Part shown: one piece after another, positions 1 through 64,000 of the stretch | Layout: every line of letters starts with the position of its first letter | How positions within the stretch are numbered: position 1 is the stretch's first letter | IMG/VR virus record: IMGVR_UViG_3300019762_000001 | Span: 16,701-80,700 of that record | DNA length: 64,000 nucleotides | Reading direction: 5' to 3' (one strand) | Origin: a virus | The notes under the pieces: model-generated | Seen by the model: the letters and a program-made list of their open reading frames with translations, nothing else | Database searches by the model: none | What the model was told of the DNA's origin: nothing | Program-made: the position numbers and the translations under genes

Positions 1-415
1 GATGAATCTTGCTTAACCCTAGTTTATCCCATAAGCCCAAGGCCTGTAGAAAGGATTTATCTACGAATCTGAAGTCCCCCTCGTTTCGTAGGTAGTCGAA
101 AAAGGAGTTCTGATCCTTTTTGGTACATGCAACATCTAATAGTTCTTTGCGTTGATCTGCTGACATTTCCGGTTCTGGTTTGTTTATAGCTGTTCTTCCC
201 CTCCCTCTTGGTGATTCTAGGTTACCAACTAGTTGGTCCAGGTATATCTTGGCTTTTTCTACATCGGCAGTTGTGAGCAGGGTGAACTCTACTCGGAATT
301 TACCATTATGTACATCTTTGGGCCCAGCATAGAATTCAGTTGCCTGATCCACCAGTCTATCCTGGGTAATTACCCCCTCCTCATTAAATAGCTGTAATCT
401 CAGTTTAGATTTCAT
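1..415 (-). CDS. Hypothetical protein, truncated by the window edge
   Basis: ATG at 415; frame is open to position 1 (MKSKLRLQLFNEEGVITQDRLVDQ...). Not in the ORF track because it has no stop inside the window. Confidence 0.75.
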   Translation of the reverse strand, partial: MKSKLRLQLFNEEGVITQDRLVDQATEFYAGPKDVHNGKFRVEFTLLTTADVEKAKIYLDQLVGNLESPRGRGRTAINKPEPEMSADQRKELLDVACTKKDQNSFFDYLRNEGDFRFVDKSFLQALGLWDKLGLSKIH

Positions 416-432
416 TTATTTCCCTTTAAATT

Positions 433-467
433 AAAAAAGGCTTACCCCGGTTAAAGAGTAAGCCTTT
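433..467 (-). terminator. Intrinsic terminator after 503..1081
   Basis: Minus strand reads AAAGGCTTACTC-TTTAACC-GGGGTAAGCC followed by T6. Confidence 0.8.
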
Positions 468-502
468 CTACATTATGATTCAGATTATAAGCTTACCAGA
501 TA

Positions 503-1081
503 TTAATCGTCTTGATCTTCTTCTGCTTGAGCTTTTTTCTTACCTTTCTTCTTTGACTTCTTCTCTACCTTGGCAGCAGCCTGTGAAGCTTCTTCTAAGT
601 CCTCCTTAGAGACCTTAGCTTTCTTTGATTTCTTTTCCTTTTTGCCTTCCCCAGCATCTTCTTCTTTAGCCTTCTTAGCCTTCTTCTCCTTTTTAGGAAC
701 ATCGGTATCTCCGGCAGCTTCTCGTCGCATTTTTGCACGATATTTCTTTTTCTCTGCATCGGAAAGCCCCTCTGGGTACTCATACTTAGTGTTTCTCTCA
801 CCAGCTTCTCGTTTAGGCTTAATAGCCTCGTATTGCTCCTTAAGAGAATCCAACTTAGCCACCTCAACAGTTAAGGTTTTTTCTAACTCAGCTAATTCCT
901 TAGCTACCTTTTTGTCAGATGGTACTGAACCCGACTTCATGCACTTGTGCTTCATTCGGATTGATTTGCAAGGTTTACGGGCTGCAGCAACTACTGCTTT
1001 TTGCTCAACGATTGCCTCTTTTAATTGTTCTGGGTTTAAAGCCTCTGCTTCAGTAGCTTTTGGTGCTTTTTTCTTAGCCAT
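503..1081 (-). CDS. Lys/Glu-rich low-complexity protein with a KYxYPxGL motif; possible nucleic-acid-binding protein
   Basis: Very high K/E/A content and coiled-coil character; motif shared with 3336..4301. Confidence 0.6.
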   Translation of the reverse strand: MAKKKAPKATEAEALNPEQLKEAIVEQKAVVAAARKPCKSIRMKHKCMKSGSVPSDKKVAKELAELEKTLTVEVAKLDSLKEQYEAIKPKREAGERNTKYEYPEGLSDAEKKKYRAKMRREAAGDTDVPKKEKKAKKAKEEDAGEGKKEKKSKKAKVSKEDLEEASQAAAKVEKKSKKKGKKKAQAEEDQDD

Positions 1082-1161
1082 CTTTTGTAATGTTTAATTA
1101 ATGAAACTTGTTTATAGTTTAGTGGGATCCTTTGTTCCCATTGATAATATCCAATAGTATT

Positions 1162-1533
1162 TTATTTACCAGTATTACTGGAATAGATAATACCGGGTTT
1201 TAATTCTCTGCAGGTAACCTTGATTCTAGGGTGTTCCGCAATGGTTGGCTCATGTATTTGGAATAAAGCTAAAGCCTCAGATTCTGAAGCAAGTCCTGTA
1301 TACATCTTAGACCATTTTTTATTTTGATACTTCCACTCTAAAAGGTATATAGTATGTGTTGTACCATACCTTTTCAGATGTTCTCTGTGGGTTTGTATAT
1401 TACCTAATAGTTGATTTCTGCGAATCCTATATGTTTTACTAGTTGGGTTTTCATCTAAACCCTTTTGGTTCTCCTTGAGCATTTCTTCAGCCCGTTTGAG
1501 TAACTCTAATATTTCGAAAGCTCTTCTACTCAT
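1162..1533 (-). CDS. Hypothetical protein
   Basis: 123 aa ORF, overlaps the upstream stop codon. Confidence 0.7.
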   Translation of the reverse strand: MSRRAFEILELLKRAEEMLKENQKGLDENPTSKTYRIRRNQLLGNIQTHREHLKRYGTTHTIYLLEWKYQNKKWSKMYTGLASESEALALFQIHEPTIAEHPRIKVTCRELKPGIIYSSNTGK

Positions 1534-2294
1534 GGTATGAATCTTTTATTGTGCCATTTCCGGCTTAGTGCATGTTTTAGTTGTGGCTTGGTCTGGTAGT
1601 TATACTCCTTATAATCGAGTTTTATAGCACACGGTATCCATAGTTCTAATAACTCCGATCTAAACTTAGGCATAAGGTTAACTTTCTCGGATTCTAGTTC
1701 TTTCTCTATAGTATCAGAGCATAATTGGATTAACTCCCCAACTTTAGCACTAGCATAAGATGCAGCAGTGGGGAATAATTCACGGTTTACATTACCCTTA
1801 GATACCGCATAGGAGTAGTTAGCTCTATGATATTTCCGATATGTATCTAACTGCTTAAAGTAGTAATCCAGTATTATACCTGTAAGATATACATGATTCT
1901 CTGAACCCACTACCGTTATGCTCCTTATGGGGTTATCCCTTGACATAACGTATTCCCACATTATCCGGGTATGTGTTACCTTGCAGATCCTAGATAAGAA
2001 CTCTACATGTCTCTCTGTTACCTCCTCATGGAAGTATTTTTGGCATTTTAGGATGTTTACCGGTGAGGTGTATTTTACTACGATACGGGTATTAGTATAG
2101 GATATTCCCTTGGAATAGGTGGGAGTGTTGAATCCCCTATGTTCTTTTCCTTGTTCCTCTATAATAGCCCTTAGAGCAGCCACCATCCTATCGGGTATTT
2201 TCCAGGAGTGTTTTTCTGTCAACTTTAAGTACGGTACAAACCTTTGGCAGGCCTGAAAGGAATACTTAGGAAGTCGAGTTTGTTTAAAAGGCAT
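1530..2294 (-). CDS. Hypothetical protein
   Basis: The track's start at 2327 lies inside the promoter -7 box, so ATG 2294 (MPFKQ) is preferred. Confidence 0.65.
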   Translation of the reverse strand: MPFKQTRLPKYSFQACQRFVPYLKLTEKHSWKIPDRMVAALRAIIEEQGKEHRGFNTPTYSKGISYTNTRIVVKYTSPVNILKCQKYFHEEVTERHVEFLSRICKVTHTRIMWEYVMSRDNPIRSITVVGSENHVYLTGIILDYYFKQLDTYRKYHRANYSYAVSKGNVNRELFPTAASYASAKVGELIQLCSDTIEKELESEKVNLMPKFRSELLELWIPCAIKLDYKEYNYQTKPQLKHALSRKWHNKRFIP

Positions 2295-2324
2295 ATCTTG
2301 TAGTTTTTTATAATTATTATAATA

Positions 2325-2355
2325 CAAATATATATAAAAATATAACTCAGTGCAA
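2325..2355 (-). promoter_or_regulatory. Bacteroidota sigma-A-type promoter (TTG-20 nt-TATATTTG)
   Basis: Minus strand TTGCACTGAGTTATATTTTTATATATATTTG; near copy at 5320-5351. Confidence 0.75.
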
Positions 2356-2392
2356 TAATCCCTGGATCTAACCCATAGTGGGTTAAACTAAT

Positions 2393-2425
2393 ATGGGCTT
2401 TGAGTGATTAGCCCAAAGCCCATAA
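2393..2425 (-). terminator. Hairpin downstream of the tRNA-like RNA, probable terminator
   Basis: 11-bp inverted repeat TATGGGCTTTG/CAAAGCCCATA followed by TTAGTTT on the minus strand. Confidence 0.55.
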
Positions 2426-2460
2426 GACATGTTACTAAAGTTACCATTGGCATGATGGTG

Positions 2461-2563
2461 TAATCGGAGAGGGATTTGAACCCCCGACTGACCCTAGGCC
2501 TTACGAATTTGCAATTAAATTCAGTGTACCTAGACTGCTCTGACCAGGCTGAGCTATCCGATT
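2461..2563 (-). tRNA. tRNA-like RNA with an enlarged anticodon arm; isotype unclear
   Basis: Acceptor AATCGGA/TCCGATT, TA-GCTC-AGCCTGGTCA-GAGC D arm, GGGGG-TTCAAAT-CCCTC T arm; about 30 extra nt in the anticodon arm. Confidence 0.75.
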
Positions 2564-2568
2564 ATAGT

Positions 2569-2593
2569 GGGGAGGGACTTCGAAACCCTCCCC
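2569..2593. other. Strong GC hairpin just 5' of the tRNA-like RNA (processing or termination site)
   Basis: GGGGAGGG-ACTTCGAAA-CCCTCCCC, with no U tract. Confidence 0.5.
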
Positions 2594-2678
2594 GATCTAG
2601 TCTATATTTCCCAATTAAGACTCGAATGTTTAGTTTCTAATAAATAATACTGTTTAATACTAGGTTAATTACAAGGGC

Positions 2679-3275
2679 CTATTTTTTACCCTTTTTCTTT
2701 GACTTCTTTTCCTTTTTCTTCTTAGGAGCTTCAATATCAAGTTCCTCTGCGATTGCTCTTCTCAAGCCATCCTCATCACCATCGAAATCTTCTGGATCAG
2801 TTTGAAGATCGTTCTCATCACAGAATTCTTCTAGTTCCTCATCGTCCATTCCGGCAAGGTCTTCCCAGGTAGTTTCCTCTTCTTCCTCGTCTCCATCCTC
2901 GTCCTCATCATCGTCTCCATCCTCATCCTCGTCTCCATCCTCGTCCTCATCCTCATCTTCTTCCTCGTCCTCATCTTCTTCCCCATCCTCGTCCTCATCC
3001 TCATCCTCGTCCTCATCCTGGTTCTCCTTGAAAAGCTCGATGATATCTTCATCACTCATGCCTTTCATTTTCTTTTTGGTAGCCAGCTTGTTCTCGAATA
3101 AGAATGCCTTAGCTTCCTCTACATCGATTTCTTCTTCTTCTGAGTCAGCTCCTGTTGAAGGTAGGGTACCACCATTAAGTACTACCTGACGGTGATTGCC
3201 TTCAAAAGAAAGGATCATCATACCGTTTTCCAATTCCTCAACGTTAGTTAGTTTTTTACCTGTAAGATTTTTCAT
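2679..3275 (-). CDS. Highly acidic protein with a long D/E tract and a Lys-rich tail
   Basis: About 50-residue DEDEDE(G) tract encoded by GAG/GAT/GAC repeats; C-terminus KKKKEKKSKKKGKK. Confidence 0.8.
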   Translation of the reverse strand: MKNLTGKKLTNVEELENGMMILSFEGNHRQVVLNGGTLPSTGADSEEEEIDVEEAKAFLFENKLATKKKMKGMSDEDIIELFKENQDEDEDEDEDEDGEEDEDEEEDEDEDEDGDEDEDGDDDEDEDGDEEEEETTWEDLAGMDDEELEEFCDENDLQTDPEDFDGDEDGLRRAIAEELDIEAPKKKKEKKSKKKGKK

Positions 3276-3335
3276 TTTGTTACGTGTGTTACGTGTGTTA
3301 ATAATTAATTATAGTTCTCAATAGAATTTCCAATT

Positions 3336-4301
3336 CTAGTAATTCATATCCTGTGTGGCCCTTGTGTACCCGGATAGCCCCCATCTCTCATGGTGAAGGT
3401 AGATATCCATTAGGTCCTCATCATTATCCCCATTTACCGGGCTACAGATTAGGGGGTGTGTTAGTTTACGATCTATAGATTGTAGTACTGACCCATTCCC
3501 AGGTGTAAACCCTATCTGGCTTGATGGTAAAAATCCCCTAGCGATTAACTCCTTGTGAGCTTCCTCTGGGGTATGGTTAGGGCTCATTGCCCTACCATCT
3601 GATGCTAGTGCCTTATAATACCGGGATTTTCTTGATTTTATCTTATCCCCGTATTTCTTATATAGTTTAATAGCAACCGGAGTTCTAGAATAATTCCCCG
3701 GATAGAACCTATCCAGTACCCTGATGATGTTTGTCATGATAACGAACTCACTTGGGTAGAATCTACCCTCCTTTCGTAGGGCCTTTTTAATCTTATGGAA
3801 ACAATTTACCGGGTTACTATAAGCCAGTTCATTATTCCAATAGTACTTAACATACCTGGTGATAAACAGGTTTGGCTTATGTTGTATGACTTCTTTTGGG
3901 TTCATCTCCTTGTATTGTTTTTGGTTATAAATGTTTTTCCTCCTGATCTTAGTTCTGTATTGTAGCTTTTGCCTATCAGTTAAGCCGGGTGGGTATTTAT
4001 ACTTAGAAACTCTGTACCTCTCGTCGAACCACTTAGCAGATAGTATGAACATTGGAGTCCTGATCCTTAAGTCTTTAACCTTGTTGTATGGAAGTATTAC
4101 AAAGGAATCAAGATGGGCTTTGAATTTTGGATGTAATGCCAAATTCTCTATCCATACATTAGCAAGTTCCTTAGTGTAGAAATGTCTACGTACTAAGACT
4201 GGGCTATTTGGGTTTTTAAAATCCACGGCATAGAAATACCCCAGCTTAATCTCGAAATTGCTGTCATACCTTTTATTCCATACTACCCCCTTATTTGCCA
4301 T
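3336..4301 (-). CDS. Hypothetical basic protein
   Basis: 321 aa; contains KYKYPPGLTDRQKLQYRTKIRR. Confidence 0.75.
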   Translation of the reverse strand: MANKGVVWNKRYDSNFEIKLGYFYAVDFKNPNSPVLVRRHFYTKELANVWIENLALHPKFKAHLDSFVILPYNKVKDLRIRTPMFILSAKWFDERYRVSKYKYPPGLTDRQKLQYRTKIRRKNIYNQKQYKEMNPKEVIQHKPNLFITRYVKYYWNNELAYSNPVNCFHKIKKALRKEGRFYPSEFVIMTNIIRVLDRFYPGNYSRTPVAIKLYKKYGDKIKSRKSRYYKALASDGRAMSPNHTPEEAHKELIARGFLPSSQIGFTPGNGSVLQSIDRKLTHPLICSPVNGDNDEDLMDIYLHHERWGLSGYTRATQDMNY

Positions 4302-4857
4302 CTCCCATGCTCTTTATAGCTTTATTAAACCAGATACCTATTGATTTTTCCCGGGCATCCGGAAATTCCTCTAATACCATTTTAATCACATCAGCTTTTG
4401 GAGTACCTTTAGTGGCAAGTTCATAAGTTAATGCTTTCTTGGTACCTTTAAATACTCCTTGCTCGCTACGTTCACGTTTTTTCTTTACGGTTTTAAACCC
4501 TTTTATTCGTGCAACTCTAGGAGCTCTGTCTGAGTCTTCTCCAGCATATGATAACCTTAGTGATGGATGTGCTAAACTAGGCTCCATAGTTTTACCAAGT
4601 TTCTCATTACGTTTCTGGATAAGTTCCATTACCGCCTTATCATGTTCGATTAGGTTTTGTGGTACTCTATCATCCAGGAAATGCTCCAGGAACCAGCTAG
4701 ATAGTTTGGGTACATCCCATTTTACTACCCGCCTTGGGGATAATCCCCTTAGAGCACATTCCTTTTGAAGAGCCCTAATATTCATATTCTCAAGTTCCAC
4801 AGCAGCTCTACCCTGCATGGTACCAGCTTTTACCTTTTTAACCTTCTTTCTTGCCAT
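4291..4857 (-). CDS. Putative DNA-binding protein (SAP-like N-terminus, helical C-terminus)
   Basis: MNIRALQKECALRGL resembles SAP/HeH motifs; the protein is basic. Confidence 0.45.
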   Translation of the reverse strand: MARKKVKKVKAGTMQGRAAVELENMNIRALQKECALRGLSPRRVVKWDVPKLSSWFLEHFLDDRVPQNLIEHDKAVMELIQKRNEKLGKTMEPSLAHPSLRLSYAGEDSDRAPRVARIKGFKTVKKKRERSEQGVFKGTKKALTYELATKGTPKADVIKMVLEEFPDAREKSIGIWFNKAIKSMGDGK

Positions 4858-5290
4858 GGTTATCCTCTATTTGTATAGTGATAATATCCTGTATAAACTT
4901 CTCAACATGTTCACAACCTGTGATGTTTTTTATCTTGGTAAGGTGTACTATAACATCCTGTGAGTTTAGGTATACCTCCCCAGTATCTACCGCACTTATG
5001 ATTGATATTCCCGTACTTGGTGAGATGGGTGGTACTTCGAGATTATGTCTTACTACCAACCCAAGGTCTTCTAATTTTGTAACCAATTCAGATACCTCTT
5101 TTAGAGGTGCATCCACATATACTTGTACCCGTATCTTTTTACATGCCCCATGTAAGACAGAAGCTGAAATAACTTTACCTGTTATAGGTGAGTCATTTAG
5201 TAGGTTAAGTACTTCTTTCGATTTGCCTAATTGAAAGAATCTGGGAGTTTTTTTAAACTCGAAAATGTTAAAATCTTTAGTATTACTCAT
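4838..5290 (-). CDS. Hypothetical protein
   Basis: 150 aa ORF directly downstream of a promoter. Confidence 0.7.
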   Translation of the reverse strand: MSNTKDFNIFEFKKTPRFFQLGKSKEVLNLLNDSPITGKVISASVLHGACKKIRVQVYVDAPLKEVSELVTKLEDLGLVVRHNLEVPPISPSTGISIISAVDTGEVYLNSQDVIVHLTKIKNITGCEHVEKFIQDIITIQIEDNHGKKEG

Positions 5291-5319
5291 ATCTTTAGTA
5301 TATGTATTAATTAATAGTG

Positions 5320-5351
5320 CAAATATATATATTATAATTACTCAGTGCAAA
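5320..5351 (-). promoter_or_regulatory. Bacteroidota sigma-A-type promoter (TTTG-20 nt-TATATTTG)
   Basis: Minus strand TTTGCACTGAGTAATTATAATATATATATTTG. Confidence 0.8.
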
Positions 5352-5368
5352 TCTTGGAGGGTACTTTT

Positions 5369-6355
5369 TTAGACATGGAATTTTTCATCCTCGGTTCTTT
5401 CGGCTCCCTCTAATTCCATCTTTGAATCTCTAGCTTTAGACCTATTAGCTTTATCATTAAAATCTACTGTTCGTAGAATATGAGCTCTAGTTTTCTTGAT
5501 ATGCTCTATGGATTCATAGTTTATAGCTTCCTTTAGCATTAGTCTAAAGTTTTGCCAGAACTTCTGACCAAGCCTTGGAGTTTTTGTTTTCTCTACGAAA
5601 TAGTAATTAGCTATGAGCTGGCCAAAGTCTGTTGCTTTACCCTGTTTTATATACATTGGGATCCCAAGCTTACCAAAATAATCCCGTACTGTTTGGGTAT
5701 TCTTTACTGTTATTATTTTATACATGGTTGGCTGGTACTCAGGGTTTGGAAGAGCAACATAGACTCTATCGTGAGTTCCAGTATATTTGTATTTTTCAGT
5801 GATTAAGAAAAGTGTGGTTGAGGGTAGGGTGGTTATATTCTTTAGGTATTTCTGGAACCTAGCCTTAGCCCGTCTCTTGAATGCAGATGGTTCTTGTAAG
5901 TCATCCGGTAATATCCTAAAGTTATTCCATCTGTCGAACTCCATGATGAGTTGGAATAGATCCTCGCAAGCCTCATTGTCGGTATTAATAATGTTGAACA
6001 TTTCTTGGTATACCTTTCGATCCCTAGCAGTTCGTATCATATACCTTTTATCATCCAGCCTTCTTACAGCAGCTTTCATTGGAACTCTATCCTCCATGAG
6101 GTAGGCTAGGTATAATTTGAAGTTCTCTGATACTGGGATTCCCTCCGGGATAAGGGTATGATACTTATTATAATGCAATGTAAAAATCCGGATAAAGGTT
6201 TTAGCTCTATCCAGAATCTCCAGGTATTTATAATGTGATTTTTTCATTATCTCCCCAGCTTGCCAGGTGGATTTCCCAAATTGCACGGATAGGTTAAGGG
6301 CTGTTTGCTCTTCCTCTGTTAGTATTTTCCATGCCTCAATTCCATTCATCTTCAT
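5369..6355 (-). CDS. Protein with an N-terminal sigma70 region-4-like HTH
   Basis: AWKILTEEEQTALNLSVQFGKSTWQAGEIMKKSHYKYLEILDRAK follows the sigma4 pattern L..EE...L.L....G.S..E.G..M..S.......RA. Confidence 0.55.
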   Translation of the reverse strand: MKMNGIEAWKILTEEEQTALNLSVQFGKSTWQAGEIMKKSHYKYLEILDRAKTFIRIFTLHYNKYHTLIPEGIPVSENFKLYLAYLMEDRVPMKAAVRRLDDKRYMIRTARDRKVYQEMFNIINTDNEACEDLFQLIMEFDRWNNFRILPDDLQEPSAFKRRAKARFQKYLKNITTLPSTTLFLITEKYKYTGTHDRVYVALPNPEYQPTMYKIITVKNTQTVRDYFGKLGIPMYIKQGKATDFGQLIANYYFVEKTKTPRLGQKFWQNFRLMLKEAINYESIEHIKKTRAHILRTVDFNDKANRSKARDSKMELEGAERTEDEKFHV

Positions 6356-7061
6356 TAGATTCTTCGTAAGTTAGGTTAGCATATAATTTATCTAATACTC
6401 TAGGACCTAGCTCGCATAGTTCATCTAAGCTATCCTCTCGCATTGATTTCTCCTCGTAATCCTCATAGACAGTGTAAAATATATTTTCGAAGTCCACTGT
6501 TACTTGGGTTGGGTTATCCCCCAGCATTAAGTCTAGTATTACTTGTTTATTTTTGTGGTCTATCTTTATAATAGTACCAACTAGACCTTCATAGGGATAA
6601 CCTTTTAAAGAGATTTCGTCACCTTTTTCTATCTGTCCAATTTCTAAGTCATTGAATATAGACTTACTCCTACAGGCTCTCTTTACTGCAACTATTTCCC
6701 TAGATGAAACTATGGAGATGTTATGGATCCCGATAGATGAGTCAGCTTCTTCATCATATAACATTCTTGCAGGATCTTTTACCCAGCTGTGTATCCCAGG
6801 TATTTGGTCCTTTAACTTTCTCAAGAAGTCAGGGCTAAAGATAAATTGCTCGGGTATTTTTAAGAACCCATAGTTTAGTAGGAATGGTATGTCCTCATAC
6901 TCCTTTTTGTTTTTGAAGCATTTCTTAAGGACTCTGACCATTGGTATGTATACCGTTATGTCAGAATATCCATTCTCTATTAAGTCCTGTTCGAAGGTAT
7001 CAAGAGCTTTACGGTTTACATGTACCGCTACCCAGATCCGGCTAAGTTTAGAGTCTTTCAT
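6336..7061 (-). CDS. NusG/RfaH/UpxY-family transcription elongation factor
   Basis: NGN domain (WVAVHV...VYIPMVRVLKK...PFLLNYGFL) plus KOW domain (IEKGDEISLKGYPYEGLVGTIIKID...VTVDFENI). Confidence 0.85.
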   Translation of the reverse strand: MKDSKLSRIWVAVHVNRKALDTFEQDLIENGYSDITVYIPMVRVLKKCFKNKKEYEDIPFLLNYGFLKIPEQFIFSPDFLRKLKDQIPGIHSWVKDPARMLYDEEADSSIGIHNISIVSSREIVAVKRACRSKSIFNDLEIGQIEKGDEISLKGYPYEGLVGTIIKIDHKNKQVILDLMLGDNPTQVTVDFENIFYTVYEDYEEKSMREDSLDELCELGPRVLDKLYANLTYEESNEDEWN

Positions 7062-7606
7062 CGGTAAATACGTTTTTTATAAGCCTTAGCTATTTTGTGG
7101 AATTTTTTGTAGTCCATTGAGAAGAAGTCTCTGGAATTTAGTAGGACTACAGTTTCATGGTTTGGGTCTTGGAATGATAGTATGCCATGTTTACATTTGA
7201 AGATAGGCCCTATAGCTTGGAAGAATTCTCCAGATATAACCACAAAGTGCATGTCCTTTGGCATTCTGTCATATCTCATGAATACTATTGGGATTAGTCT
7301 ATGGTCTAATCCATCAGAACTGGATTGGGCCCAGAATTCTTTTATCTTAGTTTTCTTACTACCCACTGACCCATCTATTAACCCCTCAAATGAGATGTCT
7401 TTATGATGCTTAGCCTCTATAGATAGTGTGAAATATCTCGAGTGCTTCTCATCGGTACAGATTATATCCCCAGAGGAATTTTTAGATTGCCAATGTAGAC
7501 CCCCGGATTGGGGGACTCTAGAGAACTCTAGCCCTGTCCAACTCATAAATAGTTTGGATAGGGCCAGTTCATTTTTGTTTCCTTTGTTTTTTGAGTTTAC
7601 CGCCAT
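7058..7606 (-). CDS. Holliday junction resolvase (Hjc-like PD-(D/E)xK)
   Basis: NSKNKGNKNE, RVPQSGG, GDII and IEAK motifs. Confidence 0.8.
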   Translation of the reverse strand: MAVNSKNKGNKNELALSKLFMSWTGLEFSRVPQSGGLHWQSKNSSGDIICTDEKHSRYFTLSIEAKHHKDISFEGLIDGSVGSKKTKIKEFWAQSSSDGLDHRLIPIVFMRYDRMPKDMHFVVISGEFFQAIGPIFKCKHGILSFQDPNHETVVLLNSRDFFSMDYKKFHKIAKAYKKRIYR

Positions 7607-7661
7607 AGTATATTGTGTATAGTTTATATACTAATAGCCGTCTAGTGTAACAGTATTGTAG

Positions 7662-9536
7662 TTACGGTCTATCATATTGAGTAACACCTTGATGTAACCT
7701 TAGAGCCAACATACGTGCATTGGTAGGCGCAAAGGATTTTTGGTGTGTGATTAATGTAACAGATTTAGTCTCAGCTTTTTTCTGGATTATCTCAGATACT
7801 ACCTCTATATTATGGGCATCCAGAGATTCAAAGGCTTCATCTATGAATAAGATATTGGTATTCAGTACCTTGTTAACCACATCATGTAAAGCAAAGGCTG
7901 CAGCTATATTAACCAGTTGGCCCTGGCCCCCGGATAGATCCTTTTGGGGTATCTCCATACCATTCTTTAGTATGTAGGCATCTATTGATTTCCTAGCTGA
8001 GTCCATGTTTACTTCGAACTTAACCTGGAACCCAAGTATATCTGCATACTCTAGTAGTAAGTCATTGAAGTCACCCATCATTTGATCAAAGATGAAAGCC
8101 TTGATACCATGGTTTGATAGTGGATCATTTATGCACCATTCTAAATCCTCAACCAATTTTCTACTCTTCCTGGCTAATTTCTTTATTGGCTTAACTTCTT
8201 CTTTTAATTTTTCTATTTGCTTCTCTACCTTACTAATATCCCCAGTAAACTTCTCTTTCTTAATAACCTTAATCTCAGATTTATATTCTTTTATTTGAGA
8301 TTCGTACTCACTCCTTAACCCCTCATTAGAGTTAAAGCTATCCCGTTGTTTTTCTAGTACTTTCTTTTCTTTAGTAAGTTGTTTTTCTTTGCTTATAAGT
8401 TTATCTTTACTAGCAATTTGTTGAGTTAGCTCATTAATCTCCGATTTACTTTTGGTTATAGTATCCCCGGTAATCTTTAAAGAAGTTTCAAGGGCTTTGT
8501 GATTTGCTTTTAATACCCCCTCCCTTTGTTTTCTTTCTGACTTAGTATAGGGTTTACCGCATTCCATACATGAAGTAGGGATATGTTGTAGTTTCTCCCA
8601 AGATTCATCCCTCTCTTTCTTTATACTCTCGTAAGTCCGTTCCTCGAATTTTAGACTACCATTTAACCTGGCCAACTGGGTTTCTAGTTTCCTCCTTTTG
8701 TCTTTAGCTTTAGTTATGCTCTTTAGGCTTTTGTCTATAACTATGATCTTGGAGTTGGGTATGCTCCATTTTACTTTATTCCCAACGCATGACTTTAGTT
8801 TTTCTTCAGCCTCCTCAATTTTAGCTTTAAGTTTTTTAATCTGTTTCTTCTTGTTTGTGTCGAAGGTGAGACTCTGCTCTTTAAGCGATTCAAGTAGTTC
8901 TTCCTTTCCTTCTTGTTTTGAGCTATAGCCCAGTAGTTCAGACTCAAGCTTGGATAACTTTTCTCTTTCATTCTTTAGTTTAGTTTTACCTATTTCCTTT
9001 GCTTTATTTATATAGGCCACGTCAAAGGCTTCTTCAAAGATCTTAACCCGGGATGAATTATCTTCTTCTACTAAACCCTTAACCTTCTGACCCATTGCCA
9101 GTGCACTTTTGAATAACCCATAGCTGAAGCCAAGGATCTCTTGTAGCATTTCTTTTGCTTTACCTTTTGACTTAGCTTCCCCTATTTCCTGTCCGTTTTT
9201 CAGGAGTATTAGCCGGTTCTTACCCTTTGAACCCTGCACTTTGCCGGTAAAGTCTTTACATCTGATGGCCTCATAGGTATCATCGAACTTTTCAAAAACT
9301 ACTCTTACTCTAGTTCCCCGCCATAGGTTAGTTCTTAGCCTTTCCCAAGTCTCAATGGTAGCCCCCTCTTTGAGAGGGTAACCCGTACATACCCAGGATA
9401 GTGCGGATAGTATAGTGGTTTTTCCTGTACCATTTGGAGCCTTGATGGCTGTAAGGCCAGGGTGGTCCAATCTAAACACGAAAGGGATTTGGAATGAACC
9501 AAACCCCTCTATCTCGAGCTCTTTAAAATATAACAT
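7662..9536 (-). CDS. SbcC/Rad50-like ATPase (T4 gp46-like)
   Basis: Walker A APNGTGKT, CMEC zinc hook, LSGGQ signature, LFIDE Walker B, coiled coils. Confidence 0.95.
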   Translation of the reverse strand: MLYFKELEIEGFGSFQIPFVFRLDHPGLTAIKAPNGTGKTTILSALSWVCTGYPLKEGATIETWERLRTNLWRGTRVRVVFEKFDDTYEAIRCKDFTGKVQGSKGKNRLILLKNGQEIGEAKSKGKAKEMLQEILGFSYGLFKSALAMGQKVKGLVEEDNSSRVKIFEEAFDVAYINKAKEIGKTKLKNEREKLSKLESELLGYSSKQEGKEELLESLKEQSLTFDTNKKKQIKKLKAKIEEAEEKLKSCVGNKVKWSIPNSKIIVIDKSLKSITKAKDKRRKLETQLARLNGSLKFEERTYESIKKERDESWEKLQHIPTSCMECGKPYTKSERKQREGVLKANHKALETSLKITGDTITKSKSEINELTQQIASKDKLISKEKQLTKEKKVLEKQRDSFNSNEGLRSEYESQIKEYKSEIKVIKKEKFTGDISKVEKQIEKLKEEVKPIKKLARKSRKLVEDLEWCINDPLSNHGIKAFIFDQMMGDFNDLLLEYADILGFQVKFEVNMDSARKSIDAYILKNGMEIPQKDLSGGQGQLVNIAAAFALHDVVNKVLNTNILFIDEAFESLDAHNIEVVSEIIQKKAETKSVTLITHQKSFAPTNARMLALRLHQGVTQYDRP

Positions 9537-9537
9537 G

Positions 9538-10536
9538 TTAATCCTCCGTTTCTTTAAGTAGGTTAGTTAATGTCCTTACCTTAGTTTTACTTTTTACTTT
9601 CTGAGCTTTGCAGTATGCACTTCCAACCTTAGCCCTATCCTGTGGGTTTTTGATTTGTATCTCTGTCTTTCTCTCAATGGTTTTAGGGGTAGGAACCATA
9701 GTCCAATAATTATAATCATCCTCTGGTTCTTCTCCCTCTTTATAGTATTTAAAGGTAGGTGATTCATATGGTTGAAATCTCATTGACCCATCATTATAAG
9801 CTACCCAGTACCCCATCTGACAACCAGCATCACTTCTTCGTTGTTGATCCGGTGACCCAACCATGTATAGGTTTTTTCCCAATTGTTGTGGCTTATGTAT
9901 ATGACCAGCTGCAACTATATCGAATTTCTTAAATACCATTCTCATTTGACGGTTGATGTTCTCGGTAGAACCCACCTCCCTACCAGAAGGATCCTTTGCT
10001 CCATAAAGGTCTGTGTGAATTAATAGGATGTTTACTTTATCCTTATCTAATTTCAGGCCCTTTACATAGTCTACGAATCCAACGTTATGGTCTATGTATG
10101 GTAACCCATATACCACCATATTCTGGTTCTTAAATTCCTTTGATTTAAAGTCAAGGTTATGGAATAGGTTAGGAAATAGTATAGAATTAACATTCCATAA
10201 TGATGGTGATCTTTTGTTTGGGTTTGGGCTATTTATTTCGGGTTGGTCATGGTTACCAGAAATACCCCAGATAGAAAATAGTTTGTTTTCTATATTAGAT
10301 TCCATCTCCTTTAGCCTTGGCATTACATGCTCCATTAACTTTGTAGTTAAATGTTCTGGGGTATGCCAAAAATCTCCAGTATGTAGGATAGGTATCTTAT
10401 ATCTTGCTGATAGGGCTAAGACAGTTTCTAAAAACTGAAGAGTTACTTCGGTTCTCCTAAAGTCCATGTTAAACTGATTCCAGTTATTTAGGTGGACGTC
10501 TCCGATAAGTATCCCTATTCTTTTTAATTTACCCAC
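9538..10536 (-). CDS. SbcD/Mre11-like nuclease (T4 gp47-like)
   Basis: GDVH, GDFWH, GNHD and GHIH metallophosphoesterase motifs. Confidence 0.93.
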   Translation of the reverse strand: MGKLKRIGILIGDVHLNNWNQFNMDFRRTEVTLQFLETVLALSARYKIPILHTGDFWHTPEHLTTKLMEHVMPRLKEMESNIENKLFSIWGISGNHDQPEINSPNPNKRSPSLWNVNSILFPNLFHNLDFKSKEFKNQNMVVYGLPYIDHNVGFVDYVKGLKLDKDKVNILLIHTDLYGAKDPSGREVGSTENINRQMRMVFKKFDIVAAGHIHKPQQLGKNLYMVGSPDQQRRSDAGCQMGYWVAYNDGSMRFQPYESPTFKYYKEGEEPEDDYNYWTMVPTPKTIERKTEIQIKNPQDRAKVGSAYCKAQKVKSKTKVRTLTNLLKETED

Positions 10537-11437
10537 GGCTTATCTTTTTAAAGTTTTCTTTAAAGTCTTTATTCTTAGTAAATAAGCTGATATTGTACTC
10601 AGCTGCAATATCTAATACTGTTGGCCAGTCGAACTTTGGCCTCCTGCAGGCAAATGGTACTTTCTTACCCTTTTGGAATTTGTTGTAGAAATGTTCTAAG
10701 TCGATAAGCTTATAGTGTAGGTCTTTTATCTCCTTAAGTTTTTCCCTATCTACTCTAGGAAATTTCTCTGTGGCATCGGGGTGGATATACCTATCTATAC
10801 TGTCCCATTCGCTAAGAAACTCTATTGCAGTCTTTTCTCCACAACCCGGTAATCCAGGTATCTTATCAGACTTGTCTCCAAGTAGAGTTAGATAATCCAC
10901 TGTTTGCTCAGCTCGGTACCCATAATGCCTAAGTATGGTTTTATGGGTGATCTTAGCCTGTTTACTTGGGTGGTAAATAGTGATGTCCTTGTGAATTAGC
11001 ATTTGATTAAAATCCTTATCCCCAGATACTATGATAACTTTGTACCCCTTATGGATATGCCGTATGGCTAAGGCATAGATTAAATCATCTGCTTCCCCAT
11101 TTGGGTCACTCGCAACGGGTATACCAAGTGCAACCATTAATCTTTGTACAGTAAACTTTTGATTTTGGAAGTCCTCATAATCAAAGTCTACCCTAGCATT
11201 ATGGGATCTATCTCTATACCCATCTAATAAATTCTTTCTGTACTCATGGCTGTGGCCATCGAATGCAGTGATTATTTTGGTTGGTTCAAATTTATTAACC
11301 ATTGATTGTAATACAAGGGGAAAACCATAGATGCAAGCACTACCTTTACCATCCATTGATTTAAAACCCTTGAACTTATGGTAGGACCTGTGTAACAGGT
11401 GATTCCCATCCATAAGTAAAAGTGTTTTGTTTTTCAT
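10529..11437 (-). CDS. 5'-3' exonuclease / flap endonuclease
   Basis: DGNHLLHR, EADD, SGDKD and GDKSDKIPGLPGCGEKTA. Confidence 0.95.
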   Translation of the reverse strand: MKNKTLLLMDGNHLLHRSYHKFKGFKSMDGKGSACIYGFPLVLQSMVNKFEPTKIITAFDGHSHEYRKNLLDGYRDRSHNARVDFDYEDFQNQKFTVQRLMVALGIPVASDPNGEADDLIYALAIRHIHKGYKVIIVSGDKDFNQMLIHKDITIYHPSKQAKITHKTILRHYGYRAEQTVDYLTLLGDKSDKIPGLPGCGEKTAIEFLSEWDSIDRYIHPDATEKFPRVDREKLKEIKDLHYKLIDLEHFYNKFQKGKKVPFACRRPKFDWPTVLDIAAEYNISLFTKNKDFKENFKKISRG

Positions 11438-11438
11438 G

Positions 11439-12569
11439 TTATTCCTTTTTAGCTAACTCAACCACCTTATTAGTGATTGGGTAAAGGTTACCTTCTAGTT
11501 TTTCTATTACTCGTTTAGTTTTGGATATAGTATTTATACCCGCCTTTCTGAGTAGTAGTTTCCTTAAACCCTGGTCTGTTGCGAGCACTTCTAGTAGTTC
11601 ATCTTTACTCGTTGCAATTACTTTCTTCTTAAAGTAAATCTTTCTCGCTGTAGCAGATTCTTTTGTTAAAACCCCCTCCTTAAATAAGATCTCTTCCAGG
11701 CCTAAGTATTTATCAAATCCAATTTTATAACCCTCATGGAAGTATACCTCGGTTTTGAAGGTTGGTTTGGGAGCAGCAACCTTATTTTTTTTAATTCTAA
11801 CAGAAACGTTTCTACCTACCCTTTCCTCGAAGCCATGGATCTTCTTTTTAATTTGCTTACCCCCATAAACTCCCACTCTTTGAGAAGCAAAGAATTTCAT
11901 AGCGGCCCCACCTGGGGTTGCATCCGGATCTTCCCATTGGGTTGCTCCTACTTTTTTACGTAGTTGATTAATGAAGATAGATGTGATACCAAGTTCAGCA
12001 AAGAGTTGGTTTCGGATTCTAAGGAATTTGTATATTGCCTTAGCTCTGTTACCCATCTCCGCTTTTGCTTCGGTTTGTTCTGAATTGATATTGGCCAGGC
12101 AGTCCAAAGCTGCAACTGAATCAAGTACGAATAGTATCGGTTCATTATTGGTTAGTTTAGACCTCCAGTATAGGGCCATATCAGCAGCCCAGTCAGAGAT
12201 TGGTTCTACAGCAGTTTGATTCCATACTACAAGTTGATCCATGTTTAAGCCATTCTTCTCCATCCAGAATCTATCGAATGCCTGCTCAGCATCTTCCCAT
12301 ATAACCATACCACCAAGCTTTTGACAGCAATATGCAAAGTCAATAGCGGTAAGGGATTTACCTGAGGATTCTTCTCCGAAAAGTTCCAGGATTTTACCAA
12401 AAGGAATGCCCCCACCTAATGTATAGTTGAGGGCCATATTCCTGGATGGTAACCATGGCAGGTTTTCGGGTAGAAGAGATATCTCACTTGCAATACCGAA
12501 TCCAGGATATTTTTTCTTAAGATCCTTATCACTCAGTACTTTTGTTTTCGATTTCTTTTCTTTAGCCAT
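11439..12569 (-). CDS. recA: RecA/UvsX recombinase
   Basis: GGGIPFGKILELFGEESSGKS, DAEQA, DSVAAL, INQLR and TPGGAAMKFFAS. Confidence 0.93.
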   Translation of the reverse strand: MAKEKKSKTKVLSDKDLKKKYPGFGIASEISLLPENLPWLPSRNMALNYTLGGGIPFGKILELFGEESSGKSLTAIDFAYCCQKLGGMVIWEDAEQAFDRFWMEKNGLNMDQLVVWNQTAVEPISDWAADMALYWRSKLTNNEPILFVLDSVAALDCLANINSEQTEAKAEMGNRAKAIYKFLRIRNQLFAELGITSIFINQLRKKVGATQWEDPDATPGGAAMKFFASQRVGVYGGKQIKKKIHGFEERVGRNVSVRIKKNKVAAPKPTFKTEVYFHEGYKIGFDKYLGLEEILFKEGVLTKESATARKIYFKKKVIATSKDELLEVLATDQGLRKLLLRKAGINTISKTKRVIEKLEGNLYPITNKVVELAKKE

Positions 12570-12580
12570 GTTGAGTTATT

Positions 12581-13390
12581 TTAGAATGGTAAATCATCTT
12601 CTGCTACTTCCGACTTAGACTTCTTCTTTTTAGTCTTTACGCTTTTTTTTACCGGCTTCTTCTTCTTTGAAGATTTATCCTCCTTAGCACTGGACTTTTT
12701 CTTCTTTTTCTTCTTAGGCTCATCATCTGAAGAGTCAATACCCAAGAATTGATTAAGTTTCTCTTCAGCAGTTTCATAAGAAGGAACTATCCCCTGAATT
12801 AGCTTTGTAAGGTTTATCGGTTTATGATATGCCTTATCCTTTATTTTGGTTTTAGGGCAAGGGCTCATAGAATACTCAGTGTCGAATTGTCCAGAGCCTT
12901 TACGGGTAAGTTTGATGTCATACCCATCTTTAGGATCAGTCATATCTCCCCAATCATCCTCATCCAACCAATGGTCAATTAGGTCATTGTAAAGAGAGGG
13001 AGTAACCTGTACAAGAGTGATCCCCTTTTCTTTATCAATCTCTTTACCTTTCTGATCCTTGTAGATAATACAAGGCATAAGGTACTTGGTTTTTGGCTTC
13101 AAAGATTTTGCTAATTCCTTATCGTCATCATCATCCGACTCCATTAGCTCTCTGTACTTATCCTGTAGAGGGCATTCGTTACCAAAGGTAGATTGTGAGA
13201 ATACCCCTTTGATCTCTGCTCCCAGGTAGAACTGTACTACTTCCTGAGCAAATTCTTCTTCTCCCTCTAAGGGTAGGATACGGACTCTCATTGTGCCCTC
13301 TTTGATGTACGTAATATTACTTGAGCCTCCCTTTGACTCTAGTTTCTTCTTACGTTTTAGCATTTTTTCTTTTAAAGATTCTTTAGCCAT
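12581..13390 (-). CDS. Single-stranded DNA-binding protein (gp32-like)
   Basis: VRILP, GDMTDPKDGYDIKLTRKG..DTEY and an acidic DDLPF tail. Confidence 0.8.
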   Translation of the reverse strand: MAKESLKEKMLKRKKKLESKGGSSNITYIKEGTMRVRILPLEGEEEFAQEVVQFYLGAEIKGVFSQSTFGNECPLQDKYRELMESDDDDDKELAKSLKPKTKYLMPCIIYKDQKGKEIDKEKGITLVQVTPSLYNDLIDHWLDEDDWGDMTDPKDGYDIKLTRKGSGQFDTEYSMSPCPKTKIKDKAYHKPINLTKLIQGIVPSYETAEEKLNQFLGIDSSDDEPKKKKKKKSSAKEDKSSKKKKPVKKSVKTKKKKSKSEVAEDDLPF

Positions 13391-13409
13391 TGTATTATAG
13401 TATTAGTGA

Positions 13410-13874
13410 TTAAACTTGTTTTCTGACATTAGCGGATATAGTTTGAATTAAATCCTTTCTTTGTTCGAAGGATTTTAAGCAAGTGTATAGAATACCGGTT
13501 TGATATTTTAACTCATCTAATTCCTGCAGCTTACTTTGATATTCTTCATTCAGTTCTGCTTCTGCTTCAGCCAATTCTTTTGGCTTAGTCCTGAGGGTAA
13601 GGGGGTCCGCCACCCCCTTAGCCCTGACTAAAGCTAATGACCTCAATCTATCGACTTCTCGTTGAACCTCAGCTCGTAGCCGAGTTAGTTTCTGGTGAAC
13701 CATGCCCAAATAGCCATAGAGTAAGGGCTGCTCTAACGATTCATCGGTTAGATTGTTTTCATTAACTACTAACTCATCAAAAAGATTGAACCGAATAATC
13801 TCTTTTCCGAGTTTGATTTTTATGCGGTTTAGCTTAGAGCCTCTAGCTAACTCTAGTAATTTCTTTTTTCCCAT
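13410..13874 (-). CDS. Helical protein, possible UvsY-like recombination mediator
   Basis: Coiled coil ending FEQRKDLIQTISANVR, next to SSB and RecA; ATG at 13874. Confidence 0.5.
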   Translation of the reverse strand: MGKKKLLELARGSKLNRIKIKLGKEIIRFNLFDELVVNENNLTDESLEQPLLYGYLGMVHQKLTRLRAEVQREVDRLRSLALVRAKGVADPLTLRTKPKELAEAEAELNEEYQSKLQELDELKYQTGILYTCLKSFEQRKDLIQTISANVRKQV

Positions 13875-13916
13875 TGTGTAGCATTTATTATACAATAGTA
13901 CTTTGGTGAAATAGTA

Positions 13917-14549
13917 TTATTCTGCTAGGATAAACTTCTTAGCCAACTCAGCCCTGTCCTGTGGATCATCCGACCAAGTGTCAATTACTAAGACCTTAGG
14001 ACCACATTCAGTGGTACCCTGCAGCTCAGTTAAGTAATACTCGAATACTCGATCTACCATACGCTGATAGTAGAGGTTAGCTACTCGAGAATTATTAACC
14101 TCAATATCTGGGCATACAGATTTAACGTAGATAAGATGAGTTAAATTCTCGAAAGCCTCTAAAGCTTCTTCAAAGAACTTCTCAAACTCTTTTTCTGTAA
14201 AATTATGCCCGCATTGTAATGAAGCATAAGTTAGGTTATCTACCGGGCTTCTATCCAAGATCATTTGGTCAGCCCCATAAGATAATATATTAGCCCTAGC
14301 CTCCAGTGCATACTGCTGAAAGGTTTTACCAAATTCGGGGTTAGCATTAGATAGGTTAATCACGTTTTGATGCCCCATGTTCTTATACCCGAACTCAGCT
14401 AAGTGTTCTTTTTGTTGGTCTGTAAAGATTAACCCAACAGATGATGGTATAAATCTCAAATGTAACTGTTCTGATAATAGGTTACATAATGTGGTTTTGC
14501 CCGAACCCGATGGTCCACAGCATGCGACTTTAATGTTCTTTGCATCCAT
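13917..14549 (-). CDS. Deoxynucleotide monophosphate kinase-like P-loop protein
   Basis: GPSGSGKTT and LDRSPVD motifs. Confidence 0.75.
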   Translation of the reverse strand: MDAKNIKVACCGPSGSGKTTLCNLLSEQLHLRFIPSSVGLIFTDQQKEHLAEFGYKNMGHQNVINLSNANPEFGKTFQQYALEARANILSYGADQMILDRSPVDNLTYASLQCGHNFTEKEFEKFFEEALEAFENLTHLIYVKSVCPDIEVNNSRVANLYYQRMVDRVFEYYLTELQGTTECGPKVLVIDTWSDDPQDRAELAKKFILAE

Positions 14550-14569
14550 TTGTAATGTAGTTTTAGTGT

Positions 14570-16795
14570 TTAGTCATAATCTTCTACTTGAGTGTCACCG
14601 TATAGTTCCATCTCCCATTTCTTAGCTAGCTCAACGTAATCAGTTTTAGGATCATAGTCGTGGTAATTACCCCACGTTGGACCCAACTCGCAACTAACTT
14701 TCATGTTAACATGCTTAGCCTGAAATCCAAACCATTTCTTAGTTTGGGGGTTAGCACATATATCAATCATGGGAGGTACTATCTTATGAACATCTTTTGG
14801 TTTTATATAAAATCCTAAAGAGTCATGAACAGTATAGCACTGTTGGAAATACTCTGGGAAATACCCCTGTAGTCTTTTTTCTCTTACTAAGATACTCGAG
14901 AATTGAGTGTAATCTGAAGAGGTTCCCTGAATGGGAGCATTCACTGATTGTCTCTCAGCCTCTGATCTTATCCCTATTACGTTAGAGTATATATTTGGTA
15001 GCCTTCTTTTTCTACCAAAGTATGTTCTTACATAGCCATCTCTGGCAGCTTTCTTGTGTTGGTTCTTAATCCATTTCTCAACCTTTGGGTAAGCAGCATA
15101 CCAATCCCGTTTGAACTGACCGGCTTCATCTGCAGTACATCCAATTGTCTCTGCTAGCATTGGATCTGATTGGCCATATAGGATACCGAACCCAATAGTC
15201 TTAGCTCTTTTCTTACGCTTAGTCCAATAGATATGTTCTGGATGTGATTCATCCTTGGTTATCTCATATACCTCCTCGTATTTTTTGTAAAGCTCATCTC
15301 CCTTTAAATGGGGGAACTCAGCTCTGGTGGCAGTATAAACGTGTAATGAAAGCCCAGATCTAAATGCTTCTATTAGATTCTCATCTTTAGACATCTCAGC
15401 TACCACTCTCATCTCAGCCTGTGAGTAGTCAAACTCTATCATAAGCATACCCCTAGGTGGCCTGAACATGGGTTTAATATCAGAATTTGTTGTAGCCCTT
15501 GGGATATTCTGAAGGTTAGGTTCTACCGAGGATAATCTCCCAGTTACCGTTCCAAAGATTTTATATGAAGTATGGAGTCGGTTATCTTCTCCAAGTATCT
15601 CATACATACCTTTGATGTTAGTGGAGTATAGTTTGGATAATCCCCTATGTTCTAGCATCCTTGCCACAAACCCATCTTTGTCTTCCCCAGATTTACGTAT
15701 CTTAAGCAGAGCCGATTCAGCTGTGGATACTACCCATTCCTTCTTCTTATTCTTCTCCTTAACCTCAGTAAATCTAAAACCATGTTTGTTGTAGTATAGA
15801 AGTTCTTTTAGTTGGGTTGAACTACTCAAATTCAGGTTTGCTATTGCATTTCTTTCCTTATTCGTAGTAAACTCTCCAGCTATATACTTGCTAACTTTAT
15901 CTTCTCTAGTTTTGATCTTTCTAGAGTTATCTATACTATCATCCTCTTTCTCTTCTTTTTTAAGAGCCTTGATTTCCTTCTTGGTATCCTTAATGAGTTT
16001 CTTTTTGGCCTTCTCAACCTTCTTAAGGTTATACTTCTGAATTACCTTCATCTCATATAACCCCTTTTCAGATTCCTCAATCTTTTTACCATATACTTCT
16101 ACCAAGTTCTTAAGGTATGGCCTATCTACAATCATACCCGTATACTCGGACTCTGATAGAACTCGTAGGTTCATCATCAGAAGGTTCCTGAATAACGGGT
16201 AGAAGCCAAGGCTCATTAGCTTTGGTTCAAAGAATAGCCATAATCTAAGAGTAGAGTCACAGTCCTTTGCACAGTACTTAGATAAGCCCTCAAGTGGTTT
16301 TTTATTCCAAGGTAATTTGCTCCCCTCGTAATCTTCATAGCCATCAAATTCTGGTATAAACCTACCAACCTGCTCTTTCAAACCATGGGGTCTTTCCTCA
16401 TCTAATAGGTATTTTGCTAGGATAGTATCAAACCAATATCCTTTTGGAATAATGCCATACCTCTTAAACCATTTCATTTCAAAAGAGGCATTGTGGGCTA
16501 TCTTGACTATATTTGGATCTGCCATTACCTCTCTTCCAAATTTCTGTAGTAGTTTTATCCACTTATCGGATTTTTTGAATGGCGAATCGAAATGACCTAA
16601 AGGTAATACCCAACCAGATCCAGGTTGGAAACTACAACCCAATACTGTGGGATATCCCCCTGGATCACAGAAGGCTCCATCATCATCCCGGGTGGTAGTT
16701 TCGAAATCGACAGAAGCATAACCGGTCATCTTGCAATAACGGATAAGCTTATCCAGCTCTTTCTCTTTGGTTATTATTTTGTAGATTGATTTCAT
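14570..16795 (-). CDS. polA: Family A DNA polymerase with 3'-5' exonuclease domain
   Basis: DFETT exonuclease motif, TGRLSS..PNLQNIP, DYSQAEMR, AKTIGFGILYG and VHDS. Confidence 0.95.
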   Translation of the reverse strand: MKSIYKIITKEKELDKLIRYCKMTGYASVDFETTTRDDDGAFCDPGGYPTVLGCSFQPGSGWVLPLGHFDSPFKKSDKWIKLLQKFGREVMADPNIVKIAHNASFEMKWFKRYGIIPKGYWFDTILAKYLLDEERPHGLKEQVGRFIPEFDGYEDYEGSKLPWNKKPLEGLSKYCAKDCDSTLRLWLFFEPKLMSLGFYPLFRNLLMMNLRVLSESEYTGMIVDRPYLKNLVEVYGKKIEESEKGLYEMKVIQKYNLKKVEKAKKKLIKDTKKEIKALKKEEKEDDSIDNSRKIKTREDKVSKYIAGEFTTNKERNAIANLNLSSSTQLKELLYYNKHGFRFTEVKEKNKKKEWVVSTAESALLKIRKSGEDKDGFVARMLEHRGLSKLYSTNIKGMYEILGEDNRLHTSYKIFGTVTGRLSSVEPNLQNIPRATTNSDIKPMFRPPRGMLMIEFDYSQAEMRVVAEMSKDENLIEAFRSGLSLHVYTATRAEFPHLKGDELYKKYEEVYEITKDESHPEHIYWTKRKKRAKTIGFGILYGQSDPMLAETIGCTADEAGQFKRDWYAAYPKVEKWIKNQHKKAARDGYVRTYFGRKRRLPNIYSNVIGIRSEAERQSVNAPIQGTSSDYTQFSSILVREKRLQGYFPEYFQQCYTVHDSLGFYIKPKDVHKIVPPMIDICANPQTKKWFGFQAKHVNMKVSCELGPTWGNYHDYDPKTDYVELAKKWEMELYGDTQVEDYD

Positions 16796-17091
16796 TTATT
16801 TCCATTCTTTATCCGTTCGGTGAATAGGGTGAGCTTATCTCTGTGCTCTCTTTTCCTAGCCTGTTTCTCTAGAGGTTTATCAAATACATGCTCTTCTAGA
16901 ACTGTTAGGTATATCCTAACCTGAGCCATTTCGGCTTGCAGGTTAGGATCTTGGAAGTCTTTATTATCATTTAAGCCCTTTGCTAAGCATTGTGTAAGCT
17001 CAGCCATTTCCTCTATGAGTTTTGGTATAAAATATTTCTTACCCCTCAGCTTAACATAGGACTTAAGTATTTTAACATCAGCCTTGTTCAT
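16792..17091 (-). CDS. MazG-like all-alpha NTP pyrophosphatase (possibly degenerate)
   Basis: KLIEEMAELTQ...AEMAQV (usual form EIADV). Confidence 0.55.
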   Translation of the reverse strand: MNKADVKILKSYVKLRGKKYFIPKLIEEMAELTQCLAKGLNDNKDFQDPNLQAEMAQVRIYLTVLEEHVFDKPLEKQARKREHRDKLTLFTERIKNGNK

Positions 17092-17806
17092 ATAGTTGGT
17101 CTATGCAGGTTTTTAATCCCTCCCAATCTCTCCGGTAAGAGTGAAGTGAGGCAATGTTGTGATATAGGAAGCCAGGTTCAACTCCTACCATTTCAGCCAC
17201 GTATTCCATTAGCTCCCATGCTAACCAAATATCATTTCCGAAGTGTAGGAATACATCAGCAGATCTTTGTGAGTAGATAATGTGCATTTTACCATTTCGT
17301 ATGATAAACTGATAGCCCAGTGTACAAGGTACTCTCTTCTTACCCCCGATAAAGCTTGGATCTCTAGGGTGGAATACTGGTAAATAGCATTGCCTAGAGT
17401 CACCGTGAACCCTTAGTTCATCGATTATCTTTTCCAAGTTATGGTATCTGTTTAACCTTTCATTGTAGGTATAACAAAATTCACCAGCTTTGCTAAGGAA
17501 TGGTTCCCAAGTATCTTTCCTAATTAACCAAGCCTTTCCCGGGTTAACCCAGCTACGAGATATTCTCTCAGAGAATTCTGATTTACACCAGTAAAAGTTT
17601 TGCTTTGGGTTAGATATAAATAGGTTCTCCTGGTCAGCTCTACTGGTTAAGCAGTAACTGTAGTTAAGGAGCTCCTTTGTTTGGAACTCCTCGTTATCAG
17701 CTACTCTCTGGTTTTGCATTGTCTGGGGATGAACTATTGTACCTTGTTCAGATACATCTCTCATTATCTCAGATAACAATTCTCGACAGTTACTAAATAT
17801 CCTCAT
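17078..17806 (-). CDS. Thymidylate-synthase-fold enzyme, probable dCMP hydroxymethylase/methylase
   Basis: DSRQ, catalytic VPC, YQF, QRSADVFLHFGND with Asp at the E. coli N177 position, and SLHSY. Confidence 0.8.
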   Translation of the reverse strand: MRIFSNCRELLSEIMRDVSEQGTIVHPQTMQNQRVADNEEFQTKELLNYSYCLTSRADQENLFISNPKQNFYWCKSEFSERISRSWVNPGKAWLIRKDTWEPFLSKAGEFCYTYNERLNRYHNLEKIIDELRVHGDSRQCYLPVFHPRDPSFIGGKKRVPCTLGYQFIIRNGKMHIIYSQRSADVFLHFGNDIWLAWELMEYVAEMVGVEPGFLYHNIASLHSYRRDWEGLKTCIDQLYEQG

Positions 17807-18105
17807 TATTTCTTAGGGTTAAGTACGTAAATGATATCAGTGTAGTCAGTGATATCAAAATTCTCAATAGCAGTTAAATTGCTATCGGAGCTAATCTTCA
17901 TATCAAATGGGAAAGCTGTAACAGAGTTCTCATGATACATAACTCTAGTACCTTCATGGTAGTTTTCGGGTACATCCTCTCCAACCTGTACAATAGTACC
18001 CCATTTAGACTTAGTTACATCTCCCTGAGCTTTTATTTCATCAGCTTTGATTATTACTCTTTTGCCCTGTATGGCTCCGTCCTTAATACTGTCTAATTTT
18101 TGCAT
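17806..18105 (-). CDS. GroES/Cpn10-like co-chaperonin
   Basis: GKRVIIK...GTIVQVGED...EGTRVMY; 99 aa. Confidence 0.7.
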   Translation of the reverse strand: MQKLDSIKDGAIQGKRVIIKADEIKAQGDVTKSKWGTIVQVGEDVPENYHEGTRVMYHENSVTAFPFDMKISSDSNLTAIENFDITDYTDIIYVLNPKK

Positions 18106-18142
18106 GTTCTATAGTTTATGTGTTTAAAATAGTGAATAGTAC

Positions 18143-19012
18143 TTACTTTCCTAGTTTTTTATTATACTCCCGTTTGAAAGCCCTACGCTTAGATGGGGAG
18201 ATACAGTCCTCTGGATATGGTATACTCTCTTTATATAACTTTAGATCTTTTACTAGAAGTGGTTTTCTTCCAGAGATCTTTTCCCCCTTATCATTTTCTT
18301 GTAGTTGATTAACACTTCTCAAGTGCACCTTGTACCTAATAGTTTTTGGGTCCACGGTTTTAAAGTAGTGTAAAGTTTCCAAGATCTTTTTCTCGAATTT
18401 GGTTGGGTTCTTTTTCTTTCGGAATAATCTGTCTATACTCTTGTGGTTATCATACATCACAAATGACTCAGCAACTAGGTATATGTTAGGACAAAACATT
18501 TCCAATGATACGCTTTGATCAATCCCATATACATATTCAGCTATCCTCTGTACTAAGAGGAAATCGAATAGTAACCTCTTAGTTACTTCTGAAGATCTCA
18601 GGGTCATGTATAATACAGGTACATCCCTATCCACTCTTCGAGAGAATGTCAAGGTTAATAAGCACCCCTTACCAGAACCATGGGAGTTGTCAAACAAGTA
18701 ACTGATATTGTAGTTAGTTGCTCTCTTTTTCTCCCTGGCTAGTATCTGAGATTTGATTAGGTCAAGATAATCTAAGTGGAGGTAGTTATTTATTAACTTA
18801 GTCCACTTAGCTGTAGTATACCCAAATGTAGAACCAAAGTCAAATTCAGGATCTACCCAGACCTTATTAATTTTGATGTAATGGTTATAGGCAATAATCT
18901 CTGGCCCATACAGTGAGCCTCCAGTTTCCATTACCTCATCAGATTTAAGGGCTAAGTATTCATTAATACCCTCCCAGGCTTCCTGAGTGTTTGAAAATTC
19001 TAGTTCTTTCAT
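18143..19012 (-). CDS. Second, divergent thymidylate-synthase-fold protein
   Basis: KGCLLTLTF...LRSSEVTKRLLFD aligns with PC...RSxD...(N/D). Confidence 0.6.
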   Translation of the reverse strand: MKELEFSNTQEAWEGINEYLALKSDEVMETGGSLYGPEIIAYNHYIKINKVWVDPEFDFGSTFGYTTAKWTKLINNYLHLDYLDLIKSQILAREKKRATNYNISYLFDNSHGSGKGCLLTLTFSRRVDRDVPVLYMTLRSSEVTKRLLFDFLLVQRIAEYVYGIDQSVSLEMFCPNIYLVAESFVMYDNHKSIDRLFRKKKNPTKFEKKILETLHYFKTVDPKTIRYKVHLRSVNQLQENDKGEKISGRKPLLVKDLKLYKESIPYPEDCISPSKRRAFKREYNKKLGK

Positions 19013-19015
19013 CGA

Positions 19016-19801
19016 TTAGTATTTAGATTTTACTCTGAATAGATTGATACGGTTCTTTTTATAGTATACCTGTATGAATCCTAGTGGAGTCATTTGCAAT
19101 GTACCTAAGCATAGTTTAAAATAGATCGTAGCAGCTTCTATTAATCTACTCTTAAACTTATTCTCATCGGTCATTACCTGATGCTGTTTCCAGGGTTTAT
19201 TCTTTAGAACATTCTTGGCCATCTGGAGTTTGTAATTGAATTGCCAGTGGGATTCTATGAGTAATGCTGTGTACTCGGAATCTACCTCTCCAAGTATATC
19301 CCCAGCGGATAGGTAATCAATATGATTCGGGTATTCTCCGGCCAGGTTAAAGAGTTTGCAGGTAGAAACTGGTTTAGCAAACCCCCCATAGTACATTGTA
19401 CTCATAGGGTCTAGGTTGGTTTCATCACCCGCCATAGCTATTTCTAACTCCCTTGGTGTAACCCCAACATAAATCAGGGTCTCAAGTAGGAATGCAGTAG
19501 TATCCGCAATTTCCTCATTGAAACCAGCAAGGTTAGCTAAACTTCTTGTACCTAAGCTCATTAGCTTTTCGTAGTATTCCCAACCTTCCCCAAGTTCCTC
19601 AGCAATTCTGCCGATGAAATCTTTTAGGATAACCTGACTCTTAGGTTCGTGTGGATTGATTGGCCACTGTGGTAGTGATTCTACCCTTACATACTCAACC
19701 ATCAATTCTTTCTGAAGGTCGAATAACACTGATATACCATCCCCGTTGTGTATTTTACTTACCAATTCTTTGGGAAGATTAGGTGCTGATTGAATGTCCA
19801 T
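19016..19801 (-). CDS. Dimeric all-alpha dUTPase/dCTPase-like pyrophosphatase (T4 gp56-like)
   Basis: EELGE, EEIAD, KNKPWK and YYKKNRIN..R...Y motifs. Confidence 0.75.
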   Translation of the reverse strand: MDIQSAPNLPKELVSKIHNGDGISVLFDLQKELMVEYVRVESLPQWPINPHEPKSQVILKDFIGRIAEELGEGWEYYEKLMSLGTRSLANLAGFNEEIADTTAFLLETLIYVGVTPRELEIAMAGDETNLDPMSTMYYGGFAKPVSTCKLFNLAGEYPNHIDYLSAGDILGEVDSEYTALLIESHWQFNYKLQMAKNVLKNKPWKQHQVMTDENKFKSRLIEAATIYFKLCLGTLQMTPLGFIQVYYKKNRINLFRVKSKY

Positions 19802-19803
19802 GA

Positions 19804-20256
19804 TTAGCTTACTATTTTAAAATTGGTTAACTTATAATACTCGGCTTTAGCTACCTCCTTGGTAACTCCATACCTTTTAACAGCCCTCTTTATGGTTAGG
19901 TCTGAGTTTAGTTTTTTAGCAATCTTCTTTTTCATCCATATCCTCATCTCATGATTAGCTGATTTGGGTTTTTCATAAGGTTGCTCAAGATCTTTAAATG
20001 CTTGTTTCTTTTCAACAGCTGATCTTTCATTGTGTAGTTTCTGGCCCATAACAGCCTGGCATAACTCATTATCCCCGCATCTCCTACAAATAGAATCTGT
20101 GAGGTCATGTAGTTTACCAAAGCATGGGTCCTCAGATGATCCTAATTTAAAGATATCTGATGAGATGGGTTTCAACAAGTCTACCCCAGTTTCTGAGATA
20201 GTATTTCTTGCTTCCCTTTCACCCTCTGGTTTATTTACTTTTTTCTTCTTAGCCAT
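19804..20256 (-). CDS. Four-Cys metal-binding protein
   Basis: C-x11-C-x2-C-x5-C motif. Confidence 0.6.
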   Translation of the reverse strand: MAKKKKVNKPEGEREARNTISETGVDLLKPISSDIFKLGSSEDPCFGKLHDLTDSICRRCGDNELCQAVMGQKLHNERSAVEKKQAFKDLEQPYEKPKSANHEMRIWMKKKIAKKLNSDLTIKRAVKRYGVTKEVAKAEYYKLTNFKIVS

Positions 20257-21716
20257 TTTCTATATGCTTTTGTTTTTAATAGTACTTTCCTGTATAGTTG
20301 AATAACTTTAAACTTCTCTTGGATATAATAGTTAACCCTATGATTAGAATGTCTTTTAAGGTATGTTCCCTCATCCATGAAGTCTTCCATGTAGGTCTTC
20401 TTCTTTGACTCATGTTTTCTTTCACCTCGACCCATTATCTGTATTAGGTTCTCCTGTGAGTCACCAGCCCCGGCATTTAGGAGGCATTTCAGTAAGGGTA
20501 GGTTTTTACCGCGTTTAATGATCATGGATGAGATTAGTATGTCTATATCTCCATCCTTAAACATCTTTATAATGTCCTTTCTACCTTTAGTCTTATGGTG
20601 CACTGCAGCTATAGTATATTTACTCCCTAGCTGTTCTTCGAATAGTTCATGTAGTATTTCAATGTGCTCATGGAATTGAGCTACTACAAGTAATGGAAAT
20701 CTATTTCTCTGTAAGTTATATAAAGTTCTTATCAGTATCTTTAGATTTCTATCCCGGTTAGTAGTAATACCCTCATGGTATTGAGCCTGCCAATCATTAC
20801 CAGATAGCTTTTTGGTGTTACCAGGTGTTATCTTTATAACTAGTGGAGTGGAGTGCCCTAGTTTTACCAATTCTTCCTTTGTAATTACAAATCGTTCTGG
20901 CCCAAAGTAAGATTCTAAGTTAAGGTTTTTTGGTTTATCTTTAACCAACTTACTGGTAAAGATAGATCCTGATAATCCAACCCTGATTGTAGCATTTATA
21001 CAGGCTTCCAATACTCGTTTATAAGATTTGTTATCAGCAAGGTCAGCCTCATCTACCAGCACCATCTCATATTGAGCCAACATCCGTTTCATCTTTGCTA
21101 GGTTCTGTGAGATAGTTTGTACCATCCCAACTGTGAACCTGTTCCAGTCTTTCTCTTTACCCCTTACAAATCCAGCGTCATCCCCCACTAGCTCTGGTAT
21201 CTCAGTATGAAATTGGGTATAAAGATCTGAGTCATTGATTAATACTAGAGCTTTCTTTTTACGGCCAAAGGATTGATATATACCAGCTGTAATCATAGTT
21301 TTACCAGCATTTGTGGCAGCCTTTATAACCCCCCTATGCCATGGTATACTTGTACCTGGGATAGTGTTATGAACTATAGAGGAGATAGCCTCATGCTGAT
21401 ATGGTCTGGGAGTAAGTCCCCCGATTACGTCTGGGATAATAGGGTTCTTTTCTACATCATCTCGTTCATCAACATAGGTTATATCTACTTCGTACTTTTC
21501 TAAGAACTCAAGAACTCTATCCAGTAGCCCAGTCCTAAATGCCCCCCTATCATTTATATAGTGGAACATACCATCCCACCCTTTAGGCATATACCTCCGG
21601 ATATGGAAGGCGGATGGGTGTTTTACTGAGAAATACTTATAAGCTGCTAAGATAATCTTACGATCTCCGGTTAAGAAGCATTGCTTATTAGTGATACCGA
21701 TTTTTATTTTACTCAT
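20235..21716 (-). CDS. Superfamily 2 helicase (UvsW-like)
   Basis: RPYQ, ATNAGKT, DEAD, SGS and QIMGRGER. Confidence 0.9.
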   Translation of the reverse strand: MSKIKIGITNKQCFLTGDRKIILAAYKYFSVKHPSAFHIRRYMPKGWDGMFHYINDRGAFRTGLLDRVLEFLEKYEVDITYVDERDDVEKNPIIPDVIGGLTPRPYQHEAISSIVHNTIPGTSIPWHRGVIKAATNAGKTMITAGIYQSFGRKKKALVLINDSDLYTQFHTEIPELVGDDAGFVRGKEKDWNRFTVGMVQTISQNLAKMKRMLAQYEMVLVDEADLADNKSYKRVLEACINATIRVGLSGSIFTSKLVKDKPKNLNLESYFGPERFVITKEELVKLGHSTPLVIKITPGNTKKLSGNDWQAQYHEGITTNRDRNLKILIRTLYNLQRNRFPLLVVAQFHEHIEILHELFEEQLGSKYTIAAVHHKTKGRKDIIKMFKDGDIDILISSMIIKRGKNLPLLKCLLNAGAGDSQENLIQIMGRGERKHESKKKTYMEDFMDEGTYLKRHSNHRVNYYIQEKFKVIQLYRKVLLKTKAYRKWLRRKK

Positions 21717-22563
21717 TACTCATGGATTTTAAAGTATCCCAGAAATTACTGTTATCTTTCTTCTTTCTCTCAGGATTTACTTTTAAGTTGTTTTCATATA
21801 GATATTTAGATAATCTCTTCTTTGCTGCATCACCCACTAATTGTACAGGATCTGGTATACCATCTCTATAACTGAACCCAGCAAACTGAGCTTCTAGGTA
21901 ATCCTTATAGGTTACTCCTATCTCTTCAGCTATCATACGGGTTTTATAGAAGTATAGGTATTTCTCCCTATTGTCTAAGTAGGATTCTCCCATGCCAGTT
22001 TTCTGGTAAATCTTCTGAACGTAGTAATCGTGGATTGATTTGGTTGCATTTGGTTTATCATCATCCTTCAGTATTAGGTCAGCTTCATAGGAACTAGCTA
22101 TACCCTCGTACATATTAGGGATTTTGTTTAATGAGAATTTTTGCATTTTACTAAGGGCCTTAGTAATGTAGATAGTGAAGCCCTCTTTTTTTGAAAGCTG
22201 AAATGAATTGGAGAAGTCTAAGGCCTGTGCAGTTATTTCTTTTATTATACCCCATTCCCGGGCATTTTGGTTTATCAACCTAACCCCCCGGTGTTTAGCT
22301 TTTACTCTTGAGGCATGTATAATCTTGGACATTAGGTATGCGTCACTCTTATCGGATTTTAGTATGGTGTTAGCTTTTCTCTCCATCCTCTCATTGGTTA
22401 TTACCATTGATCGATTTACTAGGGAATATCTCTTGGACTCTGTAGATATGTCCATTGCTAGTTGTTTACTATTAAAGTTAAGTAGTTTATCCCCCTCTAA
22501 TAACTTCTCTAATACTAGAACTAAGTCCGATTCCTTGATATGTATGCTAGGATCTCTTCTCAT
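21709..22563 (-). CDS. Hypothetical replication-module protein
   Basis: 284 aa, overlapping both the primase and helicase genes. Confidence 0.7.
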   Translation of the reverse strand: MRRDPSIHIKESDLVLVLEKLLEGDKLLNFNSKQLAMDISTESKRYSLVNRSMVITNERMERKANTILKSDKSDAYLMSKIIHASRVKAKHRGVRLINQNAREWGIIKEITAQALDFSNSFQLSKKEGFTIYITKALSKMQKFSLNKIPNMYEGIASSYEADLILKDDDKPNATKSIHDYYVQKIYQKTGMGESYLDNREKYLYFYKTRMIAEEIGVTYKDYLEAQFAGFSYRDGIPDPVQLVGDAAKKRLSKYLYENNLKVNPERKKKDNSNFWDTLKSMSNE

Positions 22564-23509
22564 GTTGTAGCTGTATTTTAAGTTTTAATAAATCCATATG
22601 GCTCATCCATTCAGCCTGTTGCTCTAGGGCTTTAGTAGATGGTTTCCCTATATCATTAACATCCTTTTCTTCAGGTAATAGGAGTACCTTTAGTTTCTTA
22701 TGGAATGATAATTCCATGGCTAACTCGATAGCCTCTTTAAGAGCATCTGGGTCCAGTATGATAACTATCTTCTCAGCTTTTGAGGATAATATCTTATCCT
22801 TTTGCCATGGTGATAGTTTCTTACCACCGGCCCCTATTGCATGATCACCTAGGGTTTCCGCATTTATTGCCGACTCTACTAGGTAAATCTTTTTGTATAG
22901 GTTTAAAGCACTTATATTATATATAGCCATAGATTTACCAAGGCCAATATCTTCCTTTGTGGGGTTGTTAAACTTTGGGCCATTGCCTATTACCCTACGG
23001 GCATTAAAATATACTACCTTACCATTGACAAAGTATGGGATAATTAAATGCCCTTTATATTTACCCTTAGTACAGTATCCCCAGCCCTTTAGAGCAACTT
23101 TGTTTGGGTTAAACCCCCGCTTTTGAACATACCTCCTCATCACTTTAGCCATTTCACTTGAGCCTAAAGAAAGTATCCGATATGATTCTGGTAATATAGA
23201 ATCTACCTTTGGAGCAACTAGCTCATACTTTGGTTCTTTGTACTCGAGTTGTTCTTGCTTATTAAGTATTTTAAAAGCCTCGTTATACTCAACCCTTTCA
23301 AATTTTGCAATCAGTTCTATGAGTCGTGGCTTATGGCCACATACAAAGCAATTACTCTTATTACTTCCGATGTGAACTCCGAACTTATCATGCTTACCGC
23401 ACTTTGGGCAATCTCCCTTAAGCCAACCATTCCGATACTTGTGCATACCCATACGGGTTAGGAAGTATCGGAATAATTTATTTTTTGTTTCTCTAGTGAA
23501 CCTAGCCAA
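22547..23509 (-). CDS. DNA primase (zinc finger + TOPRIM)
   Basis: CPKC...CFVC, LVES and LDPDA/KDVND. Confidence 0.9.
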   Translation of the reverse strand: MARFTRETKNKLFRYFLTRMGMHKYRNGWLKGDCPKCGKHDKFGVHIGSNKSNCFVCGHKPRLIELIAKFERVEYNEAFKILNKQEQLEYKEPKYELVAPKVDSILPESYRILSLGSSEMAKVMRRYVQKRGFNPNKVALKGWGYCTKGKYKGHLIIPYFVNGKVVYFNARRVIGNGPKFNNPTKEDIGLGKSMAIYNISALNLYKKIYLVESAINAETLGDHAIGAGGKKLSPWQKDKILSSKAEKIVIILDPDALKEAIELAMELSFHKKLKVLLLPEEKDVNDIGKPSTKALEQQAEWMSHMDLLKLKIQLQHEKRS

Positions 23510-24938
23510 GATCCCCTCCTTTCTTTATCTTATCGTTACCCTCATCCGAGGTATTATAACCAGATAGTTTATCACCTGAGAATCCAGCCCAGTTCTCATT
23601 CCAAAGTTTCCTTTGATCAGAGGTAAACTCTGTCATAACCTGTGTAGCTTCTTTTACCATGAATAGAGCTCTTCCCTCCTGGAGTCCATCTCGTTGCTCT
23701 ATTAGTTCCATCCTCATTACACCCTGCTCAACTTCTTCTTCAGATCTGTTTAGTCCGAACATAGCATGTACATGTCTACCGATCTCTGTACACTTTGCTA
23801 AGTCATTTGATTCATACCTTGTTGCCCGTTTTTTGTAAGCATCTGCTTTAACATGATGAGGTGTCCAGGTATGTATGATATCTCGTTCATTGGCTAAGTT
23901 AGCTATATCCAGGTAAGCATCTGAGATACGATTATGGTCATCTATCTTTCCAGATATAGCAGCCATAAGCCCAAGGTAGTCAATGATTAGTATTTCTGGT
24001 TCAAAGTTGTTTTCCCTTTTCTGCTCATCGAGTACTGCCCTAAAGTCATTAGCTGTACTAAATGCTGGCATCCTTTTGATAAATACTTCTCCACCTAGCC
24101 TTTTATATTTACGTAACCTTTTCTGTACTTCTTTATCGTATTGGCCACTCATTAATTCACGTTTGTTTTTATTCATGATGGATTGTTCCAAACGTAAGGT
24201 AAATCCATCCTGGCCATTCTCAAGGTCAAATACTGCTATCTTATACTTCCTCTTGAGATAACCCCGGATAATATTAACCATTGCCCCCGTCTTAAACTTC
24301 TTTGGCCTATCGACTATTACTATGATAGAACCCCTTTCATAGCCACCGGCATTGGTTAGGTCGTTTATTTGCTTGAACGGAGTTGGTATAATAACTCCCT
24401 CTGTTTGCCTTTCAGCCTGACGATTCTTGATATCCTTGATTAGATAAGTTCCCTCATCTTTTTTCTGTTTAAGCTTTGGAGCAACAGCTTTTTGTACTTT
24501 CTGAGATAGCTGGCTATACTCGTGGTAATTGGTTAGATCCGCATTTTCTACTAAGTCTTTTAGCTCAACAAATTGAGCAAACTTTTCAGCTTTCTTTAGA
24601 ATCTCTAGACCATCTTCTGCGTGCTTAGAGTATAAATCTTTAACTATACCATTTATCTCACTAGTATCTTCCTTAGTTAAATGCTCAGCATATTCCTGCA
24701 TTAAGTAAACTTCTCTTAATTCCTCTAAGAGAATGGATTTACTTGGGATCTTTCTGTTTTTCTTAAAATACTTCTTTAGTGCATAGGCAATTATATTGTG
24801 TTGTAATAAAGTAAAATAATGATACTCATAAAGAGCTACCACTTTAGGGCCTAATACCCTGTCAGTTAAAGTAAACCTTAATAAGTCTTCTTGGAATTCC
24901 GAGGTAAACTCGAATTTAATTCCCTTATTTTTAGCCAT
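23502..24938 (-). CDS. DnaB-like replicative helicase
   Basis: PTPFKQINDLT..GY, FDLEN, IIDYLGLM; the Walker A is atypical (DRPKKFKT). Confidence 0.85.
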   Translation of the reverse strand: MAKNKGIKFEFTSEFQEDLLRFTLTDRVLGPKVVALYEYHYFTLLQHNIIAYALKKYFKKNRKIPSKSILLEELREVYLMQEYAEHLTKEDTSEINGIVKDLYSKHAEDGLEILKKAEKFAQFVELKDLVENADLTNYHEYSQLSQKVQKAVAPKLKQKKDEGTYLIKDIKNRQAERQTEGVIIPTPFKQINDLTNAGGYERGSIIVIVDRPKKFKTGAMVNIIRGYLKRKYKIAVFDLENGQDGFTLRLEQSIMNKNKRELMSGQYDKEVQKRLRKYKRLGGEVFIKRMPAFSTANDFRAVLDEQKRENNFEPEILIIDYLGLMAAISGKIDDHNRISDAYLDIANLANERDIIHTWTPHHVKADAYKKRATRYESNDLAKCTEIGRHVHAMFGLNRSEEEVEQGVMRMELIEQRDGLQEGRALFMVKEATQVMTEFTSDQRKLWNENWAGFSGDKLSGYNTSDEGNDKIKKGGDLG

Positions 24939-24997
24939 GTTTTAATAGTTTAGTATTGCAGTATCATAATAGTATTCCTGGATTTAGTATATATTCC

Positions 24998-25012
24998 TAC
25001 TGGAGTCCAGTA
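24998..25012. promoter_or_regulatory. Palindromic operator candidate between divergent genes
   Basis: TACTGGA-G-TCCAGTA. Confidence 0.4.
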
Positions 25013-25049
25013 AGTTAGCTATAGGTAGATTCAATTTATACCCTGTAAT

Positions 25050-25081
25050 TCTTTTTTACTTGAGAATTTTAGATATATTTG
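25050..25081 (+). promoter_or_regulatory. Promoter of the sigma-like gene
   Basis: TATATTTG at 25074-25081; no clear -33 TTG. Confidence 0.6.
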
Positions 25082-25136
25082 TAAAGTTATTAATAAACAA
25101 ACATATGCTTATATAGTATATAAAACTAAAGTTATT

Positions 25137-25778
25137 ATGGAATTACATCGATTAAAGCCCCTTAAGGATGGCTTCCCAGAAGAGCTCTTCAATAAGATCT
25201 ATCTGGAAGTTCAACCCCTTAAGCACAAACTAATCTCTGGCATAGACTGCAGGAGATTGGGAGTTTCAAAGGATATAGTTGAATCCTGGTTTGATGATAA
25301 AATACTTTATGTGTTTAATAAGTATTTTGATGAGAAGCCGGACACAATAAAAGGCTATGTGCTTAGCTCCCTATCAACATTTAAGTATAGGGTTTTGAGA
25401 AAAGCCTACCAGGCGGATATTCATGAGAATTTGGTAGAGCTAGAGGGTGAGAAAGAACTCATTAATATTATACCAGATGAAAGTGAGATGAATGAAGCGG
25501 AGTTATTCTTAGAGTTAGCCCATTCCTTTATGCAGAAGGCATTAACCGAGGATGCTTTATTGGTTTATGAACTCCAATTAAATCCCCCACCGTTTATTTT
25601 AAAACGGCTAAAAAACCCAAACTCAAGGATACCAACTTGTTTATTGTCGGATTTCTTGGGTTTGGGCGATAGTAGAGATTCTTTAGATTACGTTAATAGC
25701 TTGAGGGAGGAAATTACCATGGCTATAAAACAAGCTAGGGAGTACTTTAAAGAATCTGGTGTTTGCTTAGTTGAGTAA
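25137..25778 (+). CDS. Putative phage RNA polymerase sigma factor
   Basis: Region-2-like LFNKIY...DIVESWFDDKILYVFNKY...KGYVLSSLSTFKYRVLRK and a region-4-like C-terminus; the only plus-strand gene between the replication and virion modules. Confidence 0.55.
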   Translation: MELHRLKPLKDGFPEELFNKIYLEVQPLKHKLISGIDCRRLGVSKDIVESWFDDKILYVFNKYFDEKPDTIKGYVLSSLSTFKYRVLRKAYQADIHENLVELEGEKELINIIPDESEMNEAELFLELAHSFMQKALTEDALLVYELQLNPPPFILKRLKNPNSRIPTCLLSDFLGLGDSRDSLDYVNSLREEITMAIKQAREYFKESGVCLVE

Positions 25779-25781
25779 CCC

Positions 25782-27527
25782 CTAATATCTTTGGACTACT
25801 CTTACTACGGTTATGGTAGATGGGTCTTCTTTAGCTGATATTTGGATTAAAGCCGTCCTATCTACTCTAAGTGGATTAGATGTTATAGAGAATGTTATTC
25901 GGGGTTGGCCCGGTAAACCCCAAGCCCAGCTTACCCAGCCTGGTGCATTGAATGTACCATCTGGGTTTGGTGGGTAGGTAATAACTGGGGAATTAACTCC
26001 TCGGTCTGACCCAATAACATCGATATCGATGATGTTACCGTAGTGAGCCCCTCTATCAAATACAAAATCCCCTGGGGTAGCTGTAATAAATAGGGATGAT
26101 GATTCTTGTTTTACTGCTATATCCAGGGTAATAGATGGATCATCAGTAGACCTAATCGTTATTACTCCCCCTATGCCAGCTTTACCCGAGTTTGGAGTAG
26201 TTGGTATTACCTCAAGTGTATCACCTGTATTATAGTCTGTATCTAAGCTTTTATCTAGAGTTATAAATACTGGCTTAGCTATCACTCGCCATTTTTGGGT
26301 ATCACCACCGGTTACGCTTAAGGTGATTGTTTTAGGGAGCCCTGGTACAGCCTCAAATTCTAGCAGGTTTGAAGAAGTAGCTAAAGTAACAGGGTCTGGT
26401 AATGGGTTTGGAGTCCCAATTGGTGAAAAATTGTCAATAACCCATTGTTGTATATTTGCTATGAGGTCCGAGTGTTGCTTATTAATTTGAGCCCTGGTAT
26501 ATACATCATCAGAGTTAGCCTTCCTATCAACTGAGCTCCTTAAAAAATCCAGTTGCTTATGTATATAAGTATGTGCCGGTACCCATTTCTCAAGGTTATA
26601 AGCCAAGGAGATAGCCCCAGCAGGTCCTGTTAATTCTAACTTACCATAGTTAACCCCTGTACCCCCCAGTTTATCTAAGTTACCACCTATGGATAGATAT
26701 ACAAGTTTAGATGTATTGTTTACTAAGAATATAACAGTGTTAGCTCTAAGGTTAAAGCTATCAGCTACTATATTTTCTATAACACTATTTGTGGCTATAC
26801 TGGGGGGCAATTTAAAGATATTACCATCATCTCCTATAGTAAGGGTTTTAGTAGCTGAATCATAGGTACAAGTGCCCTCAGATTCTGTATTAGTTACTCC
26901 CTGATATAGGTTATAGGTTTTACCGTTAAGGGGTTGAGTTATAGCAGAACTTTGTATATCCTTCTCAAGTTTTGAAAGCCTGCCAGCATCTGAGAATTCC
27001 GGAGTTACTTCTGGGTGATAGAAAATTTGGTCGATAGTGTTTGCTCCTGCTGGTACATCTATTACACCAAGTACTACTTGAGAAAGTGGACTAGTGTACG
27101 CAGGGGCTACTGGTGTATCTGCTGGAGTACCCTTTATTACTAAGTAAGTTGGGGGGTTTACTCCAGGTATGTTGTCTTTATATAGGTGTTCTAATACCAC
27201 TATATCCCTACGACCTTTAGTATCTGTGTTATAGTCTATCACAAGAGAGGCTATACTAACCTCTCCCTCTTCGTGGATGATAGTACCTTGGGGAGTTATT
27301 GATATCCCGGTTCTATCACTTAATAGCCCATCTTTGGTTTTTATTATGACACCAGTGCTATCATGTGAGAGTTTAAAAGATATCTTACCCCCCACTGGAG
27401 TACCAGGTTTTATAGTGTCAAAACCACGATATCTACCTGGGGGCATTATACCAGACCTCTCTAATAGCCTATCCCAGGATAATACCGGATCTTTATACTT
27501 ACTGAATTGCCTTGAATTGGTTGACAT
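25782..27527 (-). CDS. Tail fibre / baseplate protein with C-terminal BACON-like domains
   Basis: N-terminal fibre-anchor pattern (RRDIVVL...LGVIDVPAG); two Ig-like units ending IAVKQE and RTALIQI...VRVVQR. Confidence 0.65.
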   Translation of the reverse strand: MSTNSRQFSKYKDPVLSWDRLLERSGIMPPGRYRGFDTIKPGTPVGGKISFKLSHDSTGVIIKTKDGLLSDRTGISITPQGTIIHEEGEVSIASLVIDYNTDTKGRRDIVVLEHLYKDNIPGVNPPTYLVIKGTPADTPVAPAYTSPLSQVVLGVIDVPAGANTIDQIFYHPEVTPEFSDAGRLSKLEKDIQSSAITQPLNGKTYNLYQGVTNTESEGTCTYDSATKTLTIGDDGNIFKLPPSIATNSVIENIVADSFNLRANTVIFLVNNTSKLVYLSIGGNLDKLGGTGVNYGKLELTGPAGAISLAYNLEKWVPAHTYIHKQLDFLRSSVDRKANSDDVYTRAQINKQHSDLIANIQQWVIDNFSPIGTPNPLPDPVTLATSSNLLEFEAVPGLPKTITLSVTGGDTQKWRVIAKPVFITLDKSLDTDYNTGDTLEVIPTTPNSGKAGIGGVITIRSTDDPSITLDIAVKQESSSLFITATPGDFVFDRGAHYGNIIDIDVIGSDRGVNSPVITYPPNPDGTFNAPGWVSWAWGLPGQPRITFSITSNPLRVDRTALIQISAKEDPSTITVVRVVQRY

Positions 27528-27790
27528 TATTTAGAAGTTTTAAATAGTTTCTTTATAAGTTTCTTTAATAGTTTGTAGAGTTCTCCTACCAAAATACCCA
27601 CTAATGAACCAACAGCTGCTAGTATTATAGTATCGGTTAGCCCAGGTACTGTGATTTCTAGTAGGATTACTTTGTGACTGACCCCATACAGTACACCGCC
27701 TACCCCGCCGGAGCTGGATAGGAAATGTTTCTGTATTGCAGGGTATAGTTTTTCTGATAGTGGTTCTAAGAATCGGATTATTGAGTCCAT
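27527..27790 (-). CDS. Small membrane protein, possible holin
   Basis: Hydrophobic segments and a strongly basic C-terminus. Confidence 0.45.
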   Translation of the reverse strand: MDSIIRFLEPLSEKLYPAIQKHFLSSSGGVGGVLYGVSHKVILLEITVPGLTDTIILAAVGSLVGILVGELYKLLKKLIKKLFKTSK

Positions 27791-27862
27791 GTAGAGAGCG
27801 TTAAGAAGTTATGTATACTAATACATAATTGAGATTGTATTACTAGGCTTTATTGTGTAGCT

Positions 27863-28624
27863 TTAATCATTAAATACAAATTCTATTTTAGGTACATAGT
27901 AGGAACCCCTTTGTATCACCTCCACATCAAGTGAGTGATACCCGGTAGTAATCCTTGTATATCCCGATCCCTCTATCATACCCACTGGGGCTAAAAACAT
28001 ACTTGTCTTTGTCCTAAGGGTAGAAGCTTGCACGGTAGTAGTGGTTTTTCCGGGTGTGTTAGCTGGCATTGAAACTATGAAAGGTTGTATTGGGGTAACT
28101 TCCATTACTGCCTCTCCATACATCCCAGAAGGTGATGCTGTGGCGTAAAAAAGAGAATACCAGGCAGTACCAGTTTGATCTGTACTTGTAGCTCTTGAGA
28201 AATGTATGGTGATATCTACTGTAGTAGCTGAGGGTGGAATTGTTGGGATATTAAAGGATATTAATCTGTCAAGCTCTGTACTACCGGCATAGCCAAATCC
28301 AACATTTGGCATCTCAGCGGTTAATGGAGCCCTAGTAGTTGTCTTACCACCAAGTTGCTCTCGTCTAAAGTAATAGTTAGTAGGTGGTGGGTATATAGCT
28401 GAAACATAGTTCCTAAATTCAGATAGCCAATGTCCATCCTTAGCATAGGTGGGGTCAAATCCTGTATCACCAGCCTCAGTAAAACAATCTTCTAATGAGA
28501 ATGGAGCAGTAAGGCCTAGCTCTGTTCCCACCACGCTTAGAGTAACTATTGGATTATCTGGTACCTGAGCAAACAGCCCAATACTTAGTATCAGGCTGAT
28601 TAATAGAGTTTGTAGCTTTTTCAT
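27863..28624 (-). CDS. Signal-peptide-bearing tail-fibre-associated protein (adhesin candidate)
   Basis: MKKLQTLLISLILSIGLFA|Q; beta-rich; follows the tail fibre gene. Confidence 0.55.
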   Translation of the reverse strand: MKKLQTLLISLILSIGLFAQVPDNPIVTLSVVGTELGLTAPFSLEDCFTEAGDTGFDPTYAKDGHWLSEFRNYVSAIYPPPTNYYFRREQLGGKTTTRAPLTAEMPNVGFGYAGSTELDRLISFNIPTIPPSATTVDITIHFSRATSTDQTGTAWYSLFYATASPSGMYGEAVMEVTPIQPFIVSMPANTPGKTTTTVQASTLRTKTSMFLAPVGMIEGSGYTRITTGYHSLDVEVIQRGSYYVPKIEFVFND

Positions 28625-28626
28625 AG

Positions 28627-30933
28627 TTAGTTTAGTTTTCCATTGTTAGCTTTCATAAACTGCTGATCCCAGTATCCCTCCCCTCCATAGGGTAGTATCT
28701 CAGAGTTTTGGTTAGACTGGGGTACTTGTAAGATATCTTCTAATCTTTGTAATCTTTCTTCTAAGCTAGTAACCTTTTGTTTAAGTTTAGCATTATTATA
28801 CTGCATACTATCCTTGAGTTGTTCTAGCCGAGCAACTTTAGCACATAGAAGATCTATATAATTAACTGTCTTAGTTTTCATTGAATCTTGTAGAGTTAAC
28901 ACTAATTCAGGGTGAGTAAGAAGTATAGAATCAGCAACCACACCCACACGTCTTCTATCTGGGCTAGAATTCATGTGAAATTGTTTAATCTCAATCTTAT
29001 CGTAGGATTCTAGATTTTCAATATCTTTGATATCATGTTTAAGTCTGATATCTGAAGCTGTTGTAGATACATCTAATGCAGTAACTGTACCACTAGCTAC
29101 TATATTGCCAATTACATCTATACCGCTATCATCTATAGTAACTAATCCTTTTGAACCAGATGTTTCGTTGAGATTCTTGGTTATTCTTAATGCACCATTA
29201 ACATTATCTATTCCTATATTAGAGTTGTTGCCATGAGAAAATATCATACCTGGTGTATCTGATGTGCCATTGTTCATTTGTACATTGCCACTATCCCTGA
29301 AACTCCAGGCTGATCCATTTCCTACTATTACCCCATCACTAAAACTACCGCTACCTGTTACTTCGTGATTACCTGTTGTTTTAGTACCTAGTAGGGTTGT
29401 TTCAAATTTTAGGTCGCCTAAACCATATAACTGTTGATAAGTATTTGGAGTAAAGAGAGCCCCCAATCTACCCGAAATATTATCATATACTTGAAATGAT
29501 TTACCACCCGCTAAATCTTCAAGAGATAGATTAGTGCCACCAAGTGTACCTCGTTGCTTGAAATCCCAAGCTCGTTCAATATCCAGCTTAAGGACACTAA
29601 CACCATCACCTGTTGCACTAAAACTACCACTGCTAGCATTAATATCACCGCCAACTGCTATATCGCCTGTTATATCTATGCCGCTAGAAGATAGTGTTTG
29701 AACATCAGTCCCGCCAATATTTAGGTTTAGCTCAGAATTTGAGTGATTATATTCTAGATAAGCATCTAATCCACTTGATCCAAATGAAACTCTCCCGATA
29801 GAAGAATTCCCACTCTGGATAGCTATCCCGGCATTACCAGAGTTTACAATTGATACCTGTTTTAAAGAAGTCCAAGATGGGGGGTTTATGCCCCCTATAA
29901 TAACATTGCCACTAAACATACCACTACCCCCTGTAAAGTTACGAGAATCATCTATTGCTAGATTTCCCCCTACAGAGTAAGATTGAGCATTCCAGGGAGT
30001 TGTATTGTTGTTTGAGTTTTCTGAATGATAAAATTCCTTCCATGCCCCCCACGATGAACCATTATCGCCACTGTACCTCTTCCAAATACCTCCGCCTCTG
30101 GAATCAGAAGCGTAGAATATCTGATGTATCTCATTAGGATCATACCCTCTATATACATTCATAGTATGGCCATTATTAATAACCACAGGACTATCCCCTG
30201 TTGTTGAAGTACTAATCTGGTAATTACCAAGAGCTGTAACATCATTAATATTACCAGACGCAATACCCCTAAAATATTGAACGTTGGTTAAAGCCCCAAG
30301 GGTATTAAGTTCAGTTGTTGTAGAGTAATTTGGTTTATCGTTTAACCAGATTGGGTCTGTTTCTGAAAGATTAGCTTGTGTAAGAACTTCACTATATCCC
30401 GAAGAAGCACTTCCCACTTCTACCTTATCATTATCCTGACTTATCCTTAGAGCTAAGCTAGTACTTCCCCCATTATTATTAGCTAAGTAGGTAGTTCCGT
30501 CAGACCCAGTTGATAATACCGATTTATAGTTGGTAGGCCCCACAGTACGGGATTGGGCTATCTCTGAGTAGTCAGTGCCCTTTGACACCCCTATTCTATC
30601 ATGGAAGTAAGTTAATCCCCCGAAATGGGTTAATCCAGTAAAACTTTTATTACCTGTTAGAGTTTCTACACCATCCAGGGTTACATAGTTTGATAGGTCC
30701 CCAATAACATTTACCCACTGTGTACCATCTGACATATATAAGATATGGTTAGATGATACATAGAAGCTACCTGGTAATCCCACGGTGGGAGGGGTAGCGG
30801 AAGCTAATGGTACAACCCTAAACTCATAGGCTTTTAGTTTTTCATAGTATTCCCAGCCTTGCTGAGCATATACACTATTGATGGTGGCAATAAGAGCCAC
30901 CATTAAAATCAGTAATCTTTTCATCTGTTTCAT
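28627..30933 (-). CDS. Tail fibre with a knob domain and C-terminal S74 intramolecular chaperone; has an N-terminal signal peptide
   Basis: ETLTGNKSF, knob-like GNY...QIFY...IWKR...WGAW, SDIRLKHDI...VNYIDL plus coiled coil. Confidence 0.8.
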   Translation of the reverse strand: MKQMKRLLILMVALIATINSVYAQQGWEYYEKLKAYEFRVVPLASATPPTVGLPGSFYVSSNHILYMSDGTQWVNVIGDLSNYVTLDGVETLTGNKSFTGLTHFGGLTYFHDRIGVSKGTDYSEIAQSRTVGPTNYKSVLSTGSDGTTYLANNNGGSTSLALRISQDNDKVEVGSASSGYSEVLTQANLSETDPIWLNDKPNYSTTTELNTLGALTNVQYFRGIASGNINDVTALGNYQISTSTTGDSPVVINNGHTMNVYRGYDPNEIHQIFYASDSRGGGIWKRYSGDNGSSWGAWKEFYHSENSNNNTTPWNAQSYSVGGNLAIDDSRNFTGGSGMFSGNVIIGGINPPSWTSLKQVSIVNSGNAGIAIQSGNSSIGRVSFGSSGLDAYLEYNHSNSELNLNIGGTDVQTLSSSGIDITGDIAVGGDINASSGSFSATGDGVSVLKLDIERAWDFKQRGTLGGTNLSLEDLAGGKSFQVYDNISGRLGALFTPNTYQQLYGLGDLKFETTLLGTKTTGNHEVTGSGSFSDGVIVGNGSAWSFRDSGNVQMNNGTSDTPGMIFSHGNNSNIGIDNVNGALRITKNLNETSGSKGLVTIDDSGIDVIGNIVASGTVTALDVSTTASDIRLKHDIKDIENLESYDKIEIKQFHMNSSPDRRRVGVVADSILLTHPELVLTLQDSMKTKTVNYIDLLCAKVARLEQLKDSMQYNNAKLKQKVTSLEERLQRLEDILQVPQSNQNSEILPYGGEGYWDQQFMKANNGKLN

Positions 30934-30937
30934 GTTT

Positions 30938-31687
30938 TTAAAGTTGAGAATTTATTCTGTAATATAAAGTTCCATTTGGGTATCTCGTTGGGGGCATAAA
31001 TATGAATTTACCTATTTCTTTAGTTCCAAAACCCCAACCAGATCTAACCTTAGTCCCATCGGTAGCAGCATACTCTACCACCTCTATGTAATACCTATCA
31101 TTGGTTTGTCCCACTACAGTAACCTCTGTGTCTCCAGATATGGCTTTAGGGGTTATAGCCAATTGATTTTTTATATGGTTTACATCACTATCTACTTCAG
31201 GCTTACTATACACGTTTAGGTTTGTCCTAGCCACAGCCCTATCCGGTAAGTCCCCTAGGTTATTAGCTTTCTTTACATAGTCAGTTAGAGAAAAGTCTAT
31301 ACCCTCTTGCTCTGCTAACTTGTAAAATATATCGTTTGTCTTATCATACCTGTATATAGCCCAACCGGCATTAACAGTCGGATCATCAGAAGCATCCTGG
31401 ACAAATACGTTTTCCCCATTGGTTATATTAGCTTTATCCGCATCTCTCTCAGGGATATCTGGATAACCTTTATCTGCTGCCAAATGTAGATTGATACCAT
31501 TTAGTAGTACCTGCTTAGTAATATTCTTATTTACCCCTGCTTGTACTATGGTTAGTATATCCGGATCCTCAAAGGTATCAGCTGAGGGTAATTCTGATAT
31601 TCTAACCCTATTTAGGGATTGTTGTAGGGTATTAACTCGGTTAGTTAAGTTCTGTACCTGTAGTTCTAATTCTGCGTTACTGGCCAT
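30938..31687 (-). CDS. Tail-fibre-related protein
   Basis: RISELPSA, DASDDPTVNAGWAIY and NNLGDLPDRAVARTNLNV motifs typical of fibre proteins. Confidence 0.6.
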   Translation of the reverse strand: MASNAELELQVQNLTNRVNTLQQSLNRVRISELPSADTFEDPDILTIVQAGVNKNITKQVLLNGINLHLAADKGYPDIPERDADKANITNGENVFVQDASDDPTVNAGWAIYRYDKTNDIFYKLAEQEGIDFSLTDYVKKANNLGDLPDRAVARTNLNVYSKPEVDSDVNHIKNQLAITPKAISGDTEVTVVGQTNDRYYIEVVEYAATDGTKVRSGWGFGTKEIGKFIFMPPTRYPNGTLYYRINSQL

Positions 31688-31690
31688 GGT

Positions 31691-32386
31691 TTAAGGTTTT
31701 TGTGATTCAAGTTCAAAATGGGAGCCAGCTTCATCACTGAGTATTCCTAGCCCATTTTCTAAAGCTATTAATTTAGTCCCAGTGGTTATGGTCTTTAGCC
31801 TCATATCAATTGGCTCCATCCATCGTATAATTGGGTATATCTTAGAGATCAGAGTATCATCAACTGGTAAAGCTCCCTCGTGAGTAAATAAAATAGATAC
31901 ATCATAGGTTCCGAAGTCTGCAATTGGAGAATCGTAGTAATGGCCATCATCATATCTATGGTGGATTTTACCAATGTCTAGTGAGTCATAATAGAACTCT
32001 GTTTCTAACTTCTCATTAATACTTACTATGTACCCGAGATAAGCAAAAATCATTCTTATACCCTCATATGTACCCTTTAACTTTCTTAGACTTACATAGT
32101 AGTTCAATAGCCCACGGTTATATCGGTCTTTAAATACTGAACCAGAAGAGAGGAGTTCTGGGGGATTACCAAATTGCTCAGAGATAACCCATAAGAACCT
32201 TTCTGGTGTACCCAAAGCATCGTGTTTATCAAGGAAATTTTCTCCCTCTGGTATAATGTTCTGGGTTATTTCATCCTGGAATATTTCTATGTACCTCTCG
32301 AATAAGCCCTTACCATTACTATCCCTATAGGTATCTTGTGATTTATGGTAAGGCTCAAAAAAACTGTTGAATAAGTTATTTAGCAT
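31691..32386 (-). CDS. Baseplate wedge protein (P2 gpI-like)
   Basis: PERFL...KLKGTYEGI; follows baseplate J. Confidence 0.75.
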   Translation of the reverse strand: MLNNLFNSFFEPYHKSQDTYRDSNGKGLFERYIEIFQDEITQNIIPEGENFLDKHDALGTPERFLWVISEQFGNPPELLSSGSVFKDRYNRGLLNYYVSLRKLKGTYEGIRMIFAYLGYIVSINEKLETEFYYDSLDIGKIHHRYDDGHYYDSPIADFGTYDVSILFTHEGALPVDDTLISKIYPIIRWMEPIDMRLKTITTGTKLIALENGLGILSDEAGSHFELESQKP

Positions 32387-34062
32387 TATACGTTGGTTAT
32401 AGTTAGATTATTTACTGATAATACCGGTAGAGTATAGTCTGATATTTCCATATCATTGTTATATGGGTAAGTAGTAAACTCCCAAGAATCCCCCACAGTG
32501 TAGCTACCATCTGATAATTCTAATTGTATAGCTCCATCTACCGATAAATAGTTTGAGTAGAAAGAGATGGATGGTTGAGCTTTACCATCTTTATATAATA
32601 GGTATTGGTTACCGGCATATACTACCTTCCAATAAGCTCTTTGTGATGATCCTGGTAGTACTTCTATTAAAGATACATTCAATACATGGGTATTATCTCC
32701 TAAAGGTTTTGGTACTGGTTTAGTACTAAGCTTAGTAATGGTTACATACTCTGTAGAGGGTGAATTTTCTATAATTGCTATTATATCTGAATACCTGATA
32801 GCCTTGTTTATCCTAGACTTAGTAGCAGAATATTCAGCTAATAAAGCTAAAGCTACCTCGTTGGTATTAATCCCCTTATCATGCCTGAATTTAGTAGCTA
32901 AATCAAATGAAAGTAATAGCTCTGTTTGGCCAGCGGATTTTACAGTTATATTCCTACCCAATAATCTACGGCTAAAAATAAAGTTATAGGTACTTTCCAA
33001 TAGCTCGGTAGAAGCTTCTCCACCGTTTATTGGGCTTATAAATATTTCCAAGTATCTTGGGTGATAGTATCTTAGTACTGCATCAGCAACACCTGGAGCC
33101 AGTTTAGCTATATCTTCATGGTCTGATTCTGTTACTGCATACCATAGGGTCCTAAGGCTTAGTACAGAGTTCTTACGAATAGATTCCATAGATTCCACCT
33201 CTGAACCCCCAGTTGGGGCCATTGGATTTTTACATTTTAGATTATCGCTAGCTAACCCCGGTAGGGTTATTTGAGTTACGAAGTCTGTTATAGTTAGAGC
33301 CTTAACGTTATTCCCAGCATCACCAATTGTTGTTTTATAGGTAGCTATAATATCTTTATCTTTTGGGGGTATCTTGCCCTGTACTCCATTCCCGAATATA
33401 ATTGTTGGGACTTTATTTACTGATAGGGTAGTAGTAAAGTGGGCATCCATGAAATTAGAACTTGATAAGGTTTCTTTAAATACATAGATTTGCCCATCTA
33501 TTATTAACTGGATACTACCCTCTGCAACATCCTTTGGCATATCCACTATCTGTGAGGGTAATCCATTGGTCCTACCCACATTTTGATTAATCGCTGCCTC
33601 TACTTGGTAGGCTGATATAGTAGTTTCTGATGTACCATTTTCTATCGTAGCATCCGATACTGTCTGGAATTGTATACCCCCAGCTTCAATTATTGTACCA
33701 GAGGGAATAAGATGGTCAACAGCAGCTATTATAGGGCTTCCATCATTTGCTTCTAAGTAAAGGATTAAATCTACCGTAGCTGGTATACGAGAATTTATGT
33801 GGTAGTCATAAGCTCTAGCATGTTTTAAAACGCTACTAAACCTCCTTGCTGTAGGCAAGAAGGATTCCCTGGATAGGTTATCAAGGTAAGCATTTAGTAG
33901 TTCTGCTATCCCAGAAAACATCTCTATAATAACTATAAGGATATGGTTAGGAGAGAAATCTGTGATTTCAGGTACCTTTATCTTTAGCCGGGTTAGCAAA
34001 CTAGCTTTAACCTTTTCGTAGCTCCTATCAAAGTAAGTTACCCAGTCATTTGAAAATTTCAT
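32386..34062 (-). CDS. Baseplate J / gp6-like wedge protein
   Basis: ESFLPTA, FGNGVQGKIP, GGSEVES and AVTESDHE. Confidence 0.9.
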   Translation of the reverse strand: MKFSNDWVTYFDRSYEKVKASLLTRLKIKVPEITDFSPNHILIVIIEMFSGIAELLNAYLDNLSRESFLPTARRFSSVLKHARAYDYHINSRIPATVDLILYLEANDGSPIIAAVDHLIPSGTIIEAGGIQFQTVSDATIENGTSETTISAYQVEAAINQNVGRTNGLPSQIVDMPKDVAEGSIQLIIDGQIYVFKETLSSSNFMDAHFTTTLSVNKVPTIIFGNGVQGKIPPKDKDIIATYKTTIGDAGNNVKALTITDFVTQITLPGLASDNLKCKNPMAPTGGSEVESMESIRKNSVLSLRTLWYAVTESDHEDIAKLAPGVADAVLRYYHPRYLEIFISPINGGEASTELLESTYNFIFSRRLLGRNITVKSAGQTELLLSFDLATKFRHDKGINTNEVALALLAEYSATKSRINKAIRYSDIIAIIENSPSTEYVTITKLSTKPVPKPLGDNTHVLNVSLIEVLPGSSQRAYWKVVYAGNQYLLYKDGKAQPSISFYSNYLSVDGAIQLELSDGSYTVGDSWEFTTYPYNNDMEISDYTLPVLSVNNLTITNV

Positions 34063-34065
34063 AGT

Positions 34066-34434
34066 TTATAGGTTTATTGTAGTAGTTAATGTATCGATTT
34101 GATTATAGGGTAATATTCTATACTCAAGTGTTGCTGAAATAGAAGTTTGGGTTACTCTAGAGGTTACTATGCTTTTAAACTCTACCCTTGGTTCCCATAG
34201 TTCTATAGCATCTATAACAAAGAACTTAACCAGAGACTGTGTAATGAAGTCGTTTGGTTCCTCTATTATAGTTGGTATTCTTGAGCCATATGTATTTCTC
34301 CTATACCTTTGCCTTATCTCCCAATTGAGCAGCATTAGTAATGAGCTTTTTATAAGCTCTACCCGATCGGATAACTCCAGTTTACCATCGGTTAAATACC
34401 AAGGGTAAGCTATTCCTTTTTCTTTTAAAGCCAT
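34066..34434 (-). CDS. Baseplate gp25/GPW-like protein
   Basis: YGSRI...EP and AIELWEPRV. Confidence 0.9.
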   Translation of the reverse strand: MALKEKGIAYPWYLTDGKLELSDRVELIKSSLLMLLNWEIRQRYRRNTYGSRIPTIIEEPNDFITQSLVKFFVIDAIELWEPRVEFKSIVTSRVTQTSISATLEYRILPYNQIDTLTTTINL

Positions 34435-34470
34435 TGTGTTTAGTTTAATTTTAGTGGTTATGGTCTCTAC

Positions 34471-35250
34471 CTATTGGACTACTTCTTTATTTTCTATATC
34501 CGGGATAGAACTCTCTTTTAGGCTTTGTTCTAAATAGGGTTTAACTAATGGGGTAGTTGGTGATCCGGGTGAAGCTGAAGTATGTGTATGTACCTTATAG
34601 TCCTCAATCAATTTATTATGGGCTTTTTCCAGGGCGTTTAATTTTTTTATAACTTCCTCAGCTTTTGGTATACCATATAATTTACCACCATTAATAGTAA
34701 TCTTATCCTTAAACATTTCTATACTTTTCTCCTCGTATAGTGCTTTAATATACTCGTCATGTAGAATAATGCTGCATTTATCTGAGTGGTTTACTAGAAT
34801 ACGCTCTTTCTCCATTCTAATAACAGACCCATCTGCATGAGTTATCTCTATTATATTATCTAGGTCGCTTAGTAGTACTTTATGCCCAGAGGGAGTTTTA
34901 AAACCATAACTTTTTTCAGTGAACTCATGGGGTTTTTCCTCCTCAAGATATCCAGAGAATTGCCACCTTGGGAATCTTGAATCCCCGAAGTCAAACCTTA
35001 TCTCTACCTTATCCCCTACCTCTGGTAATATATGAGCTCCATAGTTTTTACCAGAGAATTGACCTAGGGTAGGTACCCATCTTGGGTGTTCCGTGCTTTG
35101 GGTAATATTTGGTATGATTACTTTTATCCTATTCCTATTCTCTGGATCATCTACCCTAGTAACTATCCCCTCATAATGGGAATAGTATTTACCTATAGAT
35201 TCTAATCCATGATATAGTAAAGTCCTTAGAAAGCCTATTACTGATTCCAT
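34471..35250 (-). CDS. Baseplate spike (gpV/gp5 OB-fold)
   Basis: DDPENRNRIKV, LPEVGDKV, KTPSGH and a C-terminal HTH metal motif (VHTH). Confidence 0.9.
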   Translation of the reverse strand: MESVIGFLRTLLYHGLESIGKYYSHYEGIVTRVDDPENRNRIKVIIPNITQSTEHPRWVPTLGQFSGKNYGAHILPEVGDKVEIRFDFGDSRFPRWQFSGYLEEEKPHEFTEKSYGFKTPSGHKVLLSDLDNIIEITHADGSVIRMEKERILVNHSDKCSIILHDEYIKALYEEKSIEMFKDKITINGGKLYGIPKAEEVIKKLNALEKAHNKLIEDYKVHTHTSASPGSPTTPLVKPYLEQSLKESSIPDIENKEVVQ

Positions 35251-35252
35251 TG

Positions 35253-37220
35253 TTAGAAATTTTCGGAGTTAATTCTGTATAAGTTTTTATTGTTGTAGTT
35301 GTTAAGCAGGGTAGAAACATTCTCATCCAGAGTTCCACTTGGGTAACTTAGGATATCTACTGCTTTTAGTGTTTTGTATTCTCTCTGGTAATTAACACTT
35401 GTAGCTACTCCACCCTGTACCCTTATGTGGTCTGGGTCTAACTTGCCAGTTGGTATCTCAAGATCTACCCCAGGTTTGAATATCATCTTCTCCCTTTCAT
35501 ATCTCTTACTATAATCCTCTTTAAGGATATTACCATCTTTGTCTACTTTAGCTGGAGATATTACAGAGGTAATACCACTGAAAGGGATAGCTTTTATTAA
35601 GCTCCCTGTACATAGGTAGGATGAGGTTGGGCTTATGTGATGTTCTATCTCCTTAATATAGTAGTTACCCTTATCTTCATTAGCTACTCCCCCGATAGCG
35701 ATTGTATCTTTTGTTTTAAGTATAGGGTTCCCAATCACTTTTATAGTGGCTTTACTCTTTTCCATATCTATCTCCCTCTGCTTATTAGATACTGAATCCC
35801 GCTCTGCATCAGGGTCCTCTTCTCTACGGATATATACTCTGTGCATGTCCATTTTACCAAGCATCACATTATCTATTCCTTCCCAATCCTGTGGCCTATT
35901 CTCTGGACGTTTACCCTCGGGGTATTCTTTTAAAGATTCAACTCTCTGGAATATGCCATATTTGTCATGAGCTAAATATGCCATGTACCAAACTCTGATT
36001 TCTTCCTCTTTTAAGTTATCCCCTATAGTTGTATCTGCAAGAATTTCTGGTAAGGGCCTTAAGTTTTTTAATACATGAAGGTAATGGTACATGTTCGTAA
36101 ACCCCTTTTCCTTATCAAGTGAAGTAGTACGGAGGAAATTGTTAGATCGGTTTTGTTTGAATTTCATGTCAGGAGTAAATTCCTGCAAGTCTCCAGGCTC
36201 CTCCCTATACCCATAGTAGTACCTAGGATCTTTCTCCAAATGGCGATTATGTAGGGTTAATGTATCTCCATTTCCGTCTATATACCAAGGTCCATCTGGT
36301 GCTGATTTTAGATAAGCTTCTATAATTTGGTAGGGGGATGATGAGAATGGTACAATATCAAATTGCCTAGCAGAAATGTACCGACCAAATACAGAGTTTA
36401 GTTCTTTCTTTTCGGACTTAACTTTTAGCTTTTCTATCTCCTCATCTATCTTGGATTCAGCTAAGGTAAACTCTAAGACATTACGCCTTGCTTCAAATAT
36501 AGCTCCAACATCTCTATCCTCAAAGGCTACCCCCTCTGTTAGCTTAGCAACTTTCTTTTTATTATCAGCTATTTTTTCAGCAAGGATTCTCTTCTTTTCC
36601 TGGGCAGCTTCATAATCAGATAGTTCATCCCATTTTATTGGGTCCTCAAGGTATGAGTTAGATATACTAACCGCATAATCATCCTCAGCCTCTGAGTTCC
36701 CTGCATCCCTATGTGGTATCTCATCGGGTTGAAGCTCATGTACCTTTAGGGGTTTATAGTAGATAAGCTTACCCTGGTTTTCTATACGTAGGTTATATCT
36801 ACCCTCTGTAATACTCTCTAAGTATTCTAGTAAAGTAGTTTTTTTAGTACTGATGTCTTTCATGTACTTTAGCTGTGATACCATATCGGTACATGTAATG
36901 ATATAGAATATTCCACCAGTGCAGTATCTACGTTTATACTCCTTTACCATAACCGGTACTAATCCGGAATTAGCTTTCTTTAACCAGCCCCAGTTTAGGT
37001 ATAGCTTAGTCCTATGCTTTATATTAAGGTTGTTAAGATCTTGGGTACTCCTTAGGAATATAGTGATAGTACACTCATCATCATCAGCCTCTTTATACTT
37101 GTATGTGAAGTTAGTTATAAACCCCCTAGCGTCTGAGTCATTTGAGGCTAATGGCTTATCCTCGGAGTTATAAACAACAACAAAAGGGGTACCATACCCC
37201 TTGTTTATTACATTACTCAT
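35253..37220 (-). CDS. Baseplate hub (gp27/gpD-like)
   Basis: IGNPILK...GNYYIKEIEH; gene position. Confidence 0.7.
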   Translation of the reverse strand: MSNVINKGYGTPFVVVYNSEDKPLASNDSDARGFITNFTYKYKEADDDECTITIFLRSTQDLNNLNIKHRTKLYLNWGWLKKANSGLVPVMVKEYKRRYCTGGIFYIITCTDMVSQLKYMKDISTKKTTLLEYLESITEGRYNLRIENQGKLIYYKPLKVHELQPDEIPHRDAGNSEAEDDYAVSISNSYLEDPIKWDELSDYEAAQEKKRILAEKIADNKKKVAKLTEGVAFEDRDVGAIFEARRNVLEFTLAESKIDEEIEKLKVKSEKKELNSVFGRYISARQFDIVPFSSSPYQIIEAYLKSAPDGPWYIDGNGDTLTLHNRHLEKDPRYYYGYREEPGDLQEFTPDMKFKQNRSNNFLRTTSLDKEKGFTNMYHYLHVLKNLRPLPEILADTTIGDNLKEEEIRVWYMAYLAHDKYGIFQRVESLKEYPEGKRPENRPQDWEGIDNVMLGKMDMHRVYIRREEDPDAERDSVSNKQREIDMEKSKATIKVIGNPILKTKDTIAIGGVANEDKGNYYIKEIEHHISPTSSYLCTGSLIKAIPFSGITSVISPAKVDKDGNILKEDYSKRYEREKMIFKPGVDLEIPTGKLDPDHIRVQGGVATSVNYQREYKTLKAVDILSYPSGTLDENVSTLLNNYNNKNLYRINSENF

Positions 37221-37482
37221 TTTCGATATTTGGTATTATAAGTGTAGTGCCCGGGGTTAGTTCCCAAGGCTTAATGATTTCGTTAGCTTGCATTATTATA
37301 AACCATGGCTCTGGACTACCATAATAATCCTCAGCTATTCTGGCCAGTGTATCTCCACTAACCACTACATGGGTTTTGTCTAGGTGGCTTGGTATGTATA
37401 CTTCGGGTAATATCTCTAAAGAGGAATCACCCTGTGGGTAGTTTACTACCAAACTTCTATCATACATTTTTCTGTCAGCCAT
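37213..37482 (-). CDS. LysM / tail protein X
   Basis: HVVVSGDTLARIAEDYYG...LTPGTTLIIP. Confidence 0.9.
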   Translation of the reverse strand: MADRKMYDRSLVVNYPQGDSSLEILPEVYIPSHLDKTHVVVSGDTLARIAEDYYGSPEPWFIIMQANEIIKPWELTPGTTLIIPNIENE

Positions 37483-37483
37483 T

Positions 37484-38239
37484 CTATCTTGTGTTTATAT
37501 TGGTTATTACTTCTTTAGACAACCGGTTAGTTTTAGTAACCCGTTTGAAGGTTAGTTTTTGCTCAGCCATTTGGGGTAATAAATCGGTACTTATAAATTG
37601 GCCATCCCTACCTATATACCCATTAGTGAATTGAGATAATTTGTATGGGGCATGTACTAATAGCCATTTATCTTTCTCAAATAGGGTAGCATTCCTACCC
37701 CACATAATCCTTACCGAATGTGGATCTTCTAAGTATCCATCGGCTTTGGTTAGAGCTTCTAGCCACCTACAGTTTTGTATTACATCTTTACGATCCTCCT
37801 GCTTAGAAAACCATTGTACCGTAAATTCAAGAGTATCCTCAGAACCATTAAATTGATAGTGAGGATTATTCCTTCCGGGTGAGGCAATAGCTTTAAAGCT
37901 AGAATTTGGATCCATATTGATTTCATCTGGGATATAGGGTAACTCCAAATACTGATATTTTCTTTCTCCTATCTTAGAGGTTTTAACATCCAGATCATAG
38001 ATAACTATCTTATCTATGTCAGCCCTTACCGGTTCATCAAATACTACATCCTGGCCTTTTTCTCTACTATCCTCTATTAGAGTTTCTTTACTATACCTGT
38101 ATGGTTGGGGCCCCTCCCCAATTACTGAAGTTCCTAATTCCCTACTGATTAGAATCGCAGATCTCTGTGCAACTCCCGTTATCTTGTGAAGACTTTTTAG
38201 TTTATTAAGCCTATCTATCCTTGGTATCCGTATAGCCAT
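37484..38239 (-). CDS. Tail tube initiator-like protein
   Basis: PGRNNPHYQF.G.EDTLEF; lies after the tape measure gene. Confidence 0.65.
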   Translation of the reverse strand: MAIRIPRIDRLNKLKSLHKITGVAQRSAILISRELGTSVIGEGPQPYRYSKETLIEDSREKGQDVVFDEPVRADIDKIVIYDLDVKTSKIGERKYQYLELPYIPDEINMDPNSSFKAIASPGRNNPHYQFNGSEDTLEFTVQWFSKQEDRKDVIQNCRWLEALTKADGYLEDPHSVRIMWGRNATLFEKDKWLLVHAPYKLSQFTNGYIGRDGQFISTDLLPQMAEQKLTFKRVTKTNRLSKEVITNINTR

Positions 38240-38241
38240 AA

Positions 38242-40353
38242 TTATTCAGTTATATTCCCAAGGGCTTGGTCTAATGATCCCTGGAATAAGTTATCTATTG
38301 GAGCCCTGAAGATGGTTTCACCATCAGGCATCATAAGTATAAGGTCTCCGTTCTGTCTTTTTTGTTTAAACCCGTAGTCCTGAGCAAATGCTCCTTTCTC
38401 GAATACCTCTACCATATCCCTGGCCACTGCTACCACATCCCCCATAGCCTTATAGGTTTTAATATCATCAGTTTTACGATAATCAAAGTCGGATTGGTAG
38501 GTATAAGCTCCCTTGGGTATAGATAGTTGTTTTCTTCTTGTTTCTTCTTCCTGAGCTTTAGTGTTTTTACCGATTGAATCAGTTAGTAGGCTTATAGCTG
38601 AGGGTAATAAGAAGCTTATTGCCATACCCCATGGTCCTCCAAGGAATCCAAGAGTTCTACCAAGTAATGGAGCCATCTTAGAAAGTGGTCCTACCAGTTT
38701 TGACCCAACCCTAGCAGTCATACCAAGTTTAGATCCATACATAGACATCCATCTTGCTTGGGTAGCCATTGTCTTAGAAGCAAATCCTGCCCCGCCACCA
38801 GCAAATCTAGCCATATATCTCATACCAGCACGAGTTGACATAGGGGTAACAGATTGTACTCCTCTAGCTCTTAGTGCTCCACCAAAAGATCCATACCTTG
38901 CCATCCCAGCCATTCTTGGGGACATACCAGCCATTGACATAGCCCCGGAGGTCATTCCATAGCTTTTTGCTGCGGCACTCATTTGGGCATATCCGGCAAT
39001 TGTACTCCTTACCCTACCAGAAAAAGCAGATTGATTAGACATGGTGATTAACCTTAATCCAGCCTTTACTGCTTTGTAGGCAGTAGCAGCTGTTTTAATA
39101 GCTACCCATGATCCAACCATTGTTACCAAGCCTGGGCCTATGATTGGGGTATTTATTATCCCCACCAACACATCCATTATGCCAGTGAATAATTTTAGAG
39201 CTGGTTTTAATACAGGCTCTATACCCTTAGTAAAAGCAACCTTGAATGTCTCAATAGCAGAAGTTGCTTCCATGATATTACCCTGTAAGCTGGACATCAT
39301 CTCAGACATAAGCCTTGCAGCTTCACCAGGTGAGTCCTCTTTTACTTTCTTAAGTAGTTTATCATAGTTAGCCATAGAGTTAATCATCATTAGAGCATTA
39401 CGTTTACCACGTACTCCAAAGATGGCTTCAACAATTCCTTGTTTTTCTAAGGTACCCAGCCCTTGAGCTTGTTGTCCTATTATTTTAAAGATATCCGCTA
39501 CTGGTTTTAGTTCTCCAGATTTTGTTTTAAGATCATCTATCCCAAGCCCAAGTATCTTTAAAGCTTTACTCTGCCTACCAGTTGAGAAATCGGTTAGAGT
39601 TTTAGATAGGTACCTAAAAGAGTTATCTACCGAGGTACCAGCCATGGAGCCTTGTATACCGGCATTACCCATTAACATGAACATTGCTGCTGTATCCTCC
39701 AATCCAACATTTAATTGGTGTAGGGTATTAGCAGCATATTTTGTAGATTCTCCCAACATTGGTAAAGTAACGTTGGCAGCATTAGTTGCAGTAACTAAGA
39801 TATCAGATATTCGTTTGGATTGTGAAGTTGGTATATCAAAAGCTCTCATGATATTGGTCATGATATCAGCTGCTCCACCAACTCCCCCCAGTGCAGTACC
39901 AGTAGCACCAGCCAAGTCAACAGTTGATTTCAAACCAGTTATTATCTCATTTGCAGACATACCGGCTTTAGCCATAAAGTGTTCCGCAGATGCAACCTGT
40001 TGGGCAGTAAACATAGTGCTACGACCCAGTTTTAGGGCCATAGCATCTAGTTTGAGTAGCTCAGCATGAGTAACAGGCCCAGCTTTCTTGGTAACAGCTT
40101 CCACAAACTTCATAGTATAGCCAAACTTTGCCCCAACCTGTGTCCATTGAGCCATACCCCGAATAGCAGCAGCCCCAGTCATAGCCCAAGCAGCGTTTAT
40201 ATTACGTACAGTACGGAGTTGGGATTTCTCCCACTCCATAACTTCTTTACGTAAATCTTTCGCATTGGCTTTTATGGTACGAGCTGGCCCGGAGAATTGA
40301 TCTCTCAAAAACATCCCAACACCAATACCAATTGCTGAACTTGATCCTACCAT
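38242..40353 (-). CDS. Tape measure protein
   Basis: TMFTAQQVASA, GIQGSMAGT and IFG motifs of the TP901-type core. Confidence 0.92.
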   Translation of the reverse strand: MVGSSSAIGIGVGMFLRDQFSGPARTIKANAKDLRKEVMEWEKSQLRTVRNINAAWAMTGAAAIRGMAQWTQVGAKFGYTMKFVEAVTKKAGPVTHAELLKLDAMALKLGRSTMFTAQQVASAEHFMAKAGMSANEIITGLKSTVDLAGATGTALGGVGGAADIMTNIMRAFDIPTSQSKRISDILVTATNAANVTLPMLGESTKYAANTLHQLNVGLEDTAAMFMLMGNAGIQGSMAGTSVDNSFRYLSKTLTDFSTGRQSKALKILGLGIDDLKTKSGELKPVADIFKIIGQQAQGLGTLEKQGIVEAIFGVRGKRNALMMINSMANYDKLLKKVKEDSPGEAARLMSEMMSSLQGNIMEATSAIETFKVAFTKGIEPVLKPALKLFTGIMDVLVGIINTPIIGPGLVTMVGSWVAIKTAATAYKAVKAGLRLITMSNQSAFSGRVRSTIAGYAQMSAAAKSYGMTSGAMSMAGMSPRMAGMARYGSFGGALRARGVQSVTPMSTRAGMRYMARFAGGGAGFASKTMATQARWMSMYGSKLGMTARVGSKLVGPLSKMAPLLGRTLGFLGGPWGMAISFLLPSAISLLTDSIGKNTKAQEEETRRKQLSIPKGAYTYQSDFDYRKTDDIKTYKAMGDVVAVARDMVEVFEKGAFAQDYGFKQKRQNGDLILMMPDGETIFRAPIDNLFQGSLDQALGNITE

Positions 40354-40355
40354 GC

Positions 40356-40544
40356 TTACTTCTTTTTGAGTTTTACTTTATTAATTTCCCTGTTAATATA
40401 TTCTTGGTGCTCATCACAGAGTTTTACAAATTTACCCCGTTGAGTTACCGGAAGTGATAGGAAGTGATCCCATGAAAAGTTCATCTTATTCTGTATAAGA
40501 TAAAACCATTCCCTCTCTAGATCTCCTCCGGAAAGTAGAAATCC
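40356..40544 (-). CDS. Probable -1 frameshift extension of the tail assembly chaperone
   Basis: The -1 frame is open across the chaperone stop (...LEREWFYLIQNKMNFSWDHFLSLPVTQRGKFV...) and ends 2 nt before the tape measure ATG. Confidence 0.6.
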   Translation of the reverse strand, partial: GFLLSGGDLEREWFYLIQNKMNFSWDHFLSLPVTQRGKFVKLCDEHQEYINREINKVKLKKK

Positions 40545-41290
40545 TGAACCATTACTAATGGGATATTCTGAACTTCTCCATTATCACTAACTATCTGGGT
40601 GGTTAGTTCATATGCTGGGTCATGTAGTTTTACCTGAGCCCTGATCTCTCTCATATCCCTAGCAGAGAAATTAGTAAAACTTGTAATGGTTATCCAACTT
40701 TGTGATCCATCAAGTAGCATCTGGAAGCCCCTAGCATAAAGCTCTGTATTCTTTGTGTTAGTTTCTTCTGTGGCCTCCATCATATATATCTCGGATAGCC
40801 CATCCTGGAATCTAAACCTAAGTTGTTTACCAGAGGTTGTAGTAAACTCATGGTATCTATCTTTAGTTTTATAAGGGGGCATCAAGAATTCAAAGTATCC
40901 TGGCATATCCTCTGTATGTGGAAATAACTCAGGCTTGGAATAATCATAGCAATAACGATTTAAGTCCTCAACGTATTCTGTTGGAGCCCCATTTGGTGTC
41001 CATGACCAGTTGAAATGAAAGTCTGCTCCCAATGAGAAGATACGGGATTGTAATAAGATATAATACTTATCACGTAGCTTCATTTCTTTTACAGTTTGTA
41101 GTTTTACTTGGCTATCGCCATCGTATTCAACTAGAATACCCTGGATAAACTTATTGAAAGCTATGTGAGCTTTTACGTCTGAGGTTCTTGAGATTACCTC
41201 ATCATCATTACCATTCTGTTCTCTGATGATTGCTTTGATACCCGATGGAGTATAGAACTCATGGGTTTTTGGGGATTTAAAATTTTCCAT
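40517..41290 (-). CDS. Tail assembly chaperone
   Basis: Lies between tube and tape measure; start at MENFK (41290), downstream of a terminator. Confidence 0.7.
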   Translation of the reverse strand: MENFKSPKTHEFYTPSGIKAIIREQNGNDDEVISRTSDVKAHIAFNKFIQGILVEYDGDSQVKLQTVKEMKLRDKYYILLQSRIFSLGADFHFNWSWTPNGAPTEYVEDLNRYCYDYSKPELFPHTEDMPGYFEFLMPPYKTKDRYHEFTTTSGKQLRFRFQDGLSEIYMMEATEETNTKNTELYARGFQMLLDGSQSWITITSFTNFSARDMREIRAQVKLHDPAYELTTQIVSDNGEVQNIPLVMVQDFYFPEEI

Positions 41291-41346
41291 TTCTGTAAGT
41301 GTAAGTGGGTTTGTGTTAAAAACATGAATAAGCAGTATAGAATAAA

Positions 41347-41375
41347 GAGCCCTCCCACTAAGGGGAGAAGCTCTT
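41347..41375 (-). terminator. Terminator after the tail tube gene
   Basis: Minus strand AGAGCTTCTCCC-CTTAGT-GGGAGGGCTCT followed by TTATT. Confidence 0.65.
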
Positions 41376-41400
41376 ATCAACTAAACTACTTACAGATGGT

Positions 41401-41865
41401 TTAGAGTTTATGGCAAGTATCAACACATATCTCTATGGATTCTATAGAGTTATCTGCATCTGATGTTCTATCAAATTCTTGTCCGTTTATCTTGCAAGGC
41501 CAGCAGCCCTCGCATACCCATTGATTTAATGGGGTTTGGCCATCCTGAGATATCTCAGTAACGATGATTACCTTTTTATAAACCTCTGGGATAGTACCCC
41601 CACCGATTAGTGGGTCGGCTACTGAGGCAGCCCAATTCCAGAAGTAAGTATCTGAGTCCTTAGCAGAGAGTAATTTCTCTATCATTAGGTTACTAAATGA
41701 TACCCTCCCACCGGTTTTTATATTGTGGTTAGTGTGGCCATGCTCAGCCACTGCAATGTCCATATCTGGAAGAGTTACTTTCTGGGATAACATTGGATTT
41801 ATTGGGTCCGGAGCTATCGATATAGAGAAGTTAAACTTCTTCCTAGGATCTACTTTATCAGCCAT
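41401..41865 (-). CDS. Tail tube protein (T4 gp19-like)
   Basis: DPRKKFNF, GRVSFSNL, WPCKING.EFD and IESIEI. Confidence 0.9.
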   Translation of the reverse strand: MADKVDPRKKFNFSISIAPDPINPMLSQKVTLPDMDIAVAEHGHTNHNIKTGGRVSFSNLMIEKLLSAKDSDTYFWNWAASVADPLIGGGTIPEVYKKVIIVTEISQDGQTPLNQWVCEGCWPCKINGQEFDRTSDADNSIESIEICVDTCHKL

Positions 41866-41884
41866 ATCTTAAGAATTTATTTAG

Positions 41885-43405
41885 TTAGGAAATCTGAGCA
41901 CTTCCAGTGGAACTGTCCAGGATTATATTAAGTGAGAACTCCTGCATACTTGCTACAGGGATAATAGTAAGAGATACTTTGTACTTTCCTTGTAGTACAT
42001 CTGCTTTCTTATTAACCTGTAGGTTGTCAAGTGATGAGGCAAATTGGTCCCCCTCCCAAGAGTAGTCATAAAGAGCTCTGTTTTGTCCGGTTGATAATCC
42101 ATCAAAGAAAGGTTTTACTGTGTAGTAAATCTGACTCCAAGTTGGAATATCATTGGGCTCTTCTAGGTAATTCTCTAATGTTGGTAGTAAGGATTTACGT
42201 AGGTACATTACCAGTTTAACTACGTTAGCCCATTGTTCTTGGGAATTATAGTTAAGCCCAGTAAAGTTACCGGTTAGGAATACTTCTCCCCCCCTTTGTA
42301 CTACTAGGTTAATTTGAGAGTTAGCTAATGTATCCATATCAAGGGTACTAGCTGGAGACCCAAAGTTGTTTATAACTTTAGATACATTGCCAAGTACTCC
42401 CCTTTTCTTACCCGAGAAAGAAAGCCATGGGGTATAATTAACCTCGCTTAATACAGCTTTTGAGCATACATCAGCTAAGTTACCAACTTGAATATCAGAA
42501 CCTTGTGGTCCTTGATATTCTAAAGCCCCAGCAAAATACCTGATGTATTTAGAGTTGCTGTTTACTGAGTCTCTTTCGGCTTTAATGTCAGTTGTGGTTT
42601 TCTTGGTGGGATCTATTTCACAAAAATAGAATAGATCTTTTCTTTTGTTTGCATAGGCTATACCAATAACATGGACAGCACTATCATACATACCAAGAGC
42701 CGCTACATGATAAGCCTCATTATAGTTATTGAATGATTCGAAAGCAACAGCGGTATAATCCGCAGAAGATACTGCAGTACCATCTGAACCCCCAGAAAAT
42801 TGATACTCAGCTACCTTAGGTGGTTCTACTGTGATAGAGTAATCTATAGTCTCATATACTACATCAACCAAGTTACTGTTATCCACAATATCTTTCAGAT
42901 AGTTTTGGGGTAAATTATGATCTACTGTTGGATCACCGGTTATGGTTAAGTTTCTGTAATACTCGATAGTTTCAGAATTACCCGTATCGATCATAAGATC
43001 AAAGAAGTCATCTTCATCATTTGAGGGTTGTAGTATTTTAACCTTCCATCCATTCGCTTCTTCTCCCTCGTATTTGGGTACTATCTTAAATAACTCATCA
43101 GCACTAACAGAATCATCTAAGATAGCCACGGCTGCAGCTTTTGCTGCATCATTATGAAGTATTCTACAGATTCTGGCTGAACCCCCAGATTCTAGGTACC
43201 TTTTTACCATAGTGGAGAACTTATTGTCAGGTACTTCCCCACCAAATATTTTTACGTACTGGGGCCAAGAAGTTATCAAGTCCTTTGGGTCTTCCACAGG
43301 ACCCGTTTTAGTTGGCCCTATAAAGAATGATACTCCATTGGCCGGCTCTGTAACTCCCACTATCTTGTTAGTTACATTGATTTTTACTTTAGCTGCGTTT
43401 GCCAT
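41885..43405 (-). CDS. Contractile tail sheath protein
   Basis: FIGPTKTGP...ITSWPQY...FGG, FSGGSDG and EPND..TW. Confidence 0.92.
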   Translation of the reverse strand: MANAAKVKINVTNKIVGVTEPANGVSFFIGPTKTGPVEDPKDLITSWPQYVKIFGGEVPDNKFSTMVKRYLESGGSARICRILHNDAAKAAAVAILDDSVSADELFKIVPKYEGEEANGWKVKILQPSNDEDDFFDLMIDTGNSETIEYYRNLTITGDPTVDHNLPQNYLKDIVDNSNLVDVVYETIDYSITVEPPKVAEYQFSGGSDGTAVSSADYTAVAFESFNNYNEAYHVAALGMYDSAVHVIGIAYANKRKDLFYFCEIDPTKKTTTDIKAERDSVNSNSKYIRYFAGALEYQGPQGSDIQVGNLADVCSKAVLSEVNYTPWLSFSGKKRGVLGNVSKVINNFGSPASTLDMDTLANSQINLVVQRGGEVFLTGNFTGLNYNSQEQWANVVKLVMYLRKSLLPTLENYLEEPNDIPTWSQIYYTVKPFFDGLSTGQNRALYDYSWEGDQFASSLDNLQVNKKADVLQGKYKVSLTIIPVASMQEFSLNIILDSSTGSAQIS

Positions 43406-43431
43406 AATATAAACAGGTTTTATTTACAGGT

Positions 43432-43692
43432 TTAGACTTTTTTATTCATACCTGGGAGGTTAGTGAACTTGATGTCTGCAATAGACTTTAGGTGTTGTGG
43501 GACAAATGCTGCTACTAATAAGATTAGCATCATACCAATAACGTAGAGGTTGAGGTCTACAGACTTAATCACTAAAGTCATCAGGAAGATAAATGAAAAG
43601 ATTAGGGTTAGAAAACTCTTTAATCTAGTTGAGCTTTTAGTACCATCTGATTCTTGTAGGTATCCCGCTGGTTTTTTAGTTGTAGTTTCCAT
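43432..43692 (-). CDS. Two-TM membrane protein, possible holin
   Basis: DGTKSSTRL followed by two hydrophobic helices. Confidence 0.5.
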   Translation of the reverse strand: METTTKKPAGYLQESDGTKSSTRLKSFLTLIFSFIFLMTLVIKSVDLNLYVIGMMLILLVAAFVPQHLKSIADIKFTNLPGMNKKV

Positions 43693-43702
43693 GGTTTTTT
43701 TT

Positions 43703-44380
43703 TTATTTTTTGATAGTTATAGTATCTAAGTTATTTACAGTTACATCTATCTCGGTTATTGGAGATAGGTTTTCTGGACCTTGTTTAGGAATAGATTCCC
43801 ATAGATCTTTTATCTCAAAGGAATATATCCTCTCCATAATACCCCTCTCAGGGTCTTCAGGAGTAGTAGTATTTATTTCGTGTACAAATATTTTACGGCC
43901 TGGTACATCTGGTAAGTCTAAGTAGCCTCTTTTTGGTATAGCAGTAGCGATTACTCCATTTAGTAAGTTTTTTTGGCTAGCATCACCTGAAATAGCATGG
44001 ATATTGATATAATAATCAGAAGTCCTTGGCGGTAAAGTTTCAGTCTTATACCTATTAGTAGCTTGGTCTTTAATATACACGGGTTCAGGGTTATTCCCAA
44101 CATCTCCAGCTAAAAAGGCTCTACTTGCAACAACTATACGAGGATATTTCTCATACCCTTTATCATCGGTATTTCCAACGCCAAAAAGCCCAACGCAGTA
44201 TCCCCGGTTGGTTTTTATTTGTTGTATCATATTCAGTAGGTTATTATACCCGGCCTCAGTATCTGGGTAGTTAGTTGTATCTGTTATATCTGGGGTTATA
44301 CCCAACTCAACCAATACATCGAGTATAGCCTTATAAAAGGCATAATCTACCTGGTCCTCTATTTGTGGTAATGTGATCAT
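43703..44380 (-). CDS. Tail terminator / completion protein
   Basis: Position before the sheath gene; YPRIVV. Confidence 0.55.
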   Translation of the reverse strand: MITLPQIEDQVDYAFYKAILDVLVELGITPDITDTTNYPDTEAGYNNLLNMIQQIKTNRGYCVGLFGVGNTDDKGYEKYPRIVVASRAFLAGDVGNNPEPVYIKDQATNRYKTETLPPRTSDYYINIHAISGDASQKNLLNGVIATAIPKRGYLDLPDVPGRKIFVHEINTTTPEDPERGIMERIYSFEIKDLWESIPKQGPENLSPITEIDVTVNNLDTITIKK

Positions 44381-44955
44381 CGTATTTGTAATTTAAAGCC
44401 ATATCTACGTTTATAATACTGGCTAACATTCCGGGTTATAAACATCATAATTCTACGCTTACCCCCAAAATGACCTTTCCTTGTGAATGTATCTTTAAAC
44501 ACTGGGTAAGGTTTAGCATATTTTGTACCTTTCTCAAGCATGTAAGCTGCTTCATATACAGTGAGTCCTCCACGGCCCCTACTTGTATCTTTACGGGATA
44601 CTCCAACTACATAGTTACCTTTTTTTGTCCTAGTAACTTTTACTGAATTATGTAGTTTACCCGAGAACATAAGCAACCCCTGATGAGTAGCAAATCTCCG
44701 TTTGTATGAAAAATATGAACCTGAGATAGCAGAGCTAGATGGCACATACCCAAGTCTTACCCCATGAGTCCTAAGGTTTAATCTTACTTGCCTACGGTAC
44801 TCATTAGCTGCATTGTGCATTCCCTTGTCCACCTGCATAGCCATTTGTATTGGCATTTCATCTATCATATTCATTAACCTGTCCCATTCCCCCTCAAGTT
44901 TAACTGAGAGGTTACCGGACATACCTCTACCCCTTATTCTACTGTGTATTGCCAT
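44377..44955 (-). CDS. Neck / tail completion protein (HK97 gp10-like)
   Basis: SGKLHNSV and AYMLEKGT...PYPVF. Confidence 0.7.
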   Translation of the reverse strand: MAIHSRIRGRGMSGNLSVKLEGEWDRLMNMIDEMPIQMAMQVDKGMHNAANEYRRQVRLNLRTHGVRLGYVPSSSAISGSYFSYKRRFATHQGLLMFSGKLHNSVKVTRTKKGNYVVGVSRKDTSRGRGGLTVYEAAYMLEKGTKYAKPYPVFKDTFTRKGHFGGKRRIMMFITRNVSQYYKRRYGFKLQIR

Positions 44956-45407
44956 TAGTGTGGTATATTGCCGGTTTCTACCCTATCCGGACACAGGATA
45001 AGATGTTCCATCATTGGGTTAATACCTACTTGTGAAACATCTGTGAATCCAGCATCTTTATAAGTTACTCCATTTATTATAAACTTATCCTCTCCAGGAC
45101 TATAATCCAGGTTACCCTTTGAGTTTACAAGGTTTTTTTCAACCAGGTAATCCTTATGGAACATTACAACCATATTTTGGTTATCGAAGTCACCTTGTAC
45201 ATCGTTTTTAACACTTGGCCAAGTCCTGAAAAAGTTGTAAGCTATTATACCCACTAGCTGTACACTGTCAAACTTTGTAGCATTGTCAGAACCCCTACGA
45301 GATATCCTTCTAGTTTTCTTTTTCCAGAGGATAGGTTGTAGGGCTTGGTCATCAAAGTATTCCTTATGGAGGCTCCTGAATAAGTCAAGAGAGGGTTTAG
45401 TAATCAT
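44955..45407 (-). CDS. Head closure protein
   Basis: Position; EDKFIINGVTY. Confidence 0.55.
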   Translation of the reverse strand: MITKPSLDLFRSLHKEYFDDQALQPILWKKKTRRISRRGSDNATKFDSVQLVGIIAYNFFRTWPSVKNDVQGDFDNQNMVVMFHKDYLVEKNLVNSKGNLDYSPGEDKFIINGVTYKDAGFTDVSQVGINPMMEHLILCPDRVETGNIPH

Positions 45408-46134
45408 GGGTATCTATTTTAGAAACTATGAATGGTATTACTGGTGTAGCTGGTTTAGAGCATATGCCAGGAATGTAAATAGTTAGTCGGCTTGCCAATG
45501 AACATATAGTTTGGGCCAAAGTATCAAATGTACCCCCAGGTGCAAAAATCTTAGAAAGAGTCTCTGATCCCTGGAACCATTCAGTTTCCATTGGGCCTTG
45601 TACCATTTTCTTTATTTCCTGCCCATTAGTTTTACCCTGGCTTATTAAATATTTAGAAGCTCCCTCTACTACTAAGTCATATGCAATTAATTGAGCAATC
45701 AGCGTATTTTCTAGTGCAGTATAAGAGAATTCATCATAAATATCGTCCAGTGCTATCTCATGGTTTACTAGAGGGGATAGATATAATTGCCATTTCTGTA
45801 TACGGATTTCTTTATCTTCTGGGTCCAAAGTAATACCTTCTGGAATGTATTGATCTACCAATTGATAAAGTGGTAGAGCTAATGGTTGCCCTATGTTTGA
45901 GGCCCCAATGGTCCTTTCAAAAGTGTAATCCGTTGAGGATTGGTTAATGGTTAATTTAACATCAAAAAACCCAGAGTCATTATAGGTATGCTCTGGGTTT
46001 TTATCAGTAGAGGTTTTACCGTCTCCAAAGTCCCAAGTGAAACTTGCAGTAGATATTACCCCGGTTGAAGTGTTAGATCTAAAATTAACCTTAAGCCCAT
46101 CCCCTTTATAACTAAAGTGAGCTTTTACTGCCAT
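45397..46134 (-). CDS. PKD-domain head-tail adaptor
   Basis: WDFGDGKTSTDKNPEHTY...VKLT; helical C-terminal domain. Confidence 0.75.
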   Translation of the reverse strand: MAVKAHFSYKGDGLKVNFRSNTSTGVISTASFTWDFGDGKTSTDKNPEHTYNDSGFFDVKLTINQSSTDYTFERTIGASNIGQPLALPLYQLVDQYIPEGITLDPEDKEIRIQKWQLYLSPLVNHEIALDDIYDEFSYTALENTLIAQLIAYDLVVEGASKYLISQGKTNGQEIKKMVQGPMETEWFQGSETLSKIFAPGGTFDTLAQTICSLASRLTIYIPGICSKPATPVIPFIVSKIDTHDY

Positions 46135-46625
46135 TACTCAGTGGTATCTTCTAACTCCTTAAGATAGGCTTCCAGTTTGCCCTTATTGTTAGAAATCTTC
46201 TCAAGCTCAGCTTCCTGCTCAGCATCAAGTTCATACTCGGCTTTGATTTGGAAGTAAATAGCCTTTTTCTCTGCTGCTAATCTTTTTTCAGCTTCTTCTT
46301 CGGCTTTTTCTTTAGCCTCGTTAGCAATTTCAAGGGACTCCTTGGTTTTATTTTCCAAGTCTGCTATATAATCATCATCCTTGTCAGTTACTGTTGGTAC
46401 TGCAGGTTTTAGAGCTTCAACTGCCTCCAGATAAGATTTATAATCTCTTTCTGTAGCTACTTTTAACCCACCAGCCATAAGGTGTCGATTAACTTTTGTA
46501 GAGTCTGCTACTACTTGAGTAGTTTCTACTACTTCCCCGTGGCAAAGCTTGATACCGGTTTTAGGGTCATAGAATGAGGCAGCTTTTGGGCCCAGTTTTA
46601 AATATACTTTATCTTGAGTTTCCAT
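46134..46625 (-). CDS. Hypothetical head-module protein
   Basis: ORF directly after the major capsid gene. Confidence 0.7.
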   Translation of the reverse strand: METQDKVYLKLGPKAASFYDPKTGIKLCHGEVVETTQVVADSTKVNRHLMAGGLKVATERDYKSYLEAVEALKPAVPTVTDKDDDYIADLENKTKESLEIANEAKEKAEEEAEKRLAAEKKAIYFQIKAEYELDAEQEAELEKISNNKGKLEAYLKELEDTTE

Positions 46626-46659
46626 TGTAAGTGGTATTAATCTTGGTTATAAACTATGT

Positions 46660-46685
46660 ATGGGGGCTCTAATAGAACCCCCATA
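46660..46685 (-). terminator. Terminator after the major capsid gene
   Basis: TATGGGGGCTCT/AGAACCCCCATA inverted repeat. Confidence 0.6.
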
Positions 46686-46693
46686 GAATGGTA

Positions 46694-47803
46694 TTACTTA
46701 ATGATGGTGTTAGCTTCGAATTGTGCTACGTTTAAGAAAGCAGGGAATACGTTAGATCCAGTAAATGTCTTGCTTGAATCAAGTATGAAACAGGCATCAC
46801 GGAATAGTTTAGCAAACCCCAATTCAGTGGAAACATAGGTTGCCTCGAATTGAGCAGAAACGATTCTTTCAGACTCAACTGTTAAAGGCTTAGCAGTATA
46901 CTTAGCCATGGCCATGCCAGGGTCAAGTAAGATCTGCTGATTAGCCGGTACAGCATCATGAACGAAGAACTCAAGGTCTCTAGGGATAGCAGTACGGATA
47001 TTCAATCTGTGCATTGGAGATCCCTGTACCGGTGTTTTAAACTCTGGTAAATCAAGAGTATCCATCATGATCTCTTCTCCCCCGATAGACACGTTTGCTT
47101 TTCTACCCATACGTGATAACCTAGTCCAAAGTCTTAGGTAATCCTTGTATACAAGGTTGTTGGCAGTAGTTACCCCGATAACTGGAGATGATTCAGAACC
47201 ATCTGCCTGGTCACCATTTAATAGGCAGTCGATAGCCATATGATCAACCCCATGACCCATCTTAATACCAAAATCTCTCAAGAAGATAGACAGGATATTA
47301 ATAGATGAGTATCTTCTGATCTCATCAGATAGCTTCAAACCTTTACCCATCTTTGAGATAGAGAAAGATTTCTGACCATATGAGATATCCCCCAATGGGA
47401 TTGTCTCAGCTTCTCCAAGAAGTTCCGGTACAGCATCTGACATGTTAATTTGAGGTATTATTTGGCTTAAGCCTCTCATTTGCTCCTCTACTGCAGTTAC
47501 AGATGGCCAGATTGGAGCCATACGGAATCCCTCAGTGATAGCCTCTCTGATAATTTCAGGAACGATCCATCTTACATCTACTTTACCAACAGTAAGTAAG
47601 TTCTGTAGTGTATCAGCTCCTAAATCTATACCAAGATGGTCATAGAATTTATCAAGAGATACTTGATACTTAGCTTCTACTACTTCGGCCAAAGAGACAT
47701 CAACTGGTCTGTCGTTATCAACTCTGGTCCTTTCGGCAAATTTTACTAACTCCTTTAGTTCTTCGCCGGTGATCTTATCTTTTAATTTTTTCTCGTCAGC
47801 CAT
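46694..47803 (-). CDS. Major capsid protein (HK97 fold)
   Basis: IVPEII, GEAETIP and KMGKGLKLSDE; size and position. Confidence 0.85.
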   Translation of the reverse strand: MADEKKLKDKITGEELKELVKFAERTRVDNDRPVDVSLAEVVEAKYQVSLDKFYDHLGIDLGADTLQNLLTVGKVDVRWIVPEIIREAITEGFRMAPIWPSVTAVEEQMRGLSQIIPQINMSDAVPELLGEAETIPLGDISYGQKSFSISKMGKGLKLSDEIRRYSSINILSIFLRDFGIKMGHGVDHMAIDCLLNGDQADGSESSPVIGVTTANNLVYKDYLRLWTRLSRMGRKANVSIGGEEIMMDTLDLPEFKTPVQGSPMHRLNIRTAIPRDLEFFVHDAVPANQQILLDPGMAMAKYTAKPLTVESERIVSAQFEATYVSTELGFAKLFRDACFILDSSKTFTGSNVFPAFLNVAQFEANTIIK

Positions 47804-47850
47804 TATATGACAGTATTTAAAGTTTTACAAAGTGATTAATGGGGGAATGG

Positions 47851-48294
47851 TTAGTTTTTAACCATTATCTGGAATCTCGCTGTATCAGCAGCTCCAGTGA
47901 TTGCCCAACCAATACAGGTGGCGATAGTTACAGAAGCGGCTGAATACTTAGAGAGTCCCGAAGTATCTAACCCCGTATATTTAACCGGGCCTGTAGTTAT
48001 TGCTCCATCGGCAATAGCCTCGATAATAACGAATCCTCGTGTTTTAACTGTACAACGAGTATCAGCAACTGCTGGGTCTACTGTTAATAAACTTACCCCA
48101 ATGCAAGTATGCTCGCTTACACCATCCCAAGGCTTAATTTTACCATTTGTGTGTAGCATTACCGGCTGACCAGCAGATACTTTTTCATTAGCGTGGAATC
48201 CCTGATGAAGTTTGTGGGATTCATCTTTTACGAATAACCGTTTGGTTTCTGAACCAAAAGCTGTTAAACTTTGTTTAGGACCTAATCCTGACAT
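47851..48294 (-). CDS. Capsid decoration / cement protein
   Basis: Small beta-rich protein between protease and major capsid gene. Confidence 0.65.
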   Translation of the reverse strand: MSGLGPKQSLTAFGSETKRLFVKDESHKLHQGFHANEKVSAGQPVMLHTNGKIKPWDGVSEHTCIGVSLLTVDPAVADTRCTVKTRGFVIIEAIADGAITTGPVKYTGLDTSGLSKYSAASVTIATCIGWAITGAADTARFQIMVKN

Positions 48295-48336
48295 AATATT
48301 GTGTATTAAGTGGTTTTTAATTTACTTGGAGGCTTC

Positions 48337-49860
48337 TTAGTCCTCTTTAGAGTTTTTCTTTTTACGGTTCTTGTGGATATTCTTAAGGATTTCCTCATCA
48401 GATTCTACCTCATGATTTTCCTCTTCGACTGTTACACCCTCGGGTTTAGCAGCAGCACGAGAGATCTCTTTAGAACCGCATTTTTCACAGGTTAGTGAGA
48501 AGTGCTCTTCAGCTTGTTTCTCATACTGAAGGTTTAGAGCAGAAGCTATTTCATAATTACTATCTTCGATGAGTTTAACCATGTTAGCATCTTCTTTATC
48601 ACCCATAGCCAGTTTGTAATTAGCTAAGGTCTTCTCTCTTAATGCAGTAAGAGCAGTATCACCAATTTTAGCTTTAGCCTCAAGTGCATTGATACTATTC
48701 TGAATAGTTTCAGTACCAGTTACTTCCTTGCCATCAAATTGGAAGGTAGCTTCTGTAGTACCAGCTCCATTGGCTTCCGCCTTAGCCTTGAAAGCAAGCA
48801 TTGAAGTGTTAAGTTCTTTTAATTTTTCACCAAAGTTTTCTTCGGTTACTACTGGGTTAGTAATCCCAGCAGCTACTAACATTACGGTTAGTTGGGCTAA
48901 GTGTTTATCCATTTCTTGAGAATTTTCTTGTGTAGATATATTATTAATAAGTGTTTTAGGTATTGTAGAGTCTGCTGATAGTGAGGTCTCTGAGAAGCTT
49001 TTAAAATCGATGAAGGCATCGGAGAAAGCTCTTTTCTGGATATCAACAGAATAATCGGATAGGGCCGAGTTGGCAGTAATACCATAGTACTGTCGTTGGG
49101 CCATGGTAGGATTTATAATCTTACCATCTTTGATTTGTTTAGCAAATGGGTCAGCACCATGATTTACTAATGAGGTTTCTTTATATTGGATTATCTTTGT
49201 AGCTATCCTTTGTATAAGTTTACCATCGGCATCATAAGTACCCAGCTTATCCCAAAAGTCACTGGTTTCCATTTCAGGGTGAGATGGCTCCCAAGTGAAT
49301 TGAACTGTTACAGAGTTAGAGTGGATTGAAGGTGGGTTCATTTGGATACCCCTTGCAATACGTGGGTTCGATTTGGCATCAATGTTTAATACCATATTAA
49401 TACCAGCTGGGATTTCTTTACCGCCGGTTTTGTACTTCTCCTGCCATTCAGTAGATAGTACAGCTCCAATAGCATTACCAAGGGCGGTCTCATGATCTAT
49501 GTTTACTGTCTGCCCAATTAGTAGTGGCATTGATTCCTGTAATACATTCTCTGGGAAGTATACAGGATTCCATTGTTTGTGTACAGTAACATTTGATAAG
49601 GCCCTAAATACTGGTTGGATCATCTCATCATCTTTTGGGTCAAAATCCTCAGCTGTAGCATCTGGGTAATAAGTAGTATAGTTTGGGGATGAAGAATCGA
49701 AGAAACCCAATCCCACCTCATCGATATTTTGAGCCTTGTCCACAGATGCAAGTGCATTATGTACTTGAGCCAATTTTACCGAGTTTGGTTTATGTCCCAA
49801 TATCCTACTATGCCCAGATCCAAGATTTATGTAATCTTGCCCTCCTTTAATTTTTGCCAT
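48337..49860 (-). CDS. Prohead protease / scaffold
   Basis: NIDH, SNSV and ETSLV..GADP; charged C-terminal region. Confidence 0.75.
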   Translation of the reverse strand: MAKIKGGQDYINLGSGHSRILGHKPNSVKLAQVHNALASVDKAQNIDEVGLGFFDSSSPNYTTYYPDATAEDFDPKDDEMIQPVFRALSNVTVHKQWNPVYFPENVLQESMPLLIGQTVNIDHETALGNAIGAVLSTEWQEKYKTGGKEIPAGINMVLNIDAKSNPRIARGIQMNPPSIHSNSVTVQFTWEPSHPEMETSDFWDKLGTYDADGKLIQRIATKIIQYKETSLVNHGADPFAKQIKDGKIINPTMAQRQYYGITANSALSDYSVDIQKRAFSDAFIDFKSFSETSLSADSTIPKTLINNISTQENSQEMDKHLAQLTVMLVAAGITNPVVTEENFGEKLKELNTSMLAFKAKAEANGAGTTEATFQFDGKEVTGTETIQNSINALEAKAKIGDTALTALREKTLANYKLAMGDKEDANMVKLIEDSNYEIASALNLQYEKQAEEHFSLTCEKCGSKEISRAAAKPEGVTVEEENHEVESDEEILKNIHKNRKKKNSKED

Positions 49861-49868
49861 AGGTCTAT

Positions 49869-51389
49869 TTATTTTTTACCGTCAGCGTCTTTGTCTTTCG
49901 GTACTGGTTTATTTTTATCTCTGGTCTTTCTATCTGATTTATCCTTATCCTTTTCTCGGTCAGCTTTTTTCTTTGCATCTCCAAGAGGATCACCAGCTGG
50001 TGCTCTGGGTTCTTTCTGGTTGGGTTTATCATACCCCATATCATCCGCAAATTGATCTTGACCTACTATACCCTGGTTATATAGGGCAGTTAGGTTTCTG
50101 ATTTTAACCTCAATAGCCTGTTGAATTTTTAGGTCATCTGATATAGTGGTTGGGTTAAACTTTACCTTTAGGTTATTAAAACTATATCCAGCTAATCTTA
50201 ATTCAAGTGAATATCCAAATTCAAGGCAGGCTGATACCATAGTTTGGATATTCTTTGATTGAGATACCATTTTGGAGAAAAGTACCGTAATACTCGTTTC
50301 AGACCCCTTACCCCCAGAAACATTAAGAAATTCAGGCGTAGTTTTAAGTCCTGTAGCGGTATTTCTCTTATTCTGGTTATATAATTCACCAACTCCATTC
50401 AAATCTTTACTAGTAGCATTGAATTTGAACTCGTGTTGGTCCTTTAACCCCACTACTATACCATCTTTTAAACCAGATTGTAAAGCTTCTTTAGTTTTAT
50501 CCAGGTGAGTCTCACATCTGGTTTCATGGGAACCAATAGATTCTCCATCATTTCTAACCGGTGGTTCTACCTGGGCTTCAAAGAATCCAAGTAACCCAAG
50601 TTGGTCCATTATTTTATCGATGTTGAGGTCCATAACTAAACCAGTTTCTATATGCCTAAGTGCAGTCATATATGGTGGAATAGGATAAGGATTCTCTTCA
50701 TCGCCCATCAAACAGAAAAAATTGAATGTCTGTGGGTTCATTTTAAATAGGTTAGTAGCTAAAGATTTACTATTAGTGGGAGTTCTTCTTTGGTATGGTA
50801 CAAATCGTTTTCTAGCGTTGTTCCAACTAAACTCAATTGTTTCCGGATTTACTAACACCAGGTTATCAAGAGTACTTGGTAATTTACCAGGCATTGGGCT
50901 TAGCTCTGGAACCCATTCTACTGATAGAGCCCCGGATATCATTATCTGGGATATTAGCTTATTAACTATCCCATGTACCCCAGCTACTCCATCTCCCCAA
51001 GTCTTACCCTTTTCACGGAGATGCTTCCTCATCCTATCAACCTTAGCCTGTGGTACAGAATCATCGAAATAAATCTTATGTCCTGTGTTTACCAAGGTTA
51101 CTGTATCATACAGTGCCTGGGCTATGTCTGAATCGAATTTAGAAGCTTTCCTAATAACCGGTATTAGGGTTCTGAGGTATTCGGGTTGTAATACCCTCAT
51201 CTTTTTTTCTAGGCCATTTATCATTGAACTATAGCTTAAGTCCGGCCTGGATATCCTACCCCCCTTTGGAGCCACATCAACGGGTTTCTTTTCTGCCTGT
51301 TGTTGTGGTGGTGGTGGGGGATCTTGCATCTTTGGTACTCCCATATATTCGGAGTCCCAAGCTTTTAAAAGTATTTGTTTAAGTCCCAT
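49869..51389 (-). CDS. Portal protein
   Basis: 506 aa directly after TerL; VNPETI, YPIPP. Confidence 0.8.
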   Translation of the reverse strand: MGLKQILLKAWDSEYMGVPKMQDPPPPPQQQAEKKPVDVAPKGGRISRPDLSYSSMINGLEKKMRVLQPEYLRTLIPVIRKASKFDSDIAQALYDTVTLVNTGHKIYFDDSVPQAKVDRMRKHLREKGKTWGDGVAGVHGIVNKLISQIMISGALSVEWVPELSPMPGKLPSTLDNLVLVNPETIEFSWNNARKRFVPYQRRTPTNSKSLATNLFKMNPQTFNFFCLMGDEENPYPIPPYMTALRHIETGLVMDLNIDKIMDQLGLLGFFEAQVEPPVRNDGESIGSHETRCETHLDKTKEALQSGLKDGIVVGLKDQHEFKFNATSKDLNGVGELYNQNKRNTATGLKTTPEFLNVSGGKGSETSITVLFSKMVSQSKNIQTMVSACLEFGYSLELRLAGYSFNNLKVKFNPTTISDDLKIQQAIEVKIRNLTALYNQGIVGQDQFADDMGYDKPNQKEPRAPAGDPLGDAKKKADREKDKDKSDRKTRDKNKPVPKDKDADGKK

Positions 51390-51399
51390 ATAATATGTA

Positions 51400-52887
51400 T
51401 TATCTTGGTGTTACTACTGAACTTCTTAATGGTGATTTACGAACATGATTGGTTATGGCTTTAGCTAAGATAGCATCATCTGTGTAATATTCATCATCGT
51501 CATCCTTGGCATCATCTTTACCTAGGGCAATAGCTTTATTATTATTGTTATAAATAAAAGTGTATGCCTCTTGTACAAAGAATGGGTCTTTTATTAATAC
51601 CAAATCTCTTCTAACATCATCCTCTAAAGCATCGATTATTACGGGACGAGTTGAACCCGTGGTTAACCATCCAGGAACTAATTGTTCCTCTGGCTTACTC
51701 TTACCCTTTTTCTTTAGAAATTGAACTGTGTAATATAAGTTTGGGTACCCACTTTCTTGTATCTTTGTGGTAACTGCCAATCCGATATCATTAGTCTCAG
51801 GTGCTATCAGGGCATTATTGAACATTCTGCCATAGTACATAAGTAAATCAGCAAAATCACCAACTGGTATTTTACCTTTGAAATATCCACATTCATTACC
51901 CTCTCTATCCATAATACTAAATGCAGAGTAATCTCGTGACCTACCCGTTGCAACGTCAGCTCCGATATAGTAATATTTATTTGGTTTAGGTCTATCGGTG
52001 ATTACTAAAGTACCGTTACGTTTCTTTTCTACTACTTTCCACTCGGTAAGCATATCCTCGATAGCCTTGATATCTTCTAGGTCAAATACGGTATGCCCTG
52101 ATGATAGGAAGTCACCATCAATTTCTTGGGCTGTTCTTCTAGGACCTAGACCTGCTGCCATTGTGTCATACCATTTTTGATCTCTGTCAGGGTGCATCTG
52201 CCAGTGTAATCGTATTGGGTTAAAATCATTACCCCCAGCGATAGCATCTACCCAGGTAGAATGGAAGAAGTTACCTACCCCATATGGTGTACTGTTTAGG
52301 ATAGCAGAACCCCCGGTTGATAGTGTAGGGAAAGCTGCTGCCCAAATAGTATTAGCCCAACGTACAATTGCTGCCTCATCGATTACTAAAAGAGATACAG
52401 CCTCTGAACGACCAGCATCCTCAGTAGTTGGTATAGAGGTAATTAGGGAACCATTAGCAAATTCCATTTCCTGTGCAGTACCATATTCACCAGAACGGCC
52501 ATTTACAACGGCTACTTGCATATATTCTGGCAGGTTTTTGTACATGAACTTTATCTTTTTCAGTACTTTCTTAGCTACCCTATCTTTAATGGAGATGATT
52601 TGGATATTCTTATTTGGGTGGAACATCGCTAGCCACAGACAATACATCGAGATTAACTCGGTTAATCCCGCCTGTCTAAACTTTAATACGATATTGAAAC
52701 GTTGTGTTAAAAAGTACCATAGGGTCCTTTTCTGATAAGGGTATAACCCAAATCGAACCCTACCGTGTACCGGGTTAATTACGTGTATAAAATTGGAGAA
52801 GTGGAATGGATCTTCTTTTACTTTCCGCAGGGTTTTAAACTCGGATTTAGTTAAACCCCGTTTTTTAATCTCCCCTACTTTTGCCAT
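51400..52887 (-). CDS. terL: Terminase large subunit
   Basis: KFRQAGLT, VIDEAA, STPYG, IGADVATG..DYSA, ETN and DDAILA. Confidence 0.95.
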   Translation of the reverse strand: MAKVGEIKKRGLTKSEFKTLRKVKEDPFHFSNFIHVINPVHGRVRFGLYPYQKRTLWYFLTQRFNIVLKFRQAGLTELISMYCLWLAMFHPNKNIQIISIKDRVAKKVLKKIKFMYKNLPEYMQVAVVNGRSGEYGTAQEMEFANGSLITSIPTTEDAGRSEAVSLLVIDEAAIVRWANTIWAAAFPTLSTGGSAILNSTPYGVGNFFHSTWVDAIAGGNDFNPIRLHWQMHPDRDQKWYDTMAAGLGPRRTAQEIDGDFLSSGHTVFDLEDIKAIEDMLTEWKVVEKKRNGTLVITDRPKPNKYYYIGADVATGRSRDYSAFSIMDREGNECGYFKGKIPVGDFADLLMYYGRMFNNALIAPETNDIGLAVTTKIQESGYPNLYYTVQFLKKKGKSKPEEQLVPGWLTTGSTRPVIIDALEDDVRRDLVLIKDPFFVQEAYTFIYNNNNKAIALGKDDAKDDDDEYYTDDAILAKAITNHVRKSPLRSSVVTPR

Positions 52888-53582
52888 ATCCTGTATTTCA
52901 ATGTTAGTCCTAATGAGTTAGTATCATAGTCTAATAGTCCTAGTCGGCTTTCAAGCTGTAATGAAAAACGTCTTACTGGAATCTCTAATCCTACACAGGC
53001 AACTGGCTGTTTCCCGAAGATATCATACCCAAAACCCGTATAACCATTGAACCTCCTACGTCTTGGGTCTTTTGGGATAGGTGATGGTTTTAGTTTTGTT
53101 GGGTTTCGGGAGAATTTGTTGTTTGAGTAGTAATAGTCGAATTCGGATAAGTATATTGGATATTTCTCACCAAGGATATCACCATTTATTCGTAACATAT
53201 TAAGTATTAAGGTATCTCTGTTTAATTCCATGCTTATTAGTTTACTAGCCCGCTGATATTTACGTAGATATTGCTTACTAATCCACACTTCTGATTGTAA
53301 ACCATTGATGATTAGTGATAGAGAATCTCTTAATTCCTTGATAGCGATGGTGTCCTTTACGGGTTTATCTAGGTATTTGATAACCTGTTTTGGCTGTGTT
53401 GGTATCCCTTTTATTGGATCCTTGGTGGGACTAGGAACTTCGATGGTATCAGTGGTATACTCATACCTTATCTCTGGTACAGGTTTTTCTTTAGTGAAGA
53501 TATCTCCAATACCTCTGACCAGTATACACAGTAGGATTAGGATTACGATGAACTTCATCTGGGTAAACTTCTTATTATTCAT
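52875..53582 (-). CDS. Membrane-anchored protein, spanin-like candidate
   Basis: N-terminal TM helix, extended middle region, C-terminal amphipathic beta strands; near the endolysin. Confidence 0.45.
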   Translation of the reverse strand: MNNKKFTQMKFIVILILLCILVRGIGDIFTKEKPVPEIRYEYTTDTIEVPSPTKDPIKGIPTQPKQVIKYLDKPVKDTIAIKELRDSLSLIINGLQSEVWISKQYLRKYQRASKLISMELNRDTLILNMLRINGDILGEKYPIYLSEFDYYYSNNKFSRNPTKLKPSPIPKDPRRRRFNGYTGFGYDIFGKQPVACVGLEIPVRRFSLQLESRLGLLDYDTNSLGLTLKYRIWQK

Positions 53583-53589
53583 GATCTAA

Positions 53590-53800
53590 GTTATTTAAGG
53601 ATTTCTGAATTAATAGGGGATCGAAGATCCCCTATTCTGGATCGAAGATCCAGATCCATTATCCATGTTATTTAAGGAAAATTTTTAATAAATAAATAAC
53701 TCCCCTAAAGGGGAGTTATTTATTATTAATATTATTATAAATATATATATATATACTTTGTATATATATATTTATAATAGAAAGAGGGATCTGCGCGCGT
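53590..53800. repeat. Cluster of four inverted repeats with an (AT)n tract
   Basis: Inverted repeats at 53612-53636, 53636-53654, 53691-53724 and 53733-53779. Confidence 0.85.
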
Positions 53801-53820
53801 ACGAGGAGGAAACTCTTAAT

Positions 53821-54327
53821 CTATTGAAACTGGGGGTTATTGAATATCCCCCAATACACTTCATGTCCTTCGGCTATCCAGCCTTCCACGATCTTTAGTA
53901 AATCCTTATCACTACGGTTTTGTATAACCTTAGGGCTTACTCTTCGATATGCTGTAACCAAACAACCCTCAGTGTCTAAGTGGGTATTACCACCATGGTT
54001 TCTTATACCACTAAATTCTATGATACCATCAGTACAGATATACCTACCATCAGAAGTTTCCTCATTATAGAGCAGGATCATGTCGCGTTTAAATCTAGTT
54101 GAGCGGGATACTATTACTCTATACCAACCTTCTGGGATGGCAGTCTTCCTAGCAACTTTAACTCCAATTGCTCTAACTGCATCTTCCAGCTGGTAAGAGA
54201 AATGTTTTCCCTCTACAAGTACATCGCTTAGAGTAGTATCCTCAAAATACTCTCTACGATTAGAAATTATAGTCCGAGTCTTTGCCGGATTTCTTCTTAC
54301 ATCTTCTTCTGAGATTCTTTTTGCCAT
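53821..54327 (-). CDS. DUF5675-family putative endolysin
   Basis: LED, TAIPEGWY.V, FSGIRNHGGN...DTEGCL. Confidence 0.8.
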   Translation of the reverse strand: MAKRISEEDVRRNPAKTRTIISNRREYFEDTTLSDVLVEGKHFSYQLEDAVRAIGVKVARKTAIPEGWYRVIVSRSTRFKRDMILLYNEETSDGRYICTDGIIEFSGIRNHGGNTHLDTEGCLVTAYRRVSPKVIQNRSDKDLLKIVEGWIAEGHEVYWGIFNNPQFQ

Positions 54328-55331
54328 AGCTCAGTCTTTTTAATTTGTTTATAAAACCATCTTCCTATCTCATAGGGTGGGCACTTAGTTACAGTTACCC
54401 TACCCTTATTTATTGAATAGCCCAGTCTTTCTTCATCTATCCAGATTTTGAATCTGTCTGGTACTCCCTGTATTCTGGCCATTTCCCTTGGTGACATTTG
54501 GTAACCATCTGGGGTGAATTGCCTATTTTGTTTTCTAACGGTTTTTGGGGGATCTCCAGCAAAATTCTTATACACACCGGGAAGATTCTTCATCTTAGTA
54601 CCGGGCATTGACCATTGCTTTTGGTCCCTGTATTGGTTATTCCATATATCTCTTACCTGACCAAGATTTAATTTCCGGCCCTTATAAGACATACAAACCA
54701 CAGTGTCATCGGGCTCCCTAACTTGCCCAAACTCAGGATGTAAAGTGGGCAAATCGTTTAATAAGTCTCTAGTATTCTTTAATTCTTTAACTGGATAGAT
54801 TTTATTTAAAGTGCTAATTACTTTTCTAGAGTCTACTAGAAGTTGCCTATTTACTCCAATTATTACCAATCTAACTCTCGTAATCTGAGAGTTACCAAAT
54901 TTAGATACCGAATCCTTGAAAATGGTTAGCTCATAGTCTTTCTCTATCTCTTCTATTAAATCCGGAGATAAGCTCTCTAACATCTTCGGTAGGTTCTCCA
55001 TTAAGAAAGCCTTTGGTTTATATAATCTTATCGAAGCCCAATAAAGGCTTAGTGATTCATTATCATTTGGGTCACTAAGTTTCTTAGCTCGTGAATATGA
55101 AAGGACAGATGAATGACCACAGTCGGGTGCACCGATGATGATATCGGGTTGAAGTCCATTAAATTCTACAGAATCAAGTTCTTTTACCAGTGGAATGCCA
55201 GGAAAGTTTAACTCCCATTGGATATCATTGGGTGTTTTAAATGCTGTCCTGGGTTCTATGTTGCCCATTAGATATTTTTTAAAGGGGAATAGGACTACTC
55301 CATTACCCCCGCATACGCCAAGTACTTTCAT
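54297..55331 (-). CDS. Atypical DNA cytosine-C5 methyltransferase homologue
   Basis: GAPDCGHSS (IV), MENL (VI), Q..RVR (VIII) and REMARIQGVP (IX); motifs I and X are divergent. Confidence 0.8.
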   Translation of the reverse strand: MKVLGVCGGNGVVLFPFKKYLMGNIEPRTAFKTPNDIQWELNFPGIPLVKELDSVEFNGLQPDIIIGAPDCGHSSVLSYSRAKKLSDPNDNESLSLYWASIRLYKPKAFLMENLPKMLESLSPDLIEEIEKDYELTIFKDSVSKFGNSQITRVRLVIIGVNRQLLVDSRKVISTLNKIYPVKELKNTRDLLNDLPTLHPEFGQVREPDDTVVCMSYKGRKLNLGQVRDIWNNQYRDQKQWSMPGTKMKNLPGVYKNFAGDPPKTVRKQNRQFTPDGYQMSPREMARIQGVPDRFKIWIDEERLGYSINKGRVTVTKCPPYEIGRWFYKQIKKTELWQKESQKKM

Positions 55332-55455
55332 ATTTCAGTATTAAATGTTTTGTAATGTGAGATTGGTATTGCTTTCCTGTATGCCCTAGGGTAACTATGC
55401 TAGAAATGAACTAGTTACTAAAATACTATTTTAATCTATAACAAATAAAATACAC

Positions 55456-55848
55456 ATGAACAGAGCAGCTAAATTAACATCTACCCCAAGTTTAATACTA
55501 ACTGGGAAAAGGGAAGAAACAGTAATATTTAAGAAGCGTAACCCTGGATTCCATGGGGAGATTAGACTTGGAGTTCCTTATAGAGCTAGGATGTATGATG
55601 AGACAGGTTCTTCCTGGTTAATTGCTATTGCAGATGTAATACCAAAAAACTTTCAGGAAGATACCCAGGTACTTAACTTATCATTAATGTCTTCTAAATG
55701 CCCAGCCGAAGAAGCTTGGGAAGCTATATATAATCTGGATGAGGTAATGGTGGAGCTTATAGCTTCTAACATATCTTATCCATGTGCTAAGTTTAAAGCG
55801 GAACTAGTATCCGTTGATAAAGAGATACAATTAGAATTAATACCTTAA
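55456..55848 (+). CDS. Hypothetical protein
   Basis: First gene of the plus-strand operon. Confidence 0.7.
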   Translation: MNRAAKLTSTPSLILTGKREETVIFKKRNPGFHGEIRLGVPYRARMYDETGSSWLIAIADVIPKNFQEDTQVLNLSLMSSKCPAEEAWEAIYNLDEVMVELIASNISYPCAKFKAELVSVDKEIQLELIP

Positions 55849-55852
55849 CATC

Positions 55853-56119
55853 ATGGGATCAAAATTAGTAGAATTAATATTACGAATAGCCTTCTTCCTA
55901 TTCATGTCGTTGGTGGCTATGGCAGTTATGTGTATGGGAGTAATATGTATACTATTGCCAGACACAATCTTCTTAGATGAGGTAAAACAACCAGAACTTG
56001 TTGGGTCATTGCTAATGGCATTAGCCTGTGGTTGGATTATTCTCTATAGTGCATATCACAATTTAAAATTTCCTAAGTCTAAATTAAATATCACAGATCA
56101 TGATGTTAAAGCTTATTAG
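55853..56119 (+). CDS. Small two-TM membrane protein
   Basis: Two hydrophobic helices. Confidence 0.65.
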   Translation: MGSKLVELILRIAFFLFMSLVAMAVMCMGVICILLPDTIFLDEVKQPELVGSLLMALACGWIILYSAYHNLKFPKSKLNITDHDVKAY

Positions 56120-56303
56120 CCATATATTACCGGTATTAATCTATGGCCTGTCATTATACGCATCCTCATGTTGCGTATCGTATGGGTTAAGGATAGCTAA
56201 AACCCATAGTATGTTTGATGGGGTATCTATTATCCTACTCGGGGTCATAGTAATACTAGGGATAGGTAAAACAATTAAGGATGAGTACTTTAAAAAACCC
56301 TAA
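56100..56303 (+). CDS. Small two-TM membrane protein
   Basis: Two hydrophobic helices. Confidence 0.6.
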   Translation: MMLKLISHILPVLIYGLSLYASSCCVSYGLRIAKTHSMFDGVSIILLGVIVILGIGKTIKDEYFKKP

Positions 56304-56305
56304 TC

Positions 56306-56719
56306 ATGGAAACACGGATAATAAAGATAAATAAATGTAACGATAATTGCCCTCATCGTAGAGCAAAAGAAGAAACCGATGGTGGGTATTATAGATTAAT
56401 TAAAGTAGTTCCTGGAGATGTACCAGAAGCTAGTAGGGTATGTGTGGCAGAAGATGGGATTATACGTAATATAGATACCAATGAAGTTACATTGAATAAA
56501 CCATTCCCCTTTTTCTGTAAATTATCCCAAGAGGATACTATAATAACTCTGGAGGAAAGTGAAAAAGATGGGTATATGATTTGGTTAGAATACTTGAAAA
56601 CTGGAACACATAGATTCATCATCACTGATAACCAGGATTTAGAAAGTAAATTTGATGAGTTAGTAGATGCATACGAACTTTACCGTCAGGAAATAGACGC
56701 ACACACTAAAAAACAATAA
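56306..56719 (+). CDS. Hypothetical Cys-containing protein
   Basis: CNDNCP...C...PFFCKL. Confidence 0.65.
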   Translation: METRIIKINKCNDNCPHRRAKEETDGGYYRLIKVVPGDVPEASRVCVAEDGIIRNIDTNEVTLNKPFPFFCKLSQEDTIITLEESEKDGYMIWLEYLKTGTHRFIITDNQDLESKFDELVDAYELYRQEIDAHTKKQ

Positions 56720-56721
56720 TT

Positions 56722-56967
56722 ATGGAACTAAAAGATTTCCCAGAAGTAAACGTAAGAATCGCGGAAGACCAACCAGAGTTTGGCACTATTCCCGCATTAG
56801 TAGACAAGAAGACAAATACAGCAACCTTCTGCTTTCAACTGGATCAGGCTGAAAGAGAAAGAGTAATGGACTCAGGTGAGATCTGGTTCACTCAGTGTTT
56901 AAATGCTTTGGGCCAGATGCACCCCATTAGTTGCTCAACTATCAAGGAGGACCTAATCAATGGATAA
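56722..56967 (+). CDS. Hypothetical phage protein
   Basis: AEDQPEFGTIPA; tightly packed in the operon. Confidence 0.7.
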   Translation: MELKDFPEVNVRIAEDQPEFGTIPALVDKKTNTATFCFQLDQAERERVMDSGEIWFTQCLNALGQMHPISCSTIKEDLING

Positions 56968-57478
56968 TACTATGGATAAATATTACATTGGAGCCGATTG
57001 TGCCAAGGAGGGTGAAGATAGGCAAGTAGAAACTATTTGTGTACTAAAGCAGATTGGTGATGGGAAGTTGGAAATGGTTTATAGTTCTAGCGAAGTAAAG
57101 CCTATTCCAGAGGGAGCTGTAAACCACTCATTCCGGTATGAGGTGGATAGGATAAAAGCTAAGTATAATGCTATTGGTATATGTGAGATACCAAAAAAGA
57201 AAACTGGGGAAGAAAGATACCCACTATTACCCGATTTCATGGCTGGGACATTAGTACCAAACAAGGTACTACTAACAGGAACTCCAAAGGGTATCTGTAG
57301 TGCCTCTGAATTTGCTTTATTATATGGGGTAGATTTTGCTAAAGCCCCAGATAACTATATTAATCCCACGCTATGTAGAAAATGTGGTAAGCCACACTTT
57401 TTACGTGATGAGGATGCTGGATCTGATCGAGAACAATATAGGCTATGCCCAACTTGTTTTGAAGAAAACTTCATCTAG
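56960..57478 (+). CDS. Hypothetical protein with terminase-like motifs and a C-terminal zinc finger
   Basis: YYIGADCA, LLTGTPKG, YGVDFA and CRKC...CPTC. Confidence 0.6.
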   Translation: MDNTMDKYYIGADCAKEGEDRQVETICVLKQIGDGKLEMVYSSSEVKPIPEGAVNHSFRYEVDRIKAKYNAIGICEIPKKKTGEERYPLLPDFMAGTLVPNKVLLTGTPKGICSASEFALLYGVDFAKAPDNYINPTLCRKCGKPHFLRDEDAGSDREQYRLCPTCFEENFI

Positions 57479-57485
57479 GATTAAG

Positions 57486-57522
57486 GGAGTACCGGCTAAA
57501 TGCTAGTACTCCACTTCTTTTT
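57486..57522 (+). terminator. Intrinsic terminator
   Basis: GGAGTAC...GTACTCC followed by ACTTCTTTTT. Confidence 0.6.
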
Positions 57523-57592
57523 AAAGCATATATTTAATACGTTTATAACACTAATTTACTAGTATTATGCTAGTATAGAGGAGATTAACCAT

Positions 57593-57946
57593 ATGGATCT
57601 ACCAGATATATTCACAACCGGAACTATAAGAGTAGTGAACCGGAGAACTCATGCCCCTACGGATCAGGATATTTATATCGGTAGGGGATCTGCTTTAGGT
57701 AATCCTTACTCACATATGCCAGGGGTACCAGAAGCGGGCTTCGGATGTAGGGATAGGGAAGAGGCTATCGATAAGTACAGGGACTGGCTAAGAAGGAAAA
57801 TCCACAGAGAAGATCCTGATGTGCTAGAAGCACTTCAAGAAATTAGGGAGTTGAACAAGAAAGGAGTAGTCTACTTAGTATGCTACTGCTCTCCACTACC
57901 ATGCCACGGTCTAATTATAAAAGAACTATTGAATGAGTCTACCTAA
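57593..57946 (+). CDS. DUF4326-family protein
   Basis: IYIGRGS.LGNPY, REEAIDKY and LVCYCSPLPCHG. Confidence 0.88.
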   Translation: MDLPDIFTTGTIRVVNRRTHAPTDQDIYIGRGSALGNPYSHMPGVPEAGFGCRDREEAIDKYRDWLRRKIHREDPDVLEALQEIRELNKKGVVYLVCYCSPLPCHGLIIKELLNEST

Positions 57947-58286
57947 AAGCTTAACACCAAACCGGAAAAAATGGAAACAGATGATATATAAAAGCCCAAT
58001 GAAAAGATACAATGTAAGAATCAGAACCTTCGACTCAGATGGAGCCTACGAAGAAGAGTTCAAACCCCTAGAGAAATTCATTGAAGATAACATAGAGGGA
58101 GTAATCTCAAATGGATCAGGGAAATTAGAAACCCTGGAAGAAAAGGTGGATAGATTAACGCTGACAGTAAGGCAGCTACTCATTACGCAATTCCAATCTA
58201 AACAATTAACTAAAGCTCAGCTACTAGAAATCATCGGGGTATACCCAGACGATAGTGAGCAGTATAAGATAATCAAAAGAATTTAG
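57933..58286 (+). CDS. Hypothetical protein
   Basis: ORF within the operon. Confidence 0.65.
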   Translation: MSLPKSLTPNRKKWKQMIYKSPMKRYNVRIRTFDSDGAYEEEFKPLEKFIEDNIEGVISNGSGKLETLEEKVDRLTLTVRQLLITQFQSKQLTKAQLLEIIGVYPDDSEQYKIIKRI

Positions 58287-58288
58287 TT

Positions 58289-58486
58289 ATGAGTATACAA
58301 TTCAGCGCAGGTGGCATAGATGCTAAGGGAAACCAAGAAGGTATCAAATGTACCAACTGCATCGACTGACAGGTACACGTAATAGGTACAGGAGAAAGCT
58401 ACAGATGCCCAGAATGTGGGGGTACTGGTTGGGTAGAGAACCCAGAATGTGGAACCATAACCTTCGACCCATACCAATACCACTAA
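58289..58486 (+). pseudogene. Zinc-ribbon ORF interrupted by an in-frame TGA (pseudogene, readthrough or sequence error)
   Basis: MSIQF...KCTNCID*QVHVIGTGESYRCPECGGTGW...; TGA at 58367-58369. Confidence 0.6.
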
Positions 58487-58721
58487 CAGACCGAAGCCCA
58501 TTTCTTTCTTGATTTGGGCTTCATTGTGTTTAGTACGTGAATTGCTTTAGGCCGAAGGCCTGCTGCGAAGCAACGTGGAAAACGTGATCAGCATAGGTGG
58601 GATGCGACCGCTACTGATTATCGAGGAAGAGGGGTTCGGGTCCTTAACGTATGGGGGATTTTCGAAATTTGTATTTTTGGGGGGGTTCTGGTTTGGGGTT
58701 TGTAGTTGGAGCGTGGATCCT

Positions 58722-58822
58722 TTTCGGTTTCAGGTTTCAGGTTTTCACCTTTCAGGCTTCAGGCTTCAGGCTTCAGGGATCGCTTCGTTATCACTTCAGG
58801 ATCAGGATCAGGGATCAGGATC
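58722..58822 (+). repeat. Short tandem repeats with a TCAGG core (6-7 bp period)
   Basis: Ten TCAGG copies in TTTCAGG, CTTCAGG and ATCAGG units. Confidence 0.85.
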
Positions 58823-58894
58823 GCCTTAACGTATGCGGGAAATTTGTGGTTGTGGGATCGGCGGATGGTATATGATAATTAAAAAATCTTAGAT

Positions 58895-58930
58895 AAAAAA
58901 TAGGGGACAGATTATTTTTGTCCCCCTATC
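58895..58930 (-). terminator. Terminator of the AT-rich cassette
   Basis: Minus strand ATAGGGGGACA...TGTCCCCTA followed by T6. Confidence 0.75.
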
Positions 58931-58936
58931 TAAATC

Positions 58937-59026
58937 TTAAATAAATATTCTTACAATCTGAAATACAATATAACAACTGAATAAAATCAGAAATACATTT
59001 ATTTTATTATTTAATATCTTTTTCAT
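58937..59026 (-). CDS. 29-aa hydrophobic peptide
   Basis: MKKILNNKINVFLILFSCYIVFQIVRIFI; ATG overlaps the upstream TAA. Confidence 0.5.
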   Translation of the reverse strand: MKKILNNKINVFLILFSCYIVFQIVRIFI

Positions 59027-59208
59027 TACACTAGCTTTAATTTATCTAAACTTTTAAACAACATTAATAAACATACAGTCTTTAATAATAGAATTGTAAC
59101 AACTAATAAAACAGTTTGCAAAGGAGTTAACTCCGTATTATTAAATAATTCTGTATATGCTTTTACAATAGCTAAGATTAAAAAGATAGTAGTAATAAAG
59201 TATTTCAT
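59026..59208 (-). CDS. Small two-TM membrane protein
   Basis: 60 aa with two hydrophobic helices. Confidence 0.65.
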   Translation of the reverse strand: MKYFITTIFLILAIVKAYTELFNNTELTPLQTVLLVVTILLLKTVCLLMLFKSLDKLKLV

Positions 59209-59302
59209 AATATATAGTTTTTAAATTTTAAAAAAAAGAGAAATAAGGAGCTTATCAATTGCGGAATTAATAAACTCCTATTTGGGCTATTTGGGTGAAT
59301 GA

Positions 59303-59824
59303 TTATGCAATCTTTTTAAATATTTGCTGAATATCAGCATCCTTTATTTTAAAGTTTTTAACTTCTTTTAAAAATGTATCTATTGATGAATACATTTTAG
59401 ATGAAATGTTACAAAGAGACTCCGGGGTGAAATCATTAATCAAATAACAGTCCTTATAATATTTTAAGAATCCAACTATTAAAACTTGTTTGTCAGAATC
59501 ATTTGCATTATTATAAGCGTTTATCATTTGCTCTAAATGTTTTCTAAATTTAGATCTTTGTCCGCTTGTATTTCTTTTTTCAAAATTTAAAGACTTAACA
59601 TGCTTTTGTGCATTCACAAAAACTAAATCTTCTTTTTCAACTGCAAAAACAAATTTGTACAATCCTTTTTGAGAATTTGCATTTGTTGTTTTTACATTAA
59701 GCTCATTTGCTTTTTCTAAAATTGAATCCAAATTAGATAAATCTAATCCCAATAATTCATCGTCTGAAACGTTTACTTTTTTTACGTTTACTTTTGCTGC
59801 TTTTGTGTTTACTTTTGTAGTCAT
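59303..59824 (-). CDS. Hypothetical protein in the AT-rich island
   Basis: Start reassigned to MTTKV (59824), downstream of the promoter. Confidence 0.7.
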   Translation of the reverse strand: MTTKVNTKAAKVNVKKVNVSDDELLGLDLSNLDSILEKANELNVKTTNANSQKGLYKFVFAVEKEDLVFVNAQKHVKSLNFEKRNTSGQRSKFRKHLEQMINAYNNANDSDKQVLIVGFLKYYKDCYLINDFTPESLCNISSKMYSSIDTFLKEVKNFKIKDADIQQIFKKIA

Positions 59825-59885
59825 TTTGTTTGTTTTTAATTTGTCTAAATAAGACGTTAATAATAGTTTGTTTGTTTCTTCATTA

Positions 59886-59918
59886 CAAACATACGAAGAT
59901 TTTTTAATTTGCAACAAA
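59886..59918 (-). promoter_or_regulatory. Bacteroidota sigma-A-type promoter
   Basis: TTTG-21 nt-TATGTTTG with a very AT-rich upstream region. Confidence 0.75.
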
Positions 59919-60901
59919 TAAAAATGCAATTATTTTAATTTATTTTCTTATTTATTTTAATTTCAAATTATTAAAATAATTAATTAAAAATTTGGAATTA
60001 ATTAATTTTTTGATTTATTAATATCCTTATATACCAAAATCCAAATCCAAATCCCATCCCGGTTATAATTTCTACGGCCATGATAGCCTCTGGGCCCTAT
60101 TACATTCGAGCTTCTGGGCCAACCTATCCTGATCCTCTTTTGGGGCCCTTGTCCTGGGCTGGCGGGATCCCACGTCGGCTATGATAGCGGATCCCAGTTG
60201 TCCCTGACTGGAGCCCTCAGGATCCCATGTAGGCCTGATAAAGGATTAGAGGGATCCTACGTAGAGCGTTAGACATCCCAACATGTATCCAGCACTCCCA
60301 AACAAAAGACTCCCCAATCAAATCACCAATCCATGACCATAAGCTAAAGTACTATATATACAACTTAGAGAGCGGGGGGGGCTGGGGATGGTTCGGATGT
60401 GGGTTTAGTTTGTTGGGTATGGTATCAGGGCTTCATGGTTCCCCGTGGACACAGGCCTGATAGGTAAGCGCTGATAGTATTGGTTTGTATCTATTTCAGG
60501 TACCTAGATTTCTCTTGTATGTGGGCCATGATCCCGCAATGGTAAAAGAGCTTCCTAGCTTCATGGCCGGATGGCTGGAGTACCATACAAACAAAGGCTT
60601 CTGGGCTGTAGGGCCGGCTAGCAGCCGGGATAAGGGATGCCAGTGTTATTTCAAGCTCAAGGTCAATTAGGTATATGTGTAATTGAATATGTAGAGTGAT
60701 CCCAGTATATGTAGATGGGTACCTATGTTGATGTAGGTATATACGAATAATAAAAAAGGAGAAAAATAAGTAGGTGAGTAGTATATATGTGTAGTTGTCT
60801 TATATAGTTTCTAAGTTGTATATAGATAGTAGTTACTTAGTGGTTTTCTAGATAAGGGTTGTTTTGGGGGGGGGTGGGACGTTTGGAGTGCTGTGGGACA
60901 G

Positions 60902-60930
60902 AATACCCCAGCCTATTCGGCTAGGGTATT
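60902..60930 (-). terminator. Hairpin ending the minus-strand gene array
   Basis: AATACCCCAGCC/GGCTAGGGTATT inverted repeat. Confidence 0.55.
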
Positions 60931-60956
60931 TGAAGGTAGTATAGCTAAGTGGGTTA

Positions 60957-61208
60957 TTAGTCCCAGTCCTCAATAACCTCCTCTATTGTCGTATAGTTCG
61001 AGGCTAGCATTCGGGCTGATATAAAGGATTCCTTGAGGGTTTTAGCGGTATCTATGAATTCCTCCTCGATAGGTTCTATGTACCACTCATTAGTTACTTG
61101 TTTGATGACCCCAGTTTTAGCCTTTTCAAAGTTCTCGGACATTTGGATATAAATCATGTCTGGAGAAGCATGGTCCTCGGATAGAAATTGAAAGATGTAT
61201 AGTTTCAT
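60957..61208 (-). CDS. Hypothetical protein
   Basis: ORF in the array. Confidence 0.7.
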   Translation of the reverse strand: MKLYIFQFLSEDHASPDMIYIQMSENFEKAKTGVIKQVTNEWYIEPIEEEFIDTAKTLKESFISARMLASNYTTIEEVIEDWD

Positions 61209-61216
61209 GGTTATAA

Positions 61217-61573
61217 TTATTTAAGTGTATCTAAGTAATTGTTCAAAGCTAACTCCCAATGACCAGTGAAGAAGGATTTGGCATAGGCTCCGGATCCCCT
61301 GATGATTTGTGGTTCCCAGTCCCCGTTTGGCTGTTTCTTAATTACTTCAGTCTTATTGGTAGGTACATCGGTAATGACGATAATAGTGGATTCTGTTAGG
61401 AGATGTTTCTCTAGATTGCGAATTGCCCTGAAGTGATCAGGCATTGAGGATTCCCTAGTTCGTTTGTGCAGTTCTTCAAGTAATGGTTTGAATACTGCAG
61501 CAAGATCTTTTGTTACTGCTGTGCAGGTAGTGATCTCTTGGTGTTTCTGGCTGATGAAGGTAATTGTTTTCAT
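61217..61573 (-). CDS. Hypothetical protein, paralogue of 62297..62659
   Basis: Start at MKTITF (61573), downstream of the promoter repeat. Confidence 0.7.
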   Translation of the reverse strand: MKTITFISQKHQEITTCTAVTKDLAAVFKPLLEELHKRTRESSMPDHFRAIRNLEKHLLTESTIIVITDVPTNKTEVIKKQPNGDWEPQIIRGSGAYAKSFFTGHWELALNNYLDTLK

Positions 61574-61597
61574 ATCTTTTTTATTTGTTTGTTTATA

Positions 61598-61637
61598 CAA
61601 ATATACGTATAATATAGATATAAAATAGAATCCCAGA
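61598..61637 (-). promoter_or_regulatory. 40-bp repeated promoter, copy 1
   Basis: 39/40 identical to 63110-63149; ends in TATATTTG. Confidence 0.8.
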
Positions 61638-61671
61638 ACCAACCCTAAGGCTGGCCTGGGTATACCCTGTA

Positions 61672-62040
61672 TTATTTGGGAGATGAGGAAAATCCTCTGA
61701 AATGGCCTCTCCATGTACCCCCATGATTTAATTCTGGGCTGTCCACGAATTCGAAACTGTATTTTGTCCTAGCCTTACTGAGTATTCTTACTTTCTCTGG
61801 TCTACCTTTGTGACTTACATAGGCAATGGTACCCGGCTCAGCAAAACCATTCCTGAGTGTTTGGTCATTTGTAGTAAGGGGTTTTAAGCTAGAAACTATA
61901 GCTTTAAGGGTAAGAGTAAATTCTTCCTCGCTGTATTTTACTCTACTAGAAATCTTCTTATGACCATGCTTTTCCAATACTTTATTGATAGCCTCATCCA
62001 GGTCATGGTGGATATTTGATATTTGTTGTTCCCTGTTCAT
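61672..62040 (-). CDS. Hypothetical protein
   Basis: Likely start MNREQ just after the upstream stop. Confidence 0.65.
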   Translation of the reverse strand: MNREQQISNIHHDLDEAINKVLEKHGHKKISSRVKYSEEEFTLTLKAIVSSLKPLTTNDQTLRNGFAEPGTIAYVSHKGRPEKVRILSKARTKYSFEFVDSPELNHGGTWRGHFRGFSSSPK

Positions 62041-62044
62041 GTTA

Positions 62045-62293
62045 TTAATAATAGCCTTGGGCATTTTTCTCGCCCTCGAAGTTAACTAATTCTGATCGTT
62101 GTTGGTCCCTAAATACCGAGATTTTGTATTCTGGCTCGGGATAGCTAGATTTAAGAGATTCATAGACCTTTTTGACATGGTCCTGGGGCAATGTACTCTC
62201 CACTTTAAAGAAATGGGCATAGCCCGGGGTTATACCCAAGCATAATTCCTTGGGGTCCTGCATCTTAGCTACGTTTATGGTATATTTAGGCAT
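62045..62293 (-). CDS. Hypothetical protein
   Basis: ORF in the array. Confidence 0.7.
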   Translation of the reverse strand: MPKYTINVAKMQDPKELCLGITPGYAHFFKVESTLPQDHVKKVYESLKSSYPEPEYKISVFRDQQRSELVNFEGEKNAQGYY

Positions 62294-62296
62294 AAC

Positions 62297-62659
62297 TTAG
62301 GATTTTGAGTTATCTATAAAGGCAATCTCAGCCTGGTTAGTATATTGTATAAGATCAACTGCCCTGAAATGATCCCCGATGTCCTCTGTATTAATATAGG
62401 ACCTATGATCTGCAGAATAACGATATACCCGAGTAATATGGGAGGTATGAGCAGAGATAACAATAACCTGAGGTAAATTCTTAAACTCATTGAGAGTCAA
62501 TTCAATTACCTTAGCCCAGCTCTCTTTGGGTTTTGGTAAGATCTCATAGCTAGCATCTACTTTATCCAGGATATGATGGATAGCTTCGGGTATATTATTT
62601 CCCATGCCCGTACAGGTATGGATTCCGTCTTTGTAGGTAATAAAGGTAATAGTTTTCAT
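62297..62659 (-). CDS. Hypothetical protein, paralogue of 61217..61573
   Basis: MKTITFI...TCT N-terminus. Confidence 0.7.
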   Translation of the reverse strand: MKTITFITYKDGIHTCTGMGNNIPEAIHHILDKVDASYEILPKPKESWAKVIELTLNEFKNLPQVIVISAHTSHITRVYRYSADHRSYINTEDIGDHFRAVDLIQYTNQAEIAFIDNSKS

Positions 62660-62703
62660 GTGTTTTGTTTATTTGTAATTAATAATAGGTTATATGTCTT
62701 GGG

Positions 62704-63081
62704 TTATGACCATACCCAGGTTCTCAGGGTATCTATCCAAGATTTGTTTTTGAGCTGTCTATACCAGATTTCTTTGTAATCCTTAAGTAAGTTAGGATCT
62801 GTCCCGTGCTCTTGAATGTAGAACATATGCTGAATTACCAGGATGGATTGAGCAATATAGAATGGGTTCTCTAGATCAGCGATTAGTTTATCGTAATCAT
62901 CATGAGTAAAGGGTTCCAGAGTTCCTATACATTTGTTAGGTGACCAGCAAATGTTATCCAGGTTAGATTTTGCTCCCAGTACCCAAGTTTGATATGTTAG
63001 GTAGTCCTTAGCAGAATGATTAAGATCCTGTTTCTCTGCGGGGCAATGTAGTAAGTCAAGGGTTTCTCTAAAGTCTTTCAT
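62704..63081 (-). CDS. Hypothetical protein
   Basis: Start at MKDFRE, downstream of the promoter repeat. Confidence 0.65.
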   Translation of the reverse strand: MKDFRETLDLLHCPAEKQDLNHSAKDYLTYQTWVLGAKSNLDNICWSPNKCIGTLEPFTHDDYDKLIADLENPFYIAQSILVIQHMFYIQEHGTDPNLLKDYKEIWYRQLKNKSWIDTLRTWVWS

Positions 63082-63109
63082 AATTTTATTATTTGTTTGT
63101 TTCATTATT

Positions 63110-63149
63110 CAAATATACATATAATATAGATATAAAATAGAATCCCAGA
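63110..63149 (-). promoter_or_regulatory. 40-bp repeated promoter, copy 2
   Basis: TCTGGGATTCTATTTTATATCTATATTATATGTATATTTG. Confidence 0.8.
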
Positions 63150-63227
63150 TCTAACCAGGCTTCCAACAAATAAGGCCCCCCAATAATGAGAGGCCCTAAG
63201 TGAGTAGTTGTAAGTAATAAGAAAGGG

Positions 63228-63404
63228 TTATTCTGTATCTTCAGCATTTGAAATACCTTTACGTAGAGCCTCTATATCCCAAACTCTGTAAGTAGTAGGT
63301 ATGTCATTATGCCTGAATTTTGATTGTGGATGTGGTGCACTGGCCAATACTATATCTAATATGTCCAGCAATTGTTTTTGTTGTTCTTCTGAAATCTTTT
63401 TCAT
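63228..63404 (-). CDS. 58-aa hypothetical protein
   Basis: MKKISEEQQKQLLDILD...; starts 1 nt after the upstream stop and is below the track's length cutoff. Confidence 0.6.
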   Translation of the reverse strand: MKKISEEQQKQLLDILDIVLASAPHPQSKFRHNDIPTTYRVWDIEALRKGISNAEDTE

Positions 63405-63405
63405 G

Positions 63406-63945
63406 TTATTTACTTTTACGGAATTTGTGCATAGATAGGGTCATAAAGACCAGAGTAATCTCAAGAAATGCCATTTGCAATCGTAGTTGTATAGCTTTTT
63501 CATGAGTGATGGCACCAATTTGGCACTGGTCTAGTATAGTAGTACTAATGTTAAAGTAGAATAATAATGTAGCGAATAATAAGCATACTAGAAATATGTC
63601 GAATAGATTAATTCGGATTCTCTTTTTCTTAGCCCGGGGCCCCTTACCAAATTGGTCATAATGTTGTTGAGCCTGTACCCCCATATGGTTTAGGAATAAC
63701 TCCACCCCCAAAATTGGTTCCTCTGGGTATGTAGTGAGTAGGAATTCCCATTCTCCATTCTCATCAAGTTCCATGGTATAGGCGGTGCCTAGAATTGTTT
63801 CGGGGTCTGTAATATCCATATCATCGGTGATTAACACATAGTTATCTGGCTCCCATTGCAGGTCCTCATGGTCCCTTATGCTGGGGTGGGCATTGACCTC
63901 TTCCACGGTATAGCACTTGATAGTATCCGGCAAATGTTTGTTCAT
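63406..63945 (-). CDS. Hypothetical protein with two C-terminal TM helices
   Basis: Acidic N-terminal domain followed by two hydrophobic segments. Confidence 0.7.
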   Translation of the reverse strand: MNKHLPDTIKCYTVEEVNAHPSIRDHEDLQWEPDNYVLITDDMDITDPETILGTAYTMELDENGEWEFLLTTYPEEPILGVELFLNHMGVQAQQHYDQFGKGPRAKKKRIRINLFDIFLVCLLFATLLFYFNISTTILDQCQIGAITHEKAIQLRLQMAFLEITLVFMTLSMHKFRKSK

Positions 63946-64000
63946 GTATTTAACAGCCTGGCCTAAAGTTTTAGGTAATCTGGGTTTGAATAGCTTAAGC

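What the first reader, a model, noticed from the sequence alone, without database searches (positions are those of the whole stretch)
13917..19801. Candidate cytosine-replacement pathway with two thymidylate-synthase paralogues around the DNA polymerase
Seen: dNMP kinase, PolA, MazG-like, TS-fold 1, GroES, TS-fold 2 and a gp56-like pyrophosphatase are contiguous. TS-1 reads RSADVFLHFGND and TS-2 reads RSSEVTKRLLFD. Known: E. coli ThyA has Asn177 (RSCDVFLGLPFN, dUMP-specific), whereas T4 gp42 dCMP hydroxymethylase has Asp at that position, and T4 couples gp42 with gp1 kinase and gp56 dCTPase to replace C. Inference: both enzymes act on dCMP and the genome carries a modified cytosine (hm5C, m5C or something new). 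TS-2 keeps a Cys and RS but has lost PC, RSxD and HxY, so it could be a heterodimer partner or catalyse a second step. No glycosyltransferase is visible in the window.
Basis: partly seen in the sequence, partly recalled or inferred. Interest (0 to 1): 0.9.

Follow-up and report, generated by a model that had tools for sequence, protein, structure and literature searches.

The report
Phage cytosine-modification cassette, orphan TS-fold enzyme
Next to its DNA polymerase gene, this uncultured 80.7-kb phage carries a T4-like gene set that probably replaces cytosine with a C5-modified cytosine, and in it a cytosine-type thymidylate-synthase relative is paired with a second, very divergent enzyme of the same fold whose reaction nobody has tested, although cultured phages carry the same pair.

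Summary
On the minus strand lie a P-loop dNMP kinase, PolA, a small MazG-like protein, TS-1, a weak GroES-like insert, TS-2 and a MazG/dimeric-dUTPase-type pyrophosphatase. Both quoted motifs are present.

TS-1 is a full thymidylate-synthase (TS) fold. It keeps Cys146, Arg166, Ser167 and Asp169. It has Asp at Asn177, the dCMP marker, and Arg at Leu143.

TS-2 matches no Pfam or NCBIfam model, but its model (pLDDT 91.7) is a TS fold: Z 13.8 to the dCMP hydroxylase AfhB, Foldseek E 1.5e-6. Cys117, Arg139, Glu142 and Asp150 align with Cys146, Arg166, Asp169 and Asn177. They are invariant down to about 17% identity.

TS-2 directly precedes a TS-1-type gene in 78 of 80 related viral contigs, in a second viral lineage, and in cultured Clostridium, Serratia, Yersinia, Streptomyces and Microbacterium phages. 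Xp12, T4 and RB69 have no TS-2.

Every TS gene next to TS-2 has Leu143Arg plus Asn177Asp. I read this as pre-replicative cytosine modification. The product and TS-2's reaction remain unknown. No glycosyltransferase was found.

This scan reached the same reading before on other DNA (five earlier follow-ups). No paper found here names the pair or TS-2's reaction.

The parts
13917..14549 (-). P-loop deoxynucleotide (dNMP) kinase. Its presumed role is to phosphorylate the modified dCMP.
   Evidence: Pfam dNK 3.8e-07 and AAA_28; phrog_2107 'thymidylate kinase' 3.3e-14. Walker A motif GPSGSGKT. A kinase gene stands at the head of the same cassette in CPAS-15, Triscuit, Yersinia P744, Serratia Opt-155 and KimJongPhill.
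14570..16795 (-). Family A DNA polymerase with 3'-5' exonuclease. It would incorporate the modified dNTP.
   Evidence: PF00476 2.3e-80 and PF01612 2.1e-17. It follows the TS pair in 79 of 80 related loci.
16792..17091 (-). Small MazG-like all-alpha NTP pyrophosphatase (99 aa). It is lineage-specific.
   Evidence: phrog_2245 5.2e-08. Found in only 3 of 80 related loci. Sequence.
17078..17806 (-). TS-1, a cytosine-type thymidylate-synthase homologue (Asn177Asp, Leu143Arg, Asp169 kept).
   Evidence: PF00303 57.7 bits. AF2 pLDDT 94.7; Z 23.1 to AfhB, 23.0 to MilA and about 21.5 to ThyA. Active-site signature. Below all NCBIfam ThyA equivalog cut-offs.
17806..18105 (-). GroES/gp31-like small protein. 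It is an insert between TS-2 and TS-1 and probably not part of the pathway.
   Evidence: Cpn10 E 0.007, below the cut-off; phrog_931 5e-4. Present in 2 of 80 related loci.
18143..19012 (-). TS-2, an orphan and highly divergent TS-fold protein. The core is residues 1-192, followed by a lineage-specific helical, basic C-terminal extension.
   Evidence: No Pfam or NCBIfam hit. AF2 pLDDT 91.7. Foldseek E 1.5e-06 to 9iqu. VIA Z 13.8, rmsd 3.7 over 180 residues. hhalign against the TS-1 family: probability 70%, E 4e-05. Invariant N17 K69 L73 Y77 F107 C117 R139 E142 R146 D150.
19016..19801 (-). MazG / dimeric-dUTPase-type NTP pyrophosphatase, the presumed dCTPase (gp56-like role).
   Evidence: phrog_12184 1.7e-18 and phrog_173 5.6e-09. 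Acidic motifs EELGE and EEIAD. Weak match to T4 gp56, E 0.021. The orthologous-position gene in the second lineage hits PF08761 dUTPase_2 at 2.9e-08. Present in 67 of 80 loci directly upstream of TS-2.
54297..55331 (-). C5 DNA cytosine methyltransferase homologue elsewhere in the genome. Its link to the pathway is possible but unproven.
   Evidence: PF00145 2.4e-14 and phrog_116. Conserved in 5 of 5 complete relatives.

Best explanation
This is a pre-replicative cytosine-modification cassette embedded in the phage replication module.

Inferred steps:
1. The MazG/dimeric-dUTPase-type pyrophosphatase turns dCTP into dCMP. This starves the polymerase of normal dCTP and feeds the next enzyme.
2. 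TS-1, a folate-type TS homologue retargeted to cytosine (Asn177Asp), attacks C6 of dCMP with its cysteine and adds a one-carbon unit at C5.
3. Leu143 normally seals the active site for hydride transfer. Here it is Arg, so the exocyclic methylene intermediate is more likely trapped by water or another nucleophile than reduced to a methyl group. The product would then be 5-hydroxymethyl-dCMP or a 5-CH2-X derivative.
4. TS-2 is a second, catalytically competent TS-fold enzyme. It also reads a cytosine nucleotide (Cys117, Arg139, Glu142, Asp150) and acts in the same pathway. Most likely it processes the TS-1 substrate or product. It may do this in a complex with TS-1.
5. The P-loop kinase and the host NDP kinase make the triphosphate, and the phage PolA incorporates it.

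What is shown: the gene content, the folds, the active-site residues and the tight coupling of TS-2 with this TS-1 subtype across very different phages.

What is inferred: substrate, product, order of steps, and the claim that virion DNA is modified.
For: - TS-1 is a TS fold with the catalytic set intact and Asp at position 177 in all 77 full-length related sequences.
- Asn177Asp switches TS to dCMP. TS homologues with Asp177 are enriched on cytosine-modified viral contigs, where TS domains co-occur with PRA-PH-type pyrophosphohydrolase and dCMP deaminase domains and form a co-occurrence network with DNA ligases (PMC8670742; PMC13326640).
- Loss of a hydrophobic Leu143 correlates with non-methyl products (PMC13326640).
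- TS-1 keeps Asp169, so it lacks the Asp169Asn signature of the flavin-dependent 5-hydroxylases.
- TS-2 is a TS fold. Its Cys, Arg, Glu and Asp are collinear with Cys146, Arg166, Asp169 and Asn177. They are invariant across a family of 189 50%-identity clusters.
- The order pyrophosphatase, TS-2, TS-1, polymerase holds in 78 of 80 loci. It also holds in a second lineage whose TS-2 is only about 25% identical.
- The same order is found in cultured phages of Clostridium, Serratia, Yersinia, Streptomyces and Microbacterium and in an uncultured freshwater (Manatee Spring) virus genome. TS-2 relatives were also found by tblastn in Pseudomonas and Brevundimonas phages, whose gene order I did not inspect.
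- Every TS gene next to a TS-2 gene has Leu143Arg plus Asn177Asp. Xp12, T4, RB69 and Maribacter Molly TS homologues do not have this pair of changes, and none has a TS-2 gene in the stretch searched.
- Triscuit also encodes a canonical ThyA. The pair is therefore not simply the phage's thymidylate synthase.
Against: - No chemistry was measured. No virion DNA data exist for this phage or, as far as the searchable literature shows, for any cultured carrier.
- Arg at position 143 has no characterised precedent, so methyl versus hydroxymethyl versus another product is a guess.
- TS-2 has no conserved Arg at the Arg126/Arg127 place and no His207.
- In TS-2 the segment between the first beta-hairpin and the central strand is 37 residues shorter than in TS-1. 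In ThyA this segment carries folate and water contacts, so TS-2 may not use folate at all.
- A conserved C5 DNA methyltransferase homologue in the same genomes would be pointless if every C were already substituted at C5.
- Two contig fragments have TS-2 without an adjacent TS-1.
Confidence: 0.6

Rival explanations
1. TS-1 and TS-2 form an obligate heterodimer in place of the usual TS homodimer. TS-1 donates its Arg126-equivalent into the TS-2 site. TS-2 cannot reciprocate, so the dimer has one complete active site or two different ones. TS-2 would be a specialised subunit and not a free-standing second enzyme.
For: - TS enzymes are obligate dimers with trans-acting Arg126' and Arg127' (established knowledge).
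- TS-1-type enzymes keep Arg126 but have Gln or Lys at position 127.
- TS-2 has no conserved Arg at either place.
- The two genes are adjacent, often overlapping, and almost always co-inherited.
- The TS-1 subtype changes only 4 times on the TS-2 tree, against about 17 in shuffles.
- TS-2 evolves much faster than TS-1: about 25% against 45% identity between lineages.
Against: - At least two well-supported swaps of TS-1 subtype occur on the TS-2 tree.
- One relative, MT121964, has two TS-2 genes for one TS-1.
- Gln127 also occurs in the Maribacter phage TS, which has no TS-2 gene in the stretch searched.
- TS-2's own active-site residues are invariant, which a purely structural subunit would not need.
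- No TS-2/TS-1 fusion was seen among the longer family members examined.
Confidence: 0.25
2. The cassette only reshapes nucleotide pools and the virion DNA is canonical. For example, dCMP is methylated by TS-1 and then deaminated to dTMP. The deaminase would be the neighbouring dCMP deaminase in other lineages, or TS-2 acting through covalent C6 catalysis. This would be a dUMP-independent route to thymidylate.
For: - A Zn-dependent dCMP deaminase sits just downstream of TS-1, directly or one to two genes on, in several lineages.
- This phage has no canonical ThyA in the ORFs scanned.
- Cysteine addition at C6 is known to promote C4 deamination in C5-methyltransferases (established knowledge).
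Against: - Triscuit carries a canonical ThyA beside the pair.
- No DHFR was found here, whereas the true dCMP methylase phage Xp12 encodes one next to its TS.
- Leu143 is replaced, which argues against hydride transfer.
- Asp177-type TS genes are statistically tied to modified DNA in metaviromes.
Confidence: 0.1
3. TS-2 is a flavin-dependent dCMP oxygenase like AfhB / RB69 gp48. It would make 5-hydroxy-dCMP beside a folate-dependent TS-1.
For: AfhB (9iqu, 9iqc) is the top structural match of TS-2, with Z 13.8 and 13.3 against about 10 for ThyA. The TS-2 HMM weakly hits RB69 gp48, E 1.1e-3 in a small set.
Against: - The diagnostic Asp169Asn change is absent. TS-2 has an invariant Glu there.
- No glycosyl- or arabinosyltransferase or NDP-sugar genes were detected.
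- TS-1 also scores Z 23 to AfhB, so the ranking may reflect the compact size of these proteins more than shared chemistry.
Confidence: 0.05

Closest known systems
T4 pre-replicative hydroxymethylcytosine pathway (gp56 dCTPase/dUTPase, gp42 dCMP hydroxymethylase, gp1 dNMP kinase)
   Same: It combines an all-alpha NTP pyrophosphatase, an Asp177-type TS homologue and a dNMP kinase, placed among replication genes. Asp169 is kept, so the enzyme is folate-type.
   Different: T4 gp42 has Asp at position 143 and Arg-Arg at 126/127, whereas TS-1 has Arg143 and Arg-Gln. T4 has no TS-2. T4 adds glucosyltransferases, and none was found here. The polymerase is family A, not family B.
Flavin-dependent 5-hydroxy-dCMP synthases (phage HY126 AfhB, PDB 9iqu/9iqc; RB69 gp48; DLP3 gp80; PMC13326640)
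   Same: They are compact TS-fold enzymes that act on dCMP with Asp at position 177. They are the best structural match of TS-2 and tie for best match of TS-1.
   Different: They carry Asp169Asn and Leu143Glu. TS-1 has Asp169 and Arg143, and TS-2 has Glu at 169. They come with sugar-nucleotide and glycosyltransferase genes, which are absent here.
Xanthomonas phage Xp12 dCMP methyltransferase system (5-methylcytosine DNA)
   Same: A TS homologue with Asp177 and Asp169, next to a dCMP deaminase.
   Different: Xp12 has Asn143, Pro147 and Arg126-Arg127, with a DHFR next door, and no TS-2 in the 50 kb searched.
MilA CMP hydroxymethylase (mildiomycin pathway, PDB 5jnh/5b6d)
   Same: It is the best PDB sequence match of TS-1 (E 1.9e-09). 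It is cytosine-specific with Asp at position 177, and it is a hydroxymethylase.
   Different: It acts on the ribonucleotide CMP in antibiotic synthesis. It has Asp at position 143, a longer chain and no partner protein.
MetaGPA association of Asp177-type TS with PRA-PH/MazG, dCMP deaminase and DNA ligase domains on cytosine-modified viral contigs (PMC8670742)
   Same: The same domain neighbourhood. The second lineage here even has ligase and deaminase after TS-1.
   Different: That study worked with Pfam domains, so TS-2, which has no Pfam domain, was invisible to it.

Membership tests
Thymidylate synthase / dCMP hydroxymethylase superfamily (PF00303): TS-1 | Profile match above the curated cut-off, and TS fold | tested here: met
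   57.7 bits against a cut-off of 24.3. Z 21-23 to ThyA, MilA and AfhB with rmsd 1.9-2.5 over about 217 residues.
Thymidylate synthase / dCMP hydroxymethylase superfamily (PF00303): TS-1 | Catalytic Cys146, with Arg166, Ser167, Asp169, Tyr94 and His207 | tested here: met
   All are present in TS-1 and in the 77 full-length related sequences.
Canonical ThyA (dUMP to dTMP): TS-1 | Asn177, Leu143 and His147; score above the NCBIfam equivalog cut-offs | tested here: not met
   TS-1 has Asp177, Arg143 and Thr147. The best NCBIfam score is 66 bits against a cut-off of 174.55.
T4-type dCMP hydroxymethylase: TS-1 | Asn177Asp with Asp169 kept | tested here: met
T4-type dCMP hydroxymethylase: TS-1 | Acidic residue (Asp or Glu) at position 143 | tested here: not met
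   Arg at position 143 in every member. It is polar but of opposite charge.
Flavin-dependent 5hodCMP synthase (AfhB / RB69 gp48): TS-1 and TS-2 | Asp169Asn diagnostic substitution (PMC13326640) | tested here: not met
   TS-1 has Asp and TS-2 has an invariant Glu.
TS superfamily: TS-2 | Sequence-profile membership (PF00303) | tested here: not met
   No Pfam or NCBIfam hit for TS-2 or for 10 distant relatives. Profile-profile comparison reaches only 70% probability, E 4e-05.
TS superfamily: TS-2 | TS fold | tested here: met
   pLDDT 91.7. Foldseek probability 1.00, E 1.5e-06. Z 13.8 with rmsd 3.7 over 180 residues; 394 chains reach Z 8 or more, and all those listed are TS-family.
TS superfamily: TS-2 | Catalytic Cys and phosphate-binding Arg166 in register | tested here: met
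   Cys117 and Arg139 align with them and are invariant.
TS superfamily: TS-2 | Trans-acting Arg126/Arg127; His207 | tested here: not met
   Asn100 and Tyr101 align there and no Arg is conserved. His207 aligns with Val185.
TS superfamily: TS-2 | Folate-contact elements (Glu58 helix, Trp80/Trp83) | tested here: inconclusive
   The segment is 37 residues shorter than in TS-1. Invariant Lys69-Trp70 and Tyr77 lie in it, but their equivalence could not be fixed.
All-alpha NTP pyrophosphatase (MazG / dimeric dUTPase, T4 gp56 type): 19016-19801 | Profile match and acidic metal-binding motifs | tested here: met
   phrog_12184 1.7e-18 and phrog_173. EELGE and EEIAD motifs. The positional orthologue hits PF08761.
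All-alpha NTP pyrophosphatase (MazG / dimeric dUTPase, T4 gp56 type): 19016-19801 | dCTP specificity | not testable with these tools
   There is only a weak direct match to gp56, E 0.021.
T4-like complete cytosine replacement | Modified base present in virion DNA | not testable with these tools
   The only run holding the sequence is kept as assembled contigs from a microbial mat metagenome.

The most novel reading that the evidence does not exclude
TS-2 (phrog_34294, phrog_13667 and this family) is a new catalytic branch of the thymidylate-synthase superfamily. It works only together with the Arg143/Asp177 TS subtype. The two-enzyme unit makes, at the nucleotide level, a cytosine derivative not yet described in DNA. 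One route would be TS-2 re-forming the exocyclic methylene intermediate from 5-hydroxymethyl-dCMP and coupling it to a nucleophile other than water. The base would then be present in cultured phages of at least four bacterial phyla.
Probability: 0.3. Interest if true: 0.85.

Novelty: new variant of a known kind. Interest (0 to 1): 0.62.

Why it matters
Pre-replicative pyrimidine replacement is a main route by which phages escape restriction and CRISPR. It has also supplied useful enzymes and modified DNAs. All characterised cases use a single TS-fold enzyme. Here a second TS-fold family, invisible to Pfam and NCBIfam and listed as 'unknown function' in PHROGs, is locked to one particular cytosine-type TS subtype. 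This holds in phages of Proteobacteria, Firmicutes and Actinobacteria, and in this probably Bacteroidota-infecting group.

If the pair makes a new base, or shows a new way of building a TS active site, it extends the chemistry of a textbook enzyme family. It is directly testable, because cultured carriers exist. It also flags wrong annotations: the TS-2 gene of Clostridium phage CPAS-15 is labelled a colanic acid glycosyltransferase.

Tried and rejected
- **Complex prediction.** TS-1 (A2) with TS-2 (A1) gave ipSAE 0.00 in both runs. The verdict was 'no answer', so it counts neither for nor against binding.
- I reached the context of distant TS-2 members through the search for related loci and the phage collection instead.
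- **Over-diverse alignment.** The 16-sequence alignment A4 was too diverse to seed a locus search. A5 worked.
- **Near-identical DNA.** A megablast search of the phage collection found nothing.
- **TS-2 profile against PDB sequences.** Nothing meaningful came back.
- **First hhalign run.** A1 against A2 gave only 2% probability. The more diverse A3 gave 70%.
- **Possible fusion.** P0250 (483 aa) was checked as a TS-2/TS-1 fusion and is not one.
- **Sequencing runs.** One DNA holder was found, kept as contigs, from a microbial mat metagenome and probably the source sample. No RNA holder was listed. I did not use read laying, because contigs cannot show base modification.
- **Literature.** Searches for DNA modification in the cultured carriers (C. 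perfringens phages, Yersinia P744, Serratia Serbin/Tlacuache, PMBT14) found no statement on modified bases. The AfhB paper itself is not in the library.
- **Other modification enzymes.** I looked for a glycosyltransferase, DHFR, canonical ThyA, Zn-dependent dCMP deaminase, carbamoyltransferase and TET in about 70 ORFs of the 80.7-kb genome and detected none. The structural-gene block (window about 27.5-53.6 kb) and several small ORFs were not scanned, so absence is not proven.
- **Glu58 in TS-1.** I first thought 'KELL' in TS-1 was the Glu58 helix. The model shows a beta-strand there, so the Glu58 equivalent is left unassigned.

Full report
**Setting**

The window is bases 16701-80700 of a complete 80.7-kb viral record with 123-bp direct terminal repeats. 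The only public run that holds the stretch is a microbial mat metagenome. A BACON-domain protein hints at a Bacteroidota host.

The finding lies in a long minus-strand replication block. In window order this block reads:
- SbcCD-like nuclease
- flap endonuclease
- RecA/UvsX
- gp32-like SSB
- an unknown 161-aa protein
- P-loop kinase
- PolA
- small MazG-like protein
- TS-1
- GroES-like protein
- TS-2
- large MazG-like pyrophosphatase
- an unknown 150-aa protein
- SF2 helicase
- an unknown 284-aa protein
- primase
- DnaB

**The observation**

The GroES call is weak: Cpn10 E 0.007 is below the cut-off. The gene occurs in only 2 of 80 related loci, so it is an insert and not part of the set. The small MazG-like gene is also lineage-specific, in 3 of 80 loci.

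The large pyrophosphatase is conserved directly upstream of TS-2 in 67 of 80 loci. It has MazG-type acidic motifs. It matches T4 gp56 only weakly, E 0.021. Its positional counterpart in a second lineage hits Pfam dUTPase_2, so 'gp56-like' is fair at superfamily level.

**TS-1**

TS-1 matches PF00303 well above the cut-off. It folds with pLDDT 94.7 into a complete TS fold. Z is 23.1 to AfhB, 23.0 to MilA and about 21.5 to ThyA; these are essentially tied.

I aligned it with E. coli ThyA, T4 gp42, RB69 gp48 and the Xp12 enzyme. TS-1 keeps Trp80, Tyr94, Arg126, Pro145-Cys146, Arg166, Ser167, Asp169 and His207. It has Asp at 177, Arg at 143, Thr or Ser at 147, and Gln or Lys at 127. The same holds for all 77 full-length homologues from related loci.

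Published work gives three markers (PMC13326640; PMC8670742):
- Asp177 is the dCMP marker.
- Loss of the hydrophobic Leu143 goes with non-methyl products.
- Asp169Asn marks the flavin-dependent 5-hydroxylases.

On these markers TS-1 is a folate-type, cytosine-directed enzyme that is probably not a simple methylase. Arg at position 143 has no characterised precedent, so the product stays open. TS-1 falls far below every NCBIfam ThyA equivalog cut-off. I could not place the Glu58 equivalent with confidence.

**TS-2**

TS-2 has no Pfam, NCBIfam or PDB-sequence match. It belongs to a well-populated viral family: 330 clusters at 90% identity and 189 representatives at 50% identity.

With 37 homologues it folds at pLDDT 91.7. 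Foldseek ranks only TS-family structures at the top: AfhB at E 1.5e-06, then T4 dCMP hydroxymethylase, MilA and ThyA. VIA-align gives Z 13.8, rmsd 3.7 Å over 180 residues to AfhB, 12.4 to MilA and about 10 to ThyA. The match covers residues 1-192. Residues 193-289 are an extra helical, basic extension.

Profile-profile alignment with the TS-1 family gives probability 70%, E 4e-05, using the diverse alignment A3. An earlier run with A1 produced the same register. The alignment places:
- Cys117 on Cys146
- Arg139-Ser140 on Arg166-Ser167
- Glu142 on Asp169
- Asp150 on Asn177

Across members down to about 17% identity, the invariant residues are N17, K69, L73, Y77, F107, C117, R139, E142, R146 and D150. 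That pattern fits a working active site that reads an amino-pyrimidine, not a decayed copy.

TS-2 lacks three things. It has no conserved Arg at the Arg126/Arg127 place. It has no His207. And the segment between the first hairpin and the central strand is 37 residues shorter than in TS-1. In ThyA that segment holds folate and catalytic-water contacts, so cofactor use is uncertain.

**Coupling of the two genes**

In 80 related viral loci, TS-2 is directly followed by TS-1 in 78. The two exceptions are fragments about 11-12% complete, with no TS-1 on the fragment.

A second viral lineage (35-46 kb contigs, PolA about 25-30% identical) has the order pyrophosphatase, TS-2, TS-1, DNA ligase, dCMP deaminase, PolA. 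There TS-2 is only about 25% identical while TS-1 is about 45% identical.

Cultured phages carry the same unit:
- Clostridium perfringens phages CPAS-15, CP3, CPD4, P21 and relatives. The order is kinase, dUTPase, TS-2, TS, PolA, and TS-2 is mislabelled a colanic acid glycosyltransferase.
- Yersinia phage P744.
- Serratia phages Opt-155, Tlacuache and Serbin.
- Pseudomonas phages PMBT14, Almagne, Lebethron and STP12, and Brevundimonas phages. For these I saw only the TS-2 tblastn match and did not inspect the gene order.
- Streptomyces phage KimJongPhill.
- Microbacterium phages Triscuit and Huwbert.

An uncultured freshwater (Manatee Spring) virus genome carries the unit too. In PHROGs these proteins fall into phrog_34294 and phrog_13667, both 'unknown function'.

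Every TS gene beside a TS-2 gene shows Arg143 plus Asp177. The comparators differ:
- Xp12's dCMP methylase: Asn143, Arg-Arg at 126/127, DHFR next door.
- T4 gp42: Asp143.
- RB69 gp48: Glu143, Asn169.
- Maribacter phage TS: Asp143, Asn177.

An HMM of TS-2 found no TS-2 gene in any of those loci. Triscuit has, in addition, a canonical ThyA (gp67). So the pair is not the phage's thymidylate synthase.

Within the window's own phage group there are two TS-1 subtypes. On the TS-2 tree the subtype changes 4 times, at least 2 of them forced by supported branches, against about 17 in shuffles. Inheritance is therefore mostly joint, with occasional partner exchange. One relative, MT121964, has two TS-2 genes before its TS-1.

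**What it most likely does**

The simplest reading is a T4-like pre-replicative pathway:
1. dCTP is hydrolysed to dCMP.
2. C5 chemistry takes place on dCMP.
3. The phage kinase and host NDK re-phosphorylate the product.
4. PolA incorporates it.

TS-1 supplies the one-carbon transfer. TS-2 is a second cytosine-nucleotide enzyme in the same pathway.

I rank the roles of TS-2 as follows. Either a separate step on the TS-1 substrate or product, or a specialised subunit of a TS-1/TS-2 heterodimer; the two are not exclusive. Next comes a pool-only route to dTMP with canonical DNA. Last is a flavin hydroxylase.

The complex prediction gave no verdict. No glycosyltransferase, DHFR, ThyA or Zn-deaminase was detected in about 70 scanned ORFs. 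Any modification is therefore probably completed at the nucleotide level, or by the conserved C5-methyltransferase homologue at 54297-55331. That gene is present in 5 of 5 complete relatives. Its presence is also a mild argument against complete C5 substitution.

**Novelty**

The general scheme is known: an Asp177-type TS, an NTP pyrophosphatase and a kinase giving a modified cytosine (T4; MetaGPA). The unexamined part is the obligate-looking pairing with an orphan TS-fold family, together with the Arg143 signature of the partner.

Some GenBank records already label TS-2 relatives 'pyrimidine hmase synthase', so automated remote homology has seen the fold. I found no paper that describes the pair or its product.

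This scan has reached the same conclusion on other genomes: e1-3282312, e1-5357613, e1-5919647, e1-6022914 and e1-3777757. I re-derived it independently here. New in this report are the Arg143/Asp177 partner signature with negative controls (Xp12, T4, RB69, Molly), the subtype-swap tree and the Triscuit ThyA control.

Noticed in passing
window 54297-55331 (-): C5 DNA cytosine methyltransferase homologue (PF00145 2.4e-14). It has variant motifs: VCGGNG for motif I, APDC for PC, and TKCPP for motif X. It is conserved in 5 of 5 complete relatives. It is odd in a phage predicted to substitute C5 of cytosine, and it could act on unmodified sites or in a later modification step.
   Followed up: partly
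window 18143-19012 (TS-2 residues 264-285) and genome 9762-10169 (L086:9762-10169, minus strand): A short module, YP-x-x-C-I followed by a basic run (IPYPEDCISPSKRRAFKRE in TS-2, YVYPKGCIDTQARKSHRQK in the other protein), occurs at the TS-2 C-terminus and in an unrelated 135-aa early protein. In TS-2 it is conserved within this phage group only. It may be a shared docking or nucleic-acid-binding tail.
   Followed up: partly
L001 (MT121964) 7971-8960 and 8953-9738: This human-gut relative has two tandem TS-2-family genes (HMM E 6.6e-52 and 1.2e-61) ahead of a single TS-1.
   Followed up: partly
L096 (Clostridium phage CPAS-15) 6001-6750: The TS-2 homologue is annotated in GenBank as 'colanic acid biosynthesis glycosyltransferase WcaC'. 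It matches phrog_34294 at 3.4e-181 and the TS-2 HMM at 4e-48, so the label is very likely wrong.
   Followed up: yes
L098 (Microbacterium phage Triscuit) 4917-7994: One cassette holds three TS-fold genes: gp64 (TS-2 type), gp66 (Arg143/Asp177 type) and gp67 (canonical ThyA with Leu143, His147 and Asn177).
   Followed up: yes
window 57593-57946 (+): Small protein with DUF4326 (1.8e-17) and a weak DUF488-N3a match. Its function is unknown, and it lies in the plus-strand early block.
   Followed up: no
L086:323-838 (-), genome bases 323-838, outside the window: Pentapeptide-repeat protein (PF00805 1.6e-24), a possible DNA mimic.
   Followed up: no
L086:13589-14074 (-), outside the window: Pyrimidine-dimer DNA glycosylase (DenV-like) N-terminal domain, PF03013 5.5e-07.
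   Followed up: no
window 25782-27527 (-): 581-aa protein with a C-terminal BACON domain (weak, 1.2e-4), a hint of a Bacteroidota host. The source sample is a microbial mat metagenome.
   Followed up: no
L060 2535-4344 and L010 1649-3071: Two short contig fragments have TS-2 followed by an unrelated ORF in place of TS-1. In L060 this is followed by a dCMP-deaminase-like gene before PolA. TS-1 may lie elsewhere in these genomes or be absent.
   Followed up: partly

Follow-up and report, generated by a model that had tools for sequence, protein, structure and literature searches.

The DNA analyzed here comes from an uncultured phage of a Bacteroidota host with a complete genome of 80.7 kb and 105 ORFs, and the stretch under study (hereafter, the window) covers 64,000 nucleotides of it (IMG/VR record IMGVR_UViG_3300019762_000001, positions 16,701 to 80,700); all window features given below with coordinates are encoded on the minus strand. 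A tail-fibre gene (28627..30933), a 768-aa ORF matched by Pfam family PF13884 and by tail-fibre PHROGs 1980, 5481 and 33119, is followed by a smaller ORF of 253 aa (27863..28624; PHROG 21885) that starts 2 nt past the fibre stop and is referred to here as the partner gene. Upstream lies a set of baseplate genes (31691..35250; PF04717, PF04965, PF04865 and, below its cut-off, PF09684; PHROGs 6, 219 and 43) comprising spike V (34471-35250), W/gp25 (34066-34434), J (32386-34062) and an I-like gene (31691-32386). The fibre follows these V, W, J and I genes plus one gene for a 249-aa protein and, thus, occupies the position that gpH has in a P2-type module, in line with an initial sequence-only reading of this DNA, which had placed both the fibre and its partner inside the tail operon.

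In its predicted layout, the fibre starts with a signal peptide and a conserved N-terminal domain, followed by a mosaic shaft with a "knob" and by an S74 intramolecular chaperone. Its signal peptide (aa 1-23; 30865..30933), which is kept in the phages L005, L006 and L002, combines a basic n-region (K2, K5, R6), a hydrophobic core free of charged residues and V-Y-A at positions -3 to -1, with signal peptidase I (SPI) cleavage predicted after residue 23 (between VYA and QQ) and Gln24 at +1. The mature protein would begin with a conserved domain (aa 24-75, ending in SDGTQW; 30709..30864) delineated by alignments and BLASTP (E 7e-6 to L006 and 8e-5 to L002), which is our candidate for a particle-docking domain. 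Similarity of the whole protein to the L002 and L006 fibres is mosaic, aa 581-711 are 62% identical to a database fibre, P0004, and a region at approximately aa 203-350 is common to other fibre proteins. The Peptidase_S74 match (PF13884, 26.9 bits vs. a cut-off of 22) covers aa 627-669 of 768, and the catalytic motif SDxxxK (as defined in PMC10769870) is present as SDIRLK (aa 627-632), from which autoproteolysis is predicted; the chaperone/autoprotease region extends from this motif to the C-terminus (28630..29055). Of the earlier description of this protein as a knob + S74 fibre, the S74 part is confirmed, and the putative "knob" corresponds to the shared region. A second copy of the fibre was not found in the genome of this phage.

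The partner is composed of a signal peptide (aa 1-19), an N-domain of PHROG 21885 (aa 20-77; match at E 1.7e-8 over aa 21-77) and a beta-sandwich C-domain (approximately aa 105-253). Its leader contains K2 and K3, a hydrophobic core and L-F-A, with cleavage predicted between LFA and QV and Gln20 at +1; the -3 residue (Leu) is less favoured for SPI. PHROG 21885, a family with no assigned function, is the only PHROG match of this protein, no match was obtained in Pfam or NCBIfam, and a gene of the same PHROG is located directly downstream of the fibre in L002, phi38:1, phi12:1, Molly and L096 as well. An assignment of the partner to known tail-fibre chaperones (P2 gpG, Mu Tfa or T4 gp38 types) was rejected, as none of these families matched; its position is that of gpG, so it may have an analogous chaperone role. 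The AF2 model of the partner is poor (pLDDT 50). Sugar binding is only a lead, since both the carbohydrate-binding-module-like structure matches of the C-domain (Z 7.4 or below) and the ESM Atlas matches (at or below 0.81) are at noise level.

Several neighbouring products bear on the interpretation of this pair. The 249-aa protein (30938..31687), encoded between baseplate I and the fibre, has no leader; it is matched by fragments of tail-fibre PHROGs, has a coiled-coil N-terminus and is 54-56% identical in L005 and L006, and its C-terminal 50 aa are similar (E 2e-4) to the product of the 98-aa gene that directly precedes the L002 fibre. We consider it a candidate baseplate-side adaptor for the fibre, and its sequence weakly suggests that the fibre may bind it. 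A fusion of the fibre to this upstream gene was rejected, as the frames differ and an intervening stop codon is present in all three relatives. On the other side of the pair, a small membrane protein of 87 aa whose C-terminal tail is basic (27527..27790; 62-65% identity in L005 and L006) is holin-like by its features only and has no Pfam or PHROG family match; its equivalent position in L002 and phi12:1 is held by a holin and an endolysin of proven families. Next to it, a leaderless 581-aa protein (25782..27527; 47% identical in L005 and L006) with a BACON-like C-terminus (PF13004, 22.4 bits, under the cut-off of 25) is possibly a second fibre or receptor-binding protein. Two further large leaderless proteins (1154 and 445 aa) are encoded outside the window, and PHROG scans of this phage identified neither an endolysin nor other fibres.

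The two leaders were evaluated by a strict rule of our own (basic n-region, uncharged h-region of at least 9 residues, small residue at -1, allowed residue at -3, Gln at +1, cleavage site at 15-32). Exactly two of the 105 ORFs of the whole 80.7-kb genome pass it, and these are the adjacent fibre and partner genes, which upholds both the claimed presence of Sec-type leaders with +1 Gln on the two proteins and the argument that their adjacency speaks against chance. Wrongly chosen start codons or hydrophobic N-termini arising by chance would be an alternative source of such features, and the public gene call of the fibre (P0001, 758 aa) does begin at Met11; nevertheless, the hydrophobic core and the VYA-QQ site persist even from this start, and the intergenic gaps are only 2-4 nt. 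Start codons past the hydrophobic segments (51 and 67 in the fibre; 31, 32 and 105 in the partner) all fall inside domains conserved in homologues, which makes later starts improbable, as they would truncate these domains; moreover, leaderless homologues of the partner start exactly where the mature window partner would. With the feature present in at least eight independent loci and in none of three control loci, we regard an artefact of this kind as exceedingly improbable, and the conclusion holds that, as judged from sequence, both proteins carry genuine predicted leaders of the Bacteroidota Sec/SPI type. Gln is found at +1 in every such leader of the examined phage loci (the window, L005, L006, L002, P0003, P0004, L096-L098 and phi18:3 gp085-087). 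This agrees with the Q-rule, by which Gln at +1 is a host-specific SPI signature of Bacteroidota (PMC5837995), as the sequence-only reading had stated. Its ubiquity points to a cleaved leader, since an uncleaved anchor would not be expected to be selected for Gln.

The leaders are kept in relatives as well as in independent phage lineages. Leaders are present on the same two genes in the two related phages L005 and L006, even though the fibre body has been swapped: between these phages, the flanking genes are 84-99% identical vs. 26% for the whole fibre, within which the leader and the first 71 aa share 72% identity and the remainder 23%. Both S74 and non-S74 forms of the fibre exist within the window clade, and its place between the baseplate and the holin is the same in three related phages. 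Beyond these phages, no fewer than five uncultured phage lineages also carry leaders. Partner homologues with a leader include P0003 and L002:8007-8777, and those without a leader include phi38:1 gp086, phi12:1 gp61 and Molly gp062. At the level of the cassette, both genes carry the leader in the window clade, in L002 and on a 224-kb JGI contig (where P0003 and P0004 are placed together by inference), and neither gene does in three cultured Flavobacteriia phage lineages (Molly, phi38:1/Calle and phi12:1); a mixed case, with the leader on one gene only, was not found among the examined lineages. Thus, as far as these sequences indicate, the leader appears to co-vary between fibre and partner (both or neither; approximately 6 independent lineages, Fisher P ~0.05). 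In addition, S74 is followed in the L002 fibre and in P0004 by an added transmembrane helix and basic tail at the C-terminus (type-I topology); such an anchor makes sense only with a translocated fibre body and, therefore, supports export.

The closest cultured counterparts of the window cassette are leaderless. Cellulophaga phages phi38:1 (gp085/gp086, NC_021796) and phi12:1 (gp60/gp61, NC_021791) and Maribacter phage Molly_1 (gp061/gp062, NC_062751) share with the window the order of a large fibre followed by a small partner, with the fibre stop overlapping the partner start and the cassette located beside lysis genes. The phi38:1 and Molly fibres are S74-ended, like that of the window, and the cultured partners combine the PHROG 21885 N-domain with a variable C-domain (BACON in Molly). 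However, neither protein of these cassettes has a signal peptide, and their partners start with M-x-VPN, whereas in the window the leader is fused exactly before the same domains. A methylation proteomics paper on phi38:1 does not mention gp085 and gp086. The only cultured analogue verified for the window pair is Cellulophaga phage phi18:3 (KC821620.1, Pachyviridae), in which three consecutive proteins of 547-785 aa encoded beside the lysis genes (gp085, gp086 and gp087) have Bacteroidota leaders with +1 Gln and are annotated, on the basis of the GenBank note, as "structural protein, experimental MS/MS proteomics", a method which, applied to purified particles, can also catch co-purifying envelope proteins. 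Unlike the window pair, these proteins belong to a podovirus and contain no S74; no homology to either member of that pair is detectable, and their record documents no processed N-termini.

Leader-bearing fibres of a similar architecture are known from cells. Mosaic adhesive trimer (MAT) fibres of Bdellovibrio bacteriovorus are surface-located; behind a signal peptide and a conserved N-domain they have a trimeric fibre whose tips can be exchanged, and they end in an S74 with SDxxxK, with non-S74 variants also described (PMC10769870). A MAT-like layout is shared by unstudied Bacteroidota "tail fiber domain-containing" proteins, which act outside the cytoplasm; leader-bearing cellular S74 fibres are common in Bacteroidota, and a leader with Gln starts approximately 30 of 80 bacterial S74 loci. 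These cellular fibres differ from the window fibre in that they sit on the cell's own surface, have a different N-domain (of the SFTYQG or PQGFNYQ type vs. a phage type in the window) and lack a baseplate/holin context. We rejected membership of the window fibre in the MAT family, as it lacks the conserved ~130-aa beta-rich N-domain after the signal peptide; by its sequence, it is a protein that would work like a MAT fibre while not being a member. Among phage proteins, the S74 domains (PF13884) of K1F endosialidase and of the T5 L-shaped fibre pb1 resemble that of the window in the Ser-Lys motif and in trimer folding followed by self-cleavage; these fibres have no signal peptide and, to our knowledge, fold in the cytoplasm. 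The receptor-binding protein pIII of filamentous phages is exported through Sec before assembly, and inoviruses assemble at the membrane. We know of no tailed phage that exports its fibres, and a literature search returned no paper on Sec leaders of tailed-phage fibres or on a periplasmic maturation route. Host-type SPI leaders exposing Gln, like those of the window, have been described in Q-rule genes of Porphyromonas gingivalis prophages (Matrishin et al., 2023; PMC10367356); those genes have no assigned function, are possible host-envelope modifiers, and tail fibres are not mentioned among them.

Combining these observations, we consider export of the fibre and partner through Sec to be well supported as a prediction from their sequences, and it appears likely, albeit somewhat less so, that the two constitute the variable receptor-binding module of this phage, given the gpH position, the swapping of the fibre between close relatives and the lack of a second fibre copy. 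A host secretion signal on both proteins implies that they probably mature in the periplasm rather than in the cytoplasm, and a leader on fibres acting outside the cytoplasm is made plausible by the bacterial S74 fibres with leaders and the surface-located MAT fibres. In the proposed mechanism, SecYEG would translocate both proteins late in infection and host signal peptidase I would cleave after VYA (fibre) and LFA (partner). In the periplasm, the C-terminal S74 chaperone would trimerise the fibre and remove itself at Ser627, and the partner, with its small N-domain and beta-sandwich, would join, probably at the tip that is exposed once S74 has been cleaved off. The finished fibre would reach the cytoplasm-built tail only once the holin opens the inner membrane, and would dock via its conserved N-terminal domain, perhaps onto the 249-aa protein. 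No mechanism is known that would bring a periplasmic fibre to a cytoplasmic tail; mixing of fibres and tails after holin action is what we infer. To this proposal as a whole (two Sec preproteins, periplasmic maturation and loading after holin action) we assign a probability of roughly 40%. That the exported pool ends up on virions at all is, likewise, somewhat short of an even chance; it is indirectly supported by synteny, by module swapping and, by analogy, by the phi18:3 annotation. More tentative still is the picture of a two-compartment particle, with head, tail and baseplate built in the cytoplasm and an exported, pyroglutamate-ended, S74-trimerised fibre with its partner loaded between holin opening and outer-membrane rupture. 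The usual reasons for periplasmic folding appear to be absent: oxidative folding was rejected (fibre and partner have one Cys each), as was host O-glycosylation (no enrichment of its sequons in the two proteins). The initial interpretation, by which the exported proteins are either incorporated into the virion (in the periplasm or upon lysis) or act as secreted receptor blockers or adhesins, is thus sustained with respect to genuine, conserved and co-varying leaders on a receptor-binding module, while sequence data cannot choose among these fates.

Other readings accept the leaders and differ in the destination of the proteins. T5 Llp as well as lambda Lom and Bor, exported proteins encoded beside fibre genes, are morons rather than virion parts. 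The window pair could, by analogy, be exported without ever joining the particle, as late envelope factors that mask or occupy receptors, block superinfection or prevent sticking to debris, with the virion using leaderless fibres, for which the 581-, 1154- and 445-aa proteins could serve. Fast divergence would also fit an exclusion factor that tracks the receptor, and the Porphyromonas prophage genes have been read as envelope modifiers (PMC10367356). We consider this unlikely, although it is the least improbable of the alternatives. The phage looks lytic, both genes are part of its late tail operon and hold the place of gpH, the fibre retains an N-terminal domain that can be aligned to the start of leaderless fibres from cultured phages, and the leader-bearing phi18:3 proteins are annotated as virion proteins; moreover, in the tail modules of L097 and L098 no other fibre candidate was found. 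Signals for transport to the cell surface are also missing: in an NCBIfam search at E <= 0.01, which a very divergent CTD could escape, a T9SS sorting domain (TIGR04183, TIGR04131) was found neither in the two window proteins nor in eight homologues, and an exported lipoprotein of the Llp/Cor type was rejected, as there is no lipobox, the leaders are followed by Gln rather than Cys, and the single Cys of the mature partner is at position 47.

A reading that keeps the canonical assembly route would have the leaders real and the virion pool cytoplasmic, with export partial or shut late in infection and the exported share a by-product or serving a side function. The less favoured Leu at -3 of the partner and the function of homologous cassettes without a leader in cultured phages fit this version; nevertheless, complete n-h-c leaders with +1 Gln on both genes in many lineages suggest selection for the cleaved, exported form, and the stop-transfer anchors seen in two homologues would serve no purpose if the protein stayed in the cytoplasm, which makes this version quite doubtful. 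Slightly less probable again is a moron captured from a cellular family of exported fibres and still acting as a host surface or periplasmic fibre during infection rather than as a tail part. The leader-fibre-S74 architecture is indeed common in bacterial chromosomes (including Aquimarina WP_234859281.1), and MAT fibres come in S74 and non-S74 forms, as do those of the window clade. However, in its mature N-domain the window fibre is of the phage type, all records in which the partner family (PHROG 21885) was found are those of phages, and the three related phages have the gene at a fixed place, with the baseplate on one side and the holin on the other.

Assembly of tailed phages is, in the textbook view, wholly cytoplasmic. 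Passage of the receptor-binding module through the periplasm, if true, would add an assembly step and expose virion parts to host envelope chemistry (pyroglutamate formation and, in some lineages, possibly O-glycosylation). Annotation pipelines that call leader-bearing proteins non-structural would miss receptor-binding proteins of many Bacteroidota phages, and producing such fibres recombinantly, or exchanging them in laboratory phage-host pairs, would require correct handling of the leader. The occurrence of the same cassette with leaders in uncultured phages and without them in cultured Cellulophaga and Maribacter phages offers an unusually clean comparison, and, under the proposed export, these cassettes of related Flavobacteriia phages would amount to a natural on/off experiment. 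The cultured phi18:3 provides a system for direct measurement of N-termini on leader-bearing structural proteins.

Scans for close relatives with single proteins returned nothing, and metagenome and genome scans with the partner returned no relatives. A wider viral scan with the partner N-domain recovered only phages already in the comparison set, and a scan with the fibre N-domain yielded one addition, an unrelated actinophage with the SDGTQW motif inside its fibre.

The 768-aa S74 tail fibre (28627-30933, minus strand) and the 253-aa partner encoded by the next gene (27863-28624, minus strand) both open with a Bacteroidota-type Sec/signal peptidase I (SPI) leader, with predicted cleavage after VYA in the fibre and after LFA in the partner exposing Gln at +1; re-reading of both N-termini agreed with the description given in the sequence-only reading. 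Under strict criteria of our own, not a trained predictor, which require a basic n-region, an h-region free of charges and no shorter than 9 residues, a small residue at -1, an allowed one at -3, Gln at +1 and a cleavage site at 15-32, 2 of the 105 ORFs of the whole genome passed, namely these two neighbours, and there were no passes at the loci of the three cultured phages carrying a homologous cassette. True starts located downstream of the hydrophobic segments, which would have undone that description, could be ruled out because the next start codons (fibre 51 and 67; partner 31, 32 and 105) all fall within homologue-conserved domains; the public gene call of the fibre starts at Met11, which leaves both the cleavage site and the hydrophobic core intact. 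The S74 domain of the fibre (PF13884, a C-terminal chaperone) scores over the Pfam cut-off, and its catalytic SDxxxK motif (defined in PMC10769870) reads SDIRLK at aa 627-632. Gln at +1 marks Bacteroidota SPI substrates and is then cyclised by a periplasmic-face glutaminyl cyclase (PMC5837995). Since every leader in the phage loci examined exposes +1 Gln, and an uncleaved anchor would escape such selection, this uniformity points to real export. At the level of sequence, the occurrence of leaders on both genes is confirmed and reaches beyond the window phage, and we consider export of both proteins likely (probability roughly 0.8). No description of Sec leaders on tailed-phage fibres was found in the literature searched, the nearest published case being that of Porphyromonas prophages, in which genes of unknown function have Q-rule leaders (Matrishin et al., 2023; PMC10367356).

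The source IMG/VR record (80.7 kb, direct terminal repeats, completeness rating 100%; the window covers bases 16701-80700) carries nearly all of its genes on the minus strand. Upstream of the fibre lies a P2-type baseplate block composed of spike V (34471-35250), W/gp25 (34066-34434), J (32386-34062) and an I-like gene (31691-32386), followed by a leaderless 249-aa protein (30938-31687). After the fibre and partner come an 87-aa membrane protein (27527-27790), holin-like by its hydrophobic segment and Lys-rich tail and with no family match, and a 581-aa protein (25782-27527) with a weak BACON-like end; no endolysin or spanins were identified in the window phage. The sole plus-strand gene of the region (25137-25778, 213 aa), placed between the tail-end genes and a DnaB-like helicase, has no family match, shows 81-82% identity in the related uncultured phages L005 and L006, and may be a late regulator. 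The host is very probably a member of Flavobacteriia, because the closest cultured relatives of both fibre and partner belong to Cellulophaga and Maribacter phages.

L005 (82.7 kb) and L006, whose baseplate J is 68-70% identical to that of the window phage, keep both the gene order and the leaders: between the 249-aa and holin-like genes, each encodes a fibre (1007 and 806 aa) and then a 203-aa protein, all of them with leaders. Comparing the two, flanking genes are 84-99% and partners 84% identical, whereas fibres are only 26% identical, falling from 72% over the leader and first 71 residues to 23% over the remainder, a pattern as would be expected if a receptor-binding module were exchanged while its attachment domain stayed fixed. 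Both fibres terminate in a different, non-S74 domain, and their partners have the C-domain of the window partner without its PHROG 21885 N-domain. The C-terminal ~100 aa of these S74-less fibres (L005:13147-16170, L006:4565-6985) and of another from the uncultured phage L097 (8001-12455) form a common domain ending ..W.Y.G.T....LNY(N/Q), with a weak match to PHROG 19976 'tail assembly protein' (E 3e-4).

The cassette recurs in other lineages. In L002, an unrelated 54-kb phage, the S74 fibre (1085 aa) and its partner (256 aa) both have leaders, and after them come a holin of PHROG 199 and an endolysin of PHROG 315; the same leader-bearing pair is found in the homologues P0004 (fibre) and P0003 (partner), probably co-located on a 224-kb JGI contig. 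Three further IMG/VR phages (L096, L097, L098) have a leader-bearing fibre, with an N-domain differing from the window type, and then a leader-bearing gene at the tail-module end, which in L096 includes PHROG 21885. The leader is absent from both genes in the cultured phages phi38:1/Calle (gp085/gp086), phi12:1 (gp60/gp61) and Molly (gp061/gp062), where partners start M-x-VPN, precisely at the mature start of the window partner. Thus, across about six independent lineages the two genes either both carry the leader or both lack it, mixed cases being absent, which argues that fibre and partner would have to share one compartment.

In the window partner, the leader is followed by a helical N-domain (PHROG 21885, ~55 residues) and then by a C-domain of beta-sandwich type. 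This N-domain accompanies S74-ended fibres in the window phage, L002, the JGI pair, L096, phi38:1 and Molly, as well as in phi12:1, whose gp60 fibre stops where the S74 cleavage site would fall, and is absent from the partners checked (L005, L098) when the fibre ends in another domain. This co-occurrence suggests that the N-domain may dock on the fibre tip freed by S74 cleavage. PHROG 21885, annotated 'unknown function', is found in the gene directly after S74-type fibres of Flavobacteriia phages of different morphotypes (window 27863-28624; L003:6998-7450; L004:5995-6435; L095:6398-6853; L096:9788-11086), and the C-domains following it vary (BACON in Molly; CBM-like in the window, with scores no better than noise). 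In the 249-aa protein, aa 197-245 resemble a 98-aa protein (L002:4403-4699; BLASTP E 2e-4) located just upstream of the leader-bearing fibre of L002, and this C-terminal part may be conserved as a docking partner of the N-domain of the fibre.

That the pair constitutes a receptor-binding module appears rather probable, and its use as a virion fibre is favored by the gpH position (the fibre slot of a P2-type module), the distal swapping between close relatives, the alignment of the N-domain with N-termini of leaderless cultured-phage fibres and the lack of a second fibre copy in the genome, as well as by the tail modules of L097 and L098, where no alternative fibre candidate is seen. Additional support comes from the cultured Cellulophaga phage phi18:3, in which a run of three neighbouring proteins with a leader plus Gln (gp085-087), encoded immediately ahead of membrane proteins and a GH108-type hydrolase, is labelled in GenBank 'structural protein, annotation based on experimental MS/MS proteomics analysis', other MS/MS-supported structural proteins among those translated being without a leader; however, gp085-087 are not homologous to the window pair, and their leaders are predicted, with N-termini not in the record.

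The main alternative, export for an accessory role, would agree with the presence of further large leaderless proteins in the window phage, and no known mechanism would bring together fibres from the periplasm and tails from the cytoplasm; we regard this alternative as somewhat less probable than loading onto virions. Loading of the exported pool onto virions is proposed tentatively, at somewhat below even odds: periplasmic fibres and cytoplasmic tails would mix once the holin has opened the inner membrane, while the outer membrane is still intact. The large leaderless proteins include three late-looking ones of 379, 1154 and 445 aa at a window-phage locus outside the window (L102; G000:C1:2986-9580), the second matching PHROG 10818 (function unknown, E 3e-236), which could be additional fibres or virion proteins.

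As to reasons for export, oxidative folding is unsupported (one Cys per mature protein), as is host O-glycosylation, the Bacteroidota sequon D-[ST]-[AILVMT] being at chance level, by shuffles, in the window fibre and partner; a search of both for a T9SS sorting domain found none. Sequons are strongly enriched in the leader-bearing fibres at L097:8001-12455 (19 vs. 6.8 expected), L098:7944-9407 (9 vs. 1.8) and L098:9414-10154 (4 vs. 0.8), with 0 vs. 4.9 expected in the L005 fibre.

That S74 fibres are functional beyond the cytoplasm is indicated by a leader plus Gln opening ~30 of 80 bacterial S74 loci, mostly of Bacteroidota, and by the surface-located Bdellovibrio MAT fibres, in which a signal peptide precedes a conserved N-domain, the tip is swappable and the end is either S74 or non-S74 (PMC10769870). 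In the L002 fibre (4753-8010, last 30 aa) and P0004 (last 25 aa), a hydrophobic helix and basic tail follow S74, giving with the leader a type-I membrane topology, another sign of real export; the inner membrane would then hold on to the chaperone after its release. No such anchor is present in the window fibre. Some cellular S74 proteins (loci L016, L024, L025, L043, L055, L058, L079 and L080; Micavibrio, Alphaproteobacteria and others), several of them ending in a membrane helix, open with a prepilin-like ..GFTLVE.. instead of an SPI leader, which would be an alternative export route for S74 fibres in predators and other bacteria.

Follow-up and report, generated by a model that had tools for sequence, protein, structure and literature searches.

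We identify, in a 64,000-nucleotide stretch of viral DNA (the window), a gene whose 344-aa product, P0001 (positions 54297..55331, minus strand, ATG start), is genuinely related to the cytosine-C5 DNA methyltransferases but unusual among them. Our analysis favours a role for P0001 as a post-replicative tailoring enzyme that may act on a cytosine derived from a thymidylate synthase (TS) homologue, as an optional DNA-level add-on, a reading to which we assign a probability of roughly 0.4. The initial annotation had suggested that this protein may be a hypermodification or editing enzyme, which is partly supported by the evidence presented here.

The fold of P0001 is that of a C5-methyltransferase. 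A profile search matches residues 52-300 to Pfam PF00145 (53.9 bits with a cut-off of 22, E 2.4e-14), and the AF2 model (pLDDT 94, pTM 0.92), a structure prediction that had been suggested as a check, comprises the complete two-domain fold, with a Rossmann catalytic domain and a target-recognition domain that is large and conserved in the family. Structure comparison aligns the model with the prophage CP-933R enzyme 3g7u (Z 25.0, rmsd 2.5 over 282 residues), M.HaeIII 1DCT (Z 23.8), CmoX 8yf3 (Z 23.4) and M.HhaI 1MHT (Z about 22), and all of these matches span residues 1-340. The family profile also matches the 8yf3 sequence, marginally (E 5e-4). The catalytic residues are intact, as had been read from the DNA letters: Cys71 (within PDC), Glu112 and Arg152/154 are present in the translation and invariant in the family. 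Motif IV is GAPDCGHSS, with Asp and not Pro before Cys71 and Gly in place of the usual Gln; Cys71 is invariant in 91 sequences, and in the family its neighbours are Asp or Asn on one side and Gly-His on the other, which differs from the canonical Pro-Cys-Gln. Motif VI (MENLP) contains E112-N113-L114, invariant in the family, while motif VIII (GNSQITRVR) reads Q-x-x-R-x-R and so has one more residue than the canonical QxRxR, with Q149, R152 and R154 invariant. Motif IX is PREMARIQGVPDRF. In one homologue an intein sits exactly at the catalytic Cys, and intein insertion at such a position is typical of functionally essential sites.

The motifs that normally bind SAM have been rebuilt, and the rebuilt pocket is conserved. 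The motif I region is VLGVCGGNGV, in which G9 and G11 of the canonical FxGxGG are kept, Phe has become Val/Cys and one Gly has become Asn. Motif II, GNIEPR, keeps the acidic Glu26. Motif X is VTKCPP and not GNAVP, with a family pattern of T-K-(C/T)-P-P. The initial annotation had read motifs I and X as VCGGNG and TKCPP, and both readings are confirmed. Its description of these motifs as eroded is not borne out, because 30 relatives at ~50% identity show little or no variation in them. The implied loss of SAM binding is not supported: the G-x-G loop and motif-II Glu26 are retained, so that P0001 may still accommodate an adenosyl cofactor, which could be SAM itself. In CmoX, adenine is contacted by the motif-I Phe and the motif-III Asp (PMC12783734); conserved counterparts of these contacts are absent from the P0001 family alignment, in which no residue at all is invariant between F43 and I65 and Val/Cys stands in place of the Phe.

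At motif X, the AF2 model has a helix (300-315) that breaks at KCPP (316-319) and is followed by a second helix (320-331). In the family alignment, Lys316 aligns with the Lys of QTGKxxP in the nearest related clade, which in turn aligns with the Asn of GNAVP/GNSV in HaeIII and HhaI. The helix break and these two alignments together support the motif-X register, and on this basis Lys316 occupies the canonical motif-X Asn site, corresponding to HhaI Asn304 and CmoX Arg350; contacts in the donor pocket are placed here by homology. An hhalign comparison of the family with one canonical methyltransferase aligned only residues 61-203, and motif X lies outside that range. The residue at this site is Lys in 51 of 59 family rows and Lys or Arg in 29 of 32 rows of the related clade. 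One subclade of the P0001 family has Ser, Asn or Gln there, indicating that the Lys is not indispensable.

The TS pair that had been proposed for this genome is present. TS-D (P0268; 17078..17806, minus strand, 242 aa) is a cytosine-type TS homologue that, in E. coli ThyA numbering, has Cys146, Asp at N177 (motif RSADVFLHFGND), Arg at L143, Thr at H147 and a retained Asp169. The second, very divergent TS-fold protein (P0269; 18143..19012, minus strand, 289 aa) has an invariant Cys117 and an RSSE...FDF pattern. The pair is flanked by two NTP pyrophosphohydrolases, a 99-aa MazG-like protein (16792..17091, minus strand; phrog_2245, E 5e-8) that is a candidate for dCTP clearance, and a 261-aa nucleotide pyrophosphohydrolase (19016..19801, minus strand; phrog_12184, E 2e-18; phrog_173). 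A 210-aa dNMP/thymidylate-kinase-like P-loop kinase (13917..14549, minus strand; PF01712) and a family-A DNA polymerase with a 3'-5' exonuclease domain (PolA; 14570..16795, minus strand) lie nearby. An Asp-N177 TS homologue, an NTP pyrophosphohydrolase and a dNMP kinase (phrog_2245, phrog_12184, phrog_2107, PF01712) constitute the context of T4-type cytosine replacement. Arg at the ThyA-L143 site, within an R-x-P-C motif, is found in all TS-D homologues. Asp or Glu at this site is the signature of hydroxymethylases, which TS-D lacks, and a hydrophobic residue there correlates with methyl products (PMC13326640). The neighbour of TS-D in Clostridium phage CPAS-15 is labelled a glycosyltransferase, but hhalign identifies it as homologous to the second TS-fold protein (probability 96%), and it has no Pfam match; we therefore discarded a "tailoring slot" parallel for the methyltransferase-like gene that had rested on this label.

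P0001 belongs to a virus-only family with hundreds of members. A search of one genome per species for 185,579 species returned only two family matches, both on MAG contigs, one of them 83 kb. GenBank matches are confined to two or three uncultured gut-phage records; we found no family member among cultured phages and no mention in the literature of record MT121964. The initial annotation had asked whether homologues co-occur with the TS pair, and they do. All 20 near-complete genomes of the P0001 family encode both TS-D and the second TS-fold protein, and the latter is found in all 23 family genomes examined for it. In the nearest related clade, whose gene contexts were drawn, like those of the other relatives, from IMG/VR loci, the methyltransferase-like gene shares locus and strand with a gene of the TS-D subfamily in 44 of 49 cases, lying within 400 bp of it in 28 loci and overlapping it by 4 nt in 10. 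The dependence is not mutual, and genomes with TS-D but no methyltransferase-like gene are common: the gene occurs in none of five complete TS-D genomes and in none of three 36-kb TS-D records with terminal repeats, and it is also missing from cultured C. perfringens phages that carry the same TS pair as the P0001 phage. That TS-D is found in every near-complete family genome, yet elsewhere often without the methyltransferase-like gene, suggests that P0001 is an optional addition to a cytosine-replacement pathway. Co-occurrence inside the P0001 family could reflect shared descent, and independent support comes from the related clade. In that clade the gene sits among nucleotide-metabolism genes, in operons of the deaminase / PRA-PH / PolA type, and an AsnB-like amidotransferase (PF00733) is encoded in 30 of 55 loci; the same ligase is absent from 24 P0001-family genomes, including that of the phage studied here. 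In some members of the related clade the enzyme is joined to an N6/N4 DNA methyltransferase in one polypeptide, an arrangement that suggests a DNA substrate.

The methyltransferase-like gene heads the packaging and head operon. Its 3' end overlaps the next gene by 31 nt, an overlap that had been remarked upon, although the neighbour is a DUF5675 protein (53821..54327, minus strand, 168 aa) and the endolysin label given to it is unfounded. This neighbour has no relative among solved structures, and an Atlas search returned DUF5675 clusters only; a glucosaminidase-domain gene is present elsewhere in the genome. Downstream in the same operon lie the gene for the large terminase subunit (51400..52887, minus strand) and then those for the portal, protease and major head protein, and the gene order of this operon is the same in 77 of 80 related loci. 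We propose that P0001 is expressed late. The window contains no AC/GT-depleted island, defined as 400 bp at ≤15% of the expected AC/GT count. A CC/GG-poor stretch at 58.9-60.0 kb proved to be simply AT-rich (CC 15 observed versus 16.8 expected, GG 14 versus 12).

These observations suggest a route in which the pyrophosphohydrolases would clear dCTP, TS-D, perhaps with the second TS-fold protein, would add a group at C5 of dCMP, and the modified base would enter DNA via the kinase and PolA. Shortly before packaging, P0001 would flip out the modified cytosine, so that Cys71 could attack C6, with Glu112 as proton donor to N3 and Arg152/154 anchoring O2 and the phosphate. Lys316, replacing the Asn that usually contacts the methyl group of SAM, would lie against the C5 group, and P0001 would then alter this group, for example by exchange via an exocyclic-methylene intermediate. 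We infer that the family occurs almost only in phages that pre-modify their cytosine nucleotides, and P0001 therefore probably writes or edits a DNA mark; a pre-substituted C5, DNA as substrate and the chemistry outlined here are presumed in this proposal. There is chemical precedent that may support it, as a canonical C5-methyltransferase becomes covalently linked to 5hmC DNA and is able to strip off the hydroxymethyl group (PMC11347137). Conversely, if the product of TS-D were 5-methyl-dCMP, as it mostly is in comparable Asp177 modules (bioRxiv 10.1101/2024.12.05.627091), little would be left to tailor. Rather unlikely is the reading that P0001 does not methylate cytosine and is instead a natural editor that exchanges or rebuilds the TS-installed C5 substituent through covalent Cys-C6 chemistry. 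Were this true, P0001 would be the first natural "editor" of 5-substituted cytosine with a C5-methyltransferase fold, and would yield an undescribed phage DNA base.

The alternative that survives best, and which we regard as a real though tentative possibility, is that P0001 is a plain SAM-dependent m5C methyltransferase with lineage-specific motifs, either mopping up unreplaced cytosines or performing site-specific anti-restriction methylation. In its mop-up version, the product would be the same 5mC as that made by a dCMP-methylating TS homologue. PF00145 membership, the intact catalytic residues, the G-x-G loop and the motif-II Glu are all consistent with methylation, as are the N6/N4 methyltransferase fusions of the related clade, the presence of Asn at the motif-X site in some family members, and the position at the head of a late operon, which fits methylation before packaging. 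Moreover, engineered enzymes with Lys or Arg at the Asn304 site still methylate with SAM (PMC13288465), and 5 of 7 tested Asp177 TS homologues located next to deaminase, PRA-PH and PolA genes make 5mdCMP (bioRxiv 10.1101/2024.12.05.627091), the related clade residing in exactly such operons. A plain methylase would not readily account for a virus-only family that, together with its related clade, is almost never found without TS-D, unlike ordinary phage methyltransferases, nor for the fixed replacement of Pro-Cys, Gln, the motif-I Phe and the motif-X Gly-Asn. In addition, TS-D has Arg and not a hydrophobic residue at the L143 site that correlates with methyl products (PMC13326640), and the AsnB-like amidotransferase of the related clade would have no role if the mark were a methyl group.

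The initial annotation had also raised the use of another cofactor such as carboxy-SAM, and one part of this idea holds, in that P0001 has a Lys at the site of donor choice in CmoX and M.MpeI N374K (PMC12783734, PMC13288465). P0001 could accordingly be imagined as a CmoX-like C5-carboxymethyltransferase using host-supplied carboxy-SAM, with Lys316 acting as Arg350 does in CmoX, where this cationic motif-X residue binds the carboxymethyl group (PMC12783734). Lys or Arg at the same site converts engineered M.MpeI (N374K) and M.CviPI (Y205K/R) to carboxy-SAM use (PMC13288465), P0001 is structurally close to CmoX, and the AsnB-like ligase adjoining the related-clade gene recalls the amide ligase partner predicted for one CmoX subgroup (PMC12783734). 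We nevertheless consider carboxymethylation improbable. While 4257 CmoA genes accompany 5615 CmoX genes (PMC12783734), CmoA (TIGR00740) was found in none of 51 phage genomes (the present genome, 26 of the family and 24 of the related clade), in a search whose control placed only 1 of 14 control genomes over the cut-off, with no match in Bacteroides at E 0.01. P0001 has APDC in place of the SPPC motif, the ligase is missing from the P0001 family itself, Lys or Arg at the site is compatible with methylation in engineered enzymes, and the link to a dCMP-modifying TS homologue would be left without explanation.

Very improbable is a reaction in which P0001 couples unsubstituted DNA cytosine to an electrophile other than SAM (an aldehyde, for instance, or a one-carbon unit carried by folate), thereby copying a polar or anionic group installed by TS-D; we know of no natural enzyme that works in this way. 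This idea is pure inference, and the conserved Rossmann G-x-G loop and Glu26 argue for a nucleotide-type cofactor, although both enzymes have gained a cationic residue near C5 (Lys316 and the TS-D Arg at ThyA-L143), the adenine-contact residues are not conserved in the family, and C5-methyltransferases react reversibly with formaldehyde at C5, as in dehydroxymethylation (PMC11347137). Finally, the related-clade gene's nucleotide-metabolism operon and matches to the Dnmt2 branch of PF00145, which acts on tRNA, could hint at activity on RNA or free nucleotides, or P0001 could be a catalytically silent binder of modified DNA, but this is hardly credible given the target-recognition domain, the full-length matches to DNA-bound methyltransferases, the invariant Cys, Glu and Arg residues, the position of the intein and the fusions to DNA N6/N4 methyltransferases.

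Through hypermodified DNA, phages overcome restriction and CRISPR, and the same modifications are a source of enzymes for epigenome sequencing, of which CmoX, M.MpeI N374K and 5mC-selective deaminases are recent examples. The P0001 family is large, virus-only and easy to express. The change in its pocket falls on the one position at which donor preference is known to be switchable, and a strict genetic link binds the family to a still uncharacterised group of TS homologues that modify dCMP and have Arg at L143. Its product would reveal either a new cytosine mark together with a new reaction of the C5-methyltransferase fold, or a need for a DNA-level "finishing" methylase in cytosine-replaced phages, and either outcome would clarify how base replacement reaches completeness. 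The cultured C. perfringens phages with the same TS pair provide an immediate route to the precursor base.

With M.HaeIII, M.HhaI and 3G7U, P0001 shares the two-domain fold, motif order, Cys nucleophile, ENx Glu, RxR and an RE.ARxQGFPD motif. It differs from canonical PF00145 enzymes in having Asp/Asn-Cys-Gly-His for Pro-Cys-Gln, the Q-x-x-R-x-R spacing and Thr-Lys for the motif-X Gly-Asn, in lacking the motif-I Phe and the conserved motif-III Asp, and in belonging to a virus-only family tied to a dCMP-type TS homologue. CmoX of Synechococcus phage S-B43 (8YF3) is likewise phage-encoded and resembles P0001 in the cationic side chain that replaces the motif-X Asn and would face the transferred group, and an amide-forming ligase neighbour is shared with the related clade. 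In contrast to CmoX, P0001 has Lys and not Arg, APDC (APNC in some relatives) and not SPPC, a genome without CmoA and a family without the amide ligase.

In phage T4, gp42, gp56 and gp1 replace cytosine before replication, and glucosyltransferases then act on the DNA. Related strategies include the 5hmC carbamoyltransferase, which tailors at the DNA level after cytosine replacement (PMC8670742), 5hoC with arabinosyltransferases in RB69/DLP3 (PMC13326640), and Xp12-type replacement of cytosine by 5mC (bioRxiv 10.1101/2024.12.05.627091). The P0001 phage resembles these in its Asp177 TS homologue, NTP pyrophosphohydrolases, dNMP kinase and PolA. It differs in that TS-D has Arg at L143 where hydroxymethylases have Asp/Glu, keeps Asp169 unlike the 5hoC synthases, and is accompanied by a second TS-fold protein. 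As in the T4-type pathways, the accessory enzyme is restricted to genomes with the TS homologue; in P0001, however, this enzyme has the fold of a C5-methyltransferase and not that of a glycosyl- or carbamoyltransferase.

The 80.7-kb IMG/VR phage genome, of which bases 16701-80700 form the window, carries direct terminal repeats and encodes on its minus strand a 344-aa methyltransferase-like protein (54297-55331) that matches Pfam PF00145 at 53.9 bits (cut-off 22) and also PHROG 116 'DNA methyltransferase'. With the single sequence, solved methyltransferases match only weakly (3g7u, E 5e-4; HaeIII, E 0.017); a profile of its close relatives, hereafter the family, improves this to E 1e-10. An AlphaFold2 model built from a 91-sequence alignment is confident (pLDDT 94, pTM 0.92) and superposes full-length on C5 methyltransferases, with Z-scores of 25.0 for the CP-933R prophage enzyme, 23.8 for M.HaeIII, 23.4 for CmoX, a phage carboxy-SAM cytosine C5-carboxymethyltransferase, and about 22 for M.HhaI; Foldseek is concordant. 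There is no doubt about the predicted C5-methyltransferase fold and its large target-recognition domain.

Read from the protein, the motifs are VLGVCGGNG (I), GNIEPR (II), GAPDCGHSS (IV), MENLP (VI), GNSQITRVR (VIII, longer than QxRxR by one residue), PREMARIQGVPDRF (IX) and VTKCPP (X). The motif reading of the initial annotation was correct, but its description of them as eroded was not, because their residues are invariant or nearly so in 30 homologues at ~50% identity (G9, N10, G11, N24, E26, R28, P69, C71, G72, H73, S74, S75, E112, N113, L114, Q149, R152, R154, N308, K309, R311, K316 and P319). This pattern points to a donor pocket that was rebuilt and afterwards kept constant by selection. 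In P0207, a 531-aa protein of the related clade (the nearest related group of Lys-variant C5-methyltransferase-like proteins, in other phages), an intein-like insertion of ~190 aa (CFIDPN ... VVHN) sits between GHPE and CGEYS, immediately before the catalytic Cys. So exact a placement suggests that function depends on this site.

Around motif X, the model has a helix spanning residues 300-315 that breaks at KCPP and is followed by a helix at 320-331, the same pattern as around canonical GNAVP. Lys316 aligns with the Lys of the related clade's QTGKxxP in a 91-row alignment, with identical K-x-x-P-x-E spacing. The related-clade profile matches the whole of HaeIII (E 1e-32), aligns to HhaI too, and places its Lys on the Asn of GNAVP/GNSV in these enzymes. 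Because the model helices, the alignment and the profile fix the register, Lys316 is the counterpart of HhaI Asn304, with pocket contacts assigned by homology. Among 59 family rows, 51 have Lys at this site, and seven of the remaining eight (Ser, Asn or Gln) fall in one subclade; the related clade has Lys in 23 rows, Arg in 6 and other residues in 3 (32 rows).

More than 470 metagenome homologues were found, many on 77-85 kb contigs. In a 50%-identity clustered library, E-values below 1e-30 were obtained for 51 representatives, followed by a gap and then by the related clade of 330-415-aa proteins. In a tree with just one canonical outgroup, all family members group together (100% support, long branch), and their placement relative to the related clade is tentative. 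Among 185,579 prokaryote species (one genome each) there were two matches, both on MAG contigs (CAYUYB010000097.1 and CAZQTT010000002.1, labelled Desulfobacteraceae and 'uncultured archaeon'), and the family is thus essentially absent from cells and virus-only. One of these contigs, at 83 kb, is as long as the phage genomes described here, so mis-binning of viral DNA probably explains both matches. Close relatives in GenBank phage records number only two, each from an uncultured gut phage; no cultured host or phage carries a family member. In 77 of 80 related loci the large terminase gene follows shortly downstream of the gene; here the order is methyltransferase-like, DUF5675, membrane protein, terminase, portal, protease and major head protein. 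No GC dinucleotide occurs in a 400-bp stretch (53394-53793) that takes in the 5′ portion of the membrane-protein gene together with the spacer below DUF5675 (expected longest gap, ~243 bp).

TS-D, an Asp-type thymidylate synthase (TS) homologue (17078-17806, minus strand), has the CMP hydroxymethylase MilA as its closest solved relative and carries Asp in place of ThyA Asn177 (RSADVFLHFGND), a change that redirects these enzymes to cytosine nucleotides and is over-represented in phage contigs bearing modified cytosine (PMC8670742). For its 289-aa neighbour (18143-19012, minus strand), which lacks a Pfam match, the best structural matches of the model (pLDDT 89.5) are T4 dCMP hydroxymethylase, HY126 dCMP hydroxylase and MilA; the protein retains a Cys and an R-S-S-E ... 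F-D-F signature spaced as in TS enzymes, so the TS pair assumed in the initial annotation is real. A MazG-like NTP pyrophosphohydrolase adjoins TS-D, a second flanks the pair beyond the second TS-fold gene, and dNMP kinase and PolA genes lie just outside these. Before the window, the genome (L084) encodes a pentapeptide-repeat protein (323-838; PF00805, E 2e-24) and a pyrimidine-dimer DNA glycosylase homologue (13589-14074; PF03013). Co-occurrence with the TS pair, raised as a check on the proposal, was found throughout: TS-D is present in 20 of 20 near-complete family genomes (19 by PF00303, the other by phmmer), and the second protein in 23 of 23 family genomes. Some relatives (G008, G010, G013 and G019) also encode a canonical ThyA (E about 1e-70), which fits a role for TS-D other than dTMP synthesis.

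Because these phages are kin, co-occurrence within the family could reflect shared descent. The related clade, found in very different phages (contigs of 40-160 kb), supplies independent evidence. Of 49 loci, 44 encode a TS-D homologue of the same subfamily on the strand of the methyltransferase-like gene; the two genes are no more than 400 bp apart in 28 and overlap by 4 nt in 10, and of the five loci lacking the pairing, three are truncated by contig ends. All these TS homologues have Asp at N177, Arg at L143 (R-x-P-C), Ser/Thr at H147 and a retained Asp169, whereas T4-type hydroxymethylases have Asp/Glu at L143, homologues linked to methyl products have a hydrophobic residue there and 5-hydroxy-dCMP synthases carry D169N (PMC13326640). 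A typical operon encodes a 170-aa protein, an AsnB-like amidotransferase, dUTPase_2/MazG, the methyltransferase-like protein, TS-D, a dCMP-deaminase-family protein and PolA. An N6/N4 DNA methyltransferase is often adjacent, and its domain (PF01555) is fused to the Lys-variant domain in three loci, two confirmed by Pfam (L085:10001-12256 and L113:9794-12385) and one inferred from length and clustering (L096:9968-12274).

The converse does not hold. A TS-D profile scan of IMG/VR returned 493 stretches. Of 79 new loci, just 7 had the methyltransferase-like gene within 8 kb of TS-D, and searches of entire records detected it neither in five complete TS-D genomes nor in three 36-kb TS-D records with terminal repeats. 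Cultured C. perfringens phages encode TS-D (RVPCS ... RSSD ... AND) and a homologue of the second TS-fold protein, without the methyltransferase-like gene. In Clostridium phage CPAS-15 this homologue (QGF20072.1, L239:4208-4957; no Pfam match) is labelled 'colanic acid biosynthesis glycosyltransferase', a label we reject given its homology to the second TS-fold protein (hhalign probability 96%), so that the TS pair exists in cultured C. perfringens phages. Dependence is one-way: the enzyme is almost never seen outside a TS-D context, and TS-D is common alone.

We looked in this DNA for a dinucleotide-free island that would mark the target of the enzyme and found none. Across the window, CpG is strongly depleted (1019 observed, 2343 expected, ratio 0.43) without a matching TpG/CpA excess, and GpC is near expectation (0.86). 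An AT-rich island at 58900-60000 (G+C about 23%) holds a Lys-rich 208-aa ORF (59303-59929, minus strand) and a small membrane ORF; base composition alone accounts for its CC/GG scarcity.

We rank first, at a probability of roughly 0.4, post-replicative tailoring of the TS-derived cytosine. By analogy, tailoring would have a precedent in canonical C5 methyltransferases, which become covalently linked to 5hmC DNA and can remove its hydroxymethyl group (PMC11347137). A plain or 'mop-up' SAM-dependent methylase comes second and stays a serious, if tentative, reading: the G-x-G loop and Glu26 are retained, and M.MpeI and M.CviPI given Lys or Arg at the equivalent site accept carboxy-SAM and still methylate with SAM (PMC13288465). 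Moreover, where tested, comparable operons (Asp177 TS, deaminase, PRA-PH, PolA) mostly give 5-methyl-dCMP (bioRxiv 10.1101/2024.12.05.627091), so a DNA-level methylase could merely complete methylation. Such an enzyme sits poorly, however, with a virus-only family almost never seen without TS-D, with the Arg at L143 in TS-D, with the AsnB-like partner in the related clade, and with the consistent replacement of the catalytic loop and adenine contacts. Use of host-supplied carboxy-SAM is suggested by Lys316, as CmoX Arg350 occupies the Asn304-equivalent position and binds the carboxymethyl group (PMC12783734), but is unlikely: the protein has no SPPC motif, the family no amide ligase, and no gene for the carboxy-SAM synthase CmoA was found in this genome, 26 family genomes or 24 related-clade genomes, in contrast to the 4257 CmoA genes that accompany 5615 described CmoX genes (PMC12783734). 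Another electrophile as donor is improbable, and a target other than DNA more so. As its one-way dependence indicates, the enzyme behaves as an optional accessory to the TS-D pathway, much as the glucosyltransferases relate to T4 gp42.
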